Source of the DNA: Escherichia phage vB_Eco_Lzu_P1
Direction: 5' to 3' (one strand)
Length of the DNA: 44,712 bases
Sequence record: PQ295795
In this document: piece after piece, positions 1 through 44,712 of the stretch
Position numbering within the stretch: the stretch's first letter is position 1
How the letters are laid out: each line of letters starts with the position of its first letter
Translations under genes and position numbers: made by a program
The notes under the pieces: generated by a model
Databases searched by the model: none
Seen by the model: only the letters and a program-made list of their open reading frames with translations
Told to the model about the DNA's origin: nothing

Positions 1-127
1 AATGCAAACAGCCAGATTAACGCGGTCCAGGTGGTATCAGATACGTCTCCTGTTTGCAACAGTCCGATAATACAGACCATTGCCGTTAACAGATACAGCA
101 CCCGGCCGAAAATGCCATCCCGGACGG
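1..127. repeat. Terminal overlap, copy 1 (identical to 44586..44712)
   Basis: Direct reading: bases 1-127 equal 44586-44712 base for base; a minus-strand ORF runs through it without a stop. Confidence 0.9.
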
Positions 128-194
128 ACGGCGCATACACGTTAAACAGGGACGAAGCCCCGATGATAACAAACAACAGGACGGAGATAATCAT
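1..194 (-). CDS. Small holin/antiholin-like membrane protein, N-terminal part (ORF runs off window start; completed at 44534..44585 in the other copy)
   Basis: ATG at 194 overlaps the stop of the 191..481 gene (ATGA coupling). Translation MIISVLLFVIIGASSLFNVYAP...LLTAMVCIIGLL has 2-3 hydrophobic helices and no stop before position 1. About 81 aa when joined across the junction. Confidence 0.5.
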   Translation of the reverse strand, partial: MIISVLLFVIIGASSLFNVYAPSVRDGIFGRVLYLLTAMVCIIGLLQTGDVSDTTWTALIWLFA

Positions 195-481
195 TTTGCA
201 CCCCCCGGAAGTCGGAACGACGCAATAGTCTCCCTGATCCGGTCGGCGATTGGCATCCAGAAAATTGCGGTTACGAAGCCCAAACCGGCGACAGTGCGCT
301 CACCCGACAAACCAGCCCACTCGGCGATAGCCGGTGCGCCAAATATGGCACACAGGAAGCCAACTACGACATACAAAACGAAGTTTAGCGGCCCCTTCGT
401 AGCCTCACCATGAATGCGTGCGCCTACGAAGCCACCCGCCAGACATGCCAGGGCGAATAGCCACTCGTTTAGCTTATCCAT
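191..481 (-). CDS. Holin-like membrane protein (96 aa, about 3 TM helices)
   Basis: ORF track; three hydrophobic segments (WLFALACLAGGFVGA, LNFVLYVVVGFLCAIFGAPAIA, VAGLGFVTAIFWMPIA) with a charged C-terminus; sits directly upstream of a second membrane protein and the endolysin in the circular map. Confidence 0.55.
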   Translation of the reverse strand: MDKLNEWLFALACLAGGFVGARIHGEATKGPLNFVLYVVVGFLCAIFGAPAIAEWAGLSGERTVAGLGFVTAIFWMPIADRIRETIASFRLPGGAK

Positions 482-487
482 AAAAAA

Positions 488-516
488 GTCCCAGTAAGTT
501 TTATCTCACTGGGACT
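488..516 (-). terminator. Intrinsic terminator (minus strand) immediately upstream of the holin gene
   Basis: Minus strand reads AGTCCCAGT-gagataaaactt-ACTGGGACT followed by TTTTTT then the holin ATG; 9-bp perfect stem. Confidence 0.55.
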
Positions 517-533
517 ATATCACGCTTGCATAA

Positions 534-821
534 TTAATCGAAAACGGACCACTTGCCGACGCCTTTCCACTCCCACCCGGATGAGCGGACGGCTTCGAAT
601 GTTCGACCGCCTATCATATCCCGATACCACAGCCACCACATGCGCAACCTGGTCGGGTGCTCCGTGATTCCACGGCGCTTGTAGATCTCGAACGTCATGC
701 GGGTAATGCTGGCTGCTTCCACGGCGGGCCATACCAAGAATACCCATATTGCGCCCAGCACTCCCGTAACCAGGCATAACATGCTGGCCATACCAAACCA
801 ATAAATCACATCGTGTAACAT
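534..821 (-). CDS. Small membrane protein (start chosen at internal ATG with AAGGGG RBS; ORF extends to 860)
   Basis: ORF track 534..860; hydrophobic helix IYWFGMASMLCLVTGVLGAIWVFLVWPAV; the overlapping alternative-frame ORF 520..864 is arginine-rich and less protein-like. Confidence 0.45.
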   Translation of the reverse strand: MLHDVIYWFGMASMLCLVTGVLGAIWVFLVWPAVEAASITRMTFEIYKRRGITEHPTRLRMWWLWYRDMIGGRTFEAVRSSGWEWKGVGKWSVFD

Positions 822-942
822 CGAATTGCCCCTTCCGGTTTGCCAATATGGCGCGCCCATGCACGCGCCACGAAGTAATTGCGAAATACCCGACCGCCTA
901 TCTCGAAGCGGTTATGCTGAAGCATATCACGGATCGTCGCAC

Positions 943-1560
943 TCATTTCAGAATCACCGAGCGCGGGTCGATGGCGTTCATGCTGCCGTCTCGTTCCACC
1001 CGGATGAATCCAACGCCATATTCCTGCGCATGGCGCTGTGCATTCGTCACGGCGTCAAAGCGATTGACTATTTGGCGTACTGCGTTGCCCATCTTCGCCT
1101 GCACCTGGTGGGAGTCGTAGGTTGCGTAGGCGGGCTGCGACTTGCGGAACTCCACACGCGTCTTCTGCGCCACGTCACGCGTTACTCGGTTAACTGCGTC
1201 CGCTATGGCGCTCGCTCGCTCATGTGGCTGGCGGTCCCGAAGGTGGTATTTCCGGCCTACTCGCTCGTAGTTGACAAGGCCGAAGTAAGTCATACCGGCG
1301 ACGCCATCCTTGCGGGATTGCATACGCAGGCCATGAAGCCCGACATACTCGACGACCCACATACTGCCGTCGCGAATATCACGCAGCACATCGCCGCGCT
1401 CGATATCATGCGTGAGGATTTCGCATTCCTCCGGCAGCTTGTCTTTCTTCGCCCACCACACCCGATTTCCTGCCGCGTTTTGCAAGCGGACGTGTGCTGC
1501 CAGGGTCTGTATTGGCTTCAGGATTTTGCCGTCTGATTTGCGGCGGAATAGTAATTTCAT
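943..1560 (-). CDS. Hypothetical protein (205 aa)
   Basis: ORF track; strong RBS AAGGAG 8 nt upstream of ATG; same-strand operon context. Confidence 0.6.
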   Translation of the reverse strand: MKLLFRRKSDGKILKPIQTLAAHVRLQNAAGNRVWWAKKDKLPEECEILTHDIERGDVLRDIRDGSMWVVEYVGLHGLRMQSRKDGVAGMTYFGLVNYERVGRKYHLRDRQPHERASAIADAVNRVTRDVAQKTRVEFRKSQPAYATYDSHQVQAKMGNAVRQIVNRFDAVTNAQRHAQEYGVGFIRVERDGSMNAIDPRSVILK

Positions 1561-1632
1561 TGCTCTGTCTCCTTAAAGTTTAACCGTGCCGCGGGGGAGT
1601 GTAATGTTTTGCTAATCGATGCTTTCATAATC

Positions 1633-1869
1633 TTACCTCCTGTACCTGTACATGTTGTCGCCCTCTGCGGCTAGTGGTGACCATTTCGCCCATACAGGCA
1701 CGTCGCGCATACGCGCGCAAAGTTCCTCGGTAGTGTAGTCGTCGATCTCCTCAATTTCTTCGATAGTTTTCGTGTCGCCATCGCACACAGTAGCGATGCC
1801 GTTTTGTTCGTAGTCAAGTACGCACATATGCAGGTAGATATACTCCTGCGAGAATCCGCCTATCATCAT
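1633..1869 (-). CDS. Small protein whose C-terminal half is a diverged copy of the DNA polymerase C-terminus (catalytic residues not conserved)
   Basis: ...DDYTTEELCARMRDVPVWAKWSPLAAEGDNMYRYRR here versus ...DDYTTEELCALMCDLPVWAKGFPLAAEGDIMYRYRK at the end of the 9900..12191 polymerase; nucleotide identity roughly 80 percent over about 110 bp; ATGA overlap with the upstream ORF. Confidence 0.5.
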   Translation of the reverse strand: MMIGGFSQEYIYLHMCVLDYEQNGIATVCDGDTKTIEEIEEIDDYTTEELCARMRDVPVWAKWSPLAAEGDNMYRYRR

Positions 1870-2135
1870 TTGCGCAGTCTCCAGTGTTTGCCTGCCCGCC
1901 CGACTGCGGGCTTCCGGCGTAATGTAATACGGATTCCCATTGGTTGCAAGGAAGTCCGCACCCTGAAATCGTGTTTTGCTGCGAACTGGTGCAAGTAGCG
2001 TGTCTGCGTCAACGGCTTCACATCGTCGCGATAGCTCCAGAACACAGAATCGCCCTCAGTCGCATTCTTAGCCCATATGCGTATGCAATGCAGCGGAATA
2101 TGCCACGAAAGCTGTTTAGCTCGTCTGCGGACCAT
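1866..2135 (-). CDS. Hypothetical basic protein (89 aa)
   Basis: ORF track; AAGGGG RBS; tight packing between flanking minus-strand ORFs; composition somewhat atypical. Confidence 0.35.
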   Translation of the reverse strand: MVRRRAKQLSWHIPLHCIRIWAKNATEGDSVFWSYRDDVKPLTQTRYLHQFAAKHDFRVRTSLQPMGIRITLRRKPAVGRAGKHWRLRK

Positions 2136-2144
2136 TTTGGCCCC

Positions 2145-2450
2145 TTATTTCGCAAGCTGGGCAAATAGTTCGCGCTGTGCTTTAATCCGGGCGACGTTTG
2201 TCACTGCCGTCTCACCGATCCCGAAGCGATACGCCAGGCGCTCGCGGGAGAATGCCTGCGCGTATGCATGGATGGCCTTACGCAACGGCCTCAGTTCGTC
2301 CATGCTGGCGCCCATACCGTAAAGCGCGCTGCGAAGTGATTGATGCGCCAGTATCGCGACCTGAAGCGCCGAGTCTACGTTGCCGTTTAGTGCCTTCGCT
2401 TCGTCCAGCTTTGCCACGGCCAGGGAGTAATTCCAGATAATCGCTTTCAT
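2145..2450 (-). CDS. Hypothetical protein with possible helix-turn-helix (101 aa)
   Basis: ORF track; segment FGIGETAVTNVARIKAQ resembles an HTH; ATGA overlap with the upstream ORF. Confidence 0.45.
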   Translation of the reverse strand: MKAIIWNYSLAVAKLDEAKALNGNVDSALQVAILAHQSLRSALYGMGASMDELRPLRKAIHAYAQAFSRERLAYRFGIGETAVTNVARIKAQRELFAQLAK

Positions 2451-2626
2451 AGTTCCGTAACCCTCTCAACCAGTTTATGCCCTAAACGATAGCTGTCGCC
2501 CCAAAGTAGCAGGCCCATAAATTCATCGATGCTAAACGCTCGCTTGCACACAGTGCGAAGCTCCCCGTTGTGGACTACCGTATCGCCGATCTTGATTTCG
2601 TGCTTATCAACCATTTCGGTTTTCAT
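2447..2626 (-). CDS. Hypothetical small protein (59 aa)
   Basis: ATG at 2626 preceded by AGGAGGG RBS; ORF track extends to 2686 but no RBS there. Confidence 0.45.
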   Translation of the reverse strand: MKTEMVDKHEIKIGDTVVHNGELRTVCKRAFSIDEFMGLLLWGDSYRLGHKLVERVTEL

Positions 2627-2646
2627 GTTCCGCCCTCCTATTGGTG

Positions 2647-2690
2647 TGCAACCAATATAGCAGGGTGCTGGGGTGGATGCAACCAATATT
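2647..2690 (-). promoter_or_regulatory. Sigma70-like promoter (minus strand) built from two direct copies of the ATATTGGTTGCA motif
   Basis: Minus strand: TTGCAT - 17 nt - TATATT, second motif copy ending about 20 nt before the RBS of the 2626 gene. Confidence 0.5.
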
Positions 2691-2841
2691 AATCACGCGC
2701 ATGAAAAAGTCGATCGCTATCCGTTGCAACTGCAAACTGCATTTTTCACACCCCATTCAGCAACTCGCATTGGTTGCCTAGTTCAGTGACGACCGCAATC
2801 CGCAACATGCTGCCGTGTATTTTGCAATCCCGGATTTTATG

Positions 2842-3012
2842 CAGTCTCAGACGAGGGGGGCCATTGACCCCCGTCTAGTCTGAAAGACTGGGCTTTGTCC
2901 CGCCTGTCCCGCTCCCCTCCAGGCCGCGTCATCTGTGGGCGGGACGGGGTGCTGTCCCGCTTTGTCCCGCCTCCTGTTTGTCCCGCTTTTTGTCCCGCTT
3001 ACTTTATGCAGT
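2842..3012. repeat. Non-coding hairpin plus GTCCCGC iteron element, copy A
   Basis: 2842-2911 identical to 30662-30731 (70 bp); imperfect hairpin AGACGAGGGGGG-ccattga-CCCCCGTCT; at least six direct TGTCCCGC units plus one inverted; ends with TTTATGCAG as in copy B. Confidence 0.85.
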
Positions 3013-3104
3013 TTTATTGCATAACTATGCATTATATTCACACTACACGGCAACCAATGTGACCAGATAAAAACGCTCAAAATGGAAACCAATGCGCGCA
3101 AAAT

Positions 3105-5369
3105 TTAATCGTTCAGGTCGTCATCGGTCGCCGAAAGCGTGATGGGGATATCCGATTTGATGACTAAATTCGACGACCCATATATGGCCCCGGTGTGCGG
3201 ATCTGTATAGAAACCGATCACGCCGCGCTCAACCATATCGTCGATTGCCTTCGTCGAAGTGCCCCCCTTCGCGAGTCCTGCCTGGCGGACTATTGCCGAT
3301 TTACTGAAACCAGTATGGTCCGGGTTATCTTCCATCAGTTTTTCCAGGGCCGCGTAAAGTACCTTTTCTTTTTCGGTGCGCGGTCCGGCGGTGTTCTCAT
3401 CCTTAACTGCGGCTTTTCCTGCGGCCTTCGCCTGTTCTATAGCGAACGGTGCCAGGGCGACCGGTACGAGGTATAAAGTCTCGTCGCGCGGGGTGGACGC
3501 AATTGGTTTGACGTCCCAACCAGCAACTACGTCACCGAAGTCTGGCCCGGTGCTGGTGGACTGGTGCGACGCGAACGCTTCTGACTTGCGGAGATCTACC
3601 GCCACCTTGCACTTGAGCAGGACGAAGCCACGCGGCGCTTGCTTGATGCCGTTACGTGACTTTTCGTGATACAGGTTAAGTTGTCCCGGCTGGTTGTCGT
3701 CCGGCTGTTCCAGGAAGAAAGCTGAATCGACAGCGCCATGCAGTGCGCCGGATCCGCGTGGGGTTCTGCTGCCGTTTGCACCCTTCGCCGGGTGGTGGAT
3801 GACGCCCGCACTGCCACCTGTGTTTTCCGCAATGGCCTTCAGCGCTTTGACCACTTCACCCATATCGCTGGCGTTGTTCTCGTCAAACGGTTTAGCATCG
3901 GCGGACCGCAGCGCAACAGTCTGGTTGAGTGAGTCGAACGCCACCAGGCCAACAGGTTCGCCGTTAGCGGTGCGGTTGATAAAGCTGATAACTTCGCGCA
4001 AACCGGACTTGCTGGTGATATCCCAGCCGCGAGACTGCAGGTCGATAATGTGCAGCTTGTCCAGGTCGTGCTCGTATTTAATCTGCAATGCTTCTTTGCG
4101 CTGGTTGGAGGCTTCGCCGCCTTCCGCGTCGAAATAGAAGCAATGAGACTGGACGACCTTCGCACCGCCAAACGGGATACCCGCGGCAACCGCGCCCATT
4201 TGGCCCAGCACATAGAAAGACTTACCGATATTCGACTCACCAGCCATATACCAGGTTGATTTAAAGTTAATCAACCCCTCGATTATCGGGTCGTGCTTGC
4301 TGAACAGTGCGACCGGCTCGTTATCCAGATCCGCATCGGTGCACACGCCGTATTCTTCGCCGTCGCCAACCGCATCAACAATATGATCATATAAGGATTC
4401 TACTTCCTCGTCGTCCAGACCTGGCAGGATGGCGGCGATTTGCTTACGTGACATGTTGTGCGGCTCGACGTTCAGGTGGTCCGGTATCCCGATAAGACGT
4501 AGCGCCAGGTGCTGGTGTCTATTTAGCTCAGAGCAACACTCGTTGCCGGTGTGCATACACTTGAAACGGATCTCGCCATCCTTGACCATGATAGCCGTCG
4601 ACCCTTCGCCGCTGTGCAGATGTTCGTTCGGGCACGGCACTTCATAACCGCGACCGGAAGATAACTCCTCGAATCCTGCCTGGAAGCACCAGTCCAGAAT
4701 GCCGTCAGCCACTGCGTCGTCGCCCTGGGTAAGCTCACGGCGTACTTCCTCTTTCTCCACTCCCAGCTTGTCAGCCAGGCGAAGCAGACGACGCACACTG
4801 GCGCGCTTGCCGTAGTGACACTTAATAACAGACTGCTGGTGTGGTAGGTACATAAGACGGTTTGTGTCTTTCGTGCAGTCGTCGAAGTCCACATCAGACA
4901 GGCCCAGTTGGTCTAACAGCGCGTACTGGACGCGGCCCAGGTCTTCCGCCGGTACTGGTTTATCTGTGAGCACAAGGAAACGGGCGCAACGCGTGCCGCC
5001 TTTCAGCGGGTGGCGGTCGCCGGTGGTTGTGTGGAATACGTGCTCCAGCCCCGCGTCGATAAAAGCCTTACGGCAGCGGCGTAGGGTGCGAGTGTCGGTG
5101 CGGTCAATATCAAAGAACAGGATCGAGCGGTCCACCGCACTGGTCTTGCGGCGTAGGCCGTCACTGGTATATGCCACGATGCCATCGGCCTTACGCTTGC
5201 GGCGCGCATACTCGGCTTTATCTTCCGTCTTGTTGATATGCACCGAGGAGATTTCTTTCGCGTCATTGATAAATTCGAAAAATTCATCGGTGGTCATCTG
5301 GAAGTTTTCCGCCCTGGCTTTTTCGCCTTTTTTAGCGGGTCGTGTTACCGCGAATTTAATTAAGCTCAT
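3105..5369 (-). CDS. DNA primase-helicase (N-terminal primase-polymerase-like domain, RecA/DnaB-like ATPase with Walker A GESNIGKS)
   Basis: 754-aa ORF; Walker A GESNIGKS, cysteine/histidine cluster CPNEHLH...CMHTGNECC, acidic FFDIDRTD motif typical of primase-polymerase domains. Confidence 0.7.
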   Translation of the reverse strand: MSLIKFAVTRPAKKGEKARAENFQMTTDEFFEFINDAKEISSVHINKTEDKAEYARRKRKADGIVAYTSDGLRRKTSAVDRSILFFDIDRTDTRTLRRCRKAFIDAGLEHVFHTTTGDRHPLKGGTRCARFLVLTDKPVPAEDLGRVQYALLDQLGLSDVDFDDCTKDTNRLMYLPHQQSVIKCHYGKRASVRRLLRLADKLGVEKEEVRRELTQGDDAVADGILDWCFQAGFEELSSGRGYEVPCPNEHLHSGEGSTAIMVKDGEIRFKCMHTGNECCSELNRHQHLALRLIGIPDHLNVEPHNMSRKQIAAILPGLDDEEVESLYDHIVDAVGDGEEYGVCTDADLDNEPVALFSKHDPIIEGLINFKSTWYMAGESNIGKSFYVLGQMGAVAAGIPFGGAKVVQSHCFYFDAEGGEASNQRKEALQIKYEHDLDKLHIIDLQSRGWDITSKSGLREVISFINRTANGEPVGLVAFDSLNQTVALRSADAKPFDENNASDMGEVVKALKAIAENTGGSAGVIHHPAKGANGSRTPRGSGALHGAVDSAFFLEQPDDNQPGQLNLYHEKSRNGIKQAPRGFVLLKCKVAVDLRKSEAFASHQSTSTGPDFGDVVAGWDVKPIASTPRDETLYLVPVALAPFAIEQAKAAGKAAVKDENTAGPRTEKEKVLYAALEKLMEDNPDHTGFSKSAIVRQAGLAKGGTSTKAIDDMVERGVIGFYTDPHTGAIYGSSNLVIKSDIPITLSATDDDLND

Positions 5370-5379
5370 TGCCGTTGCC

Positions 5380-5709
5380 TTACTTCGAAGTTTTATTATT
5401 GCGTACCCAGGAGCGCACGGTGCTCTGATTAATTCCTGTCAACTCAGCGATCATTGCCCAGGATTTGCCCTCGGCGCGCAAACGGATAACCTGTTTTTTG
5501 TATTCTTCCATTTCGTCATTGTGCTTTTGCAGCTTGCTTGCTGCCGTGCCGTTGAGTAATTCCAGCTTCGCGGTAAGCTCCTTCTCAGCACGCGATAATC
5601 TGGACACTTCAAATAACAGAGTATCCACCGCATTTGTGTAATACCAGGATTTACCCGCTTCGCCGCGGATTGCATTAGATAACACTTCAATTGCTTCTTT
5701 GATATTCAT
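5380..5709 (-). CDS. Helix-turn-helix DNA-binding protein (putative transcription regulator)
   Basis: C-terminal GKSWAMIAELTGINQSTVRSWVRN is a classic HTH; first gene of the minus-strand block next to the divergent promoter region. Confidence 0.55.
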   Translation of the reverse strand: MNIKEAIEVLSNAIRGEAGKSWYYTNAVDTLLFEVSRLSRAEKELTAKLELLNGTAASKLQKHNDEMEEYKKQVIRLRAEGKSWAMIAELTGINQSTVRSWVRNNKTSK

Positions 5710-5740
5710 AATTCAGTCTCCTGTTGGCTAATGACCAACG

Positions 5741-5769
5741 AAACTACACCCAAAACTGCACGGTGTCAA
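5741..5769 (-). promoter_or_regulatory. Sigma70-like promoter for the minus-strand block
   Basis: Minus strand: TTGACA - 17 nt - TAGTTT, about 30 nt upstream of the RBS of the 5709 gene. Confidence 0.45.
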
Positions 5770-5839
5770 ATCCTTTGGATATTGAAACGGGCGCGCACGC
5801 GTGTAATAATAATTCCCGTCTCATTGTCTCTTATTGGTT

Positions 5840-5875
5840 AGCGCCGTCGCATTTTGCTTCGGCGCTTTTTTTTTT
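5840..5875 (+). terminator. Intrinsic terminator (plus strand) with T10 tract
   Basis: AGCGCCG-13 nt loop-CGGCGCT followed by TTTTTTTTTT; no plus-strand CDS upstream. Confidence 0.6.
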
Positions 5876-5885
5876 AAATTAGTTG

Positions 5886-5914
5886 TTGACTCCCTTCTGC
5901 AACCAATCTAATAT
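5886..5914 (+). promoter_or_regulatory. Early promoter (sigma70-like) for the plus-strand replication block
   Basis: TTGACT - 17 nt - TAATAT; spacer contains TGCAACCAAT motif. Confidence 0.55.
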
Positions 5915-6110
5915 TCACCTCGTCGACAGGATGCAGGAAGCAAACTGGAGAGGGGCAACGCAGGGGCCGGATCGAAGTGTCAGGATTCCCAACCGTGATT
6001 ATATAACCCGGTCCACTACCCGAAAGGGAGAACGCGCAACCGGGCGCTATGTTAAGGCCACCGACGAAGTTAATGGTCGACACCTAAACTTAACCAATCG
6101 GAGATATACC

Positions 6111-6650
6111 ATGTTTGAGCAAATCGTAAACCTGATCACTCGCGGCGTAGTAGCCCTGGAAATCATCGCTAAGCATTATGAAACCGTTGGCGCTGCCGTA
6201 GACCCAAAAGCAAACGGCACCGCTAAGAAAGGCAAGGCCAAGCCGGAGAACGAAGTCGAAGACGACGATCAGGACGAAGTCGAAGATACGCCCAAAGCGA
6301 AAAAAGGCGCGGCAAAAGAAACCAAGTCTAAAGGTAAGGCCAAAAAAGAAGTCGTAGAGGATGACGACGAGGATGAAGCCGAAGACGAAAAACCGGCTAA
6401 AACCAAAAAAGCACCAGCGAAAGGCAAAGGTAAGAAAGATGCCGATCCGCTGGCAGAGATGCGCGACGAAATCAAACAGTATGCCGCGATTATCGCAGGC
6501 GGTGATGACGACGATGCGAACGACGAATTCGACGACCTGCTGGAATCGTTCGAGATCAAATCAATCGCTAAACTGGAAGACGACGACGTGGAAGACTTCC
6601 ACAAAGACCTGAAAGAAATCGTCGAAACTTATTTCGAACTGGAAGATTAA
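6111..6650 (+). CDS. Highly charged low-complexity protein (alternating acidic and lysine-rich blocks), first early gene
   Basis: ATG at 6111 with GGAGAT RBS; 179 aa with runs such as EDDDQDEVED, KAKKGAAKETKSKGKAKK, GGDDDDANDEFDD; ORF track 5883..6650 includes an upstream extension without RBS. Confidence 0.6.
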   Translation: MFEQIVNLITRGVVALEIIAKHYETVGAAVDPKANGTAKKGKAKPENEVEDDDQDEVEDTPKAKKGAAKETKSKGKAKKEVVEDDDEDEAEDEKPAKTKKAPAKGKGKKDADPLAEMRDEIKQYAAIIAGGDDDDANDEFDDLLESFEIKSIAKLEDDDVEDFHKDLKEIVETYFELED

Positions 6651-6656
6651 TATTAT

Positions 6657-6686
6657 CCGGCCCGCAGATTAGCGGGCCTCTTTTTA
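6657..6686 (+). terminator. Intrinsic terminator
   Basis: GGCCCGC-agatta-GCGGGCC followed by TCTTTTT. Confidence 0.6.
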
Positions 6687-6698
6687 GAGGACGAGACA

Positions 6699-6950
6699 AT
6701 GGCACGCTTCACGCTAATAGAGGCGGTGGATTCCCGCGACCAGCGCCCATATTATTGGCTATTCGAACGCATCGGCAGCTTTCAATCACGCGTTGCCGTA
6801 ATTGATAAACGCCGCACTACACCCGCGCAAATTAAGCGCACCACCTTTACCAATCCAGACTTTTATATTTGGGCTGACTCCAATCTGGAATATGTTCGCT
6901 TCGCCGTTGCATCCGAAGCAAAAACAATTGACCGCTGGGAGACAAAATAA
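6699..6950 (+). CDS. Hypothetical protein (83 aa)
   Basis: ORF track; GAGGA RBS. Confidence 0.5.
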   Translation: MARFTLIEAVDSRDQRPYYWLFERIGSFQSRVAVIDKRRTTPAQIKRTTFTNPDFYIWADSNLEYVRFAVASEAKTIDRWETK

Positions 6951-7139
6951 ATGGCTATATTTTTCGTTTTATTTCGCTGCCGTATCACTGGCGACGAGAT
7001 ACCAGAAATAATCAGGCATGAGAACTGGCTTTGCTGTTGGGGGAAAGCCTGCGACCTGGCTTTGACAATGAACGAAGACGCGAAGCGGGACAATGTTGAA
7101 CACGATTATTACATTGCTCAATTTTCAAGGGTGGAATAA
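6951..7139 (+). CDS. Hypothetical protein (62 aa)
   Basis: ORF track; start abuts previous stop, stop overlaps next start (TAATG). Confidence 0.4.
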   Translation: MAIFFVLFRCRITGDEIPEIIRHENWLCCWGKACDLALTMNEDAKRDNVEHDYYIAQFSRVE

Positions 7140-8569
7140 TGGCGATTAAACCAAAACGTAAAACGCAATCCGGTAGCAATACGGAACACTCATTACTCGG
7201 GCCATCCGGTGCTAAAAAATGGATGGGTTGCCCTGCCGCCCTGGTGGTGGAAAAAGATATCCCGAACGAATCCGGGCAGGCGGCGATTAACGGTACGAGT
7301 ATGCACACCGTATCTGAAGTTGTGCTAAACCGCATTATCGCCGGTGAAAAGCTGATAACCGCAAAGACGTATAAAGGATGCTACGTCGAGAACGAAGGCA
7401 AGGGACCAGTAAAGGCCCACCCGAAAGCACCGAAAGGCGGCGTACTGGTCAACGACGATATGGTGAAACAGTGCGACGCGTACATCGACCACTGGCGACC
7501 GCTCCTCGAAGTGGCGGAGTTTGTCCAGCTTGAGATGCGCGCCGATCTCACCCGCGTCCTCCACCATGGCGTCGAGATCGACGGTAACAGGGTTAAGACG
7601 TTCGGCACTGCCGATATGGTCATGATCATGAAGAAGACCGATGGCACGTACATGCTGATTGTTGGCGACCTGAAGACCGGGCGACATAAGGTCGAGGCGA
7701 AAGAAAACAAACAGCTTATGTTGTACGCGCTCGGCCTGCTGCGCAAGCTGCAAACCATGTACGACATTACGACCGTGCGCCTGGTCATCTTCCAGCCGTA
7801 TTGCGGCGGGGCGTCAGAGTGGGATATCTCAGTGGAAGCGCTGGAGATATTCGCGAAGTTTGCGTCCAAGCGTGCTATCGCCGCGCTCGATGCATACGCC
7901 CGTGGCAAGAAGGGACTGACCCGCGCCGACTTCCGACCGAGCGTTGATGCGTGCCAGTGGTGCAGATTTGCGGACCAGTGCAGCGTCCGGGCGAAGGCCG
8001 CAATCGACACGATGACGCCACCAACGGCAACCGACGAAGACCTTGGCGACGACGTGAGCGTGGCAACCGAGGAAGAGTGCGCCAACCAAGACCGCAATAT
8101 GACCCGCGAAGCCCGGAAGGCTGCCCGACGTGCTAAACGGGGCAAGAAGGAATCCACCCCAGGCGCTATGAGCGCGGCGGAACTGCGCAAGGCTTATGAA
8201 GGACTTGACGCAATGCGCCAGCACATCAAAGCTATCGAGTACGCGGTATTCAAGGCGGTCATGGCGGGCGATGGCGAATCGTTGGGCCTTAAGATGGTTG
8301 CCGGTAAGGAAGGGATCCGTAAGTGGGCAGACGAGAGCGAAGTGATTGAAATCTTCACGAAGGCCCGGATCAAGCGCGATGTGATGTACAAAGAAACATT
8401 GCTCAGCCCGACCGATGCCGAGAAGGTACTGAAGGACGAGAAGCCGAAAGTGTGGGCGAAGCTGTGTGCTAAAATCACACGCGCACCTGCAAAACCGGTG
8501 TTAGCACCAATCGACGACCCGCGCCCCGCGTGGTCTGAAGCTACTGACGAGGACTTAAGCAATGAATAA
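7139..8569 (+). CDS. PD-(D/E)xK-family nuclease with C-terminal cysteine cluster (Cas4/RecB-like phage exonuclease)
   Basis: Motifs GTADMV ... IVGDLKTG (D...D-x-K) and C-terminal CQWCRFADQC; paired with the downstream SSB-like gene. Confidence 0.55.
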   Translation: MAIKPKRKTQSGSNTEHSLLGPSGAKKWMGCPAALVVEKDIPNESGQAAINGTSMHTVSEVVLNRIIAGEKLITAKTYKGCYVENEGKGPVKAHPKAPKGGVLVNDDMVKQCDAYIDHWRPLLEVAEFVQLEMRADLTRVLHHGVEIDGNRVKTFGTADMVMIMKKTDGTYMLIVGDLKTGRHKVEAKENKQLMLYALGLLRKLQTMYDITTVRLVIFQPYCGGASEWDISVEALEIFAKFASKRAIAALDAYARGKKGLTRADFRPSVDACQWCRFADQCSVRAKAAIDTMTPPTATDEDLGDDVSVATEEECANQDRNMTREARKAARRAKRGKKESTPGAMSAAELRKAYEGLDAMRQHIKAIEYAVFKAVMAGDGESLGLKMVAGKEGIRKWADESEVIEIFTKARIKRDVMYKETLLSPTDAEKVLKDEKPKVWAKLCAKITRAPAKPVLAPIDDPRPAWSEATDEDLSNE

Positions 8570-8804
8570 AGTATTCGCATTCTTATTGATGATTATGCTC
8601 GGTGCGCTGGGCTTTATCCTGCATTGCGTGCAAGGCGTGTTAATGGTAGCCTGGATGATTCGCCATCCGACCCGCTGGCTGGACGATGGCTATAGTGACG
8701 CTGCCGTAGACTGGGTGGGGAAGAACATCGACCGACCGCCGTTAAGCTGGATTGAGAACGCCACCAACTACGTGACCAGAAATCTTTTTAATAAAAGTGC
8801 TTGA
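8562..8804 (+). CDS. Small membrane protein (80 aa)
   Basis: ORF track; hydrophobic N-terminus VFAFLLMIMLGALGFILHCVQGVLMVAWMI; start overlaps previous stop. Confidence 0.45.
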   Translation: MNKVFAFLLMIMLGALGFILHCVQGVLMVAWMIRHPTRWLDDGYSDAAVDWVGKNIDRPPLSWIENATNYVTRNLFNKSA

Positions 8805-8829
8805 CCGCGCAGGCGCAACCAAGTAAATT
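8801..8829 (+). promoter_or_regulatory. Sigma70-like promoter
   Basis: TTGACC - 17 nt - TAAATT upstream of the SSB-like gene; spacer carries GCAACCAAG twice. Confidence 0.45.
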
Positions 8830-8894
8830 GGCAACCAAGCCGAACGGGGTGGCTCACAATAACCCCGATACATGTGAAAATGAGGAATTGGAAA

Positions 8895-9674
8895 ATGGCT
8901 AAAGTCAACCTGAAAAATGTGCGCGTATGTTTCCTGAATATTTGGGAACGTGATACCCCTAAACAGGCTGGGCAAAAACCGGCATACCGCGCCGTGATTC
9001 TTCTGGATAAAGAAGATCCGCAGGTGGACAAAGTGGAAGCGGCAGCGCGCGCAGCGCTCACCGTCAAGCTGAAATCCGAGAAGAATGCCGATAAGTGGAT
9101 GGACCGCCACTACGCCCAGGATTCTAAGGAATGCGCAGTCCGCGACGGTGACGAGCGCGACGAAGTAACCGAAGAATTCGAAGGCATGTTGTACATCAAC
9201 GCCAAATCGTTCAAGCAGCCAAACATTCAAACGTCACTCGGCGAGAAGCAGACTGAACAAGGTCTGACCGTAGAAGGCGACGAGATCGAAGGCCAGGAGA
9301 TCTACTCCGGTTGTTATTGCAACGTGTCACTGGATATTTGGGCGTGGAACAATACCAACGGCAAGGGACTCGGTGCTGGGCTTTTAGGTCTGCGCTTCCG
9401 TGATGACGGCGAAGCCTTCGGCGGTGGCGGATCTTCTTGCTCCGACGAAGACCTGGGCGACGATGACGAAAGCCCGCGCAAGTCCAAAAAGTCAAAACGT
9501 CGTGATGACGATGACGAAGATGACAAGCCGCGCAAGTCCAAAAAGTCCAAGCGCCGCGATGACGATGACGACGACGAAGATGAAAAACCTCGTAAACGTC
9601 GTAAGCCACGCGACGATGAAGATGAGGACGAAGACGACGAAGACGAAGCACCACGTAAACGTCGCCGTCGTTAA
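8895..9674 (+). CDS. Putative single-stranded DNA-binding protein with repetitive acidic/basic C-terminal tail
   Basis: ATG at 8895 with GAGGA RBS; N-terminal MAKVNLKNVRVCFLNIWE pattern and acidic tail resemble phage gp2.5-type SSBs; location next to exonuclease and polymerase. Confidence 0.4.
   Translation: MAKVNLKNVRVCFLNIWERDTPKQAGQKPAYRAVILLDKEDPQVDKVEAAARAALTVKLKSEKNADKWMDRHYAQDSKECAVRDGDERDEVTEEFEGMLYINAKSFKQPNIQTSLGEKQTEQGLTVEGDEIEGQEIYSGCYCNVSLDIWAWNNTNGKGLGAGLLGLRFRDDGEAFGGGGSSCSDEDLGDDDESPRKSKKSKRRDDDDEDDKPRKSKKSKRRDDDDDDEDEKPRKRRKPRDDEDEDEDDEDEAPRKRRRR
9474..9660 (+). repeat. Imperfect tandem repeat (about 57-bp unit, 2-3 copies) inside the SSB-like CDS
   Basis: ccgcgcaagtccaaaaagtc...gatgacgatgac repeated, encoding PRKSKKSKRRDDDDEDDK twice, then a degenerate third copy. 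Confidence 0.75.
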
Positions 9675-9692
9675 GGGCAAAGCCCACTATTC

Positions 9693-9718
9693 AAGCCCGC
9701 TTAATGCGGGCTTTTTAA
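9693..9718 (+). terminator. Intrinsic terminator
   Basis: AAGCCCGC-ttaat-GCGGGCTT followed by TTTTAAT. Confidence 0.6.
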
Positions 9719-9732
9719 TAGGACAATGAAAA

Positions 9733-9903
9733 ATGCGCATTAAAGCCAGCGAAGTAAAAGTCGGAATGCGAGTATGGTCCAAGCTACTGGGGGAATATTT
9801 CACCGTTGCCGAGATTCGCAACAACGGCGAGGAGATAACACTTTCCGACGGTATCTTCTCCATGATCGGCAGCGCTGACGCCGTAGTGAGGATTAAGCAA
9901 TGA
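9733..9903 (+). CDS. Small protein (56 aa) translationally coupled to the DNA polymerase
   Basis: ATG at 9733, stop TGA overlaps polymerase ATG (ATGA); below the 60-aa track threshold; weak RBS. Confidence 0.35.
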   Translation: MRIKASEVKVGMRVWSKLLGEYFTVAEIRNNGEEITLSDGIFSMIGSADAVVRIKQ

Positions 9904-12191
9904 AAGACTTCGAACGCCTGTTTCTCGATACCGAGACATTTAGCGGGGTAGACCTGAAGAAAGTTGGCGCATACGCCTACGCAGAGCACCCAACCACCGA
10001 GATTATGATTTGCACCTACGCCATCGACGAGGGCCGCGTGCAGACATGGGATTGCACCGAGTCCCCCACAATGCCACGTGAACTGCGCAAGGCGCTCCGC
10101 CAGGTATCCCGCAAGAAAGCAAAAATCGTGATGGCTAACGGCCTCCTGTTTGACCGCCTGGTTATTCGCGAGAAGTGGGGCATTGACCTGCCAGTGTGCC
10201 AGATCGAAGACACCATGATTATGGCCTTCCGACACGCGCTGCCGGGTAGTCTCGACATGCAGTGCCAGGTGCTGGGCGTTGACGCAGAACACGCGAAGGA
10301 TAAGGCTGGCAAGGCGCTGATCAAACGATTCTGTAAGCCAACCCCTAAGACCTACAAAATCCGCCGCTACACCCGCGAGACTCACCCTGAAGAATGGGCT
10401 AAATTCCTGCGCTATGCCGCGCTGGATATCATCGCGATGAGGGAAGTCTATTGGCGCATACCGGACTGGGGTAATACGCCGAAGGAAGACGAAATCCTGC
10501 TTATTGACCAGTTGATTAACGACCGCGGCTTCTATGTGGACGTTGACCTGGCACGCGCTGCGATCAAAGCGGTACAGGCGCATAAGGAAGAATTAAAGGA
10601 AGAAGCCCGGGAGCGCTTCGGCGGTAAGCTAACCGGAAATGACTTCCTGCCAGCGCTGCGCGACCTCGCGCCTGCGTTCACAATCCACAACGCGCAGAAA
10701 TCCACGCTTAACGACCTGCTGGAAGATCCAGACTTCCCCGATGAAGGCAAAGTGCTTATCGAGATGCGCCTCGGAGCGTCATCAACGGCGTCGACTAAAT
10801 ACAATCCGCTCGTAAATGGTCTGTCTTCCGATGGTCGCCGCCGTGGGTGTCTTCAGTATGGTGGGGCAAAGCGCACGCTACGCTGGGCCGGTAAAGGCTT
10901 CCAGCCGCAAAACCTGGCGCGAGGCGAGTATAGCGACGACCACGAGGGGAAGATTAAGCGCCGTGAGGGCGAGAGCGATATATCCTTTTGGGTGCGGTCG
11001 CACATGCTCACCAACGGCATCAACTCCCTGTTACGCGGGACCGCACACTGGGCGTATGACATATCGAAGCTAACGGCCTCGACCGTTCGCGGGTGCATTA
11101 TTCCGGCGAAGGGCAAGAAGTTTGTCGTCGCGGACTACTCCAACGTGGAAGGGCGCGGCCTTGCCTGGATCGCTGGCGAGAAAACCGCGCTAATGGTGTT
11201 TAGGGCCGGTCGCGATATTTATTGTGAGACTGCCGGTAAGATGTTCGGCCTCGATCCGGAATACATTAAAGCCAACCGCAAAGACTTACGCCAGATTGGT
11301 AAGGCGTGTGAGTTGGGACTTGGCTATGGCGGCGGCGTGGCTGCGTTCTTGCAGTTCGCTAAAAACCTGGGCCTCGACCTTTATGCGATGGCTGACGTGA
11401 TGAAGGGCACATTCCCCGATCACATTTGGGCGGCGGCGAAACGTGGTTATGAGTATGCCCGCATTAACGAAGCGAAGCGCCCGCCGAAGCCGGGCAAGAA
11501 GGACGAGCGCCCGACTTACATACTGCCGAAAAACGTATGGCTTACGTGTGATGCGATTAAACGCATGTGGCGCGAGGCTCACCCGAAGACGGTAGCATTT
11601 TGGGCCGAGCTTGAGGACGCGGTGCTCTGCGCGATCCGCAATCCGGGCAAAGCGTACTGGGCTGGCGCGAACGTTCGCCCGGATGGTAAGAAAGCGCTCA
11701 AGATAGTCCGCACGAAGGCGAAGCATGACCCAACCTTCGACGAGGAGCGCGACGACCCGAACGCCGCTGGGTGGTGGTTGAAAATTGAGTTGCCGTCTGG
11801 GCGTATTATGAGTTACCCAGGCATTGCGCTGTCAGTGACGACCGAGATCGACGAAGACACCGGCAAGAAACGCACCAGCACCCGCATTAAATATCAGGGT
11901 GAGAATCAGACGACGCGCCAGTGGGGATTCCAGTACACCTACGGCGGCAAACTCACGGAAAACATCGTGCAGGCGCTGTGCCGCGATATCCTCGCATGGT
12001 CCATGCCGGGCGTTGAAGCTGCGGGGTATGAAATCGTCCTGTCAGTGCACGATGAACTGATAACCGAAGTGCCGGATACCGACGACTACACAACCGAGGA
12101 GTTGTGCGCGCTGATGTGCGACCTGCCGGTTTGGGCGAAAGGCTTCCCGCTTGCCGCGGAAGGCGACATTATGTACAGGTACAGAAAATGA
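9900..12191 (+). CDS. Family-A (Pol I-like) DNA polymerase with 3'-5' exonuclease domain
   Basis: 763 aa; Exo I motif LDTETF, motif A DYSNVEGR, motif B RQIGKACELGLGYGGG, motif C VHDEL. Confidence 0.9.
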   Translation: MKDFERLFLDTETFSGVDLKKVGAYAYAEHPTTEIMICTYAIDEGRVQTWDCTESPTMPRELRKALRQVSRKKAKIVMANGLLFDRLVIREKWGIDLPVCQIEDTMIMAFRHALPGSLDMQCQVLGVDAEHAKDKAGKALIKRFCKPTPKTYKIRRYTRETHPEEWAKFLRYAALDIIAMREVYWRIPDWGNTPKEDEILLIDQLINDRGFYVDVDLARAAIKAVQAHKEELKEEARERFGGKLTGNDFLPALRDLAPAFTIHNAQKSTLNDLLEDPDFPDEGKVLIEMRLGASSTASTKYNPLVNGLSSDGRRRGCLQYGGAKRTLRWAGKGFQPQNLARGEYSDDHEGKIKRREGESDISFWVRSHMLTNGINSLLRGTAHWAYDISKLTASTVRGCIIPAKGKKFVVADYSNVEGRGLAWIAGEKTALMVFRAGRDIYCETAGKMFGLDPEYIKANRKDLRQIGKACELGLGYGGGVAAFLQFAKNLGLDLYAMADVMKGTFPDHIWAAAKRGYEYARINEAKRPPKPGKKDERPTYILPKNVWLTCDAIKRMWREAHPKTVAFWAELEDAVLCAIRNPGKAYWAGANVRPDGKKALKIVRTKAKHDPTFDEERDDPNAAGWWLKIELPSGRIMSYPGIALSVTTEIDEDTGKKRTSTRIKYQGENQTTRQWGFQYTYGGKLTENIVQALCRDILAWSMPGVEAAGYEIVLSVHDELITEVPDTDDYTTEELCALMCDLPVWAKGFPLAAEGDIMYRYRK

Positions 12192-12469
12192 TGACACCAG
12201 AAGGCAAGATTCAAAGTCACCTTATGAAGCTGGTGAAAGCCGTCGGCGGATTCTGCCGAAAACTGGCATGGGAGGGGCGCGCAGGAGCGCCCGACCTCAT
12301 AATCATCATCAACGGCAAGATAGTTTTCGTCGAAGTGAAGCGCCCAGGCGGTAAACCTAAGCCGCACCAGGTACGAGAACATGAGCGAATGGCCTGCCGC
12401 GGTGCGGACGTTCGCGTCATCGACAACATAGCCGACTGTGATTTATTGGTTGCTGAATTGGTCGCGTAG
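12188..12469 (+). CDS. VRR-NUC domain nuclease
   Basis: ATG overlaps polymerase stop (ATGA); GAPDLIIIINGKIVFVEVKRPGGKPKPHQ matches the VRR-NUC D...E-V-K core. Confidence 0.6.
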   Translation: MMTPEGKIQSHLMKLVKAVGGFCRKLAWEGRAGAPDLIIIINGKIVFVEVKRPGGKPKPHQVREHERMACRGADVRVIDNIADCDLLVAELVA

Positions 12470-12509
12470 CAGTATAGTGGGCCGGTTAGCCCTATCGAGG
12501 ATTTTAGAA

Positions 12510-12683
12510 ATGGTTGAAGAAAAACGTTGTAGTAATTGCGGTTGTGTTAAACCGCTATCCCAGTTCCATAAATACACCGGTAAGACTGCGCGAAGCCCGG
12601 ACGGGTATCGGGCAGAGTGCAAATCGTGCCGCAATAAAAAAGAGCGCGAACGGCAGCGCCGCTACCGCGCAGAGCAAAAATAA
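12510..12683 (+). CDS. Small zinc-ribbon protein (C-x2-C ... C-x2-C), possible transcription factor
   Basis: ATG at 12510 with GAGGA RBS; CSNCGC ... CKSC pattern, basic C-terminus. Confidence 0.4.
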   Translation: MVEEKRCSNCGCVKPLSQFHKYTGKTARSPDGYRAECKSCRNKKERERQRRYRAEQK

Positions 12684-12689
12684 TTAATA

Positions 12690-12715
12690 CGGCGGGCTTG
12701 TCCCGCCATTTTTGG
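12690..12715 (+). terminator. Intrinsic terminator (stem contains the TTGTCCCGCC motif)
   Basis: GGCGGG-cttgt-CCCGCC followed by ATTTTTGG. Confidence 0.5.
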
Positions 12716-12726
12716 GAGACATGACG

Positions 12727-12945
12727 ATGAAAGAACATTATCGACTCACCACACTTGGCGAATGCAAACCAGGCGATCGCGTATGGTTTATCGCGGGCAT
12801 GAATTACCCGCTGCCGTTAACGGTGTGCTGGCAAAAATTTAAGAGCTTCCAGGCGACGGGTGTACACATCGGACACGCCACCAACTACGACGCCACAAAA
12901 AGGAACTGGAACAGTGAGACAGAAGTCTGGAAAAAGGCGGAATAA
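12727..12945 (+). CDS. Hypothetical protein (72 aa)
   Basis: ATG at 12727, GGGAGA RBS 7 nt upstream; track ORF 12712..12945 starts at TTG. Confidence 0.45.
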   Translation: MKEHYRLTTLGECKPGDRVWFIAGMNYPLPLTVCWQKFKSFQATGVHIGHATNYDATKRNWNSETEVWKKAE

Positions 12946-12949
12946 AGAT

Positions 12950-14374
12950 ATGGCACGATTCCGACGCCGCGAATATCAGAAGTTGATAACCGCGTTCATC
13001 CTCAAGCATAAGCGATGCAATATATGGGCGACAATGGGGTCGGGTAAAACTGGCGCGACCATGTGGGCACTGAATAAAATGTTCCAGACCGGCATCCTGT
13101 CCCTCCTGGAGGACCGCGTACTGGTGCTGGCCCCTCTGCGCGTTGCATCCGGCACATGGCCCCCGGAACAGGAAAAATGGCGCTTCCCCGCCTTGCTGGT
13201 AGTAGATGGCACTGGGTCCGAGAAGGACCGCATCGCTGCGCTTGAGAGCGACGCTAACGTGGTTTGTATTAACTATGATGTGGTTGAGTGGCTCGTCGAG
13301 TATTGCGGCGACGAGTGGCCCTTCACGGTAGTTGTTGCCGATGAATCCACTAAGCTGAAAGGCTATAGAAGCAAGCAGGGGAGTAAGCGCGCCCGCGCAC
13401 TGGCGGCGATTGCCCATAAGCACGTCAAGCGCTGGATTAACCTGACCGGCACACCCGCACCAAACGGGCTGAAAGACCTATGGGGTCAGACGTGGTTTGT
13501 CGATGGTGGCGAACGCCTCGGCAGTAGCTATAAGGCATTTACGGATCGCTGGTTTATTAGCAAGCCTGTTAAGCCTGGCAGCTTCACTATGCAGCACGCC
13601 CCGCTTAAGAACTCCGAGAAAGAAATCCAACAACGCCTGTCCGACGTGTCGCTAACAGTTGACGCGGCTGAATACTTCGGGTGTGACAAGCCGATCTATA
13701 CGCCGGTTGTTGTGGACCTGCCGAAGAAAGCCCGTAAGATTTATGACCAGTTCGAAGCGGAGCTATTTGCCGAACTGGAAAGCGGAACTGTGGAGGCCGC
13801 AAACGCCGCGTCGAAGACTATTAAGTGCCTTCAGCTTGCTTCGGGTGCCGTATATAAAGTCGACGAAGACGGCGAGCGCACCGACGAATGGGTGAAAATT
13901 CACGACGCTAAACTGGACGCGCTGGAAAGTATCGTGGAGGAGTTGAACGGCGCACCGTTGCTCGTCGCGTACCAGTACAAGCATGACCTGGCACGTCTTA
14001 AGAAGAAATTCCCGCACGGCGTAGCGATGGGTAAGGGGAAGCAAGGCAATAAGGATATGGAAGCGTGGAACAGGGGCGAGATCCCCATCATGTTCGCACA
14101 CCCGGCATCGGCGGGTCACGGCCTTAACTTGCAGGATGGCGGACACCACCTTGCCATCTTCTCCGACACCTGGAACTATGAGCATTTTTCGCAGATTGTG
14201 GAGCGTATCGGGCCGGTTCGCCAGATGCAAGCCGGACACCCTCGTCCGGTATTCGTCTACATTATCCAGGCGCGTGGCACACTGGATGAACTGGTCGCGG
14301 AGCGTCGCGACAGTAAGCGCGATATTCAGGACGACCTGATGGAATACATGAAAGCTAAAAAGGCGCGCAAATGA
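12950..14374 (+). CDS. SNF2-like superfamily-2 helicase
   Basis: Walker A MGSGKTGA, motif II VVADESTK, motif III LTGTPAPN; track ORF 12860..14374 has an N-terminal extension without RBS. Confidence 0.7.
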   Translation: MARFRRREYQKLITAFILKHKRCNIWATMGSGKTGATMWALNKMFQTGILSLLEDRVLVLAPLRVASGTWPPEQEKWRFPALLVVDGTGSEKDRIAALESDANVVCINYDVVEWLVEYCGDEWPFTVVVADESTKLKGYRSKQGSKRARALAAIAHKHVKRWINLTGTPAPNGLKDLWGQTWFVDGGERLGSSYKAFTDRWFISKPVKPGSFTMQHAPLKNSEKEIQQRLSDVSLTVDAAEYFGCDKPIYTPVVVDLPKKARKIYDQFEAELFAELESGTVEAANAASKTIKCLQLASGAVYKVDEDGERTDEWVKIHDAKLDALESIVEELNGAPLLVAYQYKHDLARLKKKFPHGVAMGKGKQGNKDMEAWNRGEIPIMFAHPASAGHGLNLQDGGHHLAIFSDTWNYEHFSQIVERIGPVRQMQAGHPRPVFVYIIQARGTLDELVAERRDSKRDIQDDLMEYMKAKKARK

Positions 14375-15081
14375 CTATTGCTAAAATGACAATCTGGTCA
14401 TTATTTGACGGCAGCGGCTTGATGATTGAGCGTGCTGCCGAGATGGGGAATAAGTGTTATTGCTTCAACTACTCCGAAGCCGATCACGGGTCGTACCTGG
14501 ACTACCGGATTTATGGGCGCGGTATCCGATATCGTAATGAGTTTATCGATCTGGACTTCGTGGACCGCGCGATGAATGGTGATTTTGGTACGCCGGATAT
14601 CATCTACGCATTCCCGCCGTGTACTGATCTGGCGGTGAGCGGTGCGCCAGCTTTCCCGCGTAAGCGTGCAAAAGACCCAGCCTTTCAGATTAAGGCGGTG
14701 CGCACCGCGAAGATCGCCGCTTACCTGGGTGATTTCTTCGAAGTGCCATATATGATTGAGAATCCGCGCAGCGTGCTATCAACTCAATGGCGTAAGCCGG
14801 ACCACTCGTTTGACCCGTGGGAGTATGGCGGATATCTGCCGGAGGATGACGTGCACCCGTTATTCCCGGAATACATCAACGCCCGCGATTCATATCCGAA
14901 GTTGACCTGCTTATGGACCGGCAACGGCTTCCGTATGCCAGAGAAGAAACCTGTTTTCGTTGAAAAAGGGTACTCGAAGCAGTATAGTCGCCTCGGAGGC
15001 AAATCAGCCCGCACAAAATTAATCCGGTCGCTCACCCCGCGCGGCTTCGCGATAGCGGTTAACGAGGAAAATTTAAAATGA
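14371..15081 (+). CDS. DNA C5-cytosine methyltransferase-like protein (short, small target-recognition region)
   Basis: Motif I-like LFDGSG, motif IV-like FPPC, motif VI-like ENP, motif X-like RSLTPRGF; ATGA overlap with helicase. Confidence 0.45.
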   Translation: MTIAKMTIWSLFDGSGLMIERAAEMGNKCYCFNYSEADHGSYLDYRIYGRGIRYRNEFIDLDFVDRAMNGDFGTPDIIYAFPPCTDLAVSGAPAFPRKRAKDPAFQIKAVRTAKIAAYLGDFFEVPYMIENPRSVLSTQWRKPDHSFDPWEYGGYLPEDDVHPLFPEYINARDSYPKLTCLWTGNGFRMPEKKPVFVEKGYSKQYSRLGGKSARTKLIRSLTPRGFAIAVNEENLK

Positions 15082-15401
15082 ATACTGCATTCGACGCCAT
15101 CGACTTTTCAGTGGCAATGACCAATCAGCTTTTTTCCTACGACAGCAAGACCGGCGTCATTCGCCTGAAGTCAACCGGCTGCAAGATTGGCAACCTCAAT
15201 ACTGCCGATGGCGGTACTCGTATCGAATGCAACGGCAAGACGCTGTCTGGCGCACGCGTGGCGTGGATTATCGCGACCGGCAATACAATCCCCCCAGGCT
15301 TTGCCGTTGTGTGCCGTCAGCGCACGCCAGGCCATTACGGCAACCGGATCAGCAATCTTTATTTGGTGGACGTTGCGCGCGACCCAAATTTTTATGCGTA
15401 A
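15078..15401 (+). CDS. HNH endonuclease (HNH_3-type homing endonuclease-like)
   Basis: GHYGNRISNLYLV matches the H-x-x-N-x3-NL-x-LV HNH core; free-standing between two methyltransferase-like genes. Confidence 0.5.
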   Translation: MNTAFDAIDFSVAMTNQLFSYDSKTGVIRLKSTGCKIGNLNTADGGTRIECNGKTLSGARVAWIIATGNTIPPGFAVVCRQRTPGHYGNRISNLYLVDVARDPNFYA

Positions 15402-15406
15402 ATTGG

Positions 15407-15435
15407 TTGCATAATCATATTGGTTGCATTATATT
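15407..15435 (+). promoter_or_regulatory. Sigma70-like promoter formed by two direct ATTGGTTGCA motif copies
   Basis: TTGCAT - 17 nt - TATATT; motif copies at 15402-15411 and 15417-15428. Confidence 0.55.
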
Positions 15436-15482
15436 GAGGGTGTCCGGTTTGGACGCCCTTTTTAATACCTGGAGACAACACG

Positions 15483-15941
15483 ATGAAAATTTTACAAGAA
15501 GAGAAAAATTACTGGGCCGCGCAATGCCTCGAAGCCCGCGAGCAAACGGCCAACGCGAAACAATCGGCCGAAATCTTCCGGTCAGGTTATGAAACGGAAG
15601 AAAAGCGTCGCATGGAGTTAGAGGAGCGCTTCGAACTGCTATTCGAATTGATGGGGATTATGCAACGCACCGGATACACCACCAGCGTTGCACTAAACCG
15701 CATCACTGCCGATAGTTTGCGTGAGCACTGTAAACGTGCGGAGGAGTACGTGCGACCGAAGGGCCGCCAGTCTAAGATTGACCGGAAAGACCTGGTGCTG
15801 GTTGCGTGGCGAGGGAACGGGTCTTACTACTCCGACTGCCGACCACTCGGCACCGAGGAATCAAAGCGCGTGCAACGCGTTCTAAACAGTAATAAGAAAA
15901 TTGCCCTGTACGCGATAGATCCAGATCATGCAGAAGAGTGA
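15483..15941 (+). CDS. Hypothetical protein (152 aa)
   Basis: ORF track; GGAGA RBS. Confidence 0.5.
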   Translation: MKILQEEKNYWAAQCLEAREQTANAKQSAEIFRSGYETEEKRRMELEERFELLFELMGIMQRTGYTTSVALNRITADSLREHCKRAEEYVRPKGRQSKIDRKDLVLVAWRGNGSYYSDCRPLGTEESKRVQRVLNSNKKIALYAIDPDHAEE

Positions 15942-16413
15942 GCAAAAAGATAGCTGGCGCACGCCGCCAGCTTTATTTAAACCGCTGCGCCGGAAGTACC
16001 GATTCCGTTATGACATGGCGGCGAGCGACACCAACCACCTGCTACCGCGTTACTTCACGGCAGAGCACAGCGCGCTTGAGGTGGACTGGTCAGAGTTGAA
16101 AGGGTGGAAGTGGTGCAATCCGCCGTATTCCGATCCGCTGCCGTGGGTCGAGTGCGCAGCGCACGGACGCAGGACTGTCATGCTGCTGAATCAGGACACG
16201 TCGACGAAGTGGGCGAGGCTGGCCCGGAAGACTGCAAACCTGATAATTCTTCTGGACTGGCGGATCCGATTCATCCATGCTGTGACCGGTGAAGTCGGGC
16301 CGAGCAATAACAAGTGCCAGCAATTGATAATCTTTGACGAAGCGCCGCCCATCGGCAGCGCACAAATTGAAATAATGAGCGAGAGTGAGTTACATGAATA
16401 TCTTAATCGTTGA
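15928..16413 (+). CDS. Phage-type DNA N6-adenine methyltransferase
   Basis: WCNPPYS (NPPY catalytic motif) and N-terminal WRTPP; size and layout typical of small phage Dam-like enzymes. Confidence 0.7.
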   Translation: MQKSEQKDSWRTPPALFKPLRRKYRFRYDMAASDTNHLLPRYFTAEHSALEVDWSELKGWKWCNPPYSDPLPWVECAAHGRRTVMLLNQDTSTKWARLARKTANLIILLDWRIRFIHAVTGEVGPSNNKCQQLIIFDEAPPIGSAQIEIMSESELHEYLNR

Positions 16414-16618
16414 CCGCGACCCCGCGGTCGTAGACCAAATGCAAAAAGACTATAACATCGACCCACGCCGCGATCGTGTGGTGCGCGCGTCTCGCCCCGA
16501 ATACATCCTGGGCCTTGACCTCACCGGTTGGCTTGTCATGACCCGACGTTGTCATTTCGTGTGCAACTCTTACACCGCGCGTAGCGCCCGAGCCACCCTT
16601 ATTGAGAGCCTAAAATGA
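16394..16618 (+). CDS. Hypothetical protein (74 aa)
   Basis: ORF track 16385..16618; second ATG chosen. Confidence 0.4.
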   Translation: MNILIVDRDPAVVDQMQKDYNIDPRRDRVVRASRPEYILGLDLTGWLVMTRRCHFVCNSYTARSARATLIESLK

Positions 16619-17085
16619 AATTACTGATTTGTGATCTGGATGGCGTTATTAATGGTTCAAGTGATGCGCGTGCCGACCTGGTGCCGGGCATAAAAACTAA
16701 ATCCACCTTTTGGGCGAAGTGGCACAAGGCGCACGTCCGCGAAGACCTTAACATGGATATGCTGCCGTTATTGCGCATGTATAAAGAGCAAGGCTTCGAG
16801 ATCGCGTACCTGACAAACCGGCAGCGAGAATGTTGGGACACCACCGCCGAGCAATTGGAGGTCTTCCCGGTAGGCCGGTTATTCATGCGCCACATGCTGG
16901 ACGACACCCCGCCGCCAGAGTTTAAGGCGTGCGCCGTGTTCAAAATGGTCTGCTACGCGGACGTGTCTGAACTGGTCATCATTGAAGATTGCGAGAAGAA
17001 CATCGCGGCAATTCGTCGGGCGTGTGGTGATTTGGTCCCGAAAATTTACGCAATAAACGTTGCAAAATTCACTTGCAACCAATAG
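16615..17085 (+). CDS. HAD-superfamily phosphatase-like protein
   Basis: N-terminal LLICDLDGV (HAD motif I DxDG), downstream YLTNR (motif II). Confidence 0.5.
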   Translation: MKLLICDLDGVINGSSDARADLVPGIKTKSTFWAKWHKAHVREDLNMDMLPLLRMYKEQGFEIAYLTNRQRECWDTTAEQLEVFPVGRLFMRHMLDDTPPPEFKACAVFKMVCYADVSELVIIEDCEKNIAAIRRACGDLVPKIYAINVAKFTCNQ

Positions 17086-17101
17086 TTGGTTGCAGTATAT
17101 T
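17073..17101 (+). promoter_or_regulatory. Sigma70-like promoter overlapping a perfect palindrome TGCAACCAA-tag-TTGGTTGCA
   Basis: TTGCAA - 17 nt - TATATT; palindrome at 17074-17094. Confidence 0.55.
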
Positions 17102-17151
17102 AAACACATCGGGAGGCAACGCCGCCTCCCACTAAAAAAAAGGAAAACATC

Positions 17152-17376
17152 ATGAAACAGTTTACTAAGACCGACCTTGATCAGATTACCTTCACCAATA
17201 CCATCAACGAAATTACCATGAAAATTAACACCGCTCGCACACCGGTTAAGAGCATCGCAGAACACGCCGAACTGTGTGCCACTCAGATTGCCAACGAGCA
17301 ATTCAGCAATATCCTGGCGAACATCGCCAAGTGCAAGACCCGCAAAGGCATGAACGCCATCATCGCAACCATCTAA
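17152..17376 (+). CDS. Hypothetical protein (74 aa)
   Basis: ORF track; GGA-rich RBS. Confidence 0.45.
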   Translation: MKQFTKTDLDQITFTNTINEITMKINTARTPVKSIAEHAELCATQIANEQFSNILANIAKCKTRKGMNAIIATI

Positions 17377-17416
17377 CCTTCCGGCCCCGAAAGGGGCCAC
17401 CCTTGAGGATCGCAGA

Positions 17417-17971
17417 ATGAAAGCATACGAATACTGCAAAAATGCCGCCACCACTATGGAACAGCGCGGGAAAGAAAACGGCTATGACAACGCGAAAGAA
17501 GAACGCAGCGCTAAACAAATCGCTGCCGTGTTTAACGCGCTTACCGGTCGCGACCTGTCCGAGCAAGAAGCCTGGACCTTCCTGATCTGCCTGAAGCTGG
17601 TGCGCCAGCACCGTAAGCACCAGGAAGATAACATCGTGGACCTGGTGGCGTATGCCGCCCTGCTGGGCGAGTCTTACATGACCGTACATGACGAGATTCA
17701 GATCGATACAACGGCAGCACAATTCGACAGCCTCAAAGGCCTGTCCGTGCGTCTCGACGGTGAAATTAATGCGTATAACAGAGCAATTCGCGTTGCAGAG
17801 GACACGGTAGCCTCGTTCGGCAAGACTGTTAAGGCCCGCGATTTTGGCATCGCAGATCAGGACGTCCAGCCTATGGTCGTGCTCACTGGCGAGGACGGAT
17901 CTAAAATCCTCATGACGCCGGAAGATTTCCGTAACATGGAAAAAACACTGGTGACTGGCGCACTTAAATAA
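17417..17971 (+). CDS. Hypothetical protein (184 aa)
   Basis: ORF track; AGGA RBS. Confidence 0.5.
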   Translation: MKAYEYCKNAATTMEQRGKENGYDNAKEERSAKQIAAVFNALTGRDLSEQEAWTFLICLKLVRQHRKHQEDNIVDLVAYAALLGESYMTVHDEIQIDTTAAQFDSLKGLSVRLDGEINAYNRAIRVAEDTVASFGKTVKARDFGIADQDVQPMVVLTGEDGSKILMTPEDFRNMEKTLVTGALK

Positions 17972-18013
17972 TTCTAATAGCGGGCTTCGGCCCGCATCAA
18001 TGAGGACTACACG

Positions 18014-18589
18014 ATGTACGGCGAATACGAAATATCTGGTAAACAATTCCACCTGGCGGCAATGATCGCAAGCATAGAGTTTGACCAGTGGCGCTTAAAG
18101 TCTGACGCGTGCAAGCAAAGCCGTCTTGTCGGTGTGCTGGGCGAGATGTTTGCGGGCATGTACCTGGAAGGGCAGGCAGGCGGTCGAAGTTGTATCCCGC
18201 AAGGCTTACTAATGCGTACCGGCCTGTTTAGCGCTAATACTATCGACCGCGGCGATATTATCATGGTTGGCAAGCGCAAGGTTAAGTCCGGTCCTGACTT
18301 CCGCGAGCATACGATCGATGCCGTATGGACATACGAGGTTAAAGCCACCAGCGGCATCCGTCGCGGACTGGTAGAGGCACGTTGCGCTCGCGAGTATCTC
18401 ACTCGTCGGGTTGCCGGTGTTATTCTGGTGGGGGTGTCGTTCGGGCAGCATAGCGCCATCGGCGTGATTGAGGATATTGCGGAGCCATACGTGATAGTGA
18501 ACGATTGGCCCCTGGTGGAAGTGGAAGGAAAGGAATATTACGAAAGCCCGCTGGTTCGGCGCAAAATGGACTGGGAAAACTCAAACTAA
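18014..18589 (+). CDS. Hypothetical protein (191 aa), possible PD-(D/E)xK-like nuclease
   Basis: ORF track; AGGA RBS; segment DAVWTYEVKATSG resembles a D...E-x-K core, weak. Confidence 0.4.
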   Translation: MYGEYEISGKQFHLAAMIASIEFDQWRLKSDACKQSRLVGVLGEMFAGMYLEGQAGGRSCIPQGLLMRTGLFSANTIDRGDIIMVGKRKVKSGPDFREHTIDAVWTYEVKATSGIRRGLVEARCAREYLTRRVAGVILVGVSFGQHSAIGVIEDIAEPYVIVNDWPLVEVEGKEYYESPLVRRKMDWENSN

Positions 18590-18620
18590 AAAAGGGGCCG
18601 TATGGCCCCTTTTCTCATTT
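18588..18620. terminator. Bidirectional intrinsic terminator between convergent blocks
   Basis: AAAAAA-GGGGCC-gtat-GGCCCC-TTTTCTCATTT; A-tract on one side, T-tract on the other. Confidence 0.65.
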
Positions 18621-20438
18621 CTCCGCTAACTTACTTTCTAACGCCTCAACCTTCGCCGCCAAATGCTGAACAGTCGCGATTAGATCAAGTAGTAGGACGT
18701 TTTCATCTAATGCCAGAAACTCTTTACCGGTTGCGTTGGTGTACTTGCGGACATACTGCGGGTCGATCTCTTCCAACTGCTGCGCGATAAAACCACGTCT
18801 AACCGTCTCTTTTTTGTCGTAGTTATAAACAAAGGACGAGTACTCCATAGTCATAACGTTATCGTACGCAACTTGAGTATCGATCCGGGCGATATCATGC
18901 TTCAGCGCCCTATCGGATACCGGGGACTTTGCGAAAATATAGTTAACAGTCCCTAAGTTGTTGCCGAAGGTGATATCGTATGCTTCGGGGTTGAATGTAG
19001 TGTTTCGAACGCTATCGCCGTTAGGCTGTGTACCGGACGCCAAATCATAATCAAAGACCTGCGCAATCATAGCATGGGGGTGCGAGTTACCGGAGGGCGG
19101 GTGGATCAGCGCGCCGAACGAAATAAAGTTACGCCACCCGCCACCACTCGTCCCCGCCCCGCCTCCAACAAAGCCGACGTGTCCCGAGTATTGGCTGTCC
19201 ATCCATGTATTCGCAAGGGTTACGTAGGTATTACCTGGCGACGCCGAGGTGGACGATGGATTCAGTCCTTTGTTGAAAATAATCTTGCCATCATATTTAA
19301 AGTCCCACGACGGCGAGGTACTTGGATCGAGGGCGTTAACGGTTGCCAAACTGGTCCAGGCGTCTACGTTATTACGGCCCTGAAGCTGAATCGACATTCT
19401 GTATTTTTCGACCCCGGCGACGTTCATAGAGGAGTCAATTCGACCGCCGTATACTTCTGCGCCATTCGCCGGGTCTGACGCGTAATTATTGCGTAAGCCC
19501 CAAAGCCCCACGTCGTCAAGACCGCGCCACACCCACCCTTTAGTCGCAGCGTCCAGGGGGTTTACGGGGTCCGCACCTACGCGAAGCGGTCCGGGCGGCA
19601 TAAGGTTAGCCCACGACGCGCCTTTGTCCGCAAGCCCCGCGAGGTTGCCGGATTTTGTTAGCAGATTGTCGGGGTTTACGCTTTGCGCCCATTCTTCGGC
19701 CTGATCGCGAAATCCCTGCGCGGCAGTGCTGGCGGCTTGCGCTTCAGCCTTCGCGGCGTTGGCCTCGTCGCGAATAGCGCCGGTGTCAGTCTTGATCTGG
19801 TTAGTCTGGTTTTTGATCGCCTGCGTATCAGCCTTAATCTGATCAGTCTGCGTTTTTATGGTATTAGTTGCGTCGCGAATGCCTGCCGTCTCTGCCTTAA
19901 TCTGATTGGTGGCGTCGCGAATGCCAGCCGTCTCAGTCTTGAAGCCTTCGGCCTCATTGCGAAATCCTTGCGCTGCTGCTTCAGATGCCGCGGCTTGTTG
20001 TTGCAGGTTGCGCATTTCAACGGGGTCAACTTGCTTCATCAATTGCGACAGGTAGCCCCAAGACATACCCTGCATAACTTGCCCGTTCGGCAGCGTTACC
20101 GTGATTTCTTCTTCGTCTCCGAAGATCGCACGCCAGTTGTTTTCGTCCGCGAGCATCAAGCGCAACGCTTTCTGTGCCTGTACTGTTACGCCCATCGTTG
20201 CCAGCGACATGGTGTCGCGCTTAACGCCATCCCACGCAAGGCCTGCTGCCGTTGGGCCGTCGAACGGCAGCACCAGCGTAAGCGCGGTGTCGCTTTCGAC
20301 TGACGCGATAGCAACAGTGTATGGGACTTGCCCCACTACCAGCGATAAGAAGTCGCCAGCTGTAAACGAGGTAAACGTCGTGCCTACCCCGACAACCGCC
20401 TTGCTGTTATTCGTTACGGATAGTGTACCCGCTGCCAT
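18615..20438 (-). CDS. Tail fibre with repetitive coiled-coil shaft and C-terminal intramolecular chaperone (peptidase S74-like) domain
   Basis: Start at second ATG (GAGGA RBS); shaft repeats TAGIRDATNQIK...; C-terminal SDRALKHDI ... FIAQQLEEIDPQYV resembles auto-cleaving chaperone domains of endosialidase/T5 L-shaped fibre. Confidence 0.65.
   Translation of the reverse strand: MAAGTLSVTNNSKAVVGVGTTFTSFTAGDFLSLVVGQVPYTVAIASVESDTALTLVLPFDGPTAAGLAWDGVKRDTMSLATMGVTVQAQKALRLMLADENNWRAIFGDEEEITVTLPNGQVMQGMSWGYLSQLMKQVDPVEMRNLQQQAAASEAAAQGFRNEAEGFKTETAGIRDATNQIKAETAGIRDATNTIKTQTDQIKADTQAIKNQTNQIKTDTGAIRDEANAAKAEAQAASTAAQGFRDQAEEWAQSVNPDNLLTKSGNLAGLADKGASWANLMPPGPLRVGADPVNPLDAATKGWVWRGLDDVGLWGLRNNYASDPANGAEVYGGRIDSSMNVAGVEKYRMSIQLQGRNNVDAWTSLATVNALDPSTSPSWDFKYDGKIIFNKGLNPSSTSASPGNTYVTLANTWMDSQYSGHVGFVGGGAGTSGGGWRNFISFGALIHPPSGNSHPHAMIAQVFDYDLASGTQPNGDSVRNTTFNPEAYDITFGNNLGTVNYIFAKSPVSDRALKHDIARIDTQVAYDNVMTMEYSSFVYNYDKKETVRRGFIAQQLEEIDPQYVRKYTNATGKEFLALDENVLLLDLIATVQHLAAKVEALESKLAEK
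19750..19960 (-). repeat. Internal tandem repeats in the tail-fibre shaft
   Basis: Repeated gcgtcgcgaatgcc...gtctc...ttaatctg units encoding about 11-residue repeats (ETAGIRDATNQIK / QTDQIKADTQAIK). Confidence 0.6.
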
Positions 20439-20459
20439 AGCTGAATCCTCATAAATTGG

Positions 20460-20487
20460 TTGCATTAATGGTCGAGCGGTGTAATAC
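20460..20487 (+). promoter_or_regulatory. Sigma70-like promoter for the plus-strand lipoprotein cassette
   Basis: TTGCAT - 16 nt - TAATAC; ATTGGTTGCA motif at 20455-20464. Confidence 0.4.
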
Positions 20488-20519
20488 TAAAACTCAACCA
20501 AATATAGGAAATGATACCA

Positions 20520-20743
20520 TGAAAACTTTAATTATGATTTGTGCGGTTATGTTGTCCGGCTGTGCTGTAGAACGCAACAACGGCGATTGCATTACTATGG
20601 CTTACGGTAGCTGCATGTTGCGCTACGTTGACGGGCAAAAAGTGCCCTCCGGGGATGTGGACTTGCGATTCACTGGGCTGTCTGCCGATAGTGACGGCAA
20701 TTTTTCCGGCACTGTTTCAGTTAAATCACGGGAGTGGAAGTAA
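20520..20743 (+). CDS. Small lipoprotein (74 aa), candidate receptor-blocking superinfection-exclusion protein
   Basis: Signal peptide with lipobox MKTLIMICAVMLSG-C; AGGAAA RBS; size and position near receptor-binding genes recall T5 Llp / T1 Cor-type lipoproteins. Confidence 0.55.
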
Positions 20744-21708
20744 TGGGCGCTGGGATACTTATCGACTACAACGACGGAAGGCCGCGCATGGAGATAACCG
20801 CAGGACTTCGCGCGCCGTCATTCTGTACCTCATTCTATCAGCGCTGCCAGTCTGATAAGACGCTTACTATTAACACTCAGCTAACGCCAGGGTCAGATCT
20901 GGTCGTCGCGCTCACAAGCCCCGTTGAAGTTATAGAAGTATTCGACCAGACACTGGTCTTGCCCGACCCTTTCTACGTCACCTCAGTACAACGTAACGGG
21001 GATGGCGGAATCACCTTGCGAGGTGAAGACGCATATGGCGCATATAGCGGGCTTCCAACATGGGGCGGGGTGATCATGGAAGTGTTGCCGGTTGGTTCGC
21101 GCAACGCAGGGTTACTGGTGGCGAACTCGACGGACTTCACCGCCATATCAAATGTATCCAGGCTAATGACCTGCCAATATGCGCAGCGCGTGTGGGTGAA
21201 CGGAAGTATGCCGTTACCTGTAGGCGGTGTCCCATTCGCGCGCTGGGACGACGGAAACGTGTCGGTCGGCTTCGATGGCGGAAGTATTATCGTCCGTAAT
21301 GCGTCCTATGGCGGGATTGACGACGTAGGCGCTGCCGTTGAAATGGACCTGGTTATATTCAACAATACGCCACCCACCCCTGGAAACGGCATCACCATGA
21401 CAAACAACCAGGGTCAGGTCACGTTCTCAACAGTGAATAAGCCATTTGTTTATGACCGCCTTATCTATATCGGCGGCGGCGATCAGTACATAGGCAATAG
21501 CCTGGTCCAGCTTTCGTATACCGGCGCGCTCATTGAGAACAACGGCGGCTACAATCACGTTCGAATGAACGGGATTCGAATGGCAGGCGGTAATGTGCGC
21601 ATCGCCAAAAACCGGGTAATCGGCAACTATTCACGGCAGCAATTCCAAATGCCGGGTAAAAATATTGCAGTACCCACCCCGTTACTCGTAATTCCTAACA
21701 TCTATTAA
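20743..21708 (+). CDS. Glycine-rich beta-type protein (321 aa), function unknown; co-transcribed with the lipoprotein
   Basis: ORF track 20734..21708; ATG at 20743 overlaps lipoprotein stop (TAATG); opposite orientation to surrounding tail genes. Confidence 0.5.
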   Translation: MGAGILIDYNDGRPRMEITAGLRAPSFCTSFYQRCQSDKTLTINTQLTPGSDLVVALTSPVEVIEVFDQTLVLPDPFYVTSVQRNGDGGITLRGEDAYGAYSGLPTWGGVIMEVLPVGSRNAGLLVANSTDFTAISNVSRLMTCQYAQRVWVNGSMPLPVGGVPFARWDDGNVSVGFDGGSIIVRNASYGGIDDVGAAVEMDLVIFNNTPPTPGNGITMTNNQGQVTFSTVNKPFVYDRLIYIGGGDQYIGNSLVQLSYTGALIENNGGYNHVRMNGIRMAGGNVRIAKNRVIGNYSRQQFQMPGKNIAVPTPLLVIPNIY

Positions 21709-21736
21709 AAAGGGGCCGGATGGCCCCTTCTCCTTT
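21707..21736. terminator. Bidirectional intrinsic terminator
   Basis: AAAAA-GGGGCC-ggat-GGCCCC-TTCTCCTTT; same stem as terminators at 18594, 31675 and 37365. Confidence 0.6.
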
Positions 21737-24700
21737 ACCACGTCCCCACTTTCACCCTACCCCCGCCCGGTAATGGCACGTTAATGCCGGTGGCGTCGAT
21801 CTGTACCGACCCTCCAGAGAATCCGAAGTTACCAGTAGTAGCGAACAAGTTGCCTCGTACCGTTACGTTGTTGAACTCCGCCCCGCCGTCCTTCTGGATG
21901 CGCCAGCCGCTGTGACCCGGATTCCAGTTATTCGACTGCAGCGTGTCCGTGATCTGCGCGAAGTTGATAGACGCGTTCTTGATGCGTGCGGTGTCAATGT
22001 ACACCTGACCGCCGTCAACGATAAACGCGGACGAAAGCGACCCATTAGATGGGTGCATGATGTAGAACTGGTCCGCCTTGAACGCGATGCGGGATTTAAC
22101 CGCGCCACCTTCCGCAACAACTGAAAGCTGCATACCGGCATCGTAGTAAGCCCCGTTATACGTCACGCCAGCCTTAAGGCTATATGTGGCGCTGCCACCA
22201 GCATGGTTAAACGAAGACGTCATCTTCTGCTCGATAGCGGCAGACTGCTGACCGAACTGTGCCGCGACCTGGGTCTTGTACTCCGCCAGTGCGCCAGCTA
22301 CGTCTGCCGTTGCCGTTTGTACCTGCCGGATGGCGGCTTCCTGCTCCCCAAACTTAGCGGCGACAGTTTGTTGGTACTGGGCGAACGCTTGTTCGTGCGT
22401 GCTTTGCGCTGTCTGCAACGTGTGGATTGACGCCTCCGCATCATCAAGTCGTGTGCCGATCAACGTTTCCAGTTGCGCTACTGCCTTGTGGGCGTCCGTG
22501 GCAACGTTATACGCCACCTTGATTTCCGCATAAATACCCTTGTACTCGGCGCGGGCGTTGAACAATTGCTGCGCGTCGGTGAGCATCGCCTCGTAAATAC
22601 CCTGCGGGATCGTGTCGATTGCTTCCTGGAAGCGTTTACCATCCTCGGAAGTCAAGAACTCGTCATCAAGCCCCTTCATGTACTCGTCAACTTTGTCACT
22701 CACCTGCCCTTCAAACGGGGCCGACCAGTCCGACAGGTTGCCGATTTTATCCGCTACACGGGCGCGCAACTGCTGGTAAATTCCGAACTCCAGCGACGTT
22801 TGCGCGTACTCCGCGCCAGGATACGGGACGTTTGTTAAGAACTTCCATTCCGTTTCGCCCGTCTTGCGGACTTCAAGCTCGGTGTAAGAAATATCCGTCG
22901 CGGCGTTGTTGTGGTTCCACTTCCATAGAATTTGATGCAGACCCGAAATCGCGCTGGTGATGATTGGTGCGTTAAGCCCACCGAGGCGACCTTCCACCGG
23001 CGTGATGGCGGACGACACCCACGGGGATGAAATCTCGCCCATACCGATCGCACGGACGCGCGCCTGATAGTTTCCGGAGAACACGTTAGGAATGTGCGCG
23101 CCGTTCGATGCCGTGCGCGGGATATTCACCCAGTCGTTACCCCACTGGACCGCCATATTCTGCAGGCTTGTACGCCGCCACTGGATTTCATACACCACGG
23201 CATCCTTCACCGGCGGGAAAACAATATCCACGTTGGTGATTAGCTGGCCTTGCGATGAGATCTGCGACGGGGTAATGGTAACGGATTCTGGCCCCGTCAT
23301 TACACCGTCTGGCACTTGCGTGAAGATGCCAGGATCAAGGCGAGCGCCATTATCAACGGCGTCATATTTGCTATCGTTGTATTCAATCCCGCGCACCGAG
23401 AAAGTGCTCGTAGAGTCGTCATACTCCAGATCGGTGATGCGGAATTTTTGCAACTGGATATCATCGCCATCAACGCAAAACGGTTGGTCTGGAATCGGGT
23501 CGTCATCCAGTGCGGTTTTTAGCGTGACCTTGTTGCCGTTGACGCTGGCGATCTCGCGAGTCTCCACATTTCCGCTATCGGTGCGCACCAGGAACTTATC
23601 ACCAGGGCGGAATGTGATTTCGCTGTCTGTGTTAAGCACGGTACGCGTGCCAGGGTCTGACAACAGGCGACCGCCGCGAGTCTCGAATCCGCCAGAAATA
23701 TTAGTATCCGCGATCGCGACTACGCTACCAGGAATAAAGAATAGCCCCTCCATGCCAACCTTAAAGCTGACCTGCTGGTCCAACTGGTTGGAGATTAGCG
23801 CCCAGTGTCCGCGGCGTTGCGCTTCAGATTCGCGCGTACAGCCGATCGCCGTTATATCCAGACGGTTAATCTTATGGCGGCGCACCAGTTCGACGCGCTG
23901 GCCCGTTGCGATAGCGTCATCATAGTGGTTTTTCGGGTTGCCGTATGCTACCGCGAAAGTGGAGTACCGCGTTTTCTGGCTGCCAGATGCGTAGTCGAAT
24001 CGACCATCAATAACCGAGGCGTTGGTGATAGTGTGCGACACTGCTGCGACCGGTTGGTCACTGACGATATTCAACATTTGGTTTCCCCACCAGGTCATCC
24101 CGGCGAAGATGGCAGCTAAATCCTTAAGCACGGTCCAGGCGTCTGTCTGCGACTGGATGTACATATCATTCTTAAATCTGATTTCCCGTCCGCCGTTGCC
24201 GTCGCTGACCAACTGATCGCAGCGCTGCGCGATCTGGTAGAGCGCGTACCGGTTCAGCATTTGCGGTTTGATACGCCGACCGAGGCCGAAGCGCTCAGTA
24301 ATACAAATATCGTACCAGTGCCACGCAGGGTTATCTGTCCATGCGCGTTTAAACGTGCCGTCCCAGTCCCCGGAATAGGTATGATTGATCGGGTCGTAGT
24401 TGTTCGGTATTAGAACTTTGCGACCTTTGCACTTGATGGACACGCGCGGGATGTTCTGGAACGCTTTAGCGTCGAACTCCACGAACAACAGCGCGGTTAG
24501 CGGATAGCGCAGGCGGGCGTCAATAATCTCAGTGATGGATTGCACCTGGATATCATTAACCACTTTCGCCGATGTGGAGTCTGCCGTTATGCGGTGCACC
24601 TCCACGCGCCAGCCGGTGTTAACGTTCGGAGGTAATTCGATGCGGTGGTCGCGCTCATACAGCGACATTGTTTTACCAACGGCGGCGAAAGTAAACTCAC

Positions 24701-25181
24701 GCGGGTCCGCGTTATCCGTATACACAACGATCTTATAGTCGATGCGCCCGCCCACCAGGTCGCCATTATCTTCGTTTGTGTACAGGGCCGGAATGCCGAT
24801 GCGAATGCGCACGGCGTCCAAACTGGTGTCGTTAATCTGGCGCACCCACGGCGTGCCGTTTTCCAGTTTTACGCCGACAGATTGCTCACTTTCCACCGCT
24901 GAAAATCCGTGGATCACATCCTGGTGCTGTGTTCCGGGGCGGAACTCCACACGCGCGCCTGGGAAGTTTTCAGACAGGTCTGCATTCTGGATCGGTGTTC
25001 CGTCCAGATATACGCGCCGCCGTAATTCGTTAGGGTCTGGAATACCTTCGAACTCACCTTCTCCCAGCGCAAGCAAGATGCGGATTTTAGCCAGCGAATG
25101 CAGGCTATCGGGTGTCTCCTGTGGGGTGTGCTGTTTGCCACCGCCGCCTTTATGGCCTGTGACGTCATAGACAATCGTCAT
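21735..25181 (-). CDS. Central tail fibre / tip attachment protein (lambda J-like host-specificity protein)
   Basis: 1148 aa, last gene of an M-L-K-I-J order; conserved J-type segment LRYPLTALLFVEFDAKAFQNIPRVS...NPAWHWYDICITERFGLG. Confidence 0.8.
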   Translation of the reverse strand: MTIVYDVTGHKGGGGKQHTPQETPDSLHSLAKIRILLALGEGEFEGIPDPNELRRRVYLDGTPIQNADLSENFPGARVEFRPGTQHQDVIHGFSAVESEQSVGVKLENGTPWVRQINDTSLDAVRIRIGIPALYTNEDNGDLVGGRIDYKIVVYTDNADPREFTFAAVGKTMSLYERDHRIELPPNVNTGWRVEVHRITADSTSAKVVNDIQVQSITEIIDARLRYPLTALLFVEFDAKAFQNIPRVSIKCKGRKVLIPNNYDPINHTYSGDWDGTFKRAWTDNPAWHWYDICITERFGLGRRIKPQMLNRYALYQIAQRCDQLVSDGNGGREIRFKNDMYIQSQTDAWTVLKDLAAIFAGMTWWGNQMLNIVSDQPVAAVSHTITNASVIDGRFDYASGSQKTRYSTFAVAYGNPKNHYDDAIATGQRVELVRRHKINRLDITAIGCTRESEAQRRGHWALISNQLDQQVSFKVGMEGLFFIPGSVVAIADTNISGGFETRGGRLLSDPGTRTVLNTDSEITFRPGDKFLVRTDSGNVETREIASVNGNKVTLKTALDDDPIPDQPFCVDGDDIQLQKFRITDLEYDDSTSTFSVRGIEYNDSKYDAVDNGARLDPGIFTQVPDGVMTGPESVTITPSQISSQGQLITNVDIVFPPVKDAVVYEIQWRRTSLQNMAVQWGNDWVNIPRTASNGAHIPNVFSGNYQARVRAIGMGEISSPWVSSAITPVEGRLGGLNAPIITSAISGLHQILWKWNHNNAATDISYTELEVRKTGETEWKFLTNVPYPGAEYAQTSLEFGIYQQLRARVADKIGNLSDWSAPFEGQVSDKVDEYMKGLDDEFLTSEDGKRFQEAIDTIPQGIYEAMLTDAQQLFNARAEYKGIYAEIKVAYNVATDAHKAVAQLETLIGTRLDDAEASIHTLQTAQSTHEQAFAQYQQTVAAKFGEQEAAIRQVQTATADVAGALAEYKTQVAAQFGQQSAAIEQKMTSSFNHAGGSATYSLKAGVTYNGAYYDAGMQLSVVAEGGAVKSRIAFKADQFYIMHPSNGSLSSAFIVDGGQVYIDTARIKNASINFAQITDTLQSNNWNPGHSGWRIQKDGGAEFNNVTVRGNLFATTGNFGFSGGSVQIDATGINVPLPGGGRVKVGTW

Positions 25182-25795
25182 TCGTTCAAATCCTCGGTTA
25201 CGATTCCGGCTGAAATAATAGCGCCGCCGATCTCACGCTCGCCCCATAATACACCAAGCGCCGTACCTTGCGCGGTCGTGTTTACAGGGCCGCCGAACGC
25301 ATACGACGCTTTGTTATCCACGTCCTGCCGGGTCTGCAATCCTTTCGGCTGCGGCGACAGCAATTGCATAGCACCGCCCAGCGCAAGCGACATGCCAAAC
25401 GAAAATGTAGCCGTACCGATAGCGGCAGCGGTTGCAGCCGAAGCCCCGAAAGCGGCAGTAGCAAGTCCGCCAGTATAGAACGACGCCACTACAATCGCGA
25501 CACCCGCCAGCAATTGGCCCAGTCCGCTTTTTGCCCCCGTCATAACCGGCGCGATGGTGACGACGCGGTTACCGTGGAACTCGCCAAGCTCATCATAACC
25601 GGTCATCGTGTGGTTGCCTTTGCGCACCTTGAACATCATATTGTCCAGGTGGGCCGACATTAAAAAGTCTTGTAGCCCTGGCAACTTCACACACAGGCCG
25701 GTGATGCCTTCTCCCGGTGTGAAGCAGTCCAGCTTATGCACTTTACCAAAACGACGCCCTAAGACGCCGTACAATTTAAACGTGGTCATTGCCAT
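25178..25795 (-). CDS. Tail assembly protein (lambda I-like)
   Basis: 205 aa with Gly/Ala-rich hydrophobic C-terminal half; position between K-like and J-like genes. Confidence 0.65.
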   Translation of the reverse strand: MAMTTFKLYGVLGRRFGKVHKLDCFTPGEGITGLCVKLPGLQDFLMSAHLDNMMFKVRKGNHTMTGYDELGEFHGNRVVTIAPVMTGAKSGLGQLLAGVAIVVASFYTGGLATAAFGASAATAAAIGTATFSFGMSLALGGAMQLLSPQPKGLQTRQDVDNKASYAFGGPVNTTAQGTALGVLWGEREIGGAIISAGIVTEDLNE

Positions 25796-26526
25796 TCTGT
25801 GATATTCCCTGGTAGGTCTTTATGACGTACCCATTTAACCACATTGTCGCGGAAAAATCCTGCCCGGAAGGGAATCACGCTCGACAGGCTGCCGTAGATA
25901 TGGTGTAGTAGTTGGTTGCCCGGAAGGAATATCCCAGCGTGGTTAGGCACAGGCGCGCTAATCTGCATGATGACCATTGCCCCCGGCGTATTCTCCTCGC
26001 ATTCCCTGAAGCCCGCACCGTACCAATTATCCATATACAGATTTTCGCCTGTCTCCCACCAGTTATACGGCACGCGGAAGTCTGGCAGGTTTACACCCTG
26101 CTTTTTGTGCCAGTCCATGACGAGGCCATAACAATCTGTAATTCCGAGAACAAATCGGCGGCCTACCAGCGGCGGGTCTTCAGGGTCGATCTCGATAAAG
26201 TCGCCATATTCGTTAGTGATGGTCCAGACTACGCCGCTGCCGTTGCATCCGTTAACGTCGCCCAGTGAGGGGGTAAGCTCTCTCTGGCCCGGATGCGAGT
26301 GGACTACGCGCACGACGTCGCCCATATCCTCGGCATCCATCCAGGCCATATCACTAATCGTGAATGCGTCTTTACGTGAACGCACGCCGGTCGGGTCTTC
26401 GAATACGTTCATGCACGGGACAAATACTTGTTTGCGGCCCACCATGACAACCAGGCCACAGGCTTCTTCAGGCAGACATGCCGCAACGTGCGCGGCGATA
26501 TCGCTTTTAACCTTTTTCGTTAACAT
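25786..26526 (-). CDS. Tail protein with JAB/MPN and NlpC/P60 domains (lambda K-like)
   Basis: EACG ... HSHP JAB-type metal site followed by a Cys/His peptidase-like region; gene order. Confidence 0.7.
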   Translation of the reverse strand: MLTKKVKSDIAAHVAACLPEEACGLVVMVGRKQVFVPCMNVFEDPTGVRSRKDAFTISDMAWMDAEDMGDVVRVVHSHPGQRELTPSLGDVNGCNGSGVVWTITNEYGDFIEIDPEDPPLVGRRFVLGITDCYGLVMDWHKKQGVNLPDFRVPYNWWETGENLYMDNWYGAGFRECEENTPGAMVIMQISAPVPNHAGIFLPGNQLLHHIYGSLSSVIPFRAGFFRDNVVKWVRHKDLPGNITEWQ

Positions 26527-26528
26527 GG

Positions 26529-27317
26529 CTACCCCTTGATTAATTTGGACCCAGGAAAACCACCGAAGTCCAGCACCGCAGCTTTAGGATCCGCAAGCCC
26601 TTGCCCAAAACGAAGATAGCAGTCGGACAAACAGCCGCCGCATCGGTCCATATTCATCGCAATGACTTCATTACCACGCTCGTCGTAATACTTGATCCCA
26701 GGCTTCGCAAGGTTCCACGTACACCCGTCCCCGCTGGCGTACTTCCCGTTGAGCGCCCATTCGCACATATTCATGATTTGGCGACGGGGTACGACCTGCC
26801 CTTCCATATCCGCAGGTGAGGATAGTGCGAAGGTGATTTGCTTGCCAGGATTGCGCCCGACCTGCGAGTCGATGTAATACTCCTGAACTCGTTTCTGCGT
26901 CGGGTCTGGATCTGTCCCGTTGTCCAGGAACTTCGCGAACGTATCAATGATCTCAACCTTCGCGCCCAGTAGCTGGTCGTGGTTCAGCGACAGCCGGGTG
27001 ATAACTCCTCCAATATCGACAATGGTCAGTTGCGGTTCTGCTGCCGTTGATGTGGAGAAGTTGAGGCCGGACAAATCGAAGGGCCAAAATTCGAACTCCT
27101 GCCCGCCGAAGAAGATGGATTTTGGCTTCAGCTTATCCTCGTCACCCCCAGCGGCAGCAATATCCTCGGCAGTGTGCGGAATAAAGCAGTAATGAAAATA
27201 GTGGTGGCCCGCGCCGATCGCACCGTCTCCTGGTTCCACGTCCTGCGCGTCAATGTGAATCAGGCGAACGCGGCCCGATGGGTCAAAGCGCGTCGCCTCA
27301 CGATATAATTTATTCAT
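26529..27317 (-). CDS. Minor tail protein (lambda L-like) with C-terminal cysteine cluster
   Basis: 262 aa; C-terminal CEWA...C..C...CGGC cluster consistent with the Fe-S site of L-type proteins; gene order. Confidence 0.65.
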   Translation of the reverse strand: MNKLYREATRFDPSGRVRLIHIDAQDVEPGDGAIGAGHHYFHYCFIPHTAEDIAAAGGDEDKLKPKSIFFGGQEFEFWPFDLSGLNFSTSTAAEPQLTIVDIGGVITRLSLNHDQLLGAKVEIIDTFAKFLDNGTDPDPTQKRVQEYYIDSQVGRNPGKQITFALSSPADMEGQVVPRRQIMNMCEWALNGKYASGDGCTWNLAKPGIKYYDERGNEVIAMNMDRCGGCLSDCYLRFGQGLADPKAAVLDFGGFPGSKLIKG

Positions 27318-27913
27318 CTTACAAACCCGATAGCAGTCTTAAGGGTGGCGGATACCGTTGCCGTGTAGTGTCCGTTGTCAGTGTACGACAAGCTCGAGCG
27401 CTCGACCACGAATAAACCTGTTTCGCCATCCGGCGCGGTGACGATGAACGGTTTTACGAAGTGCCCGCGAAGGAAGTTGTAAACCAGTTTAGGGTTGCAC
27501 CACTTGTCGGTAGTCAGTCCTATGAATTGCACGGGGAACTGTTTCGTTTCGGCGTTCGGGCCGTCCGCAATGTTCTGTCCGTAACCGTTACCGAATTGCA
27601 ATTCCTCGGACCGGAAAGCCAACTGCACGTCTCCGCCGCCTTGCAATTGCATGTGCCAGTAATAGGGCCATTCGTTTGATCGCGGGTCGTGTGCTTCTAT
27701 TAGCTCATATACCGCACCGGATTTCGTTGGACCGGCCCAGTTATCCACCAGAGTGATGACGGTGTTAGAGTTGAATGCCGCAATTTTTCCGGTGTAGTCG
27801 TTGCCGTCGATGCGGGCGAATACGCGTACCTTCCCGACCTCGCTCAAGAACGCCGTTCCCGCGCCCGTGACGGTCTTACTTCCGTTCGTTAGTGTGATTG
27901 TACCTTGTGCCAT
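27314..27913 (-). CDS. Minor tail protein in the lambda M position (199 aa) sharing an N-terminal motif with the tail fibre
   Basis: Gene order after tape measure; MAQGTITLTNGSKTVTGAGTAF resembles MAAGTLSVTNNSKAVVGVGTTF of the 18615..20438 fibre. Confidence 0.55.
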   Translation of the reverse strand: MAQGTITLTNGSKTVTGAGTAFLSEVGKVRVFARIDGNDYTGKIAAFNSNTVITLVDNWAGPTKSGAVYELIEAHDPRSNEWPYYWHMQLQGGGDVQLAFRSEELQFGNGYGQNIADGPNAETKQFPVQFIGLTTDKWCNPKLVYNFLRGHFVKPFIVTAPDGETGLFVVERSSLSYTDNGHYTATVSATLKTAIGFVR

Positions 27914-27949
27914 AGAAAATCCCCCACGATGGATGTGGGGGCCATTTTA

Positions 27950-30591
27950 TCATCGTTTGTAAAGTACACCACCCGGTTTCGTCGCCTTCACGATCTCGGC
28001 CTTCACCGCCTCGGTGATTTGCTTGCCGAACGCCTGCGCGGTACGTGGGTCCGGCCCGCCAACACTGGTATCCGTCTTACCGGTCCCCGTGTAAACGTTA
28101 GTCGTCACGACCATACCACCGCCTGCGCCAGACGCGGCAACGCCCAGTTTCCCGTCCGGCCCGCGCTTCAGTGGCATGATGGCCTCGGGTCCAGCCTCAC
28201 CCATCAACCCAGCGCCCTTAGCGAACGCCTGGACGCCATAACTGAAAAAGGTAGGCTGGCTTACCACTTTCCCCGAATAGGCCGCGAGATTGCCTCCTGC
28301 GTACGCTCCGCCGTCCGCATTCTTAGTAAGGCCAGAGAAGATAGCGCCGAACAATCCGTTTTTGCCGCCGTCACCACCGAAAGCGCTAACGATGGACTTG
28401 AACGCCTGCGAGGTAGCCAGCTTGATTAATTCGCTCAGGATGGACTTAACCATATCCTTTGCGTTCAGCTTGCCAGTCTCGAAAAACTCGTTCATCGTGT
28501 CCTGCATAGCGCTGAATGTGAATTTCGTGAGAGACGCCATCTGCGTATATCCGTTACCCATCTCATCCACGCTATCCTTAAGCCCGCGACTGAATCCATC
28601 CCATAACGAGGCGTTAGCGCCGGTCTGTGCCTCCTGCACTTCTCGCAGCTTAGACACCGCCTTGTCAATATCGGTATCGTTAGCGCCAACCCGCTTCAGG
28701 CGGTCAATTAGCTGCAATTCTTCGCGCAGGTTTGCCGCTTCGCGAGTGGAAAGCGCATAGCCCGCGGCGGTGGCTTTTAGTTCGGCGTTCTGGTTCTTAA
28801 CGAAGGCATCGATCTGCGCGTGCGCCTTAACCTGCCTCTCTTTCGCGTCCAGCAATTTGGCTTCTTCGACGATCTGCTCGCGCACTTCCTTCACGCGTCC
28901 AAATTCCACCATCTGCTGCTTTTCGGCTGCCGTTAGCGCTCTTTCTTTGCTCGCAGCGATTAACTGCTCATTGTCGGCGATCAGCTTGTTTAGGGCCGCT
29001 TGAGCGCGTTGCGTGCGGGTCTGCGTCGATGCGTTGGCTTCGATCTGTTTGCCGGATTCTCGAAGCTGGGCCAGTTCGCTCCGTGCGACTTCCAGCATTT
29101 TCATACCGGCATCCACGCGAACAGCCGCGGCCTTCTTCGGGGCCGGGTCTTTGTAACGCTCGTTTACCTGCTTAACTGCCTCAGCAAGCTCTTTCTCATC
29201 AATAACGCCGCGCTTATTCAGCAAATTGAGGCGGGCGATCTCGTCGGCGCGCTTCTTCGCGTTAGTTGCGTACTCCTTCTCGAACGCGGCGCGGTCGCGA
29301 GCGGTGCGGTTGGCCTCCTCGTTCGCCTTTGCTGATTCGTCCGCGGCGCGGGCGTTGTCTCGCTCCGCACGGTTACGCAGGGTGAGCGACGCCACTACTT
29401 TTTCCTGGGCGACCAGTTCGCTGTAAAGCATGTTAATACGTGCTTTCTGCGCTTCAGTCATTACCCCACCGGCAGCGTTAACCGCTTTCATCTCGGCATA
29501 GTAAGCCGTAGTCATGCGCTGCAGTGATTCGCGCGCTTTCATCTCCGACTCATTGGAGGACTGCGCGCGGCCCACATCCAGGATAGCGTCCCACATAGAT
29601 TTAGCCGCCGATGTGACGACGTTCATCGACCGCTCAAGCGTGCCCATGTTCGCCTTGATATCGTTGGTCATAGTGGTGAACGATGCCGCGGCGGTTTTGT
29701 TCGCCAGCGCAACTGCGTCTGTCTCACGACCCATATCCACAAGCGACTGCACCTGCTGGATCTGCGCTTCGTTTACGACGTGATACTTATCTGCCAGTGC
29801 GCGCAAACCGCCTACGGGGTCAGTTGACAGCTTCGCCACCGCCGCGACCACATCTTCGACCGGCTGGCTGGACACCTTAGAGAAGTCATTAACCACCTTC
29901 GCCAGTGCACCGAAGTCAGCACCCGCCTTCACACCCGCCGCCGCCAGTGACTGAATTGTGTCACGCGTCTTGCGGAATGATCCGCCCATCCTCTCGGCGT
30001 TCTCGGATAGCACCAGGATCTGGTTAGCGGTGAGGCCAGAAATATTACCGGACAGCGCCAGCGTCTTGTTAAGCGCCGCCACTTGGTTTTCCGCGCGGGA
30101 CATAATCGACACGCCAACGCCCATCGTTGCCGTTAATGCAGCGATGCCGATCCCTAACGGGCCGAGTGTGCCGACGACATAACGCAGCGTATTCCCCAAC
30201 CCGCCAAACGCCCCAGTAAGCTGTGGTAACTGCTGAAGCATGACTCGATGCACCGGCATACCCATTTCAAGCGTCACCGCGATATCCTGTAACTGGAATG
30301 CGGCGTTCCGCGATGCGAATCCCAGGTTTTTGGTCGACATGCCTAATCGGCTGGCGAGTCGCTCCTGTTTCGTCATGCCGTCGGCGGCGCGCTGCGATTC
30401 AGTCGCTAACTTTTCCATTCCGCCCGCGGCGTCACCAGTGACCTTTTTCGACTTGCCGAGTGTGTCGTTTAATTTCTTTACTTTCTGTTCTGTGTTCTCG
30501 GATTTCTGCGCAAATGTGTCCAGCACAGTATTGGCCGTTTTAATTTGCGCGACGTCCGCCTTGAGCGTGATGCCCGCAGCCTGATCTGCCA
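27950..30591 (-). CDS. Tail tape measure protein
   Basis: 880 aa, long alpha-helical/Ala-Gln-rich stretches, downstream of the G/GT chaperone; start at ATG 30591 (AAAGGGGGGA RBS) rather than the track start 30631. Confidence 0.8.
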
Positions 30592-30661
30592 TTATGCAGT
30601 CCCCCCTTTTTATGCAGTTGCCGTCGGTCATTGTATCAGCGAATTTAAAACAAACCTTATT

Positions 30662-30975
30662 CAGTCTCAGACGAGGGGGGCCATTGACCCCCGTCTAGTC
30701 TGAAAGACTGGGCTTTGTCCCGCCTGTCCCGATCGGCTAAAACCCACGGCAGCACTGACGGGGACAGGGGTGCTGTCCCGCTTTGTCCCGCCTCATTCTG
30801 TCCCGCTTTCTGTCCCGTTTGTTTTATGCAGAAAAACCGCATAGCTATTCACTTTTAAGGGGCGGGACAGATCGGGACATCACCCCGTCCCGCTTTTAGT
30901 TTATGCAATGAAAGTGAGTATATATGCTGTTTAATGGTGGCGGGACAAAACGGGACGTCCCGCCTGTCCCGCTTC
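30662..30975. repeat. Non-coding hairpin plus GTCCCGC iteron element, copy B, with extra iteron cluster
   Basis: 30662-30731 identical to 2842-2911; about nine direct and several inverted (G)TCCCGC units; inserted between the GT chaperone stop and the tape-measure start. Confidence 0.85.
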
Positions 30976-30976
30976 G

Positions 30977-31653
30977 TTATGCGGGGTTCTGCCGCGCCAT
31001 TTCATCCAGCGCAACGCGTTCCATTAGCTTGATATCTTTAAACGCACGTTGCGCGTTTTCGATGCCGTGCATCTTAAATAACCATTCCAGTACGCCGTAG
31101 TCTATGCCGTATGCCCCGCCAAATCCGGTACGCCATTGCGTGGAGCAATCTGTGAAGACTGCGACTACCTTCGCGTTGTCGGGCCACAGCGCAACTGGTG
31201 GACACACGTCTTCAGGTGTCGCGCCCCATAAACTCGCGGCTAAATCTTCGGAGGGTGGCGGCGGGCCATAAAAGCGCCGCGCCGCCTCAATTAGTTTTTT
31301 TCACGCAACCCCATCAATTCGAGGTAGTACGACGTATGGAACACGCCGAACGCGCGCGGGTAGTTGACTACCAGGCGGCGGACGTTGGCGGCATTAAATT
31401 CGTCCGGCAAATTCCAGCCTTCAGCGACGTGCATGATGGCCTCGACCATAACGTTAAATCCTTCCGGGTCATTGTCGTCATACTCCGACAATTTGCGCTC
31501 AGTGTCCTGCATGGTCTGCGAAAATTCGTCGATAGGGCGGTGGCGCACGGTAAACGTCATTTTGCCCGGTTCGTTCTCACCAGGGCGCGGGATCTCAATC
31601 GGCAGCTTAAAGGTTGGTTTAGGGTCAAGTGTGAAGAGTGGTGCTTTAGCCAT
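30977..31653 (-). CDS. Tail assembly chaperone G-T fusion product (requires -1 ribosomal frameshift near 31294-31302)
   Basis: The -1 frame is open from the slippery site to 30977; downstream ORF lacks its own start context. Confidence 0.6.
31291..31653 (-). CDS. Tail assembly chaperone G
   Basis: ATG at 31653 with GGAGAA RBS; position between major tail and tape measure; ends in the slippery sequence. Confidence 0.65.
   Translation of the reverse strand: MAKAPLFTLDPKPTFKLPIEIPRPGENEPGKMTFTVRHRPIDEFSQTMQDTERKLSEYDDNDPEGFNVMVEAIMHVAEGWNLPDEFNAANVRRLVVNYPRAFGVFHTSYYLELMGLREKN
31294..31302 (-). other. Programmed -1 frameshift slippery site G-AAA-AAA-C
   Basis: Minus strand CGT GAA AAA AAC TAA at the end of G; A-AAA-AAC heptamer. 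Confidence 0.6.
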
Positions 31654-31663
31654 TGTAGTATTC

Positions 31664-31691
31664 TCCAATAAAAAGGGGCCAGTACGGCCCC
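31664..31691 (-). terminator. Intrinsic terminator after the major tail gene
   Basis: Minus strand GGGGCC-gtact-GGCCCC followed by TTTTTATT. Confidence 0.55.
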
Positions 31692-31721
31692 ATATTAACA
31701 CCCGCTATTTAAGCGACCAAA

Positions 31722-32447
31722 TTACGACAGCGCTTCAACCAGGTCCTTACGGTAAATAACCATATCGGATTGCATGGTCAGAGTGGACTCCACCGTCTCC
31801 ACGTTGTTTACTTCAGCCGATGGAATCTTCCGGAAAGACACCTTAGCCGGGTAAATGCGGATCTCACCTTTGCCGCTTGCTGCCGCTGGGTTAGTGAACT
31901 TAATCACAGTGGTTTTCTGTGTGTCGTCCAGGTCTTCCAGGATTGGGCGGATCGGGTCTTCTTCGTCATGGGTGAAGGTGTAAGTCTGGACCAACGGGTT
32001 TTTCGTGGTGTTCAGACTAATCGCGGTATTCACCTGCAACGGCTGGAAGGTAGTAGTCTGCTGGTCGCCACCAGACACGGCGACGTTAGTGATAAACGGG
32101 AAGTCGATAAAGCTCGACACCTTCACCACCTCACCAGGTGTGCCTACGCCGAAAGCACCGGTCGGGTATTTGGTTACGTCTTGAGTATCGAAGCGCGCCA
32201 GCGTCACGTCGTTAGTATCCACTTTACCCACGATGAACGCGCGGTTAAGCGCACGTACCCACGGGGTTTTAGTGAACATAACCACGTCCCCCACAGCAAG
32301 ACCATGCGACGCCGCGCAGGTGATAACGCATCCTTGCGTAAGATCGGATATTGACGCCGCGGCGTTGGTCGCTGCCGTAACGGCGATGCCTGCACCCAAT
32401 ACGGACCCAATCTGCACGCTGGACCCGTTAGGAAGTTGATAACCCAT
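31722..32447 (-). CDS. Major tail protein
   Basis: 241 aa, immediately upstream of G/GT and tape measure, followed by a terminator as often seen after abundant tail-tube genes. Confidence 0.7.
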   Translation of the reverse strand: MGYQLPNGSSVQIGSVLGAGIAVTAATNAAASISDLTQGCVITCAASHGLAVGDVVMFTKTPWVRALNRAFIVGKVDTNDVTLARFDTQDVTKYPTGAFGVGTPGEVVKVSSFIDFPFITNVAVSGGDQQTTTFQPLQVNTAISLNTTKNPLVQTYTFTHDEEDPIRPILEDLDDTQKTTVIKFTNPAAASGKGEIRIYPAKVSFRKIPSAEVNNVETVESTLTMQSDMVIYRKDLVEALS

Positions 32448-32508
32448 AATGAACGCTCCTGTTTAGATATACGGTTTAATGATACAGCACGCGCATAATT
32501 GCGCCAAA

Positions 32509-32931
32509 TCAGGCGCAACAGGTGTAGGGGACTGTAACCACGATGCGGGCGCGATCAACGTCCTCGACCACCGAACTGGTATAAGGCGAGTCCTGAAGCT
32601 GGAAGGCCGCTCCGGAAATCCTTACGGCCTGCCATTTATCCGACGTCGCGATGGCGTCCGCCAGTTCGCTCGCGTACTGTGTGCCAGTGCCCGCCGGAAA
32701 CACCACGGCAACCTGATATACGCCAGCATAGATCCGGCCCTTCTGCTGTAAGCCCACAAACTGGGTCGGGGCCGGTAGCAGGTACGGCTCCAGGTAGACA
32801 CCGCTGCCGTTTGCGTGGTCGCCGCTCACGTTCTCCCAGTTAACCCTAATCGGACGCTGGCTTGTGCTCAGGCTTGCCGATAATTCTTCAACCACGCTGT
32901 TAAGCGCTTTGCGGATTGCGGTATTGCTCAT
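32509..32931 (-). CDS. Tail terminator / tail completion protein (by position)
   Basis: 140-aa ORF immediately upstream of major tail gene. Confidence 0.4.
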   Translation of the reverse strand: MSNTAIRKALNSVVEELSASLSTSQRPIRVNWENVSGDHANGSGVYLEPYLLPAPTQFVGLQQKGRIYAGVYQVAVVFPAGTGTQYASELADAIATSDKWQAVRISGAAFQLQDSPYTSSVVEDVDRARIVVTVPYTCCA

Positions 32932-33524
32932 TATTTCACCTTCGAATTAATTTCTGCCGCTACGACGCGAACAATCCCCGCGGGCGCTTGTTTACTCCAT
33001 CCATACTCAAGTCGCTGCGCGTATGGCACATTGTTAGTAAACCAGATCGACCCGTATTCACTCGAATCGTAATGCGCCAGCACTTCACGCCCAGCGGCTA
33101 ATGTTGCCGTTCCGGCCTTGTCAACGCGGTCAATAGCGCCGACAGCCGGGCGATCGAACGTAACCTGCCAGTTACCACGGAAGCGCCCCCCGGTGTAATT
33201 CTTCGCGGCCCAGCCACGCTGGCGGAACGTGACGTTGCCGTTTTTAGTTTTGAATGATACCAGCACACTGGCGTGCTTCTTCTGACCGCGCTTCAGTTTG
33301 CCGCCATTCTTGCGGCGCTGTGCGGCGTTCACCTTGTTCGCGTGCTGGCGGGCCATTGCATAAGCCTTGTTAATCTTCCACCGGCGAGGGTCGCCCACCG
33401 GGGAGATCTCAATAAGGCGTCCGAGTATTTGCATCCCATACGCCCGCACCGCCTTGTCGTTGTTCTCCTTCGTCTTATCCACCCACGTAGCAATCGTGGC
33501 GGCGAACGAGTAGACTTCAGCCAC
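32931..33524 (-). CDS. Head-tail connector / neck protein (by position)
   Basis: 197-aa ORF in the connector cluster; overlapping stop/start with neighbours. Confidence 0.4.
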   Translation of the reverse strand: MAEVYSFAATIATWVDKTKENNDKAVRAYGMQILGRLIEISPVGDPRRWKINKAYAMARQHANKVNAAQRRKNGGKLKRGQKKHASVLVSFKTKNGNVTFRQRGWAAKNYTGGRFRGNWQVTFDRPAVGAIDRVDKAGTATLAAGREVLAHYDSSEYGSIWFTNNVPYAQRLEYGWSKQAPAGIVRVVAAEINSKVK

Positions 33525-33525
33525 G

Positions 33526-33879
33526 TTAGCCCCTTAGCTGTAGTTGAAACAGCATGGTCTGGCCCGCCGGTTGCAGGGGGTTGGGATTGATAACCCGGTA
33601 GTCTGTATTGTTCAGGCTAACCAAATCCCCTACCCTCACCTGCTTGACGGCCTGACACAAAAACTTCACATCACCGGCAACGATACGCGTCCCGTCGATC
33701 TCGCTCGGCTTGTACTCCTCTCGAAGACCGATGACGTCGAACGACGTTGGCGGGATTATCACTTCGTCGCCGTCTACGCGGTCAACCGACCCCGGACGCG
33801 TCACCGTAGCCGTCATGCCGAACTTTTTAATCAGCGGATTGACTTTCCGCTTTAACCCCGCGTAATTAAAGCCCGCCAT
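33526..33879 (-). CDS. Head-tail connector protein (by position)
   Basis: ATG at 33879 with GGGGGA RBS; track start 33885. Confidence 0.4.
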   Translation of the reverse strand: MAGFNYAGLKRKVNPLIKKFGMTATVTRPGSVDRVDGDEVIIPPTSFDVIGLREEYKPSEIDGTRIVAGDVKFLCQAVKQVRVGDLVSLNNTDYRVINPNPLQPAGQTMLFQLQLRG

Positions 33880-33983
33880 TATCATCCCCCTGTACCGGTG
33901 GTTCCGGTTCTGGCGCTGGTTCCGGTTCTGGTTGGCGTTTAGTATTTGCGGCGATAATAGCCGCCAGTAATGCAGGATTCATA

Positions 33984-34484
33984 TCACCCCCGGAATACGT
34001 CAAAATTACCCGCTGCGTTGCCATCCGAGTCAATCCAGTGGCCCAGCAAGCCATCCCACCACGGGAACGAGACACCGCTACCAATCGTCGCAGGGTCATA
34101 TTCCATCGTGATCGGGCCAACAGTTTCGCGGATAGTCTCCTTACCACTGCCAACAGGAGAAATATCAACCTCGTCCGCCACCAACATCGCCAACCGGTAA
34201 ACGGCTTGCTCAACGGCAACGGGGATTGATGCGAAGTCTACGATTTGCCCCGCTTGAACTACTGCCAAATCTTCAGTAAGCGTGTTTTGCACCGGCTTAC
34301 CGTCTGACGGGTAATTGATGCGGGGCCATGCGTCGATGCCTGTCGGGTCCGCTGGTTCTCCGATCCAGTTGATGCCGTTAAGGAAGTCATTAACGACGGT
34401 AAGGTGGCGCGTTGCGTCGATCAGCGTGACTTCAACGCCTCGCGCGGCGGCATAATCAATAAAGGTTTGTTGGTCGCCATACAT
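33984..34484 (-). CDS. Head completion / connector protein (by position)
   Basis: ATG at 34484 with AGGAG RBS; directly downstream of major capsid gene. Confidence 0.4.
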   Translation of the reverse strand: MYGDQQTFIDYAAARGVEVTLIDATRHLTVVNDFLNGINWIGEPADPTGIDAWPRINYPSDGKPVQNTLTEDLAVVQAGQIVDFASIPVAVEQAVYRLAMLVADEVDISPVGSGKETIRETVGPITMEYDPATIGSGVSFPWWDGLLGHWIDSDGNAAGNFDVFRG

Positions 34485-34542
34485 TTCATTCACTCCTATA
34501 AAAAAGGCGGGCATAAGCCCGCCCCTTTTGGATGTGCGCCTG

Positions 34543-35643
34543 TTAGGACGCTGTGGTCGCAGTCAGCGTAACCAGTACGCCCGCCGTTTCCTTGATGTTA
34601 CGGGTAGGCACTGCCTGTGCGGCCTGGGTCTTACGACGGCCTTTAGTATCGCCATCACCAACAGCGCCAACGTCCTGCACGGTTGCCGGTGCGTTGTCTA
34701 CCTGGCCCTGGTCCAGTTCCCAGTTAGCGGAAGTGGTGATGTCGTCCAGTTTGAACGAGCGAACGCCTTCGATCGGAGTACGAGCGGACGCCTTCAGACG
34801 ATATCCCTTAACAGCCACGTTGAAGTCGAACTCGCCCTGCCACCAGCGCTCAATGTTCTCGTTACCGCCTTTTTCTTGCGCCAGCATATCAAGGCCGTTG
34901 GTGGTAACTGCAACCGCGCCAGGGACCAGGCCCAGCATTTTACCAGCACCCATTGCATCGGCAGCGGCATCGGAGATAATGAAACGGCGGCCCAGGCCAT
35001 CGCCCATTACCTGCAGATCGCCGATCGCGAATACCTGCTCGGCAGATGGAAGCGCCTGGTAAGCAATGAAGTTTGCCCAGGTAACGCCGTCCATAAACCA
35101 GGATTTAATCAAAGACGCCTGATCGCCGAACTTAGAAGCCGCCAGCGGGAAGTCTGCCAGGGTTGGGAAGGTACGACCGCCAACGCCGTCAACGCGCGCT
35201 GGTTGGGTGTAGTTTGCCGCTGCGTTGCTTTCGATAGCGGCTTTGCCAGCACCGATACCCGCTTTGAGGTAATGCAGCATAATCGCTTGAGTAGCCTGTG
35301 CCGCAATCTCCGCCGCAACGCTGTTAACGTTGGTTTCGATCTTAGCCATCATGGCCTTAGTGATTGCTACCGGACCCACTTTCGCGGAAAGGTTAACCGA
35401 GTTGGTCAGCATACGCGCCAGCACTTTTGCGGTCGCTGGAGTACCGACAGGGGCGTAGGCGTTACGGTCGGTAACGAGGTTGGCGATCAAGCCTACGGAC
35501 ATTTTTTCTACAACGTCCTTCAGCACTTCACCCGTGCCGAGAACAACAGCGCCGTTAGCGGCAGCGTTGAACACGTTCAGGTTATCGGGAATCATTTGCG
35601 TAACCGCGGTGACGAGTTTACGCTGGAACACTGTTAAAGACAT
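34543..35643 (-). CDS. Major capsid protein
   Basis: 366 aa, downstream of scaffold and upstream of connector genes; the overlapping plus-strand 369-aa ORF is its mirror-frame shadow. Confidence 0.7.
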   Translation of the reverse strand: MSLTVFQRKLVTAVTQMIPDNLNVFNAAANGAVVLGTGEVLKDVVEKMSVGLIANLVTDRNAYAPVGTPATAKVLARMLTNSVNLSAKVGPVAITKAMMAKIETNVNSVAAEIAAQATQAIMLHYLKAGIGAGKAAIESNAAANYTQPARVDGVGGRTFPTLADFPLAASKFGDQASLIKSWFMDGVTWANFIAYQALPSAEQVFAIGDLQVMGDGLGRRFIISDAAADAMGAGKMLGLVPGAVAVTTNGLDMLAQEKGGNENIERWWQGEFDFNVAVKGYRLKASARTPIEGVRSFKLDDITTSANWELDQGQVDNAPATVQDVGAVGDGDTKGRRKTQAAQAVPTRNIKETAGVLVTLTATTAS

Positions 35644-35740
35644 ATCGAAATCCTTTGAGTTGTGAGCATTCGCTCAGTGTCGTTAATGTTACCTTAGATT
35701 TACGCGCTCGCAAAATCGCCCGCTTTCGCGGGCGATCTGC

Positions 35741-36445
35741 TTACTCGTCGTCGCCCATTTTAGCGATGATATCCCCTGCCTGTTTCGTCAAGTCAGTGAT
35801 ACCGAAGCTATGGCCCATAGTGATTTTTGACTTCACATCTTCGACAACCTGCGTCGGTTTGCTAGGAGCGCCGCCTGCTGGCGTGCCAGCCAGGACGGAT
35901 GCGAAATCGGCGTTATTACGGAACTCTTTTTCAAGCTCTTCCATAGTCAGCGCGGACGGTTTGCCATCCTGCAAGACACGCACTTTTAAGCTGCCGTCTT
36001 CGCCGTCTTCCAGCGTGAGGCGGTCCATAACGTGGCGTTGCATGATTCCGGCATTCTTACCGAACAGCTTCGACGCCAGATCTTTGGCAGCGCTGCCGAT
36101 GGTTAGGTCGTGGATCTGCTTGCGGTAGGCTTCGATTTTCCCCGATGTGTCTGCTTCGTGTTTCGCAAACTTATCTTTCCAGGACTTGTCGATCGCTTCG
36201 AGGTCGCCGTTTTTGCGCGCGGCGGCTTCCTCTTTCTCTTTCGCAAGGCGCTCAGCTTCGGCGCGACGTTCGGCTTCTGCTTTCTTCTCGCTAACCAGCT
36301 TCGCGTTGTTGTCTTTCAGACCCTTGATCTCCGCCTGTACTTCTTCGGCGGTCATGAACGTTGATTTGTACCCGTCACCATCGGCGACAAAAAGCGCCTT
36401 CATACCTTCCAGCAACGCGTCATATTCTGCTTTAGTAAGTTTCAT
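35741..36445 (-). CDS. Scaffolding protein
   Basis: 234 aa, charged coiled-coil-like (AEAERRAEAERLAKEKEEAAARK), immediately upstream of major capsid; ATG 36445 with CAGGGGGA RBS. Confidence 0.6.
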   Translation of the reverse strand: MKLTKAEYDALLEGMKALFVADGDGYKSTFMTAEEVQAEIKGLKDNNAKLVSEKKAEAERRAEAERLAKEKEEAAARKNGDLEAIDKSWKDKFAKHEADTSGKIEAYRKQIHDLTIGSAAKDLASKLFGKNAGIMQRHVMDRLTLEDGEDGSLKVRVLQDGKPSALTMEELEKEFRNNADFASVLAGTPAGGAPSKPTQVVEDVKSKITMGHSFGITDLTKQAGDIIAKMGDDE

Positions 36446-36499
36446 GCTATCCCCCTGGGATTGTGGCAAAGCGGGCCACCCGCTTGACTTCACGCCTTA

Positions 36500-36527
36500 A
36501 TATTATCAGCGATAAAAATAATCGCAA
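36500..36527 (-). promoter_or_regulatory. Sigma70-like promoter for scaffold/capsid genes
   Basis: Minus strand TTGCGA - 16 nt - TAATAT. Confidence 0.4.
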
Positions 36528-36534
36528 AATTCGC

Positions 36535-36563
36535 TTGCATTGCAGACGTTGGTCGCATTATAT
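36535..36563 (+). promoter_or_regulatory. Sigma70-like promoter for the plus-strand 254-aa gene
   Basis: TTGCAT - 17 nt - TTATAT followed by TATATTGGTTGCACACCAA, the same 19-mer as upstream of the 2626 gene. Confidence 0.5.
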
Positions 36564-36593
36564 TGGTTGCACACCAACAACGAGGACACAAAA

Positions 36594-37358
36594 ATGAGAC
36601 TGACAAAAGGCATTAAAAATCAGATCCTAGCTAACATCCTTCGCGACCACGAAATCGCAACCGAAGCCAAACAAATCATGATGGACTCTCGCGACCTGGC
36701 GTACGCGATCACGCTGGACTGTATGCCGGACGGCATTCGCACGTTCGCAGCGCTCCGCGAGCATATCAAGGCAATCCGCGATGACCAGTCGCAGATGTAC
36801 GGCGTCAGCGTATACACCAACAAGGCGACGTATAGTTATAACACCGACCGCCCGAAGGGTATCGGCCGCGTTTACGACGCCACCTTTGAAATCAACGCAG
36901 GCGGCAATGTTCGCACCTTGTCCTTGAGCGGTGACGGTCGCCAATACCGCGTACATCGCGGATACTGGGAAGAGAAATATATGAATAAGCTCTCGCCTGA
37001 TCTCGGCGATATCGTTCCGGGGTTCGAGACAGTTATGCTCGCGTCAGTGTGCGAAGTGGACGAGGAAGGGAAAGCGCTGCCGATATATCTCCCACGCGGT
37101 CGCGTAGACTACCCGGCGGACCATGACTTCTGTAAGCGCCTGGACCGCAACGACAAGGCACGTCGCGAGTTGCGTGCGAAGTATGACGCGTTCAAACTCA
37201 CCGTTACCGGTGTGCTGGACCTGCACAATACTGACAAGAAGCTGATTAAGGCATGGCCTGAAGTTGAGCAATTCATACCATACCAGGACAAGCCAAAATC
37301 CACGGCGGTGGCGCTGGATGTGAAAACTCTCAACGAGATTTGCGGTATTCCGCGCTAA
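36594..37358 (+). CDS. Hypothetical 254-aa protein in an autonomous promoter-gene-terminator cassette inside the head gene block
   Basis: ATG at 36594 with GAGGA RBS; own promoter and terminator; opposite orientation to flanking structural genes. Confidence 0.6.
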   Translation: MRLTKGIKNQILANILRDHEIATEAKQIMMDSRDLAYAITLDCMPDGIRTFAALREHIKAIRDDQSQMYGVSVYTNKATYSYNTDRPKGIGRVYDATFEINAGGNVRTLSLSGDGRQYRVHRGYWEEKYMNKLSPDLGDIVPGFETVMLASVCEVDEEGKALPIYLPRGRVDYPADHDFCKRLDRNDKARRELRAKYDAFKLTVTGVLDLHNTDKKLIKAWPEVEQFIPYQDKPKSTAVALDVKTLNEICGIPR

Positions 37359-37360
37359 TG

Positions 37361-37392
37361 AAAAGGGGCCATTACGGCCCCTTAATTATTTG
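37361..37392. terminator. Bidirectional intrinsic terminator
   Basis: AAAA-GGGGCC-attac-GGCCCC-TTAATTATTT; overlaps the last codons of the o-spanin gene. Confidence 0.6.
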
Positions 37393-37602
37393 CTGCAACT
37401 CCAACACCTGCGCCCTTAGCTTCGCGCCGCATTCCATATTTTTCACGTCAATCATCAAATCTTCGTCGGGGTCCGCAGACGGGTTATCGAACTTGCACGG
37501 CGGTCGCAGTGCCGACTCCGTTAGCGGCATCAACGGCACGCTGCTTGATCCGCACGCGCTCAGCGTCAAAACTACAATCAGGGCGGTTAGGGCGCGTAAC
37601 AT
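37372..37602 (-). CDS. Outer-membrane spanin component (lipoprotein, Rz1-like)
   Basis: MLRALTALIVVLTLSA-C lipobox, proline-rich mature part; AAGAGG RBS; overlaps the i-spanin gene in another frame. Confidence 0.55.
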   Translation of the reverse strand: MLRALTALIVVLTLSACGSSSVPLMPLTESALRPPCKFDNPSADPDEDLMIDVKNMECGAKLRAQVLELQQIIKGP

Positions 37603-37813
37603 ATTTAACAACCTCTTTTGTGATAGTCCGGTATTCCACGTCGCGGGCTTGTTCTGCCTGCACGGAGCGCTCAATTACTTTAGTTTGCTGCCGTTGGGCT
37701 TCGGCTTGCGCTTCTTGCGCCGCCTCAGCCACTACGCCAGCGCGATAGGAGTCCCCAAGCCAGAATCCTACCGCCAGACCTATAACCAGTCCAATAGCCG
37801 CATACTTAATCAC
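37484..37813 (-). CDS. Inner-membrane spanin component (Rz-like); start codon uncertain (GTG 37813 or TTG 37843)
   Basis: N-terminal TM helix IKYAAIGLVIGLAVGFWLG followed by Ala/Gln/Glu-rich coiled coil; o-spanin gene begins inside it in a different frame. Confidence 0.5.
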   Translation of the reverse strand: MIKYAAIGLVIGLAVGFWLGDSYRAGVVAEAAQEAQAEAQRQQTKVIERSVQAEQARDVEYRTITKEVVKYVTRPNRPDCSFDAERVRIKQRAVDAANGVGTATAVQVR

Positions 37814-38909
37814 GCCATAACCCCCGGTTTTTAAGCTGCGCAATAGTCATTAGTTCGCCTGAATCGGTGAACATCTTCGGAACTTTCACGCCGCGCATAA
37901 TCTGGTCGGCGCGTTGCACTCCGTATAATTCTTCCAGGATATGGCGCGGCTGGCGCTGCACCCATGAGAAGAAATCAGTCTGCGCGTCGACCTGCTCACT
38001 CAGCAATCGGCCCGCGTCAGCCTTCAGTGCCGGACGCTTACCACTGGGCCAATCTTCCATACCTTTAACCTTCCACGTCTCCGTCGACCGGCAACAATAA
38101 TGCAGCTTGCCCGGACCAGCGCCATATTGTGACCCAGCCACCACTTTCCCGCCGCGCTTTCCTTTGGTGTCGGGAGTAACATCAACCGGATAAAACAGGC
38201 GATCGCGTAGCTGGCACATGGGAGAAGTATGAGTGTCCAATGTAGATAACCATTGGCGACCTTCGAGAATATCGTCATTAGCTTTTACCATTAATTCGCG
38301 GGCTGTCGCCGCATAGTGGTTGACTGCCGACTTAACAACGCTTGAGATAGCTTGCGCACTACGACCGCCGAGCGAGCGCCTCACGTCCGCTATAATTTCC
38401 ATAGTCGGCTTGCCCTGGATGAATCCGGCGCGCACCTGATTGCCGATCTGCGTTCTGGTCCATTCTGAAAGTGAATCGGGCCATTGCATCAGGGTATTGC
38501 CCTGAAACGGGTTTTTCATTGCCGTCGCTGCGATCTGCGCACCGGTCACTACGCCAACCACCTCGACCGCAGGTACAGCGACCACCGGCTGGATCGCTGC
38601 CGTTAATGTGTCGGTGAGATAATCAGCCTCCGTGTCGGCAAACTCCTGAAGGCTTTCAGCTAACGCCTTAAACTCGGTGCGCAGTTCCGTTTTGACGGTC
38701 TTGTCCAGTTGCGTCAACAGTGTGGTAAGTGCCTTGTTACTCATGGTCTTTTTGCCATCAAGTAACTCGGTCAGCTTACCCTGTAACGTGGGCCGGAACT
38801 TCTCCCACATAGCCAACACCCTTCGCGCCTGGTCATTACTCAGGCGCTGGGTGAAGATGTGTCGGCGGATCATTCGATCCGCCATATATTGATTAATTGT
38901 CTTCGCCAT
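37806..38909 (-). CDS. Head morphogenesis protein (Mu F / SPP1 gp7-like minor head protein)
   Basis: 367 aa directly downstream of portal; central QWLSTLDTHTSPMCQLRDRLFYPVD segment typical of this family. Confidence 0.7.
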   Translation of the reverse strand: MAKTINQYMADRMIRRHIFTQRLSNDQARRVLAMWEKFRPTLQGKLTELLDGKKTMSNKALTTLLTQLDKTVKTELRTEFKALAESLQEFADTEADYLTDTLTAAIQPVVAVPAVEVVGVVTGAQIAATAMKNPFQGNTLMQWPDSLSEWTRTQIGNQVRAGFIQGKPTMEIIADVRRSLGGRSAQAISSVVKSAVNHYAATARELMVKANDDILEGRQWLSTLDTHTSPMCQLRDRLFYPVDVTPDTKGKRGGKVVAGSQYGAGPGKLHYCCRSTETWKVKGMEDWPSGKRPALKADAGRLLSEQVDAQTDFFSWVQRQPRHILEELYGVQRADQIMRGVKVPKMFTDSGELMTIAQLKNRGLWRD

Positions 38910-40413
38910 TGTCCGCTACCTTGTCCGGGTCTTCTTCGGTAGATTCTACCGCATCAGGGGACATTTGAGGCAATGGATTCTGATTTCGCAGTTCGTCTTC
39001 CACCTGCTCGACGGTTTGCGAGTCATCAATGACGCCCTGGGCCATCATCCACTTGATAAAGTCCGCCAGCCGGACCGTACCGGTCTGCACACCCGCCATC
39101 ATTGCGGTCATAAGCTGTGCGTCAACCGTGATTTCGGTGTAGAACTTATTCAGCGTTACGCGTTGATCTGCGGTGTCGCCCGTGAACAGCTTGACGATTT
39201 GCAGCGCACGGTTGAAAGCCTTCTCGACGTTACCGGCAATCAGTGACAGGATACTGTTATCAGTCTGCGCATCGTAGGCCGCTTCGGTTGCCGTCTTAGG
39301 TGCGGTCCCCTTCTCGACCAGGGCCGCGCCAAGTTTAGCCATTTGCAGCTCTCGGCGTTCACACAGTGCGACCGATAGGTTTCGTTCTTCGGCCTGAAGC
39401 AGTTTGGCGTCCATGTTCTGACCCAGGATAACGCCCTTAGTTGCCCCGAGCGCGATGCCCCCTTTCAGGTTCTTGTCCGCCCATGACTGGGTCAGGCCGG
39501 TCGCAACCAGGGTAGGTTGGCCCACGATGTGCGCAATCTCGGCGACGTCCGCTTCGGCGTTGTAGTGCTTAATGTTGATGGACGCAATATCCGCCAGCGG
39601 CGCGGCGTCCGGCGTCGCGTTGTTGTCCACAGCACCACACCAGCAAAATGGCAGTTGAGTAAGCGCGTTACCGGCGGCATCCACCAGCGGCACAAGGTCT
39701 GTGCGGGTGAAGCCCCGCGGCAAGTCCATTTGCACTTCGGACGTGTCCGCGTTGTAAAACCAGCGGCGACCATGTGCCACACCGTTAACCATGCGAAGCT
39801 CAGTCCAGATCGTTACTTCGTGGTTTGCGAAGTCGTCCGGGTCTTCGGTGCTGATTTCGTCCGTTTCCTTCAGCACGATTAGCGTGTCGACCCCGTGGGT
39901 CTGCCGCCAGTTAATGATCTGTTCAGCCGTATACAGGCGGATAAGCGGGCGGTGTGCCGCCATTTCAGCGGCTGTCTGCGGCACTACGTTACCCAGTTCA
40001 TCAAAGTTAGCCTGGCGGTCGTAGTCCACCATAAAGCCAGCGCGGCCCGATTGCAGCACTTCCGACATAGCGCCGCGCAGGAGTTGCGCCAGCGGCATCC
40101 CGCTGCCGTCTACGTCATCAATCAGGTCAGCCATTGCCCCGGAAAGGTCCATACTCACCGGTTTGGCGAAGGCGACGCCTAACAGCGCGTTAAGGGTTCG
40201 GGCGGTGGCATTCAGGAAGACAGCACGTTGCTTATATGCCTTATAGCGCGCACGCGATTTCGGGTCTGTGGTGTCGCCGCTGGCTGGGTGTGGCAGGTAC
40301 AATGGTCCGCACGCCTTTACGGCGCGCTCCCCTGCGACGCAGTCACGGATCATTTTCCACTCTGGCGCGATGCGCGCATATAGCGGGTGTTGGTTGTCAA
40401 CGTTAACGGTCAT
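38893..40413 (-). CDS. Portal protein
   Basis: 506 aa between large terminase and head morphogenesis genes; acidic C-terminus. Confidence 0.7.
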   Translation of the reverse strand: MTVNVDNQHPLYARIAPEWKMIRDCVAGERAVKACGPLYLPHPASGDTTDPKSRARYKAYKQRAVFLNATARTLNALLGVAFAKPVSMDLSGAMADLIDDVDGSGMPLAQLLRGAMSEVLQSGRAGFMVDYDRQANFDELGNVVPQTAAEMAAHRPLIRLYTAEQIINWRQTHGVDTLIVLKETDEISTEDPDDFANHEVTIWTELRMVNGVAHGRRWFYNADTSEVQMDLPRGFTRTDLVPLVDAAGNALTQLPFCWCGAVDNNATPDAAPLADIASINIKHYNAEADVAEIAHIVGQPTLVATGLTQSWADKNLKGGIALGATKGVILGQNMDAKLLQAEERNLSVALCERRELQMAKLGAALVEKGTAPKTATEAAYDAQTDNSILSLIAGNVEKAFNRALQIVKLFTGDTADQRVTLNKFYTEITVDAQLMTAMMAGVQTGTVRLADFIKWMMAQGVIDDSQTVEQVEDELRNQNPLPQMSPDAVESTEEDPDKVADNGEDN

Positions 40414-40424
40414 GGTCGGTTTCC

Positions 40425-41810
40425 TTAGTAGAAGTCTACGGTTGGAACAACGGCGATCGGTCGAATCACAGGGAACAAGTGCGCAATAGGGTAGCCCGCC
40501 GCGTCATTCATGTGGTCCACACCGGCTGTTTTATCCGGTTCGCCTTTCTTCAGGTCGTACACCTGCTGTTCCAGACATTTCGCTAGTGTAGGGCATTTAT
40601 CCAGGTTGACAAAATACTGGCGCACGCCCTTCGAGTTGCACATCATCGTATTCATCGCGATAAGTCTGTCTTTCACTGGCGGGTTAACGCTGTCATATTC
40701 CACATCGAAGCCCGCGTCTTCCAGTTGCGCGATATCGGACGACGACGCGTTGACCGTCTTGCGGGATTTGCCACTGCTATCCGGGTAAACGACGACCCTA
40801 CCGGCGGCACAATGATCGGGGTAGCGCTCCTCGATCGCCTCAATCATCGCCGGGGTGTCGAACAGGTCCACGAATTCGTCCACCGCGTGGATCTCGTCGC
40901 GGAACTCCTTGTTCTCGGTGACTCGCTGCCGCCTGACGTACACAACCGCCGCCATCTTAGTGACGTTAAAGTCCATACCGATAATCAGCGTGTCTTCCGG
41001 CTGCACTTCTTCGGTGCTGGCGTTCTCCTCGCGGTTGAACATCTTGTACACCGCGCCCGACGTAAGGTTAACAAACAGGCCGTTCAGGTACGCGTCGATC
41101 AGGTTAGCTGGGTATTGACTACGCAGCGTGTCGATAAAGTCTGCCGGTAAATGGTGGTTGTCCGTGGTCTTCGCCCGGATCAAGCGTTTTTGGTTATCCT
41201 TCTCCACCTCGAAAATTTGGTACATCGCCCGGTAGCCTTCAGGCGTTGACACGATGACGAACTGGCGGACGAAGCCCGCACGCAGACGACCGAGCAATTT
41301 GTGATATGCCGCCAGCGCGACGTCTTGCTTCGTAGTGTCGAATTCATCTGCAACAATCCACGCGGCGTTGACCCCGATCAGGCGGGTATAGTTCTCCATT
41401 GATTCACAGATAACGCGTGTCCATTTCCCTTTCACCAGCACGTTATAGATCTTGTCCTGCTTATTGAACTTCCACCGGAAGCCCGCCTCGTCAAACGCCT
41501 TTTCCAATTCCGGGTACATGATTTTGACCAGGAGGGGAATAGTCGGTTCTGTAACGATACCGTCATGACCGGGGTTCAGGGTTAAAAGCTGGATGACCTT
41601 ACGCGCAGCGACCCACGACTTTCCACCACCGAAGCCGGAACACAGGCCGAGGATTTTAGTCTTCGTGTCGCGCAGTAGTTCAACCTGGTGCGGCAAGCAA
41701 TCAGGCTGGTAAAGGCGGACGGCCTGCGCAACGCGTGTTGGGCGTGGCGGTCGGTTGCGCTTTGCGATCGCGCGTTCCAGTGCGCGGTGTTCTGCCGCAT
41801 AGTTACGCAT
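40425..41810 (-). CDS. terL: Terminase large subunit
   Basis: Walker A GFGGGKS, Walker B IVADEFD, C-terminal nuclease-type acidic residues; 461 aa. Confidence 0.85.
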   Translation of the reverse strand: MRNYAAEHRALERAIAKRNRPPRPTRVAQAVRLYQPDCLPHQVELLRDTKTKILGLCSGFGGGKSWVAARKVIQLLTLNPGHDGIVTEPTIPLLVKIMYPELEKAFDEAGFRWKFNKQDKIYNVLVKGKWTRVICESMENYTRLIGVNAAWIVADEFDTTKQDVALAAYHKLLGRLRAGFVRQFVIVSTPEGYRAMYQIFEVEKDNQKRLIRAKTTDNHHLPADFIDTLRSQYPANLIDAYLNGLFVNLTSGAVYKMFNREENASTEEVQPEDTLIIGMDFNVTKMAAVVYVRRQRVTENKEFRDEIHAVDEFVDLFDTPAMIEAIEERYPDHCAAGRVVVYPDSSGKSRKTVNASSSDIAQLEDAGFDVEYDSVNPPVKDRLIAMNTMMCNSKGVRQYFVNLDKCPTLAKCLEQQVYDLKKGEPDKTAGVDHMNDAAGYPIAHLFPVIRPIAVVPTVDFY

Positions 41811-42361
41811 TATTCACCCTGGCCTTTGCCGGAAGGTTCGACAACGACGTCGCCGTTATCATCTTCGTCGTCATCCAGAGGCACATCGTCGCGGACGCCG
41901 TGGTTTGCTTTAAGCAGGAATGTTGCGAAGCCCGCCGCGATGGTCACGCCGCCAGCTTCCATCAGGAAGGTTTTTTGTAACTCCATAGCGTCAGCCATCG
42001 CCTCAGCGAACTCCTCATGCGCACGCGCCCAGCGATACAGGCAAGCTACGCCCACGCCGATTTCCGCGGCAAATCGACCGAAGGTTGGCATTTTGTTGCG
42101 GGGGATTACTTGCGCCGCGCCTTTATCGGAGTAGTTTACCTGCCAGGCGTCGGCGTCGGCAAAATAGCGGCGAAGCTGGTCGCAGTAAACTGTGCGGTAG
42201 TCGGTCGGGCGCCCACATTTGCCGCCTTTACGGCGTTTGCCGTACTCGATTTCCGGTCCGAGATTGGTATGTTCTGTTTGCTCGCCTGGTTTACGGCGCG
42301 GGGTTACTGCCACTCGTCCGTCCAGTTTGGCGCGTCGGCCCTTAACTTTGATTTCTGCCAT
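41810..42361 (-). CDS. Terminase small subunit (putative)
   Basis: 183-aa basic N-terminus and acidic C-terminus, immediately upstream of terL with overlapping stop/start; ATG 42361 with AAAGGG RBS. Confidence 0.5.
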   Translation of the reverse strand: MAEIKVKGRRAKLDGRVAVTPRRKPGEQTEHTNLGPEIEYGKRRKGGKCGRPTDYRTVYCDQLRRYFADADAWQVNYSDKGAAQVIPRNKMPTFGRFAAEIGVGVACLYRWARAHEEFAEAMADAMELQKTFLMEAGGVTIAAGFATFLLKANHGVRDDVPLDDDEDDNGDVVVEPSGKGQGE

Positions 42362-42491
42362 GATATAAGCCCTTTTGTTCATATGCGCCGACCATCGGCA
42401 ACATAGGAGACGGCCCTGCCATCTAACGGGGATTATAACAGGCACAAAAAAGCCCACCAAATCGGCAGGCTGGGAGGGGTACGGGTTGCCG

Positions 42492-43634
42492 TTACTTCAA
42501 CATTTCCGGGCTAATGGTTAAGCGCGCTACTTCGCCGTAGTTGGCGCTGTAGGTAATGACGTTGGCGCTGCGACCTGACATCCAACCGCCACGACTGGCG
42601 TAGGCGTCTTTCGCTGCGAGCGTCCTGTGCTGTTCAACAATCATGTTGCGGGATTCAACAATCTTCTGGTGGTGCAAATGGCCTACGTGCGCGTAGCTGT
42701 ATTCGCTCGCCCCGAACGCCTGTCTGAATTTAGCGATCATAACCTGCTCGATAACATCGAATCGCGCTTTGTGCCCGTGGTGGAAGAATAGCGTGGTCTT
42801 TCCGTGCTGCACCATTTTGTAAACGTCCGGGGACGTATCCACATCGACGCGCGGCTCGTTCTCGTACAGAGTATTGAACATCTCAGCCAGCCAGATCATA
42901 CCCGACTCATCATGATTCCCCTGGACGATTAGCAGTTTGACTTTGTGGTGTTTTTGCAGCGCCAGGTCTACCACGTTGCGCACCATGCGGATCATATAGC
43001 GGACCAACTTCTGGTATCTGGTGTCGGCGTCCAGTACGTGACCGCTGGCGGGAGTGACGGCGTCGAGGCTATCAAAGTGCGCCATATCGCCGAGGATATT
43101 GATCACGGCAGTGCCTGCGTCTGGTGCGCGTGCGAAGGCTTCGACAAACCAGCGGTAGAACAGGTCTTCGGCGATCGCCATATCCCAGTCTTCGCCAGTC
43201 TCCTCGCCCCACGCCAACATGCCCAGGTGGAAGTCGGACACGGTGTACAGGTTGAGCAAGTCGAGCGCCTGGGTATACTGGCATGGGGCGTTTACTGGCG
43301 CTGCCGGTGTGATTTCGCTGTTCATACCCTCGACAACAGCGCGCATGGCTTCGAGTTGGCGCTCCTTATCCTGCTCAGTGATGACCCACGACATGACCTC
43401 TTCGCCATTGCCGCGCACCAGGGCCGATACGCGCTTAACGCCGAAGCCATCGGCAACGCGCTTGCGGATTACGGCATCGTTGCCGTGCCCAATTCCTTTT
43501 TTCGATAGGCGGGCTTTCCGCATATAGACATTGCGCAGGGCAATCCCGTATTTCTTCGCAATCTCTTTAACCGTAGTCCCTGCCTGAATTTCTGCGATCA
43601 ATTGCTCATCGGTAATTTTAGTTTGCGGGTGCAT
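42492..43634 (-). CDS. Calcineurin-like metallophosphoesterase with N-terminal helix-turn-helix domain
   Basis: HTH TVKEIAKKYGIALRNVYMRKARL; phosphoesterase motifs DFHLG, GDMAH, GNHDE, GHLHH. Confidence 0.6.
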   Translation of the reverse strand: MHPQTKITDEQLIAEIQAGTTVKEIAKKYGIALRNVYMRKARLSKKGIGHGNDAVIRKRVADGFGVKRVSALVRGNGEEVMSWVITEQDKERQLEAMRAVVEGMNSEITPAAPVNAPCQYTQALDLLNLYTVSDFHLGMLAWGEETGEDWDMAIAEDLFYRWFVEAFARAPDAGTAVINILGDMAHFDSLDAVTPASGHVLDADTRYQKLVRYMIRMVRNVVDLALQKHHKVKLLIVQGNHDESGMIWLAEMFNTLYENEPRVDVDTSPDVYKMVQHGKTTLFFHHGHKARFDVIEQVMIAKFRQAFGASEYSYAHVGHLHHQKIVESRNMIVEQHRTLAAKDAYASRGGWMSGRSANVITYSANYGEVARLTISPEMLK

Positions 43635-43656
43635 ATTTAATTAATTCCTGATTAGT

Positions 43657-43682
43657 GGACCGTGTACAATATACCACGGTCC
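43657..43682. promoter_or_regulatory. Perfect 8-bp-arm palindrome GGACCGTG-tacaatatac-CACGGTCC (operator or RNA stem-loop)
   Basis: Read directly; lies between the 26-aa ORF and the phosphoesterase RBS. Confidence 0.4.
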
Positions 43683-43695
43683 GTATGGCGGCGGG

Positions 43696-43776
43696 TTATA
43701 TCAATTCGCAAATAACCATGCCGATAAAAGCCGCGGTGGTCCAGATCGCTAATACCCAAATATCGCTACGTGCCAT
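43696..43776 (-). CDS. 26-aa hydrophobic micro-protein
   Basis: MARSDIWVLAIWTTAAFIGMVICELI; strong RBS GAGGAG 8 nt upstream; below track threshold. Confidence 0.35.
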   Translation of the reverse strand: MARSDIWVLAIWTTAAFIGMVICELI

Positions 43777-43796
43777 CTTGATTACTCCTCTCGTTG

Positions 43797-43830
43797 ATTG
43801 GTTGCAGTATGGCGTCTATGTTGGTTGCAA
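43797..43830 (+). promoter_or_regulatory. Pair of ATTGGTTGCA motifs (regulatory site; promoter orientation ambiguous)
   Basis: Motif at 43797-43806 and 43821-43830; plus-strand TTGATT - 17 nt - TATGTT, minus-strand TTGACT - 18 nt - CATACT. Confidence 0.35.
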
Positions 43831-43848
43831 GTCAAGCAATAAAAAGCC

Positions 43849-43873
43849 CGGTATTATCCGGGCTTGATTGTTT
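43849..43873 (-). terminator. Intrinsic terminator ending the lysis operon
   Basis: Minus strand AAGCCCGG-ataata-CCGGGCTT followed by TTTATTG. Confidence 0.65.
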
Positions 43874-44039
43874 ACGCTGCGGGGCCGGGTTCTTCCGGCG
43901 GTGGCGGGCTTGGCAGCTTCGCGTCAAAGACGCCTGCATGGCTGATAGTGTCCGCGATGATAGCGCGTGCGCCAGGGTCTTCGGTTTTAGCCAGCGCGGC
44001 GAGCGCGTCAGCGTTATGATCAAGAATACTTTTTAACAT
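43872..44039 (-). CDS. Hypothetical small protein (55 aa) downstream of endolysin
   Basis: ATG 44039 with GAGGTGA RBS 6 nt upstream; MLKSILDHNADALAALAKTEDPGARAIIADTISHAGVFDAKLPSPPPPEEPGPAA; below track threshold. Confidence 0.45.
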   Translation of the reverse strand: MLKSILDHNADALAALAKTEDPGARAIIADTISHAGVFDAKLPSPPPPEEPGPAA

Positions 44040-44055
44040 ATTGTGTCACCTCGTA

Positions 44056-44547
44056 TTATGCAGCGTTACGTCCGATTCGCTCGGCAACGTCCCACTGCTT
44101 GCCATCAAACAACGCCTGTCTGCCGATTGCACGGCGTACCAGACCCTTCAGCACTTCCCCGCCTTGCTTGCGGAACTGCGGCAGAGTAGCACGGACCTTC
44201 GCCCAGTCCCCCAGTCGCACCGCATCGTCGAAATCATTCGCGACGTCATCCGGTACGATAGGACCAGGACCGGCGTTGATTACCAGGTCCACCAGCGCGT
44301 CGAATTGCGCCTGGTTAATGCTCTTATGAGCGTATTTGTTCACCCAGTCCTCAGCATACGCCACATCGCGCTTGAGCAGTGCCAGCGCTTCCTCGCGGGT
44401 AATGCTTCGAGGCGGATTAGTGCCAGTATGACCATAACCCCAGGTGTACAGGCCGCGGGCCTGCTCTTTCTTGGTCGCGAAATACGGCACCGGGCTGAAA
44501 GCCTCCCATGCTGCCGTAAATCTTAGACCGTTGTCACTGAATCGCAT
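44056..44547 (-). CDS. Endolysin (GH24 T4-type lysozyme)
   Basis: N-terminal catalytic region FTAAWEAF ... LYTWGYGHTG matches Glu/Asp/Thr lysozyme core; 163 aa; preceded by two holin-like genes. Confidence 0.8.
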   Translation of the reverse strand: MRFSDNGLRFTAAWEAFSPVPYFATKKEQARGLYTWGYGHTGTNPPRSITREEALALLKRDVAYAEDWVNKYAHKSINQAQFDALVDLVINAGPGPIVPDDVANDFDDAVRLGDWAKVRATLPQFRKQGGEVLKGLVRRAIGRQALFDGKQWDVAERIGRNAA

Positions 44548-44712
44548 GTTTTACCCCATTCAAAACAGCATTACGCAGTGTGCGCAATGCAAACAGCCAG
44601 ATTAACGCGGTCCAGGTGGTATCAGATACGTCTCCTGTTTGCAACAGTCCGATAATACAGACCATTGCCGTTAACAGATACAGCACCCGGCCGAAAATGC
44701 CATCCCGGACGG
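44534..44712 (-). CDS. Small holin/antiholin-like membrane protein, C-terminal part (5' end beyond window; same gene as 1..194)
   Basis: Continuation of the ORF starting at 194 through the repeated end; stop TGA at 44534-44536 overlaps the endolysin start by 14 nt. Confidence 0.5.
   Translation of the reverse strand, partial: VRDGIFGRVLYLLTAMVCIIGLLQTGDVSDTTWTALIWLFALRTLRNAVLNGVKHAIQ
44586..44712. repeat. Terminal overlap, copy 2 (identical to 1..127)
   Basis: Direct reading. Confidence 0.9.

Follow-up and report, generated by a model that had tools for sequence, protein, structure and literature searches.

Late control in phage lambda leads from a constitutive promoter, pR', via the terminator tR' and antitermination by Q, to the S-R-Rz lysis genes and the structural genes that follow. 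At the 5' end of the lambda holin gene S itself, the sdi stem-loop sets the ratio of two in-frame starts (Met1-Lys2-Met3) (PMC3359269), and in phage T4 the genes e (lysozyme), soc, 49 and I-TevI have a late promoter in the 5' strand of a hairpin that occludes the ribosome-binding site (RBS) (McPheeters et al. 1986, reviewed in PMC3014915). The locus described here, a hairpin in the short gap ahead of a predicted holin gene, can be compared to some extent with each of these, and our preferred explanation, which we regard as about evenly balanced between right and wrong, is that of a compact transcription and translation insulator whose embedded promoter would make a translatable lysis mRNA in the manner of T4 gene e.

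Holin expression sets the time of host killing, and the phages concerned (Dhillonvirus, Kagunavirus and Jerseyvirus) are common in the E. coli and Salmonella phage-therapy collections, their transcription being essentially unstudied: no transcript maps of Dhillonvirus, Kagunavirus, Jerseyvirus or HK578 were found in the literature, and the one Kagunavirus transcriptome paper is of gene-level resolution.

The lysis cassette and the hairpin ahead of it

The window (the whole stretch of DNA analysed, 44,712 nt) is a complete genome of a Dhillonvirus, that is, an HK578-like coliphage, the first 3 kb of which show 87-93% identity to HK578-like coliphages by megablast. Its first 127 nt recur exactly at its end (positions 44586-44712 duplicate 1-127), which makes it a circular assembly of ~44,585 bp. 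On the minus strand, to which the features of this region belong, genes for an HTH protein and a helicase-primase are followed by a cluster of small genes and then by the hairpin, 3' of which lie holin 1, holin 2, the endolysin and a 55-aa ORF; after this ORF come a terminator, the exonuclease, the terminase and the structural genes.

The small-gene operon ending at the hairpin has a promoter-like site at its head (2654..2682, TTGCAT-N14-TGCTATATT), with the first gene starting at ATG 2626 behind the Shine-Dalgarno (SD) sequence AGGAGG, and its last gene (534..821) specifies a membrane protein (PHROG 2531, function unknown). The latter likely starts at ATG 821, which has the SD AAGGGG before it, the longest ORF being 534..860 (108 aa) and the PHROG 2531 match starting at residue 14 of that ORF. 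A gap of 52 nt separates this operon from the lysis cassette, the genes on both sides being co-oriented. Holin 1 (191..481, 96 aa) matches PHROG 2359 "holin" with E = 8.5e-32 and has ATG 481..479 as the sole start retaining the first transmembrane segment; its function is predicted from its being a small membrane protein, from the endolysin in the same cassette and from the family match. Holin 2 (81 aa in total) begins with an ATG at 194 that overlaps the holin 1 stop (ATGA) and runs on across the assembly junction (5' part 1..194, 3' part 44534..44712) to the stop TGA at 44536..44534, while the ATG of the endolysin (Phage_lysozyme, 44056..44547) overlaps the end of holin 2; these overlaps of starts with preceding gene ends suggest translational coupling. 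The 55-aa ORF (PHROG 11068, 43872..44039, SD GAGGTG) is the final gene of the cassette, which is closed by a terminator-like hairpin (43841..43864, AGCCCGG-ATAATA-CCGGGCT plus T5) and directly followed by a promoter-like site (43835..43806, TTGACT-N18-CATACT).

From 524 to 479 the minus strand reads CG TGATATAGTCCCAGTGAG ATAAAA CTTACTGGGACT TTTTT ATG. The hairpin within it (516 to 487, -19.3 kcal/mol) is composed of a 5' arm at 516..505 (AGTCCCAGTGAG), an ATAAAA loop at 504..499 and a 3' arm at 498..487 (CTTACTGGGACT), and begins 17 nt after the TAA (536..534) of the co-oriented upstream gene. A strong hairpin with a T-run just before the holin, at the end of the small-gene operon, was what the sequence-only reading had reported, and it is indeed there, reading on the minus strand, which had been left unstated; the reported T6 stands as well, whereas the supposed 9-bp stem turns out to be the nine outer Watson-Crick pairs (AGTCCCAGT/ACTGGGACT) of a stem that continues with G·U, A-U and G-C to 12 pairs (six of them G-C) below a 6-nt loop. 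The T6 run (U-tract, 487..482) abuts the holin ATG, its first T being able to pair with A516, and the distance from stem to ATG is 5-6 nt instead of the "about 7 nt" given before.

Such anatomy agrees with what is commonly asked of an intrinsic terminator (a stem of 5-14 bp and a loop of 3-8 nt, at least 5-6 U directly 3' and a co-oriented gene end upstream), the site is called by a terminator scan, and terminator activity would be expected of it. For the 61-nt region the folding energy is -24.1 kcal/mol (z = -6.5, none of 200 shuffles being as good), and the site is the best hairpin with a strict T-run genome-wide, the runner-up (-17.2 kcal/mol) lying after the capsid gene. Sites of this kind at -12 kcal/mol or below number 17 in the genome versus 0-7 in 12 dinucleotide shuffles; as one of these 12 shuffled genomes, however, held a hairpin plus T-run of -19.7 kcal/mol somewhere, energy alone is not decisive, and it is the location and conservation that are.

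Several other roles were considered for the site and rejected: a bidirectional terminator (the plus-strand reading is followed by ATATCACG, without a U-run, and no plus-strand gene is close by), an RNase III site (the 12-bp stem is too short, typical RNase III substrates being longer than that), and a coupling device in the form of the mini-ORF ATG-CAA-GCG-TGA at 531..520 (an SD is missing, and one of the loci, L091, has lost the ATG). Among known RNA families only NsiR1 came up, sub-threshold (28.1 bits versus a gathering score of 39), reflecting the hairpin plus U-run shape.

As to the initiation signal of the holin, the earlier impression that no obvious SD precedes it holds for AGGAGG per se, but a weak SD-like GGGA (489..492, within UGGGAC) is present 7 nt before the ATG, inside the 3' arm. 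UGGGA (-12..-8) has a pairing energy with the anti-SD of -3.9 kcal/mol, the genome median being -5.9, and among the 71 annotated starts of the relative Bas83 it ranks 20th weakest; weak as it is, this SD is neither exceptional nor absent. A leaderless message, which had also been proposed, is excluded, with TGGGAC, which is not -10-like, as the hexamer at -12..-7 and 5-6 nt between stem and ATG.

Conservation of the gap and predicted occlusion of the ribosome-binding site

The 52-nt gap hardly varies among the Dhillonvirus loci, which were drawn from GenBank, IMG/VR and metagenomes: changes are confined to positions just past the stop codon, the loop and the length of the T-run, which occurs as T5, T6, T7 or AT6 and never has fewer than five T. 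The 52 nt upstream of the start have a pi of 0.021 in the 24 unique Dhillonvirus sequences and again in the 58 unique ones of Kagunavirus, versus 0.185 and 0.330, respectively, at the holin third-codon positions, which puts the diversity of the gap 9-15 times below that of synonymous sites. CGTGATAT, which lies between the stop codon and the stem, is near-invariant too. Strong selection therefore acts on the whole gap, CGTGATAT 5' of the stem included, and the conservation of CGTGATAT makes a bare terminator insufficient as an explanation. The Kagunavirus stem variants comprise one in which A-U becomes G·U, two that lengthen the stem and one (L107) with an A·C mismatch. With the region being almost invariant, covariation within genera is uninformative, and the evidence was therefore taken from the comparison between genera.

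Homologous holin loci, gathered by tblastn and pattern scans, represent five lineages (Dhillonvirus, Ioannina-type phages, Kagunavirus, the SE2 group of Jerseyvirus, hereafter group A, and a fifth group, L155-L159, hereafter group B), among which four different stems occupy the homologous position. The Dhillonvirus stem, AGTCCCAGTGAG/CTTACTGGGACT, has the weak SD UGGGA in its 3' arm and is followed by T6 and ATG; the Ioannina-type phages (72% holin identity) share this stem, preserved by a C insertion in the 5' arm together with A>G in the 3' arm, with the weak SD GGGG in the 3' arm, then T5 and ATG, and a differing holin protein N-terminus. In Kagunavirus (46% holin identity) the stem is ATCCTCCAG/CTGGAGGAT, its 3' arm containing the perfect SD GGAGGA, followed by TCATC-TTG without a T-run. 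Jerseyvirus group A has ATCTCCGAA/TTCGGAGAT with the SD GGAG in the 3' arm, then TTTTTTATT-GTG, the structure preceding a holin 1 homologue that is unannotated in Jerseyvirus SE2, a point at which the annotation can now be corrected. Group B, finally, has CTCCGTAT/ATACGGAG, again with the SD GGAG in the 3' arm and without a T-run. Fold z-scores across the lineage regions range from -2.8 to -6.5, all significantly better than shuffles. A T-run is present in Dhillonvirus and Jerseyvirus group A and missing from Kagunavirus and group B, the hairpins of which nevertheless cover the SD, which argues that the conserved property is RBS occlusion and not termination. A scan of genome contigs gave no deeper relatives, scans of metagenomes and IMG/VR returned the same lineages, and in MED16-type phages (25% identity) a separate classic terminator is followed by a 45-nt spacer with a free SD.

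The SD lies within the 3' arm in every lineage. Opening -16..+3 was computed to cost 13.4-21.4 kcal/mol in the read-through RNA of nine representatives from the five lineages (~20 kcal/mol for Dhillonvirus), compared with 4.0-7.8 kcal/mol in all nine when the RNA starts 7 nt after the hexamer of the element described below; such a start falls in the distal 5' arm or in the loop, and RNA begun there is unable to form the stem. With the wider span -14..+13, the Kagunavirus difference is just 8.9 versus 6.9 kcal/mol. Going by these models, translation of the holin from read-through RNA would probably be blocked in vivo.

An extended -10-like element and the readings it bears on

At the 5' edge of the hairpin lies an extended -10-like element, TGATATAGT (522..514, with TG at 522-521 and the hexamer TATAGT at 519-514), the last 3 nt of which are the first 3 nt of the 5' arm. 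It is invariant in 11/11 Dhillonvirus variants, and TG-n-TA-nnn-T-CC overlaps the 5' arm in all five lineages, the forms being TG(C/G)TATCCT in Kagunavirus, TG(T/C)TAATCT in Jerseyvirus group A and TG(A/C)TAA(T/C)CT in group B. MAFFT set this block in register unaided, with T, G, T, A, T, C and C invariant, the rest of the upstream sequence unconserved and the flanks unalignable, and the "n" is polymorphic in three lineages (C/G, T/C, A/C), its adjoining bases being constant. In letters and spacing alike, the block is a close match to the extended -10 consensus TGnTATAAT, down to the free "n" and the critical T-12, A-11 and T-7, and the end of the hexamer is 32-40 nt from the start codon across lineages. 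Motif, position and conservation together suggest TGATATAGT as a putative sigma-70 extended -10-type promoter, the predicted transcription start being G507 or A506, 7-8 nt after the hexamer and inside the 5' arm.

The -35 region at the site is poor (3/6 at best), and a consensus promoter scan made no call there. Part of the element (the final T, the CC and 2-5 nt of the hexamer) is within the stem, so pairing constrains those positions anyway, and the Dhillonvirus MFE structure adds a weak outer helix, CGUGA/UUAUG, which could also conserve the "TG"; the outer helix of Jerseyvirus is built from other bases. Jerseyvirus has a further TATAAA 5 nt upstream, a start from which would include the whole hairpin. 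The sequence-only reading had named a promoter mapped between hairpin and holin as a finding that would speak against it, and the conserved TGATATAGT, located at the hairpin, comes close to that, as a putative promoter and not a mapped one.

Viewed genome-wide, TGNTATANT occurs at five sites in the window, all on the minus strand, and four of them precede gene starts: 2662-2654 (with the -35 TTGCAT, opening the small-gene operon), 522-514 (ahead of the holin), 43676-43668 (ahead of the exonuclease) and 42440-42432 (immediately behind a terminator T-run and ahead of the terminase). The positional test was repeated on Bas83, an independently annotated Dhillonvirus with 4.4% non-coding sequence, in which three of the four TGNTATANT sites precede the co-oriented holin, exonuclease and terminase genes by 33, 34 and 71 nt (binomial P = 0.0014 for a baseline of 7.1% from composition-matched permuted motifs, with 6 of 1500 control motifs equalling it). 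The same test on the Kagunavirus Bas73 gave no extended -10 enrichment, the holin site standing alone there, and TGNTANNNT showed no genome-wide enrichment (63 sites versus 55.6 expected), some of its eight "upstream" sites in Bas83 containing the stop or start codon of the adjoining gene. A phage-specific "CGTGnTAT" promoter motif was also tried and rejected (3 sites versus 1.27 expected, not significant). At two junctions (43864-43806 and 42472-42432) a terminator is followed by a promoter-like site on the same strand, and the sequence of this strand accordingly looks modular, suggesting re-initiation at each module rather than antitermination.

According to the preferred reading, polymerase arriving from the upstream operon would copy both arms, and the stem plus U6 would end most transcripts at ~485-482. 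Read-through RNA would keep the stem, with the weak SD UGGGA buried and the stem abutting the AUG, such that the holin would stay untranslated from the long RNA. When the extended -10 promoter TGATATAGT fires, RNA would start at ~G507/A506, lacking 9-10 of the 12 nt of the 5' arm; this short RNA would neither terminate nor hide the RBS and would place holin 1 behind an unstructured, U/A-rich leader of 25-26 nt, with translation of holin 2 and the endolysin following by coupling through the gene overlaps. What the analysis shows directly is the anatomy, its conservation, stems that differ in sequence from lineage to lineage yet keep the hairpin, and the energetics; promoter activity, termination and a translational block in vivo are inferred. 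That the hairpin bears on the control of lysis-gene expression is probable, so the notion of a lysis-timing device survives to that extent, the mechanism offered for it being only partly supported.

A possible, if rather unlikely, alternative is that of a simple intrinsic terminator with no lysis promoter, in which the lysis genes would be reached by read-through or late antitermination and the weak structured RBS would keep the holin low and thereby set the lysis time. The strong terminator anatomy, the at least five T in every Dhillonvirus variant, the T-run of Jerseyvirus group A and the missing -35 element would all suit it, as would the fact that most of the small upstream proteins are of unknown function. 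The earlier suggestion to look for an antiterminator among these small proteins led to no Q/N-like family (Pfam and PHROG, 13 ORFs around the cassette), which counts against the alternative; antiterminators without recognisable homology exist, however, e.g., gp39 of P23-45 (PMC3351154), and with this precedent a negative homology search is weak evidence. Harder to accommodate are the locked RBS of the read-through RNA (~20 kcal/mol to open) and the Kagunavirus and group B hairpins, which lack a T-run and rule out termination as the conserved function. The claim that the lysis genes would need read-through or antitermination is weakened by the same findings, as a transcript that passed the hairpin by either of these alone would be a poorly translatable holin mRNA. 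Furthermore, a terminator explains neither why TG-n-TA stays invariant ahead of the stem across five lineages nor why the sequence from stop codon to stem hardly varies, and the other modules on the strand show a terminator and then a promoter-like site.

Quite doubtful is an RBS lock without any internal promoter, that is, a translational operator on a long polycistronic mRNA, opened late by some other means than a new transcription start: a helicase or RNA-binding protein of the phage, endonuclease cleavage within UGnUA or between the two arms, temperature, or ribosome standby on the U-tract. The conserved TGnTA would then be a protein-binding or RNase site, which is in keeping with UGnUA being A/U-rich and single-stranded in the folds; RBS occlusion, moreover, is kept in all five lineages, and Kagunavirus has no genome-wide sign of extended -10 promoter use. 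On the other hand, few long transcripts should get past the U-tract to the holin in Dhillonvirus and Jerseyvirus group A, cleavage on the upstream side of the 5' arm would leave the RBS locked, the letters and spacing (free "n" included) closely fit the extended -10 consensus, and the same motif heads two other operons in Dhillonvirus. The view that the hairpin is a palindrome arisen by chance, or one of the DNA only, and plays no part in expression could draw on the single shuffled genome of 12 with a hairpin plus T-run of equal energy. This view is effectively refuted by the exact placement of the hairpin in the 52-nt gap between co-oriented genes, by the diversity of that gap (9-15 times below synonymous sites), by stems kept through compensatory change across genera, by a change in L062 that, being G·U-compatible, fits RNA pairing and not DNA pairing, and by the plus-strand reading lacking a T-run.

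If the preferred reading, with its promoter embedded in the hairpin, is true, a 52-nt element ends one operon, makes whatever leaks through untranslatable and starts the lysis operon. A toxic gene would then be insulated in very little space, and the T4 gene e principle would extend to unrelated siphoviruses with host-type promoters; the element is also a handle for engineering lysis time. A much wider claim, and an improbable one, is that the late program of Dhillonviruses, and partly of Guernseyvirinae, would run on host RNAP via -35-independent extended -10 promoters, with the holin gated by a promoter-in-hairpin switch that is also the strongest terminator of the genome. Were this so, a small phage factor would be implied that shifts RNAP from -35/-10 early promoters (e.g., TTGACA-N17-TAGTTT at ~5775) to extended -10 ones and might modulate termination as well, in the way of P23-45 gp39; the ATTGGTTGC motif, dispersed in 13 copies, would be the operator of a second regulator, and lysis timing would be set transcriptionally by the firing of one 52-nt element.

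Comparison with described control systems

With the P23-45 gp39 system, the shared feature is that Dhillonvirus late-strand genes are preceded by a -35-poor TGnTAnnnT and interspersed with intrinsic terminators; unlike there, no gp39 homologue or RNAP-binding factor was identified here, and the enrichment, modest at P about 0.001-0.01, does not extend to Kagunavirus. In lambda S, too, a stem-loop in the RNA (sdi), situated at the 5' end of the gene, influences translation initiation of a holin, as the hairpin would here, but the holin described here has a single start (MDKLNEW..., the next Met being residue 76), and a separate second holin gene follows. Lambda Q/tR' control also places a terminator ahead of a lysis cassette that precedes packaging and structural genes on the same strand. 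The differences from it are that no Q-like protein was found here, that the sole -10-like element is too close for its transcript to include the hairpin, so that no 6S-like short RNA would be expected, and that more terminator-promoter pairs come after the cassette, as opposed to one long antiterminated late operon. A canonical intrinsic terminator is matched in the G+C-containing 12-bp stem, the 6-nt loop and the U6 at 17 nt after a co-oriented stop, and departed from in that the U-tract runs into a start codon, the 3' arm holds the SD-like sequence of the next gene, conservation 5' of the stem equals that of the stem, and two related lineages have no U-tract.

T4 gene e shares the following arrangement: a lysis gene downstream of genes of the same strand that are, or here would be, expressed earlier, a hairpin that in long transcripts sequesters (here by computation) the SD or AUG, and a promoter (here promoter-like) element in the DNA for the 5' strand, the transcripts of which lack that strand and are, or here would be, translatable. 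The small-gene operon is co-oriented with the holin, with its promoter-like site at 2682-2654, and in Kagunavirus and group B no terminator intervenes; the Dhillonvirus U-tract should halt most RNA arriving from there. The T4 element, however, is a late promoter dependent on gp55 (TATAAATA, gp55/gp33), whereas the one here is host sigma-70 extended -10-like, and no sigma-like late factor was recognised, a 109-aa protein (5380..5709) having only an HTH/Sigma70_r4_2-like match. Moreover, the controlled gene is a holin heading a holin-holin-endolysin cassette and not the endolysin, the U-tract behind the hairpin of Dhillonvirus and Jerseyvirus group A should make it a terminator as well, and the phages are unrelated siphoviruses, in which the element is read from sequence, whereas the T4 transcripts are mapped. 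On the preferred reading, the site would work like the T4 e family without being a homologous member of it, the most likely description being a T4-e-like promoter-in-hairpin switch that doubles as a terminator; what would be new in comparison to T4 is the host-type promoter and the terminator role.

Dispersed 9-mer and a candidate regulator

The 9-mer ATTGGTTGC (GCAACCAAT when read on the opposite strand) occurs at 13 exact sites in the window, against an expectation of 0.5, with eight copies on the plus strand (1939, 2769, 12445, 15402, 15419, 20455, 36562 and 43797) and five on the minus strand (2648, 2679, 3050, 5899 and 17075). These copies are frequently paired at a spacing of 10-30 nt, within or beside promoter-like sites, and the motif is probably an operator for a phage DNA-binding regulator; none of the 13 exact window copies lies near the holin hairpin (the minus-strand stem with its T6 run that abuts the holin 1 start codon). 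At 5380-5709 (-), the first gene of the leftward early transcript encodes a 109-aa protein, a candidate transcription regulator, which is annotated as a "transposase" in relatives and matches HTH_23 and Sigma70_r4_2 (28.8 bits; cut-off 25.7).

At the head of the small-gene operon, a short hairpin (2636-2659, minus strand; ATTGGT-TGCAC-ACCAAT) has a copy of the ATTGGTTGC motif as its 5' arm and extends exactly to the Shine-Dalgarno AGGAGG that serves the gene with its start at 2626. The same 5' arm is overlapped by a -10-like TATATT, making this, besides the holin hairpin, the second instance of such an arrangement.

Other terminators, hairpins and repeat clusters

A bidirectional terminator hairpin, AAGGGGCC(N4-5)GGCCCCTT, flanked by T-runs for either strand, recurs almost unchanged at 18593-18610, 21711-21728 and 37364-37382; two of the three copies are at convergent gene ends and one is in the head-gene region. 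On the minus strand, the exonuclease gene is followed by a terminator-like hairpin with T6 (42446-42472), 5 nt past which lies a perfect extended -10 element, TGTTATAAT (42432-42440, minus strand), whose -35 TTG falls within the 3' arm of the terminator itself; the distance from this element to the terminase small-subunit ATG (42361) is 71 nt, and the longest-ORF start of that gene (42460) is probably wrong. A further minus-strand hairpin, GCATTGCGCACACTGCGTAATGC (44545-44567; -13 kcal/mol), is found within the 3' end of holin 2, approximately 20 nt upstream of the endolysin ATG, and might modulate endolysin translation.

The GCGGGACA / GGCGGGAC repeats, together with inverted repeats, are clustered at 2890-3000 (-), a non-coding region past the helicase-primase gene, and again at 30860-30975. 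Both clusters could represent an origin or a protein-binding array, and their probable counterpart is the set of repeats that the annotation of Sodalis phage SO-1 calls "region B".

Window ends and lysis genes in relatives

Positions 1-127 are identical to 44586-44712 across exactly 127 nt, which is a k-mer overlap of a circular assembly, so that the true genome is about 44,585 bp, with holin 2 spanning the junction.

In Salmonella phage SE2 (Jerseyvirus), a holin-1 homologue of 93 aa that begins with GTG (L144:970-1251, i.e., NC_016763.1 14558-14839) is absent from the annotation; it is flanked by the annotated holin on one side and by the gene for an HslV-family peptidase on the other, and the 360-nt "gap" in the RefSeq record is thus a missed gene. 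In the Dhillonvirus relative Bas83 (L142 4759-4989) and the Kagunavirus Bas73 (L143 5509-6004), Rz-like spanin genes are annotated amid the head genes, distant from the holin-endolysin cassette, which indicates that lysis functions are divided between two transcription units in these phages.

Follow-up and report, generated by a model that had tools for sequence, protein, structure and literature searches.

The 78-aa open reading frame (ORF) at 1633..1869 (minus strand) of Escherichia phage vB_Eco_Lzu_P1 (PQ295795) is a chimera, in which a conserved small gene of unrelated ancestry is continued in frame by a polymerase-derived tail, and not a decayed copy of the polymerase C-terminal domain. 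It is probably a gene-fusion scar, that is, an ordinary recombination remnant in the course of decay. The window (the whole stretch of DNA analysed, 44,712 nt) is a complete Dhillonvirus genome (an HK578/SSL-2009a-like E. coli siphophage), the first 6 kb of which match ~180 phage records at 89–95% identity.

The initial annotation had assigned 78 residues to this ORF, correctly, and had described its last part as near-identical to the C-terminus of the polymerase. This similarity is real, if slightly overstated: the last 36 residues (DDYTTEELCARMRDVPVWAKWSPLAAEGDNMYRYRR) give an ungapped alignment with residues 728–763 of the polymerase (DDYTTEELCALMCDLPVWAKGFPLAAEGDIMYRYRK), with 29 of 36 positions identical (BLASTP, E 8e-19), and the match does not lie in low-complexity sequence. 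The corresponding DNA forms an inverted repeat with arms of 111 nt (1640–1750 and 12074–12184) that are 80% complementary, and the genome has no other long inverted repeat of this kind; as 111-nt coding tails, the patch and the window's own polymerase are 78% identical. The second arm lies in the 3' end of the resident polymerase gene (12074..12191, plus strand; residues ~726–763 and the stop codon, which overlaps the start of the VRR-NUC gene). That gene (9900..12191, plus strand) encodes a full-length family A DNA polymerase of 763 aa, which is intact and independent of the patch and carries the motif C residues HDE at 717–719. The copied stretch starts at residue 728, nine residues after HDE. 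When the phage polymerase was compared with solved structures (phmmer), motif C of Klentaq aligned to polymerase residues 700–728, beyond which 35 residues remain in the phage polymerase and 37 in Klentaq; thus, the copied piece takes in the entire sequence C-terminal to motif C. This segment forms the last helix and strands of the palm in family A polymerases, rather than a free interaction tail.

For the residues that precede the tail, the initial annotation had proposed a loose alignment to the motif C region with the catalytic HDE replaced by DTK, which would make the whole ORF a degenerate copy of the ~80 C-terminal residues of the polymerase. This is very improbable. The BLASTP alignment does extend over residues 4–78, and a DNA polymerase profile (phrog_7766) aligns to residues 13–78 (E 3e-8), but the tail alone carries the extension: when the N-terminus was aligned locally to the motif C region, the score (21) was close to the mean for shuffled sequences (20.8), and 47% of these did equally well or better (p 0.47). 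Because this score is no better than that of shuffled sequence, the replacement of HDE by DTK is an artefact, caused by BLAST extending the strong tail match. There is also a sharp drop in nucleotide identity at the GACGACTAC junction. The shuffle test, together with the tblastn search and the PHROG scan described below, ruled out homology of the N-terminus to motif C, and the notion of a duplicated polymerase C-terminus is wrong for residues 1–42.

These residues (codons 1–42; 1744..1869, minus strand) are instead a homologue of a 44–50-aa Dhillonvirus small gene, phrog_15977, with the invariant core ATVCDGD. They match phrog_15977 with an E of 1.3e-23 over profile positions 4–45 of 47, and the short form by itself has phrog_15977 as its sole PHROG match and matches no polymerase family. 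Short-form members include Over9000 gp56 (44 aa), SSL-2009a orf57 (47 aa), and HK578 gp51, which end in ...EEIEETEQ with a TGA that overlaps the ATG of the next gene. When 1561–1869 was searched against phage records (blastn), it resolved into two unrelated parts: 1746–1869 (the first ~41 codons) matches, at 90–95%, the small gene that occupies this slot in many Dhillonviruses, and 1607–1750 matches, at 80–85%, the polymerase 3' end and the beginning of the following gene in essentially every Dhillonvirus. Residues 1–41 (tblastn) match 104 phage records at one place each, with the small-gene locus as that place in every match listed, and in none of the 104 is there a second place, such as the polymerase gene. 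The slot itself lies between genes of phrog_12533 and phrog_10243, with the same neighbours in SSL-2009a, Over9000, HK578, and slur05; it is empty in Sodalis phage SO-1. The ORF therefore resembles the 47-aa phrog_15977 family in profile match, locus, and neighbours, and differs from it at the C-terminus, where 36 residues derived from the polymerase stand in place of the final TEQ; the family's C-terminal end (...EETEQ/L, with a stop codon overlapping the next start) is absent.

The overlapping start and stop codons that had been taken as a sign of tight packing are present at one end only. The ATG overlaps the TGA of the upstream gene (1866..2135) in an ATGA at 1866–1869, but the stop codon is followed by a gap of 72 nt (1561–1632) before the next gene, whereas in short-form relatives it overlaps the next start. 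This downstream gene (943..1560, minus strand) encodes a 205-aa protein of unknown function (phrog_10243), and its start is coupled to the stop of the small gene in those relatives.

The chimeric product resembles a family A DNA polymerase (PF00476) only in residues 43–78, which are homologous to residues 728–763 of the phage enzyme and correspond to the last ~37 residues of Klentaq. None of motifs A, B, and C and none of the catalytic residues occurs in the 78-aa ORF, and it matches no Pfam family, whereas the resident polymerase matches PF00476 at 60.3 bits; thus, it cannot be a polymerase. Pfam and NCBIfam scans of the ORF and its neighbours likewise found no family, a search of solved-structure sequences with the ORF returned only a chance match (E 1.1), and a single-chain AlphaFold2 model is unconfident (pLDDT 48 overall, and <50 for residues 44–72). 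The identical protein (100%) is nevertheless named "DNA polymerase I" in the UniRef entry for vB_Eco_Lzu_P1, an annotation error caused by the polymerase-derived tail. The ORF might also be compared with split or truncated polymerase fragments, as the tail aligns to the extreme C-terminus of the 186-aa phrog_7766 profile (up to position 185) at the E-value given above; however, only ~36 residues of the ORF are truly homologous, and with a full-length, intact polymerase already encoded in the genome, nothing indicates that the ORF complements or joins a split polymerase.

Compared with the short-form genomes of Over9000, HK578, and SSL-2009a, the window and all other long-form loci contain an extra block of ~185 nt, which replaces the codons for TEQ and the stop. 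The block lies between GAGGAGA and AAGGAGA-CAGAGCAATG, so that a 6-nt direct repeat, AGGAGA, is found on both sides. The left copy (1746..1751, minus strand) is equivalent to the GAGGAGA at the EEIEE|TEQ boundary of the short forms, and the right copy (1568..1573, minus strand) is also part of the Shine-Dalgarno sequence (AAGGAG) of the 205-aa gene. Within the block, the polymerase-derived patch (1607..1750, minus strand) is in inverted orientation and comprises the last 36 polymerase codons and stop (1633–1743 in the window), a GATT spacer, and the ATG and first ~22 nt of a 63-aa gene (ATGAAAGCA...). Homology to polymerase loci thus runs on past the polymerase stop into TAAGATTATGAAAGCA, the start of the 63-aa gene, as would be expected of a copy made at the DNA level and not of selection on a peptide. 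In 011D5, rolling, JLBYU37, and slur05, the 63-aa gene separates the polymerase gene from the VRR-NUC gene. It is absent beside the polymerase of the window, where the polymerase stop overlaps the VRR-NUC start (AAAATGATGACACC; 12170–12215), and the only trace of its start in this genome is inside the patch (~1607–1628). Because the window's own polymerase locus lacks this gene, the template for the patch was a polymerase locus of the other type, or the copying predates the loss of the gene.

The distal 46 nt of the insertion (1561..1606, minus strand) are not structured as RNA; neither the 63-aa gene nor any other part of the window matches them significantly, and in the phage database they match only the long-form phages. 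The copied ATG of the 63-aa gene, which lies 4 nt beyond the TAA of the chimeric ORF, opens a mini-ORF of 23 codons (1557..1628, minus strand; MKASISKTLHSPAARLNFKETEQ and a stop). This mini-ORF ends at the original ETEQ stop of the small gene, overlapping the ATG of 943..1560. Its frame is open in all eight long-form loci, two of which have a 3-nt indel among them.

From this anatomy, the most plausible course of events can be outlined. An ancestral small gene of the phrog_15977 type (~44–50 aa) would have ended in ...EEIEETEQ, with its TGA overlapping the next ATG. In one ancestral lineage, a segment of ~185 nt would then have been placed in the last codons, between the two AGGAGA microhomologies, with the first ~140 nt copied in inverted orientation from the junction of a Dhillonvirus polymerase gene and the 63-aa gene. 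The copy would have landed in frame, so that translation of the small gene continues across 36 polymerase codons and terminates at the stop codon of the polymerase. To judge from the junctions, the event was probably microhomology-mediated illegitimate recombination or a replication template switch. Translation of the downstream gene was probably kept by the duplicated Shine-Dalgarno sequence (AAGGAG) and/or by the 23-codon ORF acting as a relay. Any activity of the protein would reside in the N-terminal module, with the polymerase tail as a tolerated passenger.

Mosaicism by illegitimate recombination in tailed phages is described by the Hendrix/Hatfull model. The chimeric ORF shares with the mosaic junctions and gene-fragment scars of tailed phages a sharp joint at a microhomology of a few bases, the location of an essential-gene fragment in an accessory region, presence/absence polymorphism among close relatives, and relaxed constraint on the fragment. 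It differs in that the fragment is in frame and extends a conserved small gene, which explains its annotation as a protein and, in UniRef, as "DNA polymerase I". Template switching of the FoSTeS/MMBIR type is mediated by microhomology and gives inverted duplications. Here too a short segment has been copied inverted from ~10 kb away, and both junctions fall in 5–6-nt microhomology (AGGAGA; the insertion-site GGAGA resembles GGATA of the polymerase); unlike such events, 46 nt at one end have no identifiable template, and the mechanism would be deduced from the junctions only. A publication on DNA polymerase swapping mentions neither polymerase remnants nor Dhillonvirus (PMC11348598).

Exon duplications associated with homing endonucleases, introns, or inteins also place a duplicated polymerase-gene fragment away from the polymerase, and some Dhillonviruses have an intein-containing polymerase and small HNH genes near it. 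In contrast to those cases, neither the window nor any of the eight long-form loci has an endonuclease gene, an intron, or an intein within or beside the patch. Escherichia phage vB_EcoD_Pubbukkers is annotated with an intein-containing DNA polymerase, and the window polymerase has no intein and the usual length of 763 aa; with an intein-containing polymerase in at least one Dhillonvirus, the polymerase gene of the genus is a target for mobile elements.

The patch might alternatively matter as DNA or RNA, either as one arm of an inverted repeat that inverts the ~10.3-kb replication module, or as a promoter, terminator, or RNA structure. The arms do constitute the sole inverted repeat of ~110 nt in the genome and bracket the replication genes, but a cis-acting role is most unlikely. 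Gene order and orientation are the same in all four long-form genomes compared (the window, slur05, and two metagenomic genomes of 45 kb), with no inversion between the repeat arms in slur05 or the two metagenomic genomes. Efficient homologous recombination needs an exact match of roughly 25 bp, and the longest exact match between the arms, at 14 nt, is below this. The patch shares its sense with the polymerase mRNA and so offers no antisense pairing. There is no promoter-like site in 900–3200 and no terminator on the coding strand, and the intergenic RNA is less structured than its shuffled versions (z +1.67). The sequence comparisons show the patch to be too diverged to drive homologous inversion and not to have been homogenised with the resident polymerase.

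The small gene is present in ~100 phage records, but its chimeric long form is rare. Among GenBank phages, a full-length match across 1561–1869 is found only in slur05, slur06, and P-GXEC-L2P5 (blastn). A further seven long-form protein clusters (67–84 aa) come from metagenome assemblies; overall, the long form accounts for 8 of 34 protein clusters and one IMG/VR contig, and for none of the JGI metagenome contigs. A search with a patch-specific pattern likewise found no JGI metagenome contig, and in IMG/VR only slur05. The junction varies among long forms (EEIEEIDDYTT, EEIEDYTT, EEIDDYTT, and DELDEVDDYTT).

Seven patch copies were compared with polymerase tails (which do not include the polymerase tails of the two metagenomic long-form genomes). 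The copies have derived substitutions in common, and each is more like the other copies than like any polymerase, which points to one origin. They are 74–87% identical to any polymerase tail and differ among themselves by up to ~22–25%. The patch in the window is least similar to its own polymerase (78%) and more similar to those of JLBYU37, rolling, and IMG/VR (84%); we infer that there is no ongoing conversion from the resident polymerase, and gene conversion was ruled out on this ground. One IMG/VR polymerase allele is equal to the patch consensus over the first 42 nt, a match that carries no statistical weight because the allele was found by searching with that very 27-mer.

An insertion into the short form is favoured over the reverse polarity with reasonable but far from complete confidence. 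In the reverse case, which is possible although clearly the less probable of the two, the long form would be ancestral and the 44–50-aa short form would have arisen by slipped-strand deletion between the AGGAGA repeats, possibly repeatedly. An exact deletion between the two copies restores the short-form junction, GAGGAGACAGAGCAATGA; long and short forms both occur with both types of N-terminal allele (MMIGGF... and MTPMQITLMAGY...); and the divergence among patch copies implies that the patch is old. However, short forms are far more numerous and widespread, no short form with a different deletion endpoint has been seen, and the sharing of alleles is equally explained by the frequent homologous exchange typical of these phages. 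If deletion were the true polarity, the interpretation as a scar would hold, but the fusion would be older.

A different, unrelated C-terminal extension (...EELEDCEHDFGEFADDTNYDDYLVCRKCGAVKL) follows the same N-terminal module in one protein (P0023; 1201–1410 of L020, a Dhillonvirus-like contig), and the 3' end of the small gene therefore seems to be a recombination hot spot. One patch lineage (P0004, P0024, and P0007; loci L010 10001–10228, L012 10001–10246, and L017 365–568) carries a dense cluster of ~9 substitutions in ~20 nt, by which CCACTAGCCGCAGAGGGCGAC has become CCTCCCGCC[C/T][C/T]CTGCGGCGGC. The replacement of GCAGAG by its near reverse complement suggests a quasi-palindrome template-switch mutation.

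Rates of substitution separate the two modules of the fusion from the polymerase itself. For real polymerase tails, the protein is identical but for one V/I position and dN/dS is 0.05; the N-terminal module has a dN/dS of 0.23–0.28, and the patch tails have 0.56–0.65, although over 36 codons a value of ~0.6 is indistinguishable both from 1 and from 0.3. Some tails have drifted as far as PPVWAKGLPPAFCGGNMNRYRK, LAAEGDNMY has become PAFCGGNMN in one lineage, and eight codons are deleted in frame in the tail of P0007; DYTTEELCA and PVWAK are unchanged in most patch copies. As judged from these alignments, the tail appears to have evolved since the fusion with little or no constraint at the protein level. 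The reading of the ORF as a decaying recombination remnant, one of two offered by the initial annotation, fits these observations: a sharp junction with microhomology, a copied stop codon plus ~22 nt, a rare and polymorphic long form, and a dN/dS ~10-fold that of the polymerase.

The other reading offered was a small protein that mimics a C-terminal interaction tail of the polymerase. In its broader form, the ORF would be a functional neo-protein whose tail docks on the polymerase palm or on a partner, as a regulator or dominant-negative, or that acts as a decoy for a host defence that senses the polymerase. This is improbable, although several features are in its favour. The tail frame is open to the original polymerase stop in all eight long-form clusters, with observed indels in multiples of three, and under a neutral star-tree simulation the probability that all seven tails stay free of stop codons is ~0.06, a conservative value in that it counts shared changes double; weak selection may keep the tail open, but these alignments do not demonstrate it. 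The start codon is also translationally coupled to the upstream gene. As for expression, proteomics of the Dhillonvirus EE09 detected only four phage proteins in infected cells and is uninformative on the ORF (PMC10673088).

Against a functional tail stands its dN/dS, about ten times that of the polymerase, as well as the stretches rewritten in some lineages, the eight codons lost in P0007, the rarity of the long form, and the unconfident AlphaFold2 model. Mimicry of an interaction tail in particular is unsupported, as the copied segment belongs to the palm core after motif C rather than to an exposed tail, and its sequence drifts between lineages. The Dhillonvirus polymerase does trigger the Borvo defence system, but the escape mutations (T13, E91, D176, and R171) map to the exonuclease cleft and not to the C-terminus (bioRxiv 10.1101/2022.08.27.505566), and the idea of a Borvo decoy was ruled out accordingly. 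An adaptive fusion, in which the last helix and strand of the palm let the small protein bind the phage polymerase or its recogniser, is similarly unlikely. If true, it would mean that replication is tuned, or that a host defence sensing the Dhillonvirus polymerase is blunted, and it would exemplify in nature how an accessory gene can acquire a function, as a new regulator or decoy of the phage, from a captured piece of an essential gene. Overall, we assign a functional tail a low probability, and retain the fusion scar as the probable explanation.

Several further features of the genome were noted. The ends of the window (1–127 and 44586–44712) are identical (100% over 127 nt), which corresponds to a whole genome of ~44,585 bp with an assembly overlap or terminal redundancy. 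Two repeat-rich regions, 2837–3031 and 30657–30997, contain GTCCCGC-type iterons and inverted repeats (families D3, D4, D6, I2, and I3) and correspond to the annotated "region A/B" of Sodalis phage SO-1, where the annotation mentions sequence similarity with region A; the iterons may be read as origin-like. Within the ORF 8874..9674 (plus strand), tandem repeats of 54 nt and 44 nt at 9459–9664 give a gp2.5-like ssDNA-binding protein a C-terminus in which acidic (D/E) and basic (KPRKRR) stretches alternate; the L010 homologue of this protein matches PF10991. A 109-aa protein (5380–5709, minus strand), named "transposase" in several relatives, has weak similarity to helix-turn-helix and sigma-70 region 4 domains (NCBIfam E 2e-4 to 8e-3, below cut-offs; weak Pfam HTH matches in L010), and is more likely to be a small DNA-binding regulator than a transposase. 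Two GC-rich hairpins (18582–18614 and 37360–37392; GGGGCC-loop-GGCCCC, with A/T runs on both sides), inverted relative to each other and 18.7 kb apart, look like putative bidirectional terminators.

For annotation, the consequence is that the UniRef name of this 78-aa product, "DNA polymerase I", is incorrect. The patch also preserves the start of the 63-aa gene that has since been lost beside the polymerase of this genome. As a fusion scar, the ORF would be a clean and datable case of DNA shuffling in phages, in which an inverted copy of part of an essential gene was made via a few bases of microhomology and fused in frame to an accessory gene, with the untouched form still present in related genomes and the copied fragment drifting afterwards.

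Follow-up and report, generated by a model that had tools for sequence, protein, structure and literature searches.

The genome of Escherichia phage vB_Eco_Lzu_P1 harbors two copies of a repeated element of roughly 200 bp, each made up of a bulged hairpin and of clustered copies of the octamer (T)GTCCCGC; this two-copy repeat is real, is found throughout the genus Dhillonvirus and looks functional. Most likely, a DNA-binding protein of the phage, probably its primase-helicase, uses the element as a docking array.

The DNA analysed (hereafter the window, i.e., the whole stretch of 44,712 nucleotides of record PQ295795) represents a complete Dhillonvirus genome, belonging to the virulent coliphages of the HK578 / JL1 / SO-1 type. 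Its first 127 bp are repeated exactly at its end (1-127 = 44586-44712); such a terminal redundancy is typical of circular assembly overlap, and the unique genome is therefore 44,585 bp long. A block of minus-strand genes comprises the HTH gene, the primase-helicase gene, small ORFs, and the lysis, terminase, head, tail-shaft and tail chaperone genes, followed on the same strand by the tape-measure, tail-tip and fibre genes. Two further repetitive features of this genome were observed: a 111-nt inverted repeat (1640-1750 / 12074-12184; 80% complementary), whose arms lie 10.3 kb apart in coding regions on opposite strands and may be paralogous gene segments, and acidic GAY/GAR-rich repeats (Asp/Glu runs and KPRK units) at 6253-6595 and 9459-9664, embedded in the plus-strand ORFs 5883-6650 and 8874-9674.

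The block is interrupted by two gaps, each of which hosts one copy of the element. Gap A (2627-3104) separates the primase-helicase stop (3105) from the start of the next minus-strand ORF (2626), and copy A begins 94 bp past that stop; the original prediction had correctly placed the copy in a non-coding gap after the primase-helicase gene, the length of which is 478 bp rather than 480. Gap B (30595-30976, 382 bp) lies between the gene for the DUF1799 tail chaperone and the tape-measure gene (start codon at 30594). The features referred to below are the following:

2836-3031, minus strand (direction of the flanking genes): copy A of the shared element
30656-30851, minus strand: copy B, with the same module order as copy A and a B-specific spacer at 30732-30759
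2842-2890, unstranded: hairpin A, CAGTCTCAGACG-A-GGGGG(G)-loop-CCCCCGTCTAGTCTGAAAGACTG, with one base bulged
30662-30710, unstranded: hairpin B, identical to hairpin A
2896-2998, unstranded: iteron array A, with direct (T)GTCCCGC units at 2897, 2906, 2954, 2964, 2980 and 2992
2939-2945: inverted unit GCGGGAC of array A, preceded by the A-specific spacer (2913-2938)
3003-3031, unstranded: TTATGCA boxes of copy A, namely TTTATGCAG, an inverted TGCATAA and TATGCA
30860-30984 (30860-30908 and 30938-30984), unstranded: two extra iteron modules of locus B only, each with an inverted pair GCGGGACA-N3-CGGGAC, a direct GTCCCGC and a TTATGCR box
30631-30639, minus strand: TGATACAAT, extended -10-like, between hairpin B and the tape-measure start codon, kept in all B copies
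3105-5369, minus strand: primase-helicase (754 aa); N-terminus DxD primase-like, Cys/His motif present, helicase of the AAA_25 RepA/DnaB-like type (residues 357-531); candidate iteron binder
3159-3374, minus strand: predicted C-terminal winged-helix domain of the primase-helicase (residues ~666-737)
5380-5709, minus strand: 109-aa HTH protein (HTH_23 / sigma-70 region-4-like), first gene of the operon; alternative candidate binder
2726-2727, minus strand: probable pac terminus, five GenBank records beginning at the base equivalent to 2726

The alignment of the two copies confirmed the identity that had first drawn attention to them, i.e., 70 of 70 bp between 2842-2911 and 30662-30731, as well as a second shared segment (the 28-mer GGGGTGCTGTCCCGCTTTGTCCCGCCTC, identical at 2946-2973 and 30767-30794); the middle part, some 28 nt long, diverges between the copies. 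The two segments are indeed identical, but the shared element is longer than had been proposed, extending over approximately 2800-3031 and 30620-30851. The further claim that TTTATGCAG flanks each copy holds for copy A, with the right-hand box at 3003-3011 and not at 3004-3012, and fails for copy B, whose left flank reads TTATTCAG, the nearest TTTATGCAG (30609) being 53 bp farther out.

The heptamer GTCCCGC is clearly enriched: it occurs 20 times in the window versus 9.6 ± 3.1 in shuffled sequences, none of 100 shuffles reaching 20, and 16 of the 20 occurrences fall inside the two gaps, leaving four outside. Likewise concentrated are the GTCCCG hexamers, 20 out of 32 of which lie within about 350 bp; nine of the ten genomes compared have seven hits at locus A versus 13 at locus B, where the two extra modules add to the count (phage EE09 has four at locus A because of a 58-bp deletion, and the Kente assembly is collapsed at locus B). 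One of the four outlying heptamers had been noticed in a terminator stem; the terminator (12691-12707, GGCGGGCTTGTCCCGCC + ATTTTT) does contain GTCCCGCC, which we regard as a coincidence, the G+C stem being of an ordinary kind and no more than four heptamers in all lying outside the gaps. Outside 2896-2998 and 30717-30972 we also observed 12 GTCCCG hexamers, versus about 30 expected from base composition alone, and four heptamers outside the two clusters, versus 9.6 expected for the whole window; this apparent rarity may reflect the avoidance of stray binding sites.

On the plus strand of the window, copy A consists of a TTTATGCAG box, the hairpin, iteron pair 1, the A-specific spacer, the inverted iteron, GGGGTGCT, iteron pairs 2 and 3, a second TTTATGCAG and the inverted TGCATAA/TATGCA boxes. 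According to the alignment of both copies from ten genomes, the order of the modules is fixed: a TTATGCA/TTATTCA box, a 49-nt hairpin, pair 1, a spacer of about 28 nt, the inverted iteron, pairs 2 and 3, TTTATGCA and an inverted TGCATAA. The octamers occur in direct and inverted orientation, mostly as pairs 9-10 bp apart, and a composite GTCCCGY-TT-N3-4-TTATGCR is present four times. The stems of the hairpin are invariant across the genus, with one base always bulged, and its loop is variable (GCCATTGA, TGACAGA, ACAATAC, GCCAGAC). Moreover, 60 bp at 2986-3045 reach 68% A+T, which places them in the top ~1% of the genome and makes them the A+T-richest part of gap A, adjoining the iterons; at 30606-30665 the corresponding value over 60 bp is 63%, both stretches being short and overlapping other motifs.

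The element is non-coding, in that no ORF is conserved across it: the 84-aa ORF at 2847-3101 has no Pfam match, and both this ORF and those annotated over the element in some relatives vary in frame and length. Probing Rfam 15 did not retrieve any match at the gathering threshold, the only two matches being at chance level (E ~0.5).

Conserved counterparts exist throughout the genus. A stretch of about 3 kb at copy A is matched by 158 phage records with 80-95% identity, and in all 158 both loci are matched at the same positions. The modules share 86-90% identity between paralogues and 85-89% between orthologues, i.e., both are about 85-90% alike, whereas the spacers of A and B are unrelated (~50%) and those of B orthologues are 88% identical; within a genome, A and B are 89.7% identical versus 86.2% across genomes (permutation p = 0.0013). 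We take these figures as indicative of an old duplication that selection has maintained and whose copies have undergone some exchange.

These data also bear on the proposal that the repeats bounding the element might be the terminal repeats of a small, non-autonomous (MITE-like) mobile element inserted at two sites. TTTATGCAG does flank copy A and is strongly over-represented (four occurrences versus 0.29 expected), which would be in line with such an origin. However, the boundary is asymmetric at copy B, as reported above, and TTATGCA boxes (14 in the window versus 5.5 expected) are found also inside and beyond the element. No presence/absence polymorphism was detected in ten genomes, each of which has both loci occupied, and the locus-specific spacers are kept among orthologues; being old, they imply that the element has not moved recently. 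Lastly, the invariant 18-mer of the hairpin was found only in Dhillonvirus viral contigs of 43-45 kb, about two per contig, and the element is absent from 5,426 complete Escherichia coli genomes and 72,556 plasmids; the mobile-element reading was rejected, and we consider it effectively refuted.

Several records depart from the regular two-copy layout. In phage EE09 (31680-31780) the 58-bp deletion in copy A removes pair 1, the spacer and the inverted iteron, and probably arose by recombination between repeated GGGGTGCTGTCCCGC units; the primase-helicase of the same phage is annotated as two ORFs. The 16,547-bp "complete genome" of JLBYU27 (OK272475.1) is merely the DNA lying between the two copies, circularised through a hybrid element (10680-11222); the assemblies of Kente and UAE_MI-01 break inside copy B (at the ends of the Kente record and at the start of NC_073074.1), and TH11 (UNVERIFIED) has copy B duplicated (15428-16184). 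In practical terms, direct repeats of this length can cause assemblies from short reads to break or to be joined wrongly.

Beyond Dhillonvirus, lineage-specific repeats were found at the same position in seven other lineages, and a gap of 350-900 bp with its own octamer repeats directly follows the primase-helicase gene in each related lineage compared, except for Jerseyvirus (one Jerseyvirus), in which this gap is absent. A metagenomic contig whose primase-helicase is 68% identical retains both the GCGGGAC iterons and the hairpin after that gene. Elsewhere the repeat is a different one: TCTCCCCC in Salmonella phage SE1, TCGCCCCG in eiAU, TTCCGCACA in Serratia phage Otaku, (A)CTCGCAA in contigs L056 and L057, and GGGAT in contigs L045 and L058, the types of several lineages being called by eye plus 8-mer counts. 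In Guernseyvirinae the repeat cluster follows the primase-helicase gene only, and the tail operon is uninterrupted.

Edwardsiella phage eiAU-183 (Eiauvirus) possesses, in turn, both gaps, one of 897 bp after the primase-helicase gene and one of about 1.1 kb before the tape-measure gene, which have in common a 52-bp block with TCGCCCCG/GCCCGCCCC repeats. The tape-measure gap contains, 40 nt upstream of that gene, the same hairpin core as in Dhillonvirus (GACG-GGGGG / CCCC-T-CGTC, with the bulged T), on a lower stem that differs from the Dhillonvirus one and yet is self-complementary. Since eiAU has the two gaps and the hairpin core with other iterons, the layout and the hairpin predate the genus, the iterons being lineage-specific. 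In the eiAU-183 gap at 26897-27793 we also observed the shared GC-rich block present twice in inverted orientation (~27010 and ~27260), flanking an A+T-rich stretch, and six of the 29 DnaA-box-like sites of that phage (at most one mismatch), four of them inside the A+T-rich stretch.

The question then arises of which protein might read the iterons. The most likely binder would be the winged helix predicted at the C-terminus of the hexameric primase-helicase, the gene of which lies just upstream of copy A. When the protein sequence was compared with solved structures, only a marginal match to RSF1010 RepA was obtained. The winged-helix domain evolves faster than the core of the protein and tracks the repeat type: its identity is 52-59% in pairs with the same repeat and 20-32% between most groups, core identity being similar, as exemplified by the pairs P0015/P0018 (core 63%, domain 52%) and P0015/P0017 (core 61%, domain 30%). 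There is one partial exception, P0017/P0032, with 49% domain identity though assigned different repeats, the repeat type of P0032 being assumed from phage SE1. Similarly, the first 642 residues of the Dhillonvirus and eiAU primase-helicases are 47% identical, and the C-termini cannot be aligned.

The 109-aa HTH protein behaves in a comparable way, for the contig with the GCGGGAC repeats encodes a counterpart showing 84% identity in the HTH part, and an unrelated protein occupies its position in eiAU; as it also varies with the repeat type, it is an equally possible reader. The small subunit of terminase, on the contrary, is unlikely to be one, because it is 44% identical between Dhillonvirus and eiAU despite their unrelated iterons.

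The original prediction had favoured an origin or a regulatory role, and this is still the best class of explanation in the light of the genus-wide conservation, the lineage-specific repeats, the predicted winged helix and the way in which this domain follows the repeat. Within this class, we can depict the following scenario. The (T)GTCCCGC clusters would be bound by a lineage-specific phage DNA-binding domain, most likely the primase-helicase winged helix; the bulged hairpin, together with the A+T-rich TTATGCA segment, would be the site of duplex opening, of helicase-primase loading or of priming; copy A would be an origin beside its initiator gene, and copy B a second origin or a cis-replication region with the same iterons. 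As in iteron-type origins, there is a cluster of repeats and a linkage to the putative initiator gene, the repeats changing alongside its DNA-binding domain. That this domain binds the repeats, that binding starts replication and that the hairpin takes part are steps we infer, and we claim membership in the iteron-type cis elements and in nothing narrower. On the whole, an iteron-type origin or cis-replication pair read by the primase-helicase, comparable to P4 ori/crr or SPP1 oriL/oriR, is the reading we favour, plausible if somewhat short of probable.

Other signals commonly associated with origins did not single out the two loci. The GC skew follows the gene strand only, with no signal at copy A or B, and DnaA boxes (TTATNCACA, at most one mismatch) are not enriched, numbering 32 in the window versus 26.2 expected, with only three in the two gaps. 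TTATGCA was considered as a DnaA box, of which it matches the first seven positions; as position 8 varies freely, the boxes were not given that name. Two aspects of the layout speak against the origin reading: copy B is embedded in the tail operon and the two copies are oriented alike with respect to the late genes that follow them, which a transcriptional role fits at least equally well, and copy A has a probable pac terminus at a distance of 115 bp.

Such a transcriptional role could be that of a control module for the late operon, in which a phage regulator, for which the 109-aa HTH protein is a candidate, would activate, insulate or anti-terminate transcription by binding to the GTCCCGC arrays, copy A acting on the lysis, packaging, head and tail-shaft genes and copy B on the tape-measure, tail-tip and fibre genes, with the hairpin acting in the DNA or in the 5' leader RNA. 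Copy A indeed marks the boundary between early and late genes, and copy B immediately precedes the tape-measure gene; eiAU-183 has gaps at these two positions as well, with their common block, and where the GCGGGAC repeats are conserved, so is the HTH protein. Furthermore, the conserved TGATACAAT after hairpin B may act as a promoter, as its resemblance to an extended -10 box suggests, and hairpin A is succeeded by a similar stretch, TGCAAAAT/TGCATAAT...ACGGCA. An intrinsic terminator on the minus strand (31675-31691), after the major tail gene and upstream of locus B, would make sense of a re-initiation at that locus.

On the other hand, neither gap contains a sigma-70 consensus promoter or an intrinsic terminator in the gene direction, the terminator scan having returned only antisense matches and no minus-strand terminator-like site in either gap; eiAU lacks a -10-like box after the hairpin, and in Guernseyvirinae the cluster is confined to the position after the primase-helicase gene, leaving the tail operon unbroken. 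To our knowledge, arrays of 7-13 sites would be unusual among phage late activators, which also counts against this possibility. We regard the control module as possible but doubtful. As for terminators in general, the records of HK578 and WFI annotate one inside locus B, and four near-identical bidirectional terminator-like hairpins (AAAAGGGGCC-N4-GGCCCCTT) were observed in the window at 18585-18612, 21703-21730, 31667-31694 and 37357-37384, one of them after the major tail gene.

A different possibility is that the hairpin works as a structured RNA in the gene direction, as a processing site, an mRNA stabiliser or a cis antiterminator (nut/put-like), the repeats being secondary. It folds far below shuffled controls (z about -3.3 to -4.2 as RNA), its stems are invariant around a variable loop, and its bulged core (GACG-GGGGG/CCCC-U-CGUC as RNA) recurs before the eiAU tape-measure gene on a different but complementary lower stem; moreover, the conserved TC...GG around a 3-nt loop would allow a C-G plus a U.G pair on the gene-direction strand only. 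Yet both strands fold equally well (z = -3.6 to -4.2 for hairpin A as RNA), and hairpin A folds as DNA too (z = -3.8). RNAalifold, run on 13 sequences, revealed a single compensatory pair and a covariation term of +0.52, that is, essentially no covariation; the hairpin has no Rfam match and no U-tract, and the orientation-independent arrangement of direct and inverted octamers, a signature of DNA recognition, would be left unexplained. An RNA element is therefore, in our opinion, very unlikely.

The remaining alternative concerns packaging. Records WFI, 101114B2, UDS3lw, Pandora71 and SP1, deposited by different laboratories, share their first nucleotide (CAGCAGATAG(C/G)GATC...), equivalent to 2726 on the minus strand, although some of these starts could be copied from earlier records rather than measured. 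This position lies in gap A, 115 bp from hairpin A and midway between two inverted GCAACCAAT motifs (2679-2687 and 2769-2777), and is probably a pac terminus. For one of the five phages, PhageTerm indicated headful packaging with a preferred pac site (PMC13348001), and headful packaging has been reported for other Dhillonviruses (PMC9022532, PMC10059673). Gap A would thus be a composite control region.

One could go further and regard the element itself as part of the pac region recognised by terminase, all the more so because the eiAU-183 record, too, begins in the gap that holds its iterons and hairpin. However, the terminus sequence has no counterpart at copy B, a single pac site being what one would expect, and it is the GCAACCAAT motifs, rather than the GTCCCGC array, that the terminus is centred between. 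In addition, the repeats do not change with the terminase small subunit: between Dhillonvirus and eiAU this protein is conserved to the extent given above and GCAACCAA motifs are common to both genera, and the iterons are completely different. A packaging function of the element is, according to these data, distinctly unlikely.

The motif that surrounds the terminus deserves a separate mention. Besides GTCCCGC, (T)ATATTGGTTGCA / GCAACCAAT is over-represented too: there are 13 occurrences in the form CAACCAAT, most of them apparently intergenic (at 1939, 2649, 2680, 2769, 3051, 5900, 12445, 15402, 15419, 17076, 20455, 36562 and 43797), and among them is an inverted pair that matches exactly over 19 bp (2641-2659 / 36559-36577). 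The corresponding gaps of eiAU, SE1 and several metagenomic relatives are filled with related GCNNCCAAC motifs; possible roles are those of an operator, of a promoter element or of a signal for terminase.

A broader scenario, which we advance as speculative and, taken as a whole, unlikely, would combine these functions in a modular origin spread across a clade of enterobacterial siphoviruses, the hairpin being read by the primase/helicase core and the swappable iterons by the swappable winged helix. In Dhillonvirus and Eiauvirus, the second copy before the tape-measure gene would couple replication, tail-gene expression and, at copy A, packaging in a single hub.

Dhillonviruses are among the commonest coliphages and have been used in phage therapy screens and in studies of defence systems (SECphi4, SECphi18, members of the BASEL collection); we know of no mapping of their origin, their packaging site or their late-gene control. 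To have the origin defined, along with its reader, would aid the engineering and rebooting of these genomes, and it would provide a natural series of matched repeat/winged-helix pairs for following the evolution of initiator specificity.

The repeat is not new as a sequence feature, in that it is already annotated in the congeneric Sodalis phage SO-1 (NC_013600.1), whose repeat region A (11214-11597) is the same element as our copy B and whose region B (40178-40657) is our copy A; that record offers an annotation only, and a search of the literature retrieved no published analysis of the function of these repeat regions. Among better-characterized systems, the probable terminus in gap A recalls the pac site of P1 and the pacL/pacR sites of SPP1, where short repeated motifs reportedly surround the packaging cleavage site; here, in contrast, the terminus is centred on GCAACCAAT and not on GTCCCGC, and the second copy has no matching terminus sequence.

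A close likeness is with the satellite phage P4, the ori and crr regions of which are reportedly bound by the alpha protein. Both systems show octamer iterons in direct and inverted orientation, a pair of separate cis regions of which one follows the replication gene closely, and a single polypeptide that combines primase, helicase and a C-terminal winged helix, the latter being predicted in our case. The proteins differ in kind, P4 alpha having a different primase and a superfamily-3 helicase instead of the DxD primase-like N-terminus and the AAA_25 RepA/DnaB-like helicase found here. We found no sequence relationship between the two systems; the Dhillonvirus regions are 16.8/27.8 kb apart, each with a conserved hairpin, and their binding by the protein and their origin role are putative. 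Bacillus phage SPP1, with oriL and oriR said to be bound by G38P, offers a second parallel, being likewise a virulent headful siphovirus with two distant regions sharing the same boxes, one at the replication genes and the other in the late region. Unlike the putative initiator described here, that of SPP1 is separate from the helicase: it binds the origin and, with the help of a loader, brings in a DnaB-type helicase. The boxes, the proteins and the hairpin are unrelated to those of Dhillonvirus.

Follow-up and report, generated by a model that had tools for sequence, protein, structure and literature searches.

The DNA analyzed here (the window) is the whole 44,712-nucleotide (44.7-kb) sequence of record PQ295795, and it is a complete Dhillonvirus genome similar to those of HK578 and SSL-2009a. 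When the control region was used as a BLAST query, 192 phage records were recovered. Nearly all of these are Escherichia phages of the genus Dhillonvirus (HK578, SSL-2009a, JL1, SO-1 and relatives), and the highest identity was to phage SD276 (99.4%). Genes on the minus strand occupy positions 191-5709 and 18615-44547, genes on the plus strand occupy 6111-18589, and 5710-6110 is the sole divergent control region of the genome. Our analysis concerns a promoter-like site followed by a hairpin and a T-run, referred to below as the cassette. A first-pass annotation had placed it within the divergent control region and upstream of the early promoter, and we found the same arrangement. All of the plus strand upstream of the cassette is antisense to minus-strand genes. 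The features of the region are as follows.

3105-5369, minus strand: helicase-primase gene, left of the control region
5380-5709, minus strand: gene for a gp47-like helix-turn-helix protein (109 aa), left of the control region
5741-5746, minus strand: -10 element of the leftward promoter, TAGTTT (weak; 17-nt spacer), read from the sequence
5764-5769, minus strand: -35 element of the leftward promoter, TTGACA, read from the sequence; the promoter drives the gp47-like gene and helicase-primase operon
5782-5787, plus strand: -35 element of the candidate small RNA promoter, TTGAAA, annotated as a promoter in HK578
5802-5810, plus strand: extended -10 element of the candidate promoter, TG-t-AATAAT (TG at 5802-5803, AATAAT at 5805-5810), 17 nt past the -35 element
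5811-5817, plus strand: discriminator, from the -10 element to the predicted start
5818-5873, plus strand: predicted small RNA of about 55 nt
5818-5839, plus strand: unstructured 5' region of the predicted RNA, GUCUCAUUGUCUCUUAUUGGUU, with two GUCUC repeats (5818-5822 and 5826-5830)
5840-5866, plus strand: terminator hairpin, AGCGCCG-uc-GCA-uuu-UGC-uu-CGGCGCU (7-bp outer stem, 2x2 internal loop, 3-bp inner stem, UUU loop)
5866-5875, plus strand: T10 tract directly after the hairpin, the U-tail of the terminator
5886-5914, plus strand: early promoter, TTGACT-17-TAATAT, with a GCAACCAAT motif in the spacer; annotated as a promoter in the HK578 record
6111, plus strand: first ATG of the early operon, right of the control region

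Within approximately 180 bp, the region combines two divergent promoters with a terminator and a putative UP element. The leftward promoter and the candidate promoter are back-to-back, with their -35 hexamers 12 bp apart around a near-palindrome. The early promoter begins 10 bp past the T-run, and its start is predicted at about position 5921. The 9-mer in its spacer, GCAACCAAT, is present in 13 copies genome-wide, mostly at or near promoter-like sites. Separately, we noted that the 5' leader of the early operon (approximately 5921-6085, about 160 nt) is a covarying structured RNA that is common to unrelated phage groups and absent from Rfam.

Existing GenBank records describe parts of this region. 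All three promoters are annotated, by consensus, in the HK578 record (JQ086375), and the hairpin is annotated as a terminator in the records of CS16 and WF5505. No GenBank record annotates an RNA gene at the cassette, and several records call a spurious 'hypothetical protein' there. We found no study of Dhillonvirus transcription, transcriptomes or small RNAs in the literature, and there was no paper containing the small RNA or leader sequences. The promoter and the terminator are therefore already known as separately annotated elements. For the reading of the two as an RNA gene, the conservation footprint and the putative anti-Shine-Dalgarno repeats, we found neither an annotation nor a publication.

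A candidate promoter and an intrinsic terminator

The first-pass annotation described the candidate promoter as TTGAAA and TAATAA (5804-5809) separated by a 16-nt spacer. Both hexamers are present, and a better reading has a 17-nt spacer and an extended -10 element (TG plus AATAAT). The -10 element sits within an AAT repeat, so its register may shift. The candidate promoter matches the sigma-70 consensus (TTGACA/TATAAT, spacer of 17 ± 1 nt) at 10 of 12 positions and has the extended -10 element in addition. There were two sites with 10 of 12 matches genome-wide (both strands, 89 kb), and the TG was found at the candidate promoter only. It is the top sigma-70 match of the 44.7-kb genome. Because the total number of promoter-like matches in the genome is no greater than that in shuffled sequences, the match alone proves little, and the argument for this promoter rests on the rank of the site and on its conservation.

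The promoter is followed at a distance of approximately 30-55 nt by the terminator. The first-pass report of a hairpin with a T10 tract at 5840-5875 was borne out, and folding supports a strong terminator: the hairpin has a predicted energy of -16.2 kcal/mol (z = -3.3), and none of 200 shuffled sequences was equally stable. A simple terminator scan missed it, and did so only through the internal loop, with which the apparent loop exceeds 8 nt. The element has what is expected of an intrinsic terminator, a G+C-rich stem-loop with a U-run of at least 6-8 nt directly after it, and pairing that is kept across relatives. There is no U-run after the hairpin on the minus strand, and the terminator is therefore one-way, acting on plus-strand transcripts.

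Taken together, these elements would specify a short RNA. Host RNA polymerase with sigma-70 would start at TTGAAA-17-TGtAATAAT, at about G5818, and transcription would halt about 55 nt further on at the intrinsic terminator formed by the hairpin (5840-5866) and the U-run. Promoter geometry, folding and conservation were used to predict a 5' end at G5818 ± 1 and a 3' end in the T-run. The predicted RNA, from G5818 to approximately U5872, consists of GUCUCAUUGUCUCUUAUUGGUU, then the hairpin, then U(n). Its 5' region (5818-5839) is unpaired in both the minimum free energy and the centroid folds. The product would thus have 22 unstructured CU-rich nucleotides with two GUCUC repeats, an A/U-rich stretch, a hairpin and a poly-U tail.

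Hfq-dependent small RNAs that act by base pairing usually have a hairpin between an A/U-rich stretch and a long U-tail. The A/U-rich UUAUUGGUUA just 5' of the hairpin and the U10 after it match this layout, by prediction. The predicted product is thus laid out like a base-pairing small RNA, one that probably binds Hfq.

We found nothing in the cassette that points to a protein product or to a previously described RNA. The first-pass statement that the plus strand has no coding sequence here agrees with our finding of no conserved plus-strand open reading frame (ORF), since indels break the overlapping ORFs in relatives. There is no ATG between the -10 element and the hairpin. Two small plus-strand ORFs (5724-5882 and 5731-5841) were considered and rejected as coding; both start upstream of the promoter, and 1- to 2-nt indels break their frame in relatives. 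Rfam 15 gave no match at the gathering score anywhere in the window, with c4 antisense RNA and the enterobacterial small RNA families included. When E-values up to 10 were allowed for 5700-6150, there were only chance terminator-like matches (E = 0.16-7.6), which scored 10-22 bits compared to thresholds of 35-72. ARAGORN identified no tRNA or tmRNA.

The two plus-strand promoters, which are arranged in tandem ahead of the early operon and separated by a terminator, could also be read as an attenuator. The candidate promoter would then be a second early promoter, mostly stopped at the terminator and released at a set time by an antitermination factor from the phage or the host. This seems very unlikely. 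The 22-nt leader has no alternative antiterminator pairing, and a competent promoter lies 10 bp past the terminator. The covarying leader RNA, which might modify polymerase, is downstream of the terminator and so cannot act on it.

Conservation of the cassette among Dhillonviruses

All 154 Dhillonvirus records contained the 110-bp cassette, each covering at least 80% of it. Identity was at least 86% in all relatives and at least 95% in 135 of them. The gp47-like gene was also found in 154 records, the same number; its protein is approximately 76% identical in most records and is replaced in HK578 and CHD5UKE2. A pattern scan of IMG/VR recovered only the same Dhillonviruses and no more-divergent copy. 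In a metagenome scan, the matches listed were mostly chance 16-mers and included at least six Dhillonvirus contigs. Five of the contigs listed were 93-97% identical, and another (L129) was an adapter chimera with approximately 85 matching nucleotides. No match to the cassette was obtained by BLAST in 5,426 E. coli genomes, a result that excludes long similarity only.

We also looked at three sister phages that have the same gene order, Hafnia phage TS33, Salmonella phage Shemara and Edwardsiella phage eiAU-183. The hairpin/T-run cassette was absent from all three. They do have divergent promoters, and an A/T-rich segment precedes the early -35 element. Because sister groups with the same gene order lack the hairpin and T-run, the cassette is a Dhillonvirus innovation. 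That these groups do without it counts against the reading as a small RNA gene.

Variation within the cassette was distributed very unevenly. We counted variable positions over 26 distinct cassette versions. In the leftward promoter, the -35 element, a perfect TTGACA, had no variable position (0/6) and the -10 element had one (1/6). HK578 differs in that homology stops within the spacer of the leftward promoter and another -10 element (CATAGT) is used. In the candidate promoter, one of the six positions of the -35 element was variable, the variants being TTGAAC in CHD5UKE2 and TTGAAT in one metagenome contig, and none of the nine positions of TGn plus the -10 element varied. The discriminator was variable at every position (7/7) and had 1-nt indels, with near-invariant sequence on both flanks. 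Of the 22 nt that follow the predicted start (5818-5839), a single position was variable. In addition, phage Opt212 has a 4-nt insertion in the 5' region that creates a third GUCU unit. The hairpin was variable at 9 of 27 positions with pairing retained, and the T-run varied in length from 8 to 13 and was never lost.

Pairing and covariation in the hairpin were evaluated with 12 distinct sequences. Every cell in the hairpin columns was able to pair (100%), and the covariation score was reached in none of 500 shuffles. There were two compensatory changes, G-C to U-A and G-C to C-G, plus one change from A-U to G.U. All of these changes were confined to the Ioannina clade (Ioannina, LM40P1 and L005), and they represent one or two events; that they come from one clade only is due to all relatives being at least 86% identical at the cassette. 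The G.U pair would be a C.A mismatch on the opposite strand, which points to an RNA made from the plus strand.

An invariant promoter, a variable discriminator, an invariant transcript and a maintained terminator make up the footprint expected of a promoter that drives a sequence-dependent RNA. The first-pass annotation had suggested two roles for a terminator with no coding gene to terminate: ending a short regulatory transcript or insulating the early promoter from antisense read-through. The comparative evidence favors the regulatory transcript, which remains a prediction, in that the hexamers, the 22 nt and the stem pairing are conserved and the discriminator is variable. Insulation is the weaker of the two suggestions. 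The genome scan found no other plus-strand promoter-like site between 191 and 5782, so the only obvious client of the terminator is the candidate promoter, and insulation leaves the conserved promoter and RNA body unexplained. We therefore lean, with limited confidence, toward the prediction that a discrete functional RNA is made from the cassette. By a similarly modest preference, we predict that the cassette is an independently transcribed small RNA gene of the Dhillonviruses.

Possible roles of the cassette as DNA

An explanation that requires no functional RNA is that the conserved elements act as DNA. The candidate promoter might recruit RNA polymerase to, or compete for it with, the leftward promoter beside it. 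The terminator might protect the early promoter from run-over, the T-run might be an UP element, and the conserved 22 nt might be a protein-binding site. Several properties of the region are consistent with such an architecture, including the -35 hexamers just 12 bp apart around a near-palindrome, the weak leftward -10 element (TAGTTT), and the use in this genome of a repeated DNA motif, GCAACCAAT, at promoters. The T-run occupies approximately -55 to -46 relative to the early promoter, where a distal UP element would lie, and the DNA there is A/T-rich in relatives that have no cassette. Based on this position and on established promoter architecture, the T-run probably also serves as an UP element of the early promoter.

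Other observations are more difficult to accommodate if no RNA functions here. If the output of the candidate promoter were unwanted, loss of the promoter would be simpler than keeping a perfect -10 element and a strong terminator in 154 genomes. In addition, the G.U change in the hairpin is neutral for a plus-strand RNA only. We searched 5700-6120 for consensus sites of IHF, Fis, CRP, DnaA and LexA and found none. A copy of AACCAAT within the RNA was considered as a protein-binding site and rejected; it reads TAACCAAT and does not belong to the enriched GCAACCAAT family, and copies outside this family occur at the chance rate.

DNA that serves as both terminator and promoter is reportedly common (Fletcher et al., bioRxiv 10.64898/2026.08.19.745784), and this also favors a role as DNA. 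In the promoter-coupled terminators described there, termination occurs at most 35 bp before the next start, most often at 10 bp, and the T-tract or the stem acts as the spacer or the -35 element. The cassette is loosely similar to this class in having a terminator directly upstream of a promoter on the same strand and a T-tract that is plausibly reused. However, its T-tract is at the position of an UP element, and approximately 46-50 bp separate the predicted 3' end (about 5872) from the predicted early start (about 5921), a distance beyond the 35-bp limit that places the cassette outside the class. Overall, it seems unlikely that DNA-level architecture with no functional RNA is the explanation for the cassette.

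The location of the cassette next to the gp47/helicase-primase operon raises the alternative that the short RNA serves to activate or prime an origin of replication. In HK578, one mutant able to escape OLD defense maps to the intergenic region containing the cassette, and the authors of that study linked this deletion in the promoter region to replication initiation. They attributed the effect to expression of gp45-gp46 and not to an origin, and the text of the study gives no coordinates. In addition, the cassette has no iterons, no DnaA boxes and no extended AT-rich unwinding element, clustered repeat motifs are located elsewhere (2650-3093), and a terminated and released RNA of 55 nt is a poor model for a primer. 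We give a role at an origin a very low probability.

Candidate targets of the predicted small RNA

If the cassette is a small RNA gene, its 5' region suggests what the RNA might recognize. The GUCUC repeats may act as an anti-Shine-Dalgarno mimic, pairing with the ribosome-binding sites (GGAGAU/GAGAC) that precede the first early genes of the phage itself. The complementary sites that we considered are the following.

6091-6106, plus strand: candidate target 1, UAACCAAUCGGAGAUA, covering the Shine-Dalgarno (SD) sequence of the first early gene (ATG at 6111); pairs with 5825-5840 of the small RNA
6693-6701, plus strand: candidate target 2, GAGACAAUG, an SD-like motif and the start codon of the second early gene; exact 9-mer complement of 5822-5830 of the small RNA
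6939-6943, plus strand: candidate target 3, GAGAC within the SD sequence GGGAGAC of the third early gene (ATG at 6951); rank 3 of 54 by duplex energy

The predicted duplex with target 1 has 8 bp, one C.U mismatch and a further 7 bp, with an energy of about -18 kcal/mol (p = 0.011 compared to 3,000 dinucleotide-shuffled seeds). That with target 2 has an energy of -17.2 kcal/mol (p = 0.10), and GAGACAATG at this site is retained in nearly all relatives. The GGGAGAC of the third gene is retained even where the downstream gene differs. GAGAC at early genes 2 and 3 is kept across clades; the SD sequence of gp47 in many relatives is not GAGAC. Within the genome, the SD region contains GAGAC in 6 of 30 non-structural genes compared to 0 of 24 structural genes.

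We ranked 54 translation-initiation regions, corresponding to the annotated genes of the 99%-identical phage SD276, by duplex energy with the small RNA. Early genes 1, 2 and 3, gp47 and the helicase-primase gene ranked 4, 12, 3, 5 and 10, respectively. All five genes flanking the control region were therefore among the top 12 of 54, a result matched by 1 of 400 dinucleotide shuffles for a set that was picked after the ranking had been seen. For the same post hoc set, the mean energy advantage was -5.7 kcal/mol, compared to -1.0 ± 1.1 kcal/mol in the shuffles.

Other results did not single out these sites. The best of the 54 translation-initiation regions was no better than that obtained with shuffled seeds (p = 0.19), and many sites in a genome-wide duplex scan equaled or exceeded the proposed target. 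Any CU-rich RNA pairs with purine-rich SD sequences. In the Ioannina clade, both pairing partners have changed, and the cognate pairing is not improved: we detected no co-variation between the small RNA and the ribosome-binding site of the first early gene, and cognate pairs were no better than non-cognate pairs. We also evaluated pairing between the hairpin loop and the leader (5850-5860 with 5937-5947) and rejected it; it is at approximately the level expected by chance, and the changes in HK578 are not compensatory.

Based on sequence complementarity, we suggest tentatively, and with appreciable doubt, that the targets of the small RNA are the early ribosome-binding sites of the phage. The accumulating RNA would then damp or time translation of the first early genes. 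Extended to both divergent arms, the proposal is that the GUCUC repeats of the 55-nt RNA occlude the GGAGAC-type sites of the early genes, forming an RNA timer that would turn off early translation with increasing RNA levels and would need no protein repressor. We consider this form of the model speculative and doubtful.

Alternatively, the small RNA may be real and act on mRNAs or factors of the host (a stress, envelope or defense transcript, for instance) and not on the phage early genes. The evidence for an RNA gene applies equally in this case, and the evidence for phage targets is weak and without co-variation. Known phage and prophage small RNAs often target host genes. On the other hand, with host targets the preference for the flanking early translation-initiation regions would have to be a coincidence. 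We regard host targets as a rather unlikely alternative.

Comparison with known regulatory RNAs

By analogy, the cassette would work most like a stand-alone base-pairing small RNA with a pyrimidine anti-SD seed. C/U-rich anti-SD small RNAs with an Hfq-type 3' module include the RsaE-type UCCC small RNAs and the enterobacterial Hfq class I small RNAs. The Dhillonvirus candidate resembles these in having its own promoter, its own intrinsic terminator, a poly-U tail and an A/U-rich stretch 5' of the hairpin, and in having a conserved, unstructured seed in which a pyrimidine motif complementary to ribosome-binding sites is repeated. It differs in that the repeat is GUCUC and not UCCC, and in being encoded in the main control region of a virulent siphophage. 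In contrast to known Hfq small RNAs, it matches no Rfam family, and its Hfq binding and its targets are predictions.

Two other groups of short phage RNAs are similar in some respects. The oop RNA of lambda and the sar RNA of P22 are short, terminator-ended RNAs from phage control regions that are cis-antisense, overlapping a target on the opposite strand. Like the Dhillonvirus candidate, they are 55-80 nt long, are transcribed from a constitutive sigma-70 promoter up to a strong intrinsic terminator, and are located in an early regulatory region. Unlike them, the Dhillonvirus RNA lies upstream of the start of the leftward promoter and is antisense to no transcript. There was no minus-strand promoter-like site in 5770-6150, and the RNA does not qualify as cis-antisense on this basis. 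Because transcription from the leftward promoter leads away from the cassette and the minus strand has no promoter-like site to the right, no overlapping transcript from the opposite strand is expected.

The second group comprises the immunity RNAs of temperate elements (c4 of P1 and P7, CI of P4 and CB of N15), which are processed from longer transcripts. As in the proposed arrangement, these are small RNAs located upstream of, and on the same strand as, the genes that they control, and they pair with short boxes near a downstream ribosome-binding site. The Dhillonvirus candidate is distinguished by a promoter and a terminator of its own and by its position upstream of the early promoter, and it matches none of the Rfam models, that of c4 among them.

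Implications

Dhillonviruses are in wide use. Tests of anti-phage defense employ HK578, SECphi4/18 and several BASEL phages, and others are therapy candidates. If no small RNA is made, the cassette still shows how a promoter pair, a terminator and an UP element can be laid out within about 180 bp. If the small RNA gene is real, it would join the few stand-alone small RNAs known from virulent coliphages that depend on host RNA polymerase, and the phage would provide a simple system, amenable to genetics, in which early genes are timed by RNA. The RNA would also matter for engineering this intergenic region and for interpreting the escape mutations that map there.

A conserved, structured leader RNA in the early operon

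We found a conserved, structured RNA of ~160 nt at the head of the early operon. Its 5' end coincides with the start site predicted for the early promoter.

Leader region and flanking genes
5380-5709, minus strand: fast-evolving helix-turn-helix (HTH) gene adjoining the control region (seen in homologous loci L018, from phage HK578, and L019)
5921-6085, plus strand: leader RNA of the early operon
5931-6078: leader core, present or absent as a clean indel of ~148 nt (homologous loci L007, L013, L015, L020, L021 and L023)
6111-6650, plus strand: first early protein, extremely charged and of low complexity

Homologues of the leader were detected in Jilinvirus Arya, Sortsnevirus IME279, BUCT618 and several IMG/VR contigs, and also in the Drexlerviridae phages Motto, PHB17, JLBYU38 and swan01. 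Their cores are 73-92% identical, and each lies directly 3' of a sigma-70-like promoter and 5' of unrelated genes. Analysis of 10 sequences with RNAalifold gave a fold of 28 pairs, 11 of which had compensatory changes, with pairing maintained in 95.4% of cells. The covariation score was 0.312, compared to 0.129 ± 0.019 in shuffled alignments (none of 500 reached it) and ≤0.09 in slid controls. An invariant G·U in the fold marks the plus strand.

The leader core is missing from YD-2008.s, Envy, SP1, rolling, Ioannina and others, in which the same flanking sequences are separated by just a short stub. In the window, the core shares the reading frame of the first early gene from an ATG at 5931 onwards, and the annotation of the 99%-identical relative SD276 gives the long form of this gene, starting at the equivalent leader ATG. 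The leader homologues of other phages are intergenic.

Variation in and around the control region

The HTH protein is 76% identical in most relatives. In HK578 and CHD5UKE2, its gene has been swapped for a different one that has only the C-terminal HTH in common, and the adjacent intergenic DNA is still ~94% identical. Database names for the protein differ and include Gam-like inhibitor, transposase, resolvase and HTH protein. On the other side of the control region, the first early protein has lysine-rich runs that alternate with Asp/Glu-rich runs, and a second protein of this kind is encoded at 8874-9674. Both are possible DNA mimics or nucleoid-binding proteins.

The HK578 mutant esc2, which partially escapes the P2 OLD defence (2026 preprint), maps to the intergenic region homologous to 5710-6110. 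The preprint text, which gives no coordinates, does not place the mutation relative to the candidate small RNA (sRNA) cassette in this region. The metagenome contig L129, homologous to 5762-5846, follows phage sequence as far as the 5' arm of the cassette's terminator hairpin, continues into Illumina adapter (ACACTCTTTCCCTACACGACGCTCTTCCGATCT), and then returns to phage sequence. L129 is an assembly chimera.

Other terminators

6659-6678, plus strand: strong intrinsic terminator, GGCCCGC-agatta-GCGGGCC followed by TCTTTTT
18588-18615: two-way terminator, AAAAGGGGCC-gtat-GGCCCCTTTT

The first of these lies between early genes 1 and 2, and implies partial termination or antitermination within the early operon. 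All relatives keep it, also where the leader RNA is absent. The rightward early arm meets the leftward late arm precisely at the two-way terminator.

A repeated 9-mer and a stretch lacking a convincing ORF

The 9-mer GCAACCAAT occurs 13 times in the window, compared to ~0.3 copies expected. There are 18 copies of AACCAAT, compared to 5.4 ± 2.3 in shuffled sequences, none of 100 of which reached 18.

Copies of the 9-mer and associated sites
1939, 2650, 2681, 2769, 3052, 5901, 12445, 15402, 15419, 17077, 20455, 36562, 43797: all copies
5899-5907: copy in the early-promoter spacer
17073-17101: perfect palindrome, GCAACCAA-TAG-TTGGTTGC, spanning a promoter-like site
36562: copy immediately 5' of TATAAT
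43835-43806: promoter-like site with a copy immediately 3'
2451-3104: ~650-bp stretch 3' of the helicase-primase gene

The motif looks like an operator for a phage transcription factor. Four copies fall in the stretch at 2451-3104, together with one more AACCAAT at 3087 and a 15-bp hairpin at 2937-2972. This stretch, in which no convincing ORF was found, is a possible origin or other regulatory region.

Relation of the leader to known RNAs

The Dhillonvirus leader RNA is similar in position to putL of HK022 (PMC9378689), but is twice as long and of a different build. There was no Rfam match to the leader, even at E values up to 10, and we found no paper containing its sequence. The leader RNA may be more novel than the sRNA cassette itself.

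Follow-up and report, generated by a model that had tools for sequence, protein, structure and literature searches.

A conserved acidic protein heading the replication and recombination genes of Dhillonvirus and related phages, and a candidate regulatory RNA in its leader

What is the role of a small, highly charged protein encoded at the head of a phage's replication genes? We addressed this question in Escherichia phage vB_Eco_Lzu_P1 (PQ295795), using a window of 44,712 nucleotides, that is, the whole stretch of DNA analyzed. An open reading frame (ORF) on the + strand, 6111-6650, opens with ATG at 6111, closes with TAA at 6648-6650, and encodes a product of 179 amino acids. The source of the window is a Dhillonvirus, and the region 5700-7200 shares 90-95% identity with many Dhillonvirus Escherichia phages (SSL-2009a, JL1, Oekolampad, SECphi4, and EP23). 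The original prediction described the product as a low-complexity, largely disordered protein that might mimic DNA, bind the nucleoid, or counter restriction. We find that it is best seen as a conserved, abundant, non-virion accessory protein of a T7-like module that comprises a helicase-primase, a DUF2800 exonuclease, a Gp2.5-like SSB (a protein that binds single-stranded DNA), and Pol A.

Comparison with relatives places the true start of the protein at ATG 6111, served by the GGAG at 6100-6103. A longer ORF from 5883, which yields GenBank products of 207-239 amino acids, was considered and rejected. Relatives either carry 1- or 2-nt indels before the ATG, which break the frame, or do not have the stretch at all. 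The upstream extension (5883-6110) is therefore non-coding. Records in which a false extension of ~60 codons runs through the leader RNA include SD276, Oekolampad, EE09 CDS56, Opt212, and Teewinot. In practical terms, the additional 60 N-terminal residues in many GenBank records are in reality a structured RNA leader. From ATG 6111 onward, the reading frame behaves as a gene. In comparisons among Dhillonviruses, the codons of both end modules differ far more often synonymously than non-synonymously (16:2, 11:1, and 20:7 in the C-terminal domain). This is therefore a real gene under purifying selection. The coordinates of the gene, its modules, and its surroundings are collected in Table 1.

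Table 1. Positions of the features discussed in the text, counted from the first nucleotide of the window.
Feature	Position	Strand	Evidence or remarks
Sigma70-type promoter, TTGACT-17 nt-TAATAT	5886..5914	+	Consensus scan; position and sequence kept in all relatives examined
Structured 5' leader RNA, ~165 nt	5919..6084	+	190.5 bits against covariance model R1; between promoter and ribosome-binding site
Ribosome-binding site, GGAG	6100..6103	+	7 nt before ATG; kept in relatives while upstream sequence varies or is missing
Coding sequence, 179-aa protein, PHROG 3127	6111..6650, including stop	+	Codon statistics; ortholog EE09 CDS56 detected by MS
N-terminal amphipathic helix, aa 1-30	6111..6200	+	Conserved in alignments; heptad-like hydrophobic spacing; invariant R11 and E17
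Disordered block-polyampholyte spacer, aa 31-112	6201..6446	+	Lys-rich and Asp/Glu blocks alternate; length variable
Acidic three-helix C-terminal domain, aa 113-179	6447..6647	+	6 basic and 25 acidic residues; AF2 pLDDT ~90
Terminator-like hairpin, GGCCCGC/GCGGGCC	6659..6685	+	7-bp all-GC stem at 6659-6678, then TCTTTTT U-run
83-aa protein, PHROG 4965	6699..6950	+	Usually between the 179-aa gene and the exonuclease
DUF2800 / PD-(D/E)XK exonuclease	7139..8569	+	Invariable downstream neighbor
Gp2.5-like (Enc34-type) ssDNA-binding/annealing protein (SSB), PF10991, PHROG 112	8874..9674	+	Pfam, PHROGs
SSB tail, aa ~196-266	~9459..9671		Acidic and Arg/Lys blocks alternate; ends in PRKRRRR

The protein is built from three modules, of which only one accounts for its acidity. 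Homologs for alignment were gathered by a word-indexed search, which returned 106 proteins, and by an exhaustive HMMER profile search, which returned 49 cluster representatives. The alignments resolve an N-terminal helix (residues 1-30), a charged spacer (31-112), and a C-terminal domain (113-179). With 28 Lys, 27 Asp, 26 Glu, and 22 Ala, the protein has 53 acidic vs. 30 basic residues and a pI of 4.46, in agreement with the high charge noted at the outset. By module, however, the helix carries a net charge of -1, the spacer one of -3, and the C-terminal domain one of -19. The spacer, holding 22 basic vs. 25 acidic residues, is nearly neutral. Almost all of the net acidity lies in the C-terminal domain and is therefore a property of a folded domain, not of the low-complexity part of the protein.

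The C-terminal domain is conserved in all family members, with a net charge that ranges from -8 to -21 and is always acidic. In the AlphaFold2 (AF2) model, pLDDT is ~90 for residues 111-178, ~60-67 for the helix at 2-26, and <50 for residues 22-108. The original prediction of a largely disordered product was thus about half right. Likewise, "low-complexity" describes the spacer but not the conserved N-terminal helix or the folded domain. The predicted helices of the C-terminal domain, a small and rigid bundle, span residues 113-130, 134-146, and 157-175; as modeled, this three-helix fold is generic and uninformative on function.

The spacer alternates between Lys-rich and poly-Asp/Glu blocks, as had been proposed. 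Charge segregation in residues 31-112 is 6.3 standard deviations above 5000 shuffles, none of which reaches the observed value. Across 100 close homologs the spacer varies from 19 to 83 residues, and its length changes by whole Lys-block and acid-block units. We found imperfect direct repeats in the spacer DNA; Tandem Repeats Finder reported no clean DNA repeat there.

Two other readings of these modules were discarded. The highest-scoring 19-residue hydropathy window reaches 1.32 and includes E3, R11, and E17; because of these internal charged residues, the N-terminal helix is not a membrane span, and a membrane anchor was ruled out. Inspection of the DDDD stretches by eye for EF-hand-like calcium loops showed a spacing that does not fit.

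The 179-aa protein belongs to a widespread phage family. It matches the PHROG 3127 HMM over its full length (E = 1.7e-50; residues 1-179 aligned with positions 1-178 of the 178-position profile), and 34 of the 34 divergent relatives tested match this HMM too. PHROGs gives phrog_3127 no function label, and membership names the protein without explaining it. In Pfam nothing exceeded threshold, the sub-threshold matches being to low-complexity families (BUD22 and DUF6669). A profile search of PDB sequences gave nothing meaningful, and a BFVD search recovered the protein's own family and nothing else. Homology to a characterized family, which the original prediction had set against its own proposal, did not emerge from Pfam, PHROGs, PDB, or BFVD. 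Some members are labeled "13.88 kDa late protein", a name that derives from the entry of Salmonella phage MB78, a family member in BFVD; a search of the literature on the MB78 protein returned nothing informative.

A tblastn search with a divergent member added 487 phage records outside Dhillonvirus. Annotated examples occur in Jerseyvirus, Cornellvirus, and a Kagunavirus-like BASEL phage.

Across these genera, the gene occupies a fixed place. The order helicase-primase, 179-aa gene, (83-aa ORF), exonuclease, SSB recurs in ~90 loci from Dhillonvirus, Jerseyvirus, Kagunavirus-like phages, and Cornellvirus. It persists despite protein identity down to ~30% and despite an inversion of the helicase-primase gene in some lineages. 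When loci were anchored on the exonuclease, the gene was present in 76 of the 76 with enough upstream DNA. This universal presence and the synteny across ~90 loci therefore identify a core gene of the module, not a patchy anti-defense gene. Such strict core-gene synteny across genera is atypical for anti-defense genes. The conserved position at the head of the replication and recombination genes points to a putative replication helper rather than an anti-restriction factor.

In the window, the gene is preceded by the helicase-primase gene (3105-5369) and by a gene for a small helix-turn-helix (HTH) protein (5380-5709). To its right lie two small ORFs, the DUF2800 exonuclease gene, another small ORF, and the SSB gene, joined in relatives by DNA polymerase A. 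The 83-aa ORF of PHROG 4965 is kept in most of the ~90 related loci and is a second near-core gene of the module. In relatives, mobile elements have also invaded the module. In Salmonella phage vB_SenS-Ent2, an intein interrupts the DNA polymerase gene (L091, 8937-12035), and in phage Shemara (L093) HNH endonuclease genes flank the exonuclease gene at 7199-7705 and 8951-9478.

Several named phage proteins were compared with the 179-aa protein and found to be different. Ksap1, the KpAvs2 trigger of Dhillonvirus, has 74 amino acids and is encoded between methyltransferase and phosphatase genes. The Dhillonvirus inhibitor of Tmn, anti-Tmn, is ORF35, has a beta-sheet, and shows a patchy distribution. 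Work on RAZR and Retron-Eco8/Borvo with SECphi18 and SECphi4 implicates the portal protein, SSB, and polymerase, and not the 179-aa gene.

The 179-aa protein is abundant in infected cells. In published proteomics of E. coli, taken 25 min after infection with Dhillonvirus EE09 at MOI 5, only four phage proteins were detected, among them CDS56 and CDS61 (PMC10673088). According to the EE09 genome record, CDS61 is the Gp2.5-like SSB, and CDS56, whose annotation includes the false extension, is the ortholog of the 179-aa gene. The proteins listed for cell-free lysates do not include CDS56 (PMC10673088), which is therefore not a virion component. A structural or scaffolding role in the virion was rejected on the same two observations. 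We infer the "early" timing of the gene from its position; the "late protein" label in MB78 hints at late expression in one relative.

The signals around the gene are conserved in position. The consensus promoter scan gave an overall count no better than chance, while the promoter at 5886-5914 keeps its position in all of the relatives examined, including ones whose proteins are ~40% identical. This predicted promoter drives the rightward replication/recombination operon. The 179-aa gene is indeed the first cistron behind it, as originally predicted; the arrangement is nevertheless not an immediate one, because a 166-nt structured leader separates promoter and gene. The prediction that the gene is followed by its own terminator also found support, in a terminator-like GC hairpin at 6659-6678 and a U-run. 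A GC-rich hairpin lies at the same position 3' of the stop codon in 17 of 20 loci, including Dhillonvirus, Jerseyvirus, Kagunavirus-like, and other phages, and its stem sequences differ. Conserved in position and not in sequence, this putative terminator fits higher expression of the 179-aa cistron.

The DNA just upstream of the main promoter has features of its own. A promoter-like TTGAAA-17-AATAAT with TG lies at 5782-5810 (+). After another ~30 nt come a hairpin (AGCGCCG...CGGCGCT) and T10, at ~5842-5876. The sequence of this segment (5782-5876) suggests either a transcription unit of ~60 nt or a terminator with an insulating role. Divergent relatives, too, retain the motif CTCATTGTCT within it. 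A 36-aa ORF is annotated at 5731-5841 in some records. The 109-aa HTH protein at 5380-5709 (-) matches Pfam HTH_23 and Sigma70_r4_2 and probably regulates transcription in the divergent promoter region. The labels "transposase", "resolvase", and "DNA recombination nuclease inhibitor gamma" that have been attached to it are not backed by domain matches.

The leader is a well-supported candidate for a new class of regulatory RNA in phage early transcription units, as judged from comparative sequence analysis. It is an optional insert, present in most Dhillonviruses and absent from some. Further copies were detected by blastn in Drexlerviridae (Tempevirinae; tunus, PHB17, and others), in Jilinvirus (PT1 and Arya), and in Klebsiella phages. 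Scanning viral, genome, and metagenome collections for sequence patterns added few more, mostly on contigs of ~39-52 kb, the size of a phage genome. A covariance model scores 22 copies at 152-190 bits, including L174:1475-1636, L175:1475-1638, L176:1487-1650, and L177:1487-1651. Copies are always intergenic and lie on the strand of the flanking genes. Of 15 copies examined, nearly all begin a few nucleotides downstream of a -10-like hexamer, and for most of them a -35 is recognizable as well; each ends 10-45 nt before a different, unrelated ORF.

Covariation among 24 unique leader copies supports helices P1, P4, and P5 as well as two single pairs. The core hardly varies (GGAGAGGRGYAACGC...GUGUCAGGAUUCCYAACCGUGA...CACU...GAACGC...AGGCYACCGACGAAG). 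P1 occurs in six versions among the 24 unique sequences with complementarity kept, and P4 in approximately nine, one of which has a G·U pair, which fits an RNA of the + strand. Four versions of the P5 stem occur, usually capped by a GNRA loop. The two isolated pairs switch from G-C to A-U, or from C-G to A-U, in step in 24 of 24 sequences. RNAalifold on MAFFT and covariance-model alignments mis-registered P4 in two lineages, and the helices were therefore counted by anchor-based extraction. The structure is evident from comparison only, since the fold of the single leader sequence is no better than that of shuffles (z = -0.55). Rfam 15 gave no match at E <= 1 for seven leader copies (the window and six further loci).

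In position, the leader resembles the put RNA of phage HK022 more than a metabolite riboswitch. The put RNA is ~70 nt long with two stem-loops. Structured and transcribed directly after early promoters (PMC9378689), put shares with the leader a promoter-proximal location and an indifference to the gene downstream. The leader differs in its length of ~165 nt and its five or more helices, and there is no recognizable sequence similarity between the two. Relatives without the leader retain the same downstream terminator; the leader is therefore not obligatory.

What, then, might the protein contribute to the module? In T7 gp2.5, an acidic C-terminal tail is part of the SSB itself, and E. coli SSB has a disordered linker and an acidic tip. 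The 179-aa protein resembles this system in placing an acidic module on a flexible tether, within a T7-like replication module that also encodes a Gp2.5-like SSB, and both are abundant early proteins. Here, however, the acidic module belongs to a separate polypeptide, in which it folds as a three-helix domain, and sequence similarity is lacking. The polarity is inverted as well, because the SSB tail ends in Arg/Lys. In the window, acidic and Arg/Lys blocks alternate along this tail, which ends in PRKRRRR. SSB tips are mostly basic across the clade (PRRERRRR, APRKRRRR, and RPRRRSR); some SSBs end acidic after a basic patch (RNYEDDEE and RRRNRDED).

We tentatively favor the view that the 179-aa protein is an acidic docking module, flexibly tethered, that serves the replication/recombination machinery, and we consider this possible without calling it probable. 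The acidic C-terminal domain would dock on a basic surface of the module's proteins, with the Arg-rich SSB tail as the likeliest partner. The T7 arrangement would thus be inverted, the acidic module acting in trans and the basic tip residing on the SSB. The N-terminal helix, with its coiled-coil-type spacing, may oligomerize the protein or anchor it to a partner as a second contact, and the spacer would be a flexible tether that tolerates length change and is free to expand or contract in evolution. So built, the protein could tether or organize SSB-coated DNA and its enzymes. Promoter, own ribosome-binding site, and 3' hairpin would together raise its expression above that of the downstream enzymes, to stoichiometric rather than catalytic amounts.

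The SSB is most plausibly the partner, judging from co-occurrence, complementary charge, and a correlation over ~4-6 effectively independent clades. Over 80 distinct pairs, spacer charge-blockiness correlates with SSB tail length (Spearman rho 0.81) and with tail blockiness (rho 0.84); these pairs come from that small number of clades, and the p-values therefore overstate the evidence. Dhillonviruses combine long, blocky SSB tails with blocky spacers. Jerseyvirus and Kagunavirus have short tails and a spacer with one acid-base-acid element, and other groups are intermediate. A lineage-wide drift to charged repeats could yield the same correlation without interaction.

Other readings of the same features have to be weighed against docking. 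Lambda Gam and T7 gp5.9 are RecBCD-inhibiting DNA mimics, encoded in the orders gam-bet-exo in lambda and 5.9-6 in T7. The 179-aa protein, small, helical, and acidic like them, might similarly inhibit a host nuclease: the acidic domain, dimeric via the N-terminal helix, would mimic DNA and block RecBCD, thereby protecting linear replication/recombination intermediates. The gene lies directly upstream of exonuclease and annealase genes, as the inhibitor genes do, and in all loci it adjoins a recombination exonuclease and annealase. Extreme negative charge on a small domain and abundance in infected cells are also in keeping with inhibition, and presence throughout the clade suits a need common to all these phages. 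Yet searches of Pfam, PDB sequences, BFVD, and folds detected no similarity in sequence or fold to Gam, gp5.9, Abc2, Ocr, ArdA, other solved DNA mimics, or any characterized family, and the long, neutral polyampholyte spacer has no match in those inhibitors. The family also diverges as fast as the phage replication proteins while the RecBCD enzymes of the hosts are closely related, a point that is only suggestive. We regard a DNA-mimic role for the C-terminal domain, for example against RecBCD, as unlikely. T7 Ocr (gp0.3), the product of the first early gene, is an anti-restriction DNA mimic, and an anti-restriction or anti-defense mimic made first after infection was what the original prediction had in mind. 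The 179-aa protein is acidic and, like Ocr, comes from the first cistron after a promoter of host type, here a conserved one. This proposal fared poorly. The similarity searches just described found no relationship to Ocr or ArdA, and strong acidity is confined to the 67-aa domain. The gene is core rather than a patchy accessory, in strict synteny with replication genes across genera, and its product is distinct from both Ksap1 and anti-Tmn, two Dhillonvirus proteins tied to defense systems. Moreover, the gene is present in all BASEL Dhillonviruses among the search matches, and Dhillonviruses are reported to be relatively sensitive to restriction-modification of types I and II (PMC8594841); by this indirect evidence from the literature, its carriers do not appear to be protected from type I restriction. 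An Ocr-like role is thus very improbable.

The remaining alternatives turn on the spacer. Its Lys blocks (KKGKAKP, KSKGKAKK, and KPAKTKKAPAKGKGKK) could bind DNA or the nucleoid in the manner of histone H1-like tails, with the acidic blocks and the C-terminal domain tuning or auto-inhibiting this activity. The 28 lysines fall in AK/PK-rich blocks, and the protein is abundant in infected cells and encoded inside a DNA-metabolism module, all of which would suit a DNA binder. But the spacer is the least conserved part of the protein, is down to 19 residues in natural variants, and has no appreciable net charge; in other genera, it holds only one short basic patch. What is conserved is the helix and the acidic domain, neither of which has the appearance of a DNA-binding element. 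DNA binding would thus fall to the part of the protein that is dispensable, which weakens this reading, and we think it improbable. Alternatively, the block-charged spacer might act as a scaffold that co-condenses with the block-charged SSB tail into a replication compartment. The strong charge segregation of the spacer (z = 6.3), the same block pattern in the SSB tail, the co-variation of the two across lineages, and the detection of both proteins among the few phage proteins in infected cells are consistent with this. Its sole basis, however, is physical reasoning derived from sequence. Outside Dhillonvirus, most family members have weakly blocky spacers and short SSB tails, and condensation therefore cannot be the conserved core function. 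We give this scaffold little credence.

The docking proposal can also be extended into a composite. Across the clade, the SSB acidic-tail system would be split and inverted; in Dhillonvirus, the spacer would have co-expanded with the SSB tail, leading to co-assembly, possibly as an electrostatic condensate, in a replication/recombination center; and the ~165-nt leader would be a new promoter-proximal regulatory RNA class in three phage lineages. Taken as a whole, we judge this combination rather unlikely.

Members of the family are encoded by at least 640 phages with sequenced genomes (154 Dhillonvirus-type and 487 Guernseyvirinae-type records). These phages infect E. coli and Salmonella and include widely used model collections (BASEL and SECphi) and phage-therapy candidates; in them, the protein is a fixed part of the replication/recombination module. 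The leader stands behind early promoters in three phage lineages: Dhillonvirus, Drexlerviridae, and Jilinvirus. If the acidic domain does mimic DNA against RecBCD, it would represent a new fold for RecBCD inhibition. If instead its partner is the SSB tail, the docking module would represent a new wiring of the T7-like replisome, with relevance to defense systems that sense SSB, such as Retron-Eco8.

What the first reader, a model, noticed from the sequence alone, without database searches (positions are those of the whole stretch)
14371..16413. Dual DNA-modification module: C5-cytosine-like and N6-adenine methyltransferases flanking an HNH endonuclease
Two unrelated methyltransferase-like genes (FDGSG/PPC/ENP/LTPRG motifs; NPPY motif) are encoded within 2 kb, separated by a free-standing HNH endonuclease and a promoter. 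This suggests broad anti-restriction protection, or a homing endonuclease insertion between them. The C5 enzyme is unusually short (236 aa) with a minimal target-recognition region.
Basis: partly seen in the sequence, partly recalled or inferred. Interest (0 to 1): 0.45.

Follow-up and report, generated by a model that had tools for sequence, protein, structure and literature searches.

The report
Two phage DNA methyltransferases, already known
This stretch of a well-known kind of E. coli phage (Dhillonvirus) carries a very small cytosine methyltransferase and a small adenine methyltransferase that are fixed core genes of the group, and the gene between them is a conserved, atypical HNH-like protein rather than a recently inserted selfish endonuclease; it is ordinary.

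Summary
The window is a Dhillonvirus (HK578/SSL-2009a-like coliphage, 94% identical). The motifs and coordinates hold. The 236-aa protein (14371-15081) has FDGSG, PPC, ENP and LTPRG. The 161-aa protein (15928-16413) has NPPY and matches Pfam Dam (1.7e-35).

The "HNH endonuclease" is weakly HNH_3-like. It has Cys/Leu where the canonical catalytic His should align. It is present in 157 Dhillonvirus records, is under purifying selection, and is syntenic in Eiauvirus. A homing-endonuclease insertion is therefore not supported.

The promoter is real-looking: it belongs to a repeated ATTGGTTGCA-N17-TATAxT family and abuts a terminator hairpin, so the two methyltransferases lie in separate transcription units.

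Anti-restriction is plausible but untested. The target sequence of the small enzyme is not firmly established. Already known; low interest.

The parts
12860..14374 (+). SNF2-family DNA helicase. It is the first gene of the transcription unit that also holds the C5 methyltransferase. Relatives are annotated from about 12950 (474-475 aa).
   Evidence: PF00176 at 2e-10 and phrog_62 at 1.5e-157. Annotated as DNA helicase in SSL-2009a and B2. Its stop codon overlaps the next start (ATGA).
14371..15081 (+). Small Dcm-like cytosine-C5 DNA methyltransferase, 236 aa (231 aa from the ATG at 14386). Motif I is FDGSG (12-16), motif IV is PPC with the putative nucleophile Cys84, and motif VI is ENP with Glu130. 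Lys177 is also notable. Only about 28 residues (185-212) lie where a target-recognition domain would sit.
15078..15401 (+). Conserved 107-aa HNH_3-like protein lacking the canonical His at the aligned catalytic position; by eye its N-terminal half also resembles a NUMOD4 module, which no tool confirmed. Its start overlaps the methyltransferase stop (ATGA).
   Evidence: phrog_99 at 4e-16. Pfam HNH_3 gives only 12.6 bits over profile positions 5-21 of 46. The bracketing alignments put Cys/Leu79 or Gln81 where the HNH_3 His lies, while G85-H86-Y87, R90, N93-L94 and D98 are invariant. Found in 157 Dhillonvirus records. dN/dS is 0.05-0.17. The AlphaFold2 model is unusable (pLDDT 45).
15402..15435 (+). 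Promoter-like element. It has two direct copies of ATTGGTTGCA (15402-15411 and 15419-15428), a -35-like TTGCAT (15407-15412), a 17-nt spacer and a -10-like TATATT (15430-15435).
   Evidence: Sequence. The motif is enriched, 16 against 3.5 expected. The same arrangement with a TATAxT about 17 nt downstream recurs at other intergenic sites. It is 100% conserved in B2 and SSL-2009a. The generic scan did not call it.
15436..15463 (+). Intrinsic-terminator-like hairpin (GGGUGUCC / GGACGCCC core) running into UUUUU. It probably ends the helicase / C5 methyltransferase / HNH-like transcript. A transcript started at the adjacent promoter would begin inside the 5' arm, which is an inference.
   Evidence: RNA fold gives -17.6 kcal/mol, z = -3.0, with 2 of 200 shuffles folding as well. 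Invariant in three phages.
15483..15941 (+). It is the first gene of the downstream unit and overlaps the Dam start by 14 nt.
   Evidence: phrog_10530 at 1.8e-88, labelled 'DNA ligase'. It has no Pfam, NCBIfam, PADLOC or PDB sequence match. dN/dS is about 0.2. RBS-like GGAG lies 8 nt upstream.
15928..16413 (+). Dam-family (phage-type) N6-adenine DNA methyltransferase, 161 aa. It has DSWRTP (aa 8-13) and the catalytic NPPY (aa 64-67).
   Evidence: PF05869 at 1.7e-35 over profile positions 5-152 of 169. TIGR01712 scores 86.6 bits, below its 97.05 cut-off. phrog_111 at 6.9e-55. PADLOC orphan methyltransferase at 6e-11. It is 40% identical to the eiAU-183 Dam and 30% to the KarlJaspers Dam-like protein.
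16385..17085 (+). Remainder of the downstream unit. It holds a 77-aa unknown ORF (16385-16618) and a 156-aa HAD-phosphatase / 'polynucleotide kinase'-like protein (16615-17085).
   Evidence: phrog_10685 at 1.7e-45 and phrog_415 at 1.9e-36. PF03767 at 3.6e-05, below its cut-off.

Best explanation
This is the distal end of the replication and DNA-metabolism module of a Dhillonvirus. It encodes two orphan (restriction-enzyme-less) DNA methyltransferases that are core genes of the genus.

The 236-aa protein is a stripped-down cytosine-C5 methyltransferase. It has a Rossmann-type catalytic domain with the FxGxG cofactor loop, a Pro-Cys nucleophile (Cys84) and an ENx glutamate (Glu130). It has almost no target-recognition domain. 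Structurally it is closest to the DNMT3 catalytic domain.

By homology to the phage K42/KarlJaspers Dcm, it would flip out a cytosine, attack C6 with Cys84 and transfer a methyl group from SAM to C5. The site is possibly CCWGG.

The 161-aa protein is a phage Dam-family enzyme that would methylate adenine N6 through its NPPY motif. The likely site is GATC, as reported for T1-like phages.

Both would act on replicating phage DNA faster than, or independently of, the host Dam and Dcm. That would mask sites from methylation-sensitive restriction. The cost is that 5mC formation can trip the retron Ec86/Eco1 abortive-infection sensor.

The genes lie in two transcription units, split by a conserved terminator-plus-promoter spacer:
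- helicase, C5 methyltransferase and HNH-like gene, translationally coupled by ATGA overlaps;
- the 152-aa ORF, Dam and downstream genes.

The HNH-like gene is a fixed, selected gene of unknown role. I think it is a DNA-binding derivative of an HNH_3 homing-endonuclease scaffold, not an active mobile nuclease.

Shown here: gene structure, family and fold membership, conservation, synteny and selection. Taken from the literature: 5mC formation by a 54%-identical relative. Inferred: target sequences, SAM as cofactor, the anti-restriction benefit, transcript boundaries, and loss of nuclease activity.
For: Identity of the phage: 94% nucleotide identity to Escherichia phage SSL-2009a and 159 matching records, nearly all Dhillonvirus.

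C5 enzyme:
- phrog_757 at 1.7e-82.
- Invariant F12, G14, S15, G16, P82, P83, C84, E130, N131 and P132 in 24 relatives.
- Confident model, pLDDT 87.
- Foldseek top 49 hits are all DNMT3A/3B/3C.
- The family profile hits M.HaeIII motifs I-IV weakly.
- hhalign to verified DNMT3A residues 636-716 gives E 1e-4 and puts Cys84 on Cys710.
- Six of 24 relatives reach PF00145, best 1.3e-6.
- 54% identity over the full length (E 6e-86) to KarlJaspers bas06_0055, a 711-bp 'Dcm-like C5 cytosine methyltransferase'. Its C82, E128 and K175 correspond to C84, E130 and K177 here.
- The preprint reports that the K42 Dcm, but not a C82A/E128A/K175A/K176A mutant, raises 5mC on msDNA by LC-MS and is toxic with Ec86.

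Dam: PF05869 at 1.7e-35 with NPPY. T1 and TLS virion DNA is reported to be GATC-methylated (PMC11447400).

Core-gene status:
- The C5 gene is at >=80% identity in 154 records and the HNH-like gene in 157.
- dN/dS is 0.03-0.07 for C5, 0.09-0.11 for Dam and 0.05-0.17 for the HNH-like gene.
- Gene order is identical in divergent contigs.

Pairing of C5 with Dam is maintained. Eiauvirus eiAU-183 has helicase, HNH-like, a canonical PF00145 C5 methyltransferase and Dam. Its C5 enzyme is unrelated in sequence to this one (BLASTP E 0.14), whereas its Dam and HNH-like proteins are about 40% identical.

Sites are not avoided: 170 GATC and 153 CCWGG in 44.7 kb, close to expectation.

Transcription units.
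Against: - This exact protein gets no Pfam or NCBIfam hit.
- Motifs VIII to X cannot be placed with confidence. Two registers are possible for motif X: LGGKS at 208-212 or TPRG at 222-225.
- The CCWGG assignment for the K42 enzyme rests on analogy to host Dcm and on mutating the two C's of one site. The experiments were done in MG1655, which to my knowledge is dcm+, so the true specificity is not established (my reading).
- I found no methylation data for any Dhillonvirus.
- BASEL found Dhillonvirus comparatively sensitive to the restriction systems tested and saw no simple methyltransferase-to-resistance pattern in Drexlerviridae. However, the sites of EcoRI and EcoRV (type II systems in that panel) are not blocked by GATC or CCWGG methylation; this is my own knowledge.
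- The claim that the HNH-like protein has lost nuclease activity rests on weak alignments. It also has an invariant His86 nearby.
Confidence: 0.72

Rival explanations
1. The HNH-like gene is a free-standing homing endonuclease that inserted between two methyltransferase genes and spreads by cutting HNH-less alleles.
For: phrog_99 'HNH endonuclease' at 4e-16. Depositors annotate it as an HNH or homing endonuclease. The adjacent spacer is an insertion hot spot: SSL-2009a carries an extra 243-bp ORF there, with the RBS and start duplicated.
Against: - Near-universal presence: 157 records at >=80% identity, against 159 records for the whole region.
- Strong purifying selection.
- Same position in relatives where it is only 58-60% identical, and an ortholog in Eiauvirus.
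- ATGA translational coupling to the methyltransferase gene.
- Pfam HNH_3 is far below cut-off and lacks the catalytic half. The residue aligned to the catalytic His is Cys or Leu.
- It also does not sit 'between' the two methyltransferase genes alone, because a 152-aa gene and a terminator/promoter intervene.
Confidence: 0.04
2. The enzymes are real methyltransferases, but their main benefit is internal to the phage rather than anti-restriction. Possibilities include marking DNA for replication or packaging control, avoiding host mismatch repair or Dam-dependent processes, or gene regulation.
For: - They are embedded in the replication module beside the polymerase, helicase and a kinase/phosphatase-like gene.
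- Common laboratory hosts already have Dam and Dcm, so extra protection seems small (general knowledge).
- BASEL saw no simple methyltransferase-to-resistance relation.
- Dam methylation regulates packaging in phage P1 (recalled; a lead only).
Against: - Non-orthologous replacement of the C5 enzyme between Dhillonvirus and Eiauvirus, with the C5-plus-Dam pairing kept, suggests selection for the modification itself. That is typical of arms-race functions.
- An annotated Lar-like restriction-alleviation gene lies just upstream in SSL-2009a. That label is unverified.
- The complete strand bias of EcoP15I sites shows that this genome is shaped by restriction pressure.
Confidence: 0.2
3. The small C5 enzyme does not simply copy host Dcm. 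Either it has a short or relaxed target, as expected from its vestigial recognition domain, or it can use carboxy-SAM made by host CmoA to form 5-carboxymethylcytosine, like phage CmoX.
For: - Only about 28 low-confidence residues lie between the last core strand and the C-terminal helices.
- The closest folds are DNMT3 (a CpG enzyme with a small recognition loop) and, second, CmoX at 18% identity.
- The PPC motif resembles the CmoX 'SPPC'. An invariant basic residue (K211 or R224) may sit where M.HhaI has Asn304 and CmoX has Arg350.
- The K42 study assayed only 5mC and did not map sites genome-wide.
Against: - 5mC did rise with the K42 enzyme.
- DNMT3A also has Arg at that position (GRSW, sequence verified) and uses SAM (general knowledge), so the basic residue is not diagnostic.
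- The motif here is FPPC, not SPPC.
- No cmoA or amide-ligase gene is annotated beside it.
- hhalign to CmoX is weaker (E 1e-3, probability 22%) than to DNMT3A (E 1e-4, probability 58%).
Confidence: 0.15
4. The 236-aa protein is not a DNA methyltransferase at all. It would be a degenerate or repurposed Rossmann-fold protein.
Against: - The catalytic motifs are invariant.
- C5 methyltransferases outrank all other folds.
- Relatives hit PF00145.
- Activity is reported for a relative, and it depends on the equivalent Cys and Glu.
Confidence: 0.03

Closest known systems
Phage K42 / KarlJaspers (Bas06) Dcm-like C5 cytosine methyltransferase, the reported trigger of retron Ec86/Eco1 (bioRxiv 10.1101/2023.08.16.553469; gene bas06_0055 in MZ501090)
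   Same: Same length (236 aa, 711 bp). 54% identity end to end (E 6e-86). The same Cys, Glu and Lys that were mutated in that study (C82/E128/K175 correspond to C84/E130/K177). Same PHROG family.
   Different: - A different phage group (Drexlerviridae, Hanrivervirus) and a different genomic neighbourhood, with no HNH-like neighbour.
- The second Lys (K176) is Leu178 here.
- The activity and target of the Dhillonvirus enzyme have not been tested.
Annotated Dhillonvirus genomes (SSL-2009a, B2, JL1, EK99P-1, KarlBarth/Oekolampad of BASEL)
   Same: Same genes in the same order at 91-94% nucleotide identity. They are already labelled 'putative DNA cytosine methyltransferase C5' or 'Dcm-like', 'putative HNH/homing endonuclease' and 'DNA N-6-adenine methyltransferase'.
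   Different: Nothing substantive. SSL-2009a has an extra 243-bp ORF in the spacer and a frameshifted C-terminus in its HNH-like gene.
DNMT3A/DNMT3B catalytic domain (eukaryotic de novo CpG methyltransferases)
   Different: - Only 12-17% identity, with sequence alignment confined to motifs I-IV.
- The phage protein is about 50 residues shorter.
- It has no regulatory domains and no known partner.
- It has a family-specific conserved insert at residues 148-178.
E. coli Dcm and classical type II C5 methyltransferases (M.HhaI, M.HaeIII; Pfam PF00145)
   Same: Same fold and same order of motifs I, IV and VI. Possibly the same CCWGG target as Dcm (literature; not firm).
   Different: Those enzymes are 324-472 aa (chain lengths; Dcm length as quoted) and have a large recognition domain. 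This protein does not itself reach PF00145.
Phage Dam family (PF05869 / TIGR01712; T1-type Dam)
   Same: Near full-length domain match with NPPY and the N-terminal D-x-W-x-T-P motif.
   Different: Scores below the TIGR01712 equivalog cut-off (86.6 against 97.05 bits). It lacks the roughly 50-residue N-terminal extension of the KarlJaspers Dam-like protein. Its target has not been tested.
HNH_3 / NUMOD4 phage homing endonucleases (I-HmuI type)
   Same: Homology at PHROG level (4e-16). The 'ARVAW...IP.G' and 'NR..NL' segments align with a Pfam-verified HNH_3 sequence.
   Different: No His at the aligned catalytic position (Cys/Leu79). Far below the Pfam cut-off. A fixed, non-sporadic distribution.

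Membership tests
Cytosine-C5 DNA methyltransferase (PF00145 superfamily) | Motif I F-x-G-x-G cofactor-binding loop | tested here: met
   FDGSG at aa 12-16. F12, G14, S15 and G16 are invariant in 24 relatives. It aligns to the SLFDG of DNMT3A and to motif I of M.HaeIII.
Cytosine-C5 DNA methyltransferase (PF00145 superfamily) | Motif IV Pro-Cys with the catalytic cysteine | tested here: met
   P83-C84 is invariant. C84 aligns with DNMT3A Cys710 and with C82 of the KarlJaspers Dcm.
Cytosine-C5 DNA methyltransferase (PF00145 superfamily) | Motif VI E-N-V glutamate | tested here: met
   E130-N131-P132 is invariant. It corresponds to E128, which was mutated in the K42 study.
Cytosine-C5 DNA methyltransferase (PF00145 superfamily) | Motifs VIII (R-x-R) and X (G-N) | tested here: inconclusive
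   There is no Q-x-R-x-R. The candidates are W140-R141 and K177 for motif VIII, and LGGKS (208-212) or TPRG (222-225) for motif X. Local alignments are weak (p = 0.03-0.5), and hhalign stops after motif IV.
Cytosine-C5 DNA methyltransferase (PF00145 superfamily) | Match to the curated family model | tested here: not met
   This sequence gets no PF00145 hit even at E <= 10. Six of 24 close relatives do match (best 1.3e-6), so it is a divergent branch of the family.
Cytosine-C5 DNA methyltransferase (PF00145 superfamily) | C5-methyltransferase fold | tested here: met
Cytosine-C5 DNA methyltransferase (PF00145 superfamily) | Forms 5-methylcytosine in DNA at a defined site | not testable with these tools
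   This is reported only for the K42 relative (5mC on msDNA by LC-MS; site inferred as CCWGG).
Phage Dam N6-adenine methyltransferase (PF05869) | Family model match above the curated cut-off | tested here: met
   PF05869 scores 122.6 bits against a 28.1 cut-off. The narrower TIGR01712 equivalog scores 86.6, below its 97.05 cut-off.
Phage Dam N6-adenine methyltransferase (PF05869) | (D/N)PPY catalytic motif | tested here: met
   NPPY at aa 64-67. It is conserved in the eiAU-183 and KarlJaspers relatives.
Phage Dam N6-adenine methyltransferase (PF05869) | Methylates GATC | not testable with these tools
   This is inferred from reports on T1 and TLS DNA. There are 170 GATC sites in the window, not depleted.
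HNH (HNH_3) endonuclease | Family model match above the cut-off | tested here: not met
   PF13392 scores 12.6 bits against a 24.8 cut-off, covering profile positions 5-21 of 46 only. The only supporting match is the PHROG-level one.
HNH (HNH_3) endonuclease | Catalytic (D/N)-His at the end of the first beta strand | tested here: not met
C79 is Leu in divergent relatives. An invariant His86 lies 5-7 residues downstream, so a shifted active site is not excluded. The structure model is unusable.
Homing endonuclease (mobile selfish gene) | Sporadic presence or absence among otherwise collinear genomes | tested here: not met
   Present in 157 records at >=80% identity and in divergent relatives at the same locus. 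dN/dS is 0.05-0.17.
CmoX DNA cytosine C5-carboxymethyltransferase (PMC12783734) | 'SPPC' motif plus Arg at the M.HhaI Asn304 position | tested here: inconclusive
   The motif here is FPPC (YPPC in some relatives), not SPPC. A basic residue (K211 or R224) may occupy the position, but the register is unresolved. hhalign to SpCmoX aligns only motifs I-IV (E 1e-3).
CmoX DNA cytosine C5-carboxymethyltransferase (PMC12783734) | Neighbouring cmoA (carboxy-SAM synthase) and amide-ligase genes | tested here: not met
   None is seen among the neighbours in the window or in related loci. In S-B43 the three genes are adjacent. Host E. coli has its own CmoA, as the CmoX paper notes.

The most novel reading that the evidence does not exclude
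The recognition-domain-less 'Dcm-like' enzyme may not be a functional copy of host Dcm. It may have a much shorter or relaxed cytosine target, giving dense modification of phage DNA. Alternatively, it may accept host-made carboxy-SAM to write 5-carboxymethylcytosine. Its invariant, translationally coupled HNH-derived neighbour might be a nuclease-dead DNA-binding partner that tunes where it acts. Nothing here excludes this. The only biochemical study assayed 5mC on a single hairpin. A basic residue may sit at the cofactor-selectivity position. The two genes stay adjacent across relatives in which the HNH-like protein is only 58-60% identical, and in Eiauvirus an ortholog of the HNH-like gene sits beside a non-orthologous C5 methyltransferase.
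Probability: 0.1. Interest if true: 0.6.

Novelty: already known. Interest (0 to 1): 0.18.

Why it matters
As it stands, this is routine annotation of a common coliphage genus. The value of the check lies in corrections:
- The short C5 enzyme is genuine and belongs to a very widespread phage family. One member is reported to be the trigger of the retron Ec86/Eco1 defence.
- The 'HNH endonuclease' label is probably misleading.
- A gene was overlooked.
- The 'DNA ligase' label on that gene has no support.

If followed up, the family offers a minimal (about 230 aa) DNA cytosine methyltransferase scaffold. How such a small enzyme recognises its sequence, and what that sequence is, remains poorly established. 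This bears on which phages set off methylation-sensing defences.

Tried and rejected
1. Sequence searches of the 236-aa, 107-aa, 152-aa and 161-aa proteins against PDB chains gave nothing useful. Only the family profile touched M.HaeIII, at E 0.49.
2. The AlphaFold2 model of the HNH-like protein from a 5-sequence alignment was too poor (pLDDT 45) to use for a fold search.
3. A profile search for distant relatives of the HNH-like protein found only 10 clusters, none carrying a Pfam domain. No bona fide HNH_3 homolog could be recruited.
4. I looked for a genuine HNH_3 protein among the fetched loci. The candidates turned out to be GIY-YIG, VRR-NUC or PF01844-type. I therefore typed a consensus-like NUMOD4+HNH_3 sequence, had Pfam confirm it and aligned against that. 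The result is weak.
5. I tried to fix the motif VIII-X register by hhalign and by local alignment to DNMT3A and SpCmoX. The C-terminal halves do not align significantly.
6. Site-frequency statistics for GATC and CCWGG show no avoidance and do not discriminate between hypotheses.
7. Literature searches for Dhillonvirus methylation data found none. Three papers proved irrelevant.
8. PADLOC gave no hit for the C5, HNH-like or 152-aa proteins.

Full report
**What the window is.** A 4.3-kb query around the finding matches 159 phage records, nearly all Dhillonvirus (HK578/SSL-2009a-like coliphages of about 44 kb). Identity is up to 94%, and 149 records cover at least 80% of the query. Depositors already label the genes 'DNA helicase', 'putative DNA cytosine methyltransferase C5' or 'Dcm-like', 'putative HNH endonuclease' and 'DNA N-6-adenine methyltransferase'.

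**Checking the observation.** On the + strand the region reads as follows:

| Coordinates | Product |
|---|---|
| 12860-14374 | SNF2 helicase |
| 14371-15081 | 236-aa protein |
| 15078-15401 | 107-aa protein |
| 15402-15482 | 81-bp spacer |
| 15483-15941 | 152-aa protein |
| 15928-16413 | 161-aa protein |
| 16385-16618 and 16615-17085 | two more genes |

- The quoted motifs are all present. In the 236-aa protein they are FDGSG (12-16), PPC (82-84), ENP (130-132) and LTPRG (221-225). In the 161-aa protein NPPY is at 64-67.
- They are not chance matches. The proteins hit phrog_757 (1.7e-82) and Pfam Dam PF05869 (1.7e-35), and the C5 motifs sit in invariant alignment columns.
Its PHROG label 'DNA ligase' has no support from Pfam, NCBIfam, PADLOC or PDB sequences.

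**The small cytosine methyltransferase.**
- The protein itself gets no Pfam or NCBIfam hit, even at E <= 10.
- It has 2886 relatives at E <= 0.001 among 90%-identity clusters, almost all 226-250 aa. It has 806 relatives among 50%-identity representatives. It is found in 1511 phage records: Dhillonvirus, T1-like Drexlerviridae, rV5-like myoviruses, Klebsiella siphoviruses and others.
- Six of 24 aligned relatives reach PF00145 (best 1.3e-6). The family profile weakly matches M.HaeIII motifs I-IV.
- An AlphaFold2 model is confident (pLDDT 87). By Foldseek the top 49 PDB hits are all DNMT3-family (3A/3B/3C) catalytic domains, best E about 1e-7.
hhalign then aligned the family's residues 8-90 with DNMT3A 636-716 (E 1e-4), placing Cys84 on the catalytic Cys710.
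- After the last core strand (179-184), only about 28 lower-confidence residues precede the C-terminal helices. The 'minimal target-recognition region' is therefore real, but it is the family norm.
- The C-terminal motifs cannot be placed with confidence. Either LGGKS (208-212) or TPRG (222-225) could be motif X.

**Experimental anchor.** The preprint 10.1101/2023.08.16.553469 reports the following:
- Escape mutants of phage K42, a KarlJaspers strain, from retron Ec86 all damage a 711-bp dcm gene.
- Expressing that Dcm raises 5mC on msDNA by LC-MS, whereas a C82A/E128A/K175A/K176A mutant does not.
- Expression is toxic in cells carrying Ec86.

I fetched KarlJaspers (MZ501090). Its 711-bp gene bas06_0055, 'Dcm-like C5 cytosine methyltransferase', is 54% identical over the full length to the window protein (E 6e-86). 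C82, E128 and K175 there fall on C84, E130 and K177 here. The family is therefore a working C5 methyltransferase family according to the literature.

The CCWGG specificity is less secure. It was assumed from host Dcm and supported only by mutating the two cytosines of one site, in MG1655. To my knowledge MG1655 is dcm+.

**The adenine methyltransferase.**
- It matches PF05869 over nearly the whole model. It scores below the TIGR01712 equivalog cut-off.
- It is 40% identical to the Dam of Edwardsiella phage eiAU-183 and 30% to the KarlJaspers Dam-like protein.
- T1 and TLS virion DNA is reported to be GATC-methylated (PMC11447400). GATC is therefore the likely target, but this is inferred.

**The 'HNH endonuclease'.**
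- Support is a PHROG match (phrog_99, 4e-16). Pfam HNH_3 gives 12.6 bits (cut-off 24.8), covering only profile positions 5-21 of 46.
- Searches found only 10 related clusters, all Dhillonvirus-like or Eiauvirus, none with a Pfam domain.
hhalign aligned only 'YGNRISNLYLVD' (87-98) with its 'TNNRVENLEWVT'.
- Taken with the Pfam register, this puts residues 79-81 (Cys/Leu, Arg, Gln) at the canonical catalytic His position. Residue 79 is Leu in divergent relatives. G85-H86-Y87, R90, N93-L94 and D98 are invariant.
- The structure model was unusable (pLDDT 45).
- The canonical active site is therefore not where it should be. A shifted one using His86 cannot be excluded.

**Is it a mobile insertion?** No.
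- The gene is present at >=80% protein identity in 157 records, about as many as carry the region at all.
- Against three relatives its dN/dS is 0.05-0.17. For comparison, C5 is 0.03-0.07, Dam 0.09-0.11 and the 152-aa ORF about 0.2.
- Its start overlaps the methyltransferase stop (ATGA).
- Metagenomic contigs in which it is only 58-60% identical keep the same order: polymerase, helicase, small methyltransferase, HNH-like, 142-147-aa ORF, Dam.
- In Edwardsiella phage eiAU-183 the order is helicase, HNH-like ortholog (40% identical), a 330-aa canonical PF00145 methyltransferase, then Dam.
- That C5 enzyme is unrelated in sequence to the small one (BLASTP E 0.14), while the Dam is orthologous. 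The pairing of a C5 enzyme with a Dam enzyme has thus been kept through a non-orthologous replacement. This is the best argument that both modifications are selected.

**The spacer.**
- Positions 15402-15482 are 100% identical in phages B2 and SSL-2009a, although the flanking genes differ.
- The spacer holds two copies of ATTGGTTGCA, a TTGCAT-17 nt-TATATT promoter-like pair, and then a hairpin running into UUUUU (-17.6 kcal/mol, z = -3.0).
- The generic promoter scan missed it. ATTGGTTGCA occurs 16 times in the window against 3.5 expected, mostly in intergenic positions with a TATAxT about 17 nt downstream. It looks like this phage's own promoter consensus.
- I infer that the hairpin terminates the helicase / C5 / HNH-like transcript. 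I also infer that transcripts started at the promoter begin inside the hairpin's 5' arm and escape termination.
- The two methyltransferases are therefore in different transcription units. SSL-2009a has an extra 243-bp ORF inserted exactly here, with the RBS and ATG duplicated.

**Function.**
- Anti-restriction is the textbook role for orphan phage methyltransferases. It fits the 170 GATC and 153 CCWGG sites that are not avoided.
- It also fits other signs of restriction pressure, such as the total orientation bias of EcoP15I sites.
- I found no methylation or restriction data for Dhillonvirus.
- BASEL reports no simple methyltransferase-to-resistance pattern in Drexlerviridae and comparatively high restriction sensitivity of Dhillonvirus.
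- A known cost is activation of retron Ec86/Eco1.

**The most novel reading left open.**
- CmoX of Synechococcus phage S-B43 writes 5-carboxymethylcytosine using carboxy-SAM. Its published signature is 'SPPC' plus Arg350 in place of M.HhaI Asn304 (PMC12783734).
- I retrieved the gene. The small enzyme has F/YPPC and an invariant basic residue that may occupy that position. E. coli makes carboxy-SAM.
- However, DNMT3A also has Arg at that position and uses SAM (general knowledge).
- hhalign to CmoX is weaker than to DNMT3A.
- No cmoA or ligase gene is nearby.
- 5mC was detected for the K42 enzyme.
- I give this, or a short non-Dcm target, possibly tuned by the HNH-like neighbour, about 10%.

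**Verdict.** The dual-methyltransferase reading is right. The homing-endonuclease reading is not supported. Everything here is already annotated in many deposited genomes, and the key enzyme family has been characterised in a relative. Novelty: already known. Interest: low.

Noticed in passing
whole window (CTGCTG at 3766, 4833, 6537, 7736 ... 40563): The EcoP15I type III recognition site CAGCAG occurs 0 times on the + strand and 22 times on the - strand. The sites lie in regions with genes on either strand. This is a complete orientation bias of the kind recalled for phage T7. It would defeat a type III enzyme that needs inversely oriented sites.
   Followed up: partly
window 1939, 2647, 2678, 5898, 15402, 15419, 17074, 20455, 36562, 43797 and near-matches: ATTGGTTGCA occurs 16 times with at most 1 mismatch, against 3.5 expected (0 of 100 shuffles reach 16). 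It is mostly intergenic, often paired or in inverted pairs, and is typically followed about 17 nt later by TATAxT. It is probably this phage's promoter or operator consensus.
   Followed up: partly
L001 (SSL-2009a) 4168-4410, equivalent to window 15482/15483: SSL-2009a carries an extra 243-bp ORF inserted exactly between the conserved spacer and the 152-aa gene, with the RBS and ATGAAA start duplicated. By eye its product has a hydrophobic, membrane-like stretch. It looks like a moron-type insertion.
   Followed up: partly
window 15483-15941: The 152-aa ORF carries the PHROG/RefSeq label 'DNA ligase'. It has no Pfam, NCBIfam, PADLOC or PDB sequence match, and it is the fastest-evolving gene of the block (64% identity to LM40P1). 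The label looks unfounded.
   Followed up: partly
L004 (Edwardsiella phage eiAU-183) 2860-4882: Eiauvirus keeps the helicase / HNH-like / C5 methyltransferase / Dam neighbourhood. Its C5 enzyme is a 330-aa canonical PF00145 protein with no detectable sequence similarity to the Dhillonvirus small enzyme. This is a non-orthologous replacement within a conserved slot.
   Followed up: yes
L001 (SSL-2009a) 3764-4099; protein P0274: The SSL-2009a copy of the HNH-like gene has a different C-terminus from residue about 74 onward (111 aa). This is consistent with a frameshift or a sequencing error in that record.
   Followed up: no
window about 12510-12683 (equivalent to L001 1211-1384): A 57-aa Cys-rich ORF just upstream of the helicase is annotated 'Lar-like restriction alleviation protein' in RefSeq SSL-2009a. 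Pfam gives no hit at E <= 0.01, so the label is unverified. If it is correct, it would be a second anti-restriction function next to the methyltransferases.
   Followed up: partly
whole window: CTAG is strongly depleted (7 observed against about 91 by a first-order model and 45 by a maximal-order model). GGTCTC is absent on both strands. GAATTC (EcoRI) occurs 4 times against about 8-13 expected.
   Followed up: no
window 14371 versus 14386: There are two in-frame ATG starts for the C5 methyltransferase. The upstream one overlaps the helicase stop (ATGA) and has AAGG about 10 nt upstream. Most deposited genomes annotate the downstream one (231 aa).
   Followed up: no
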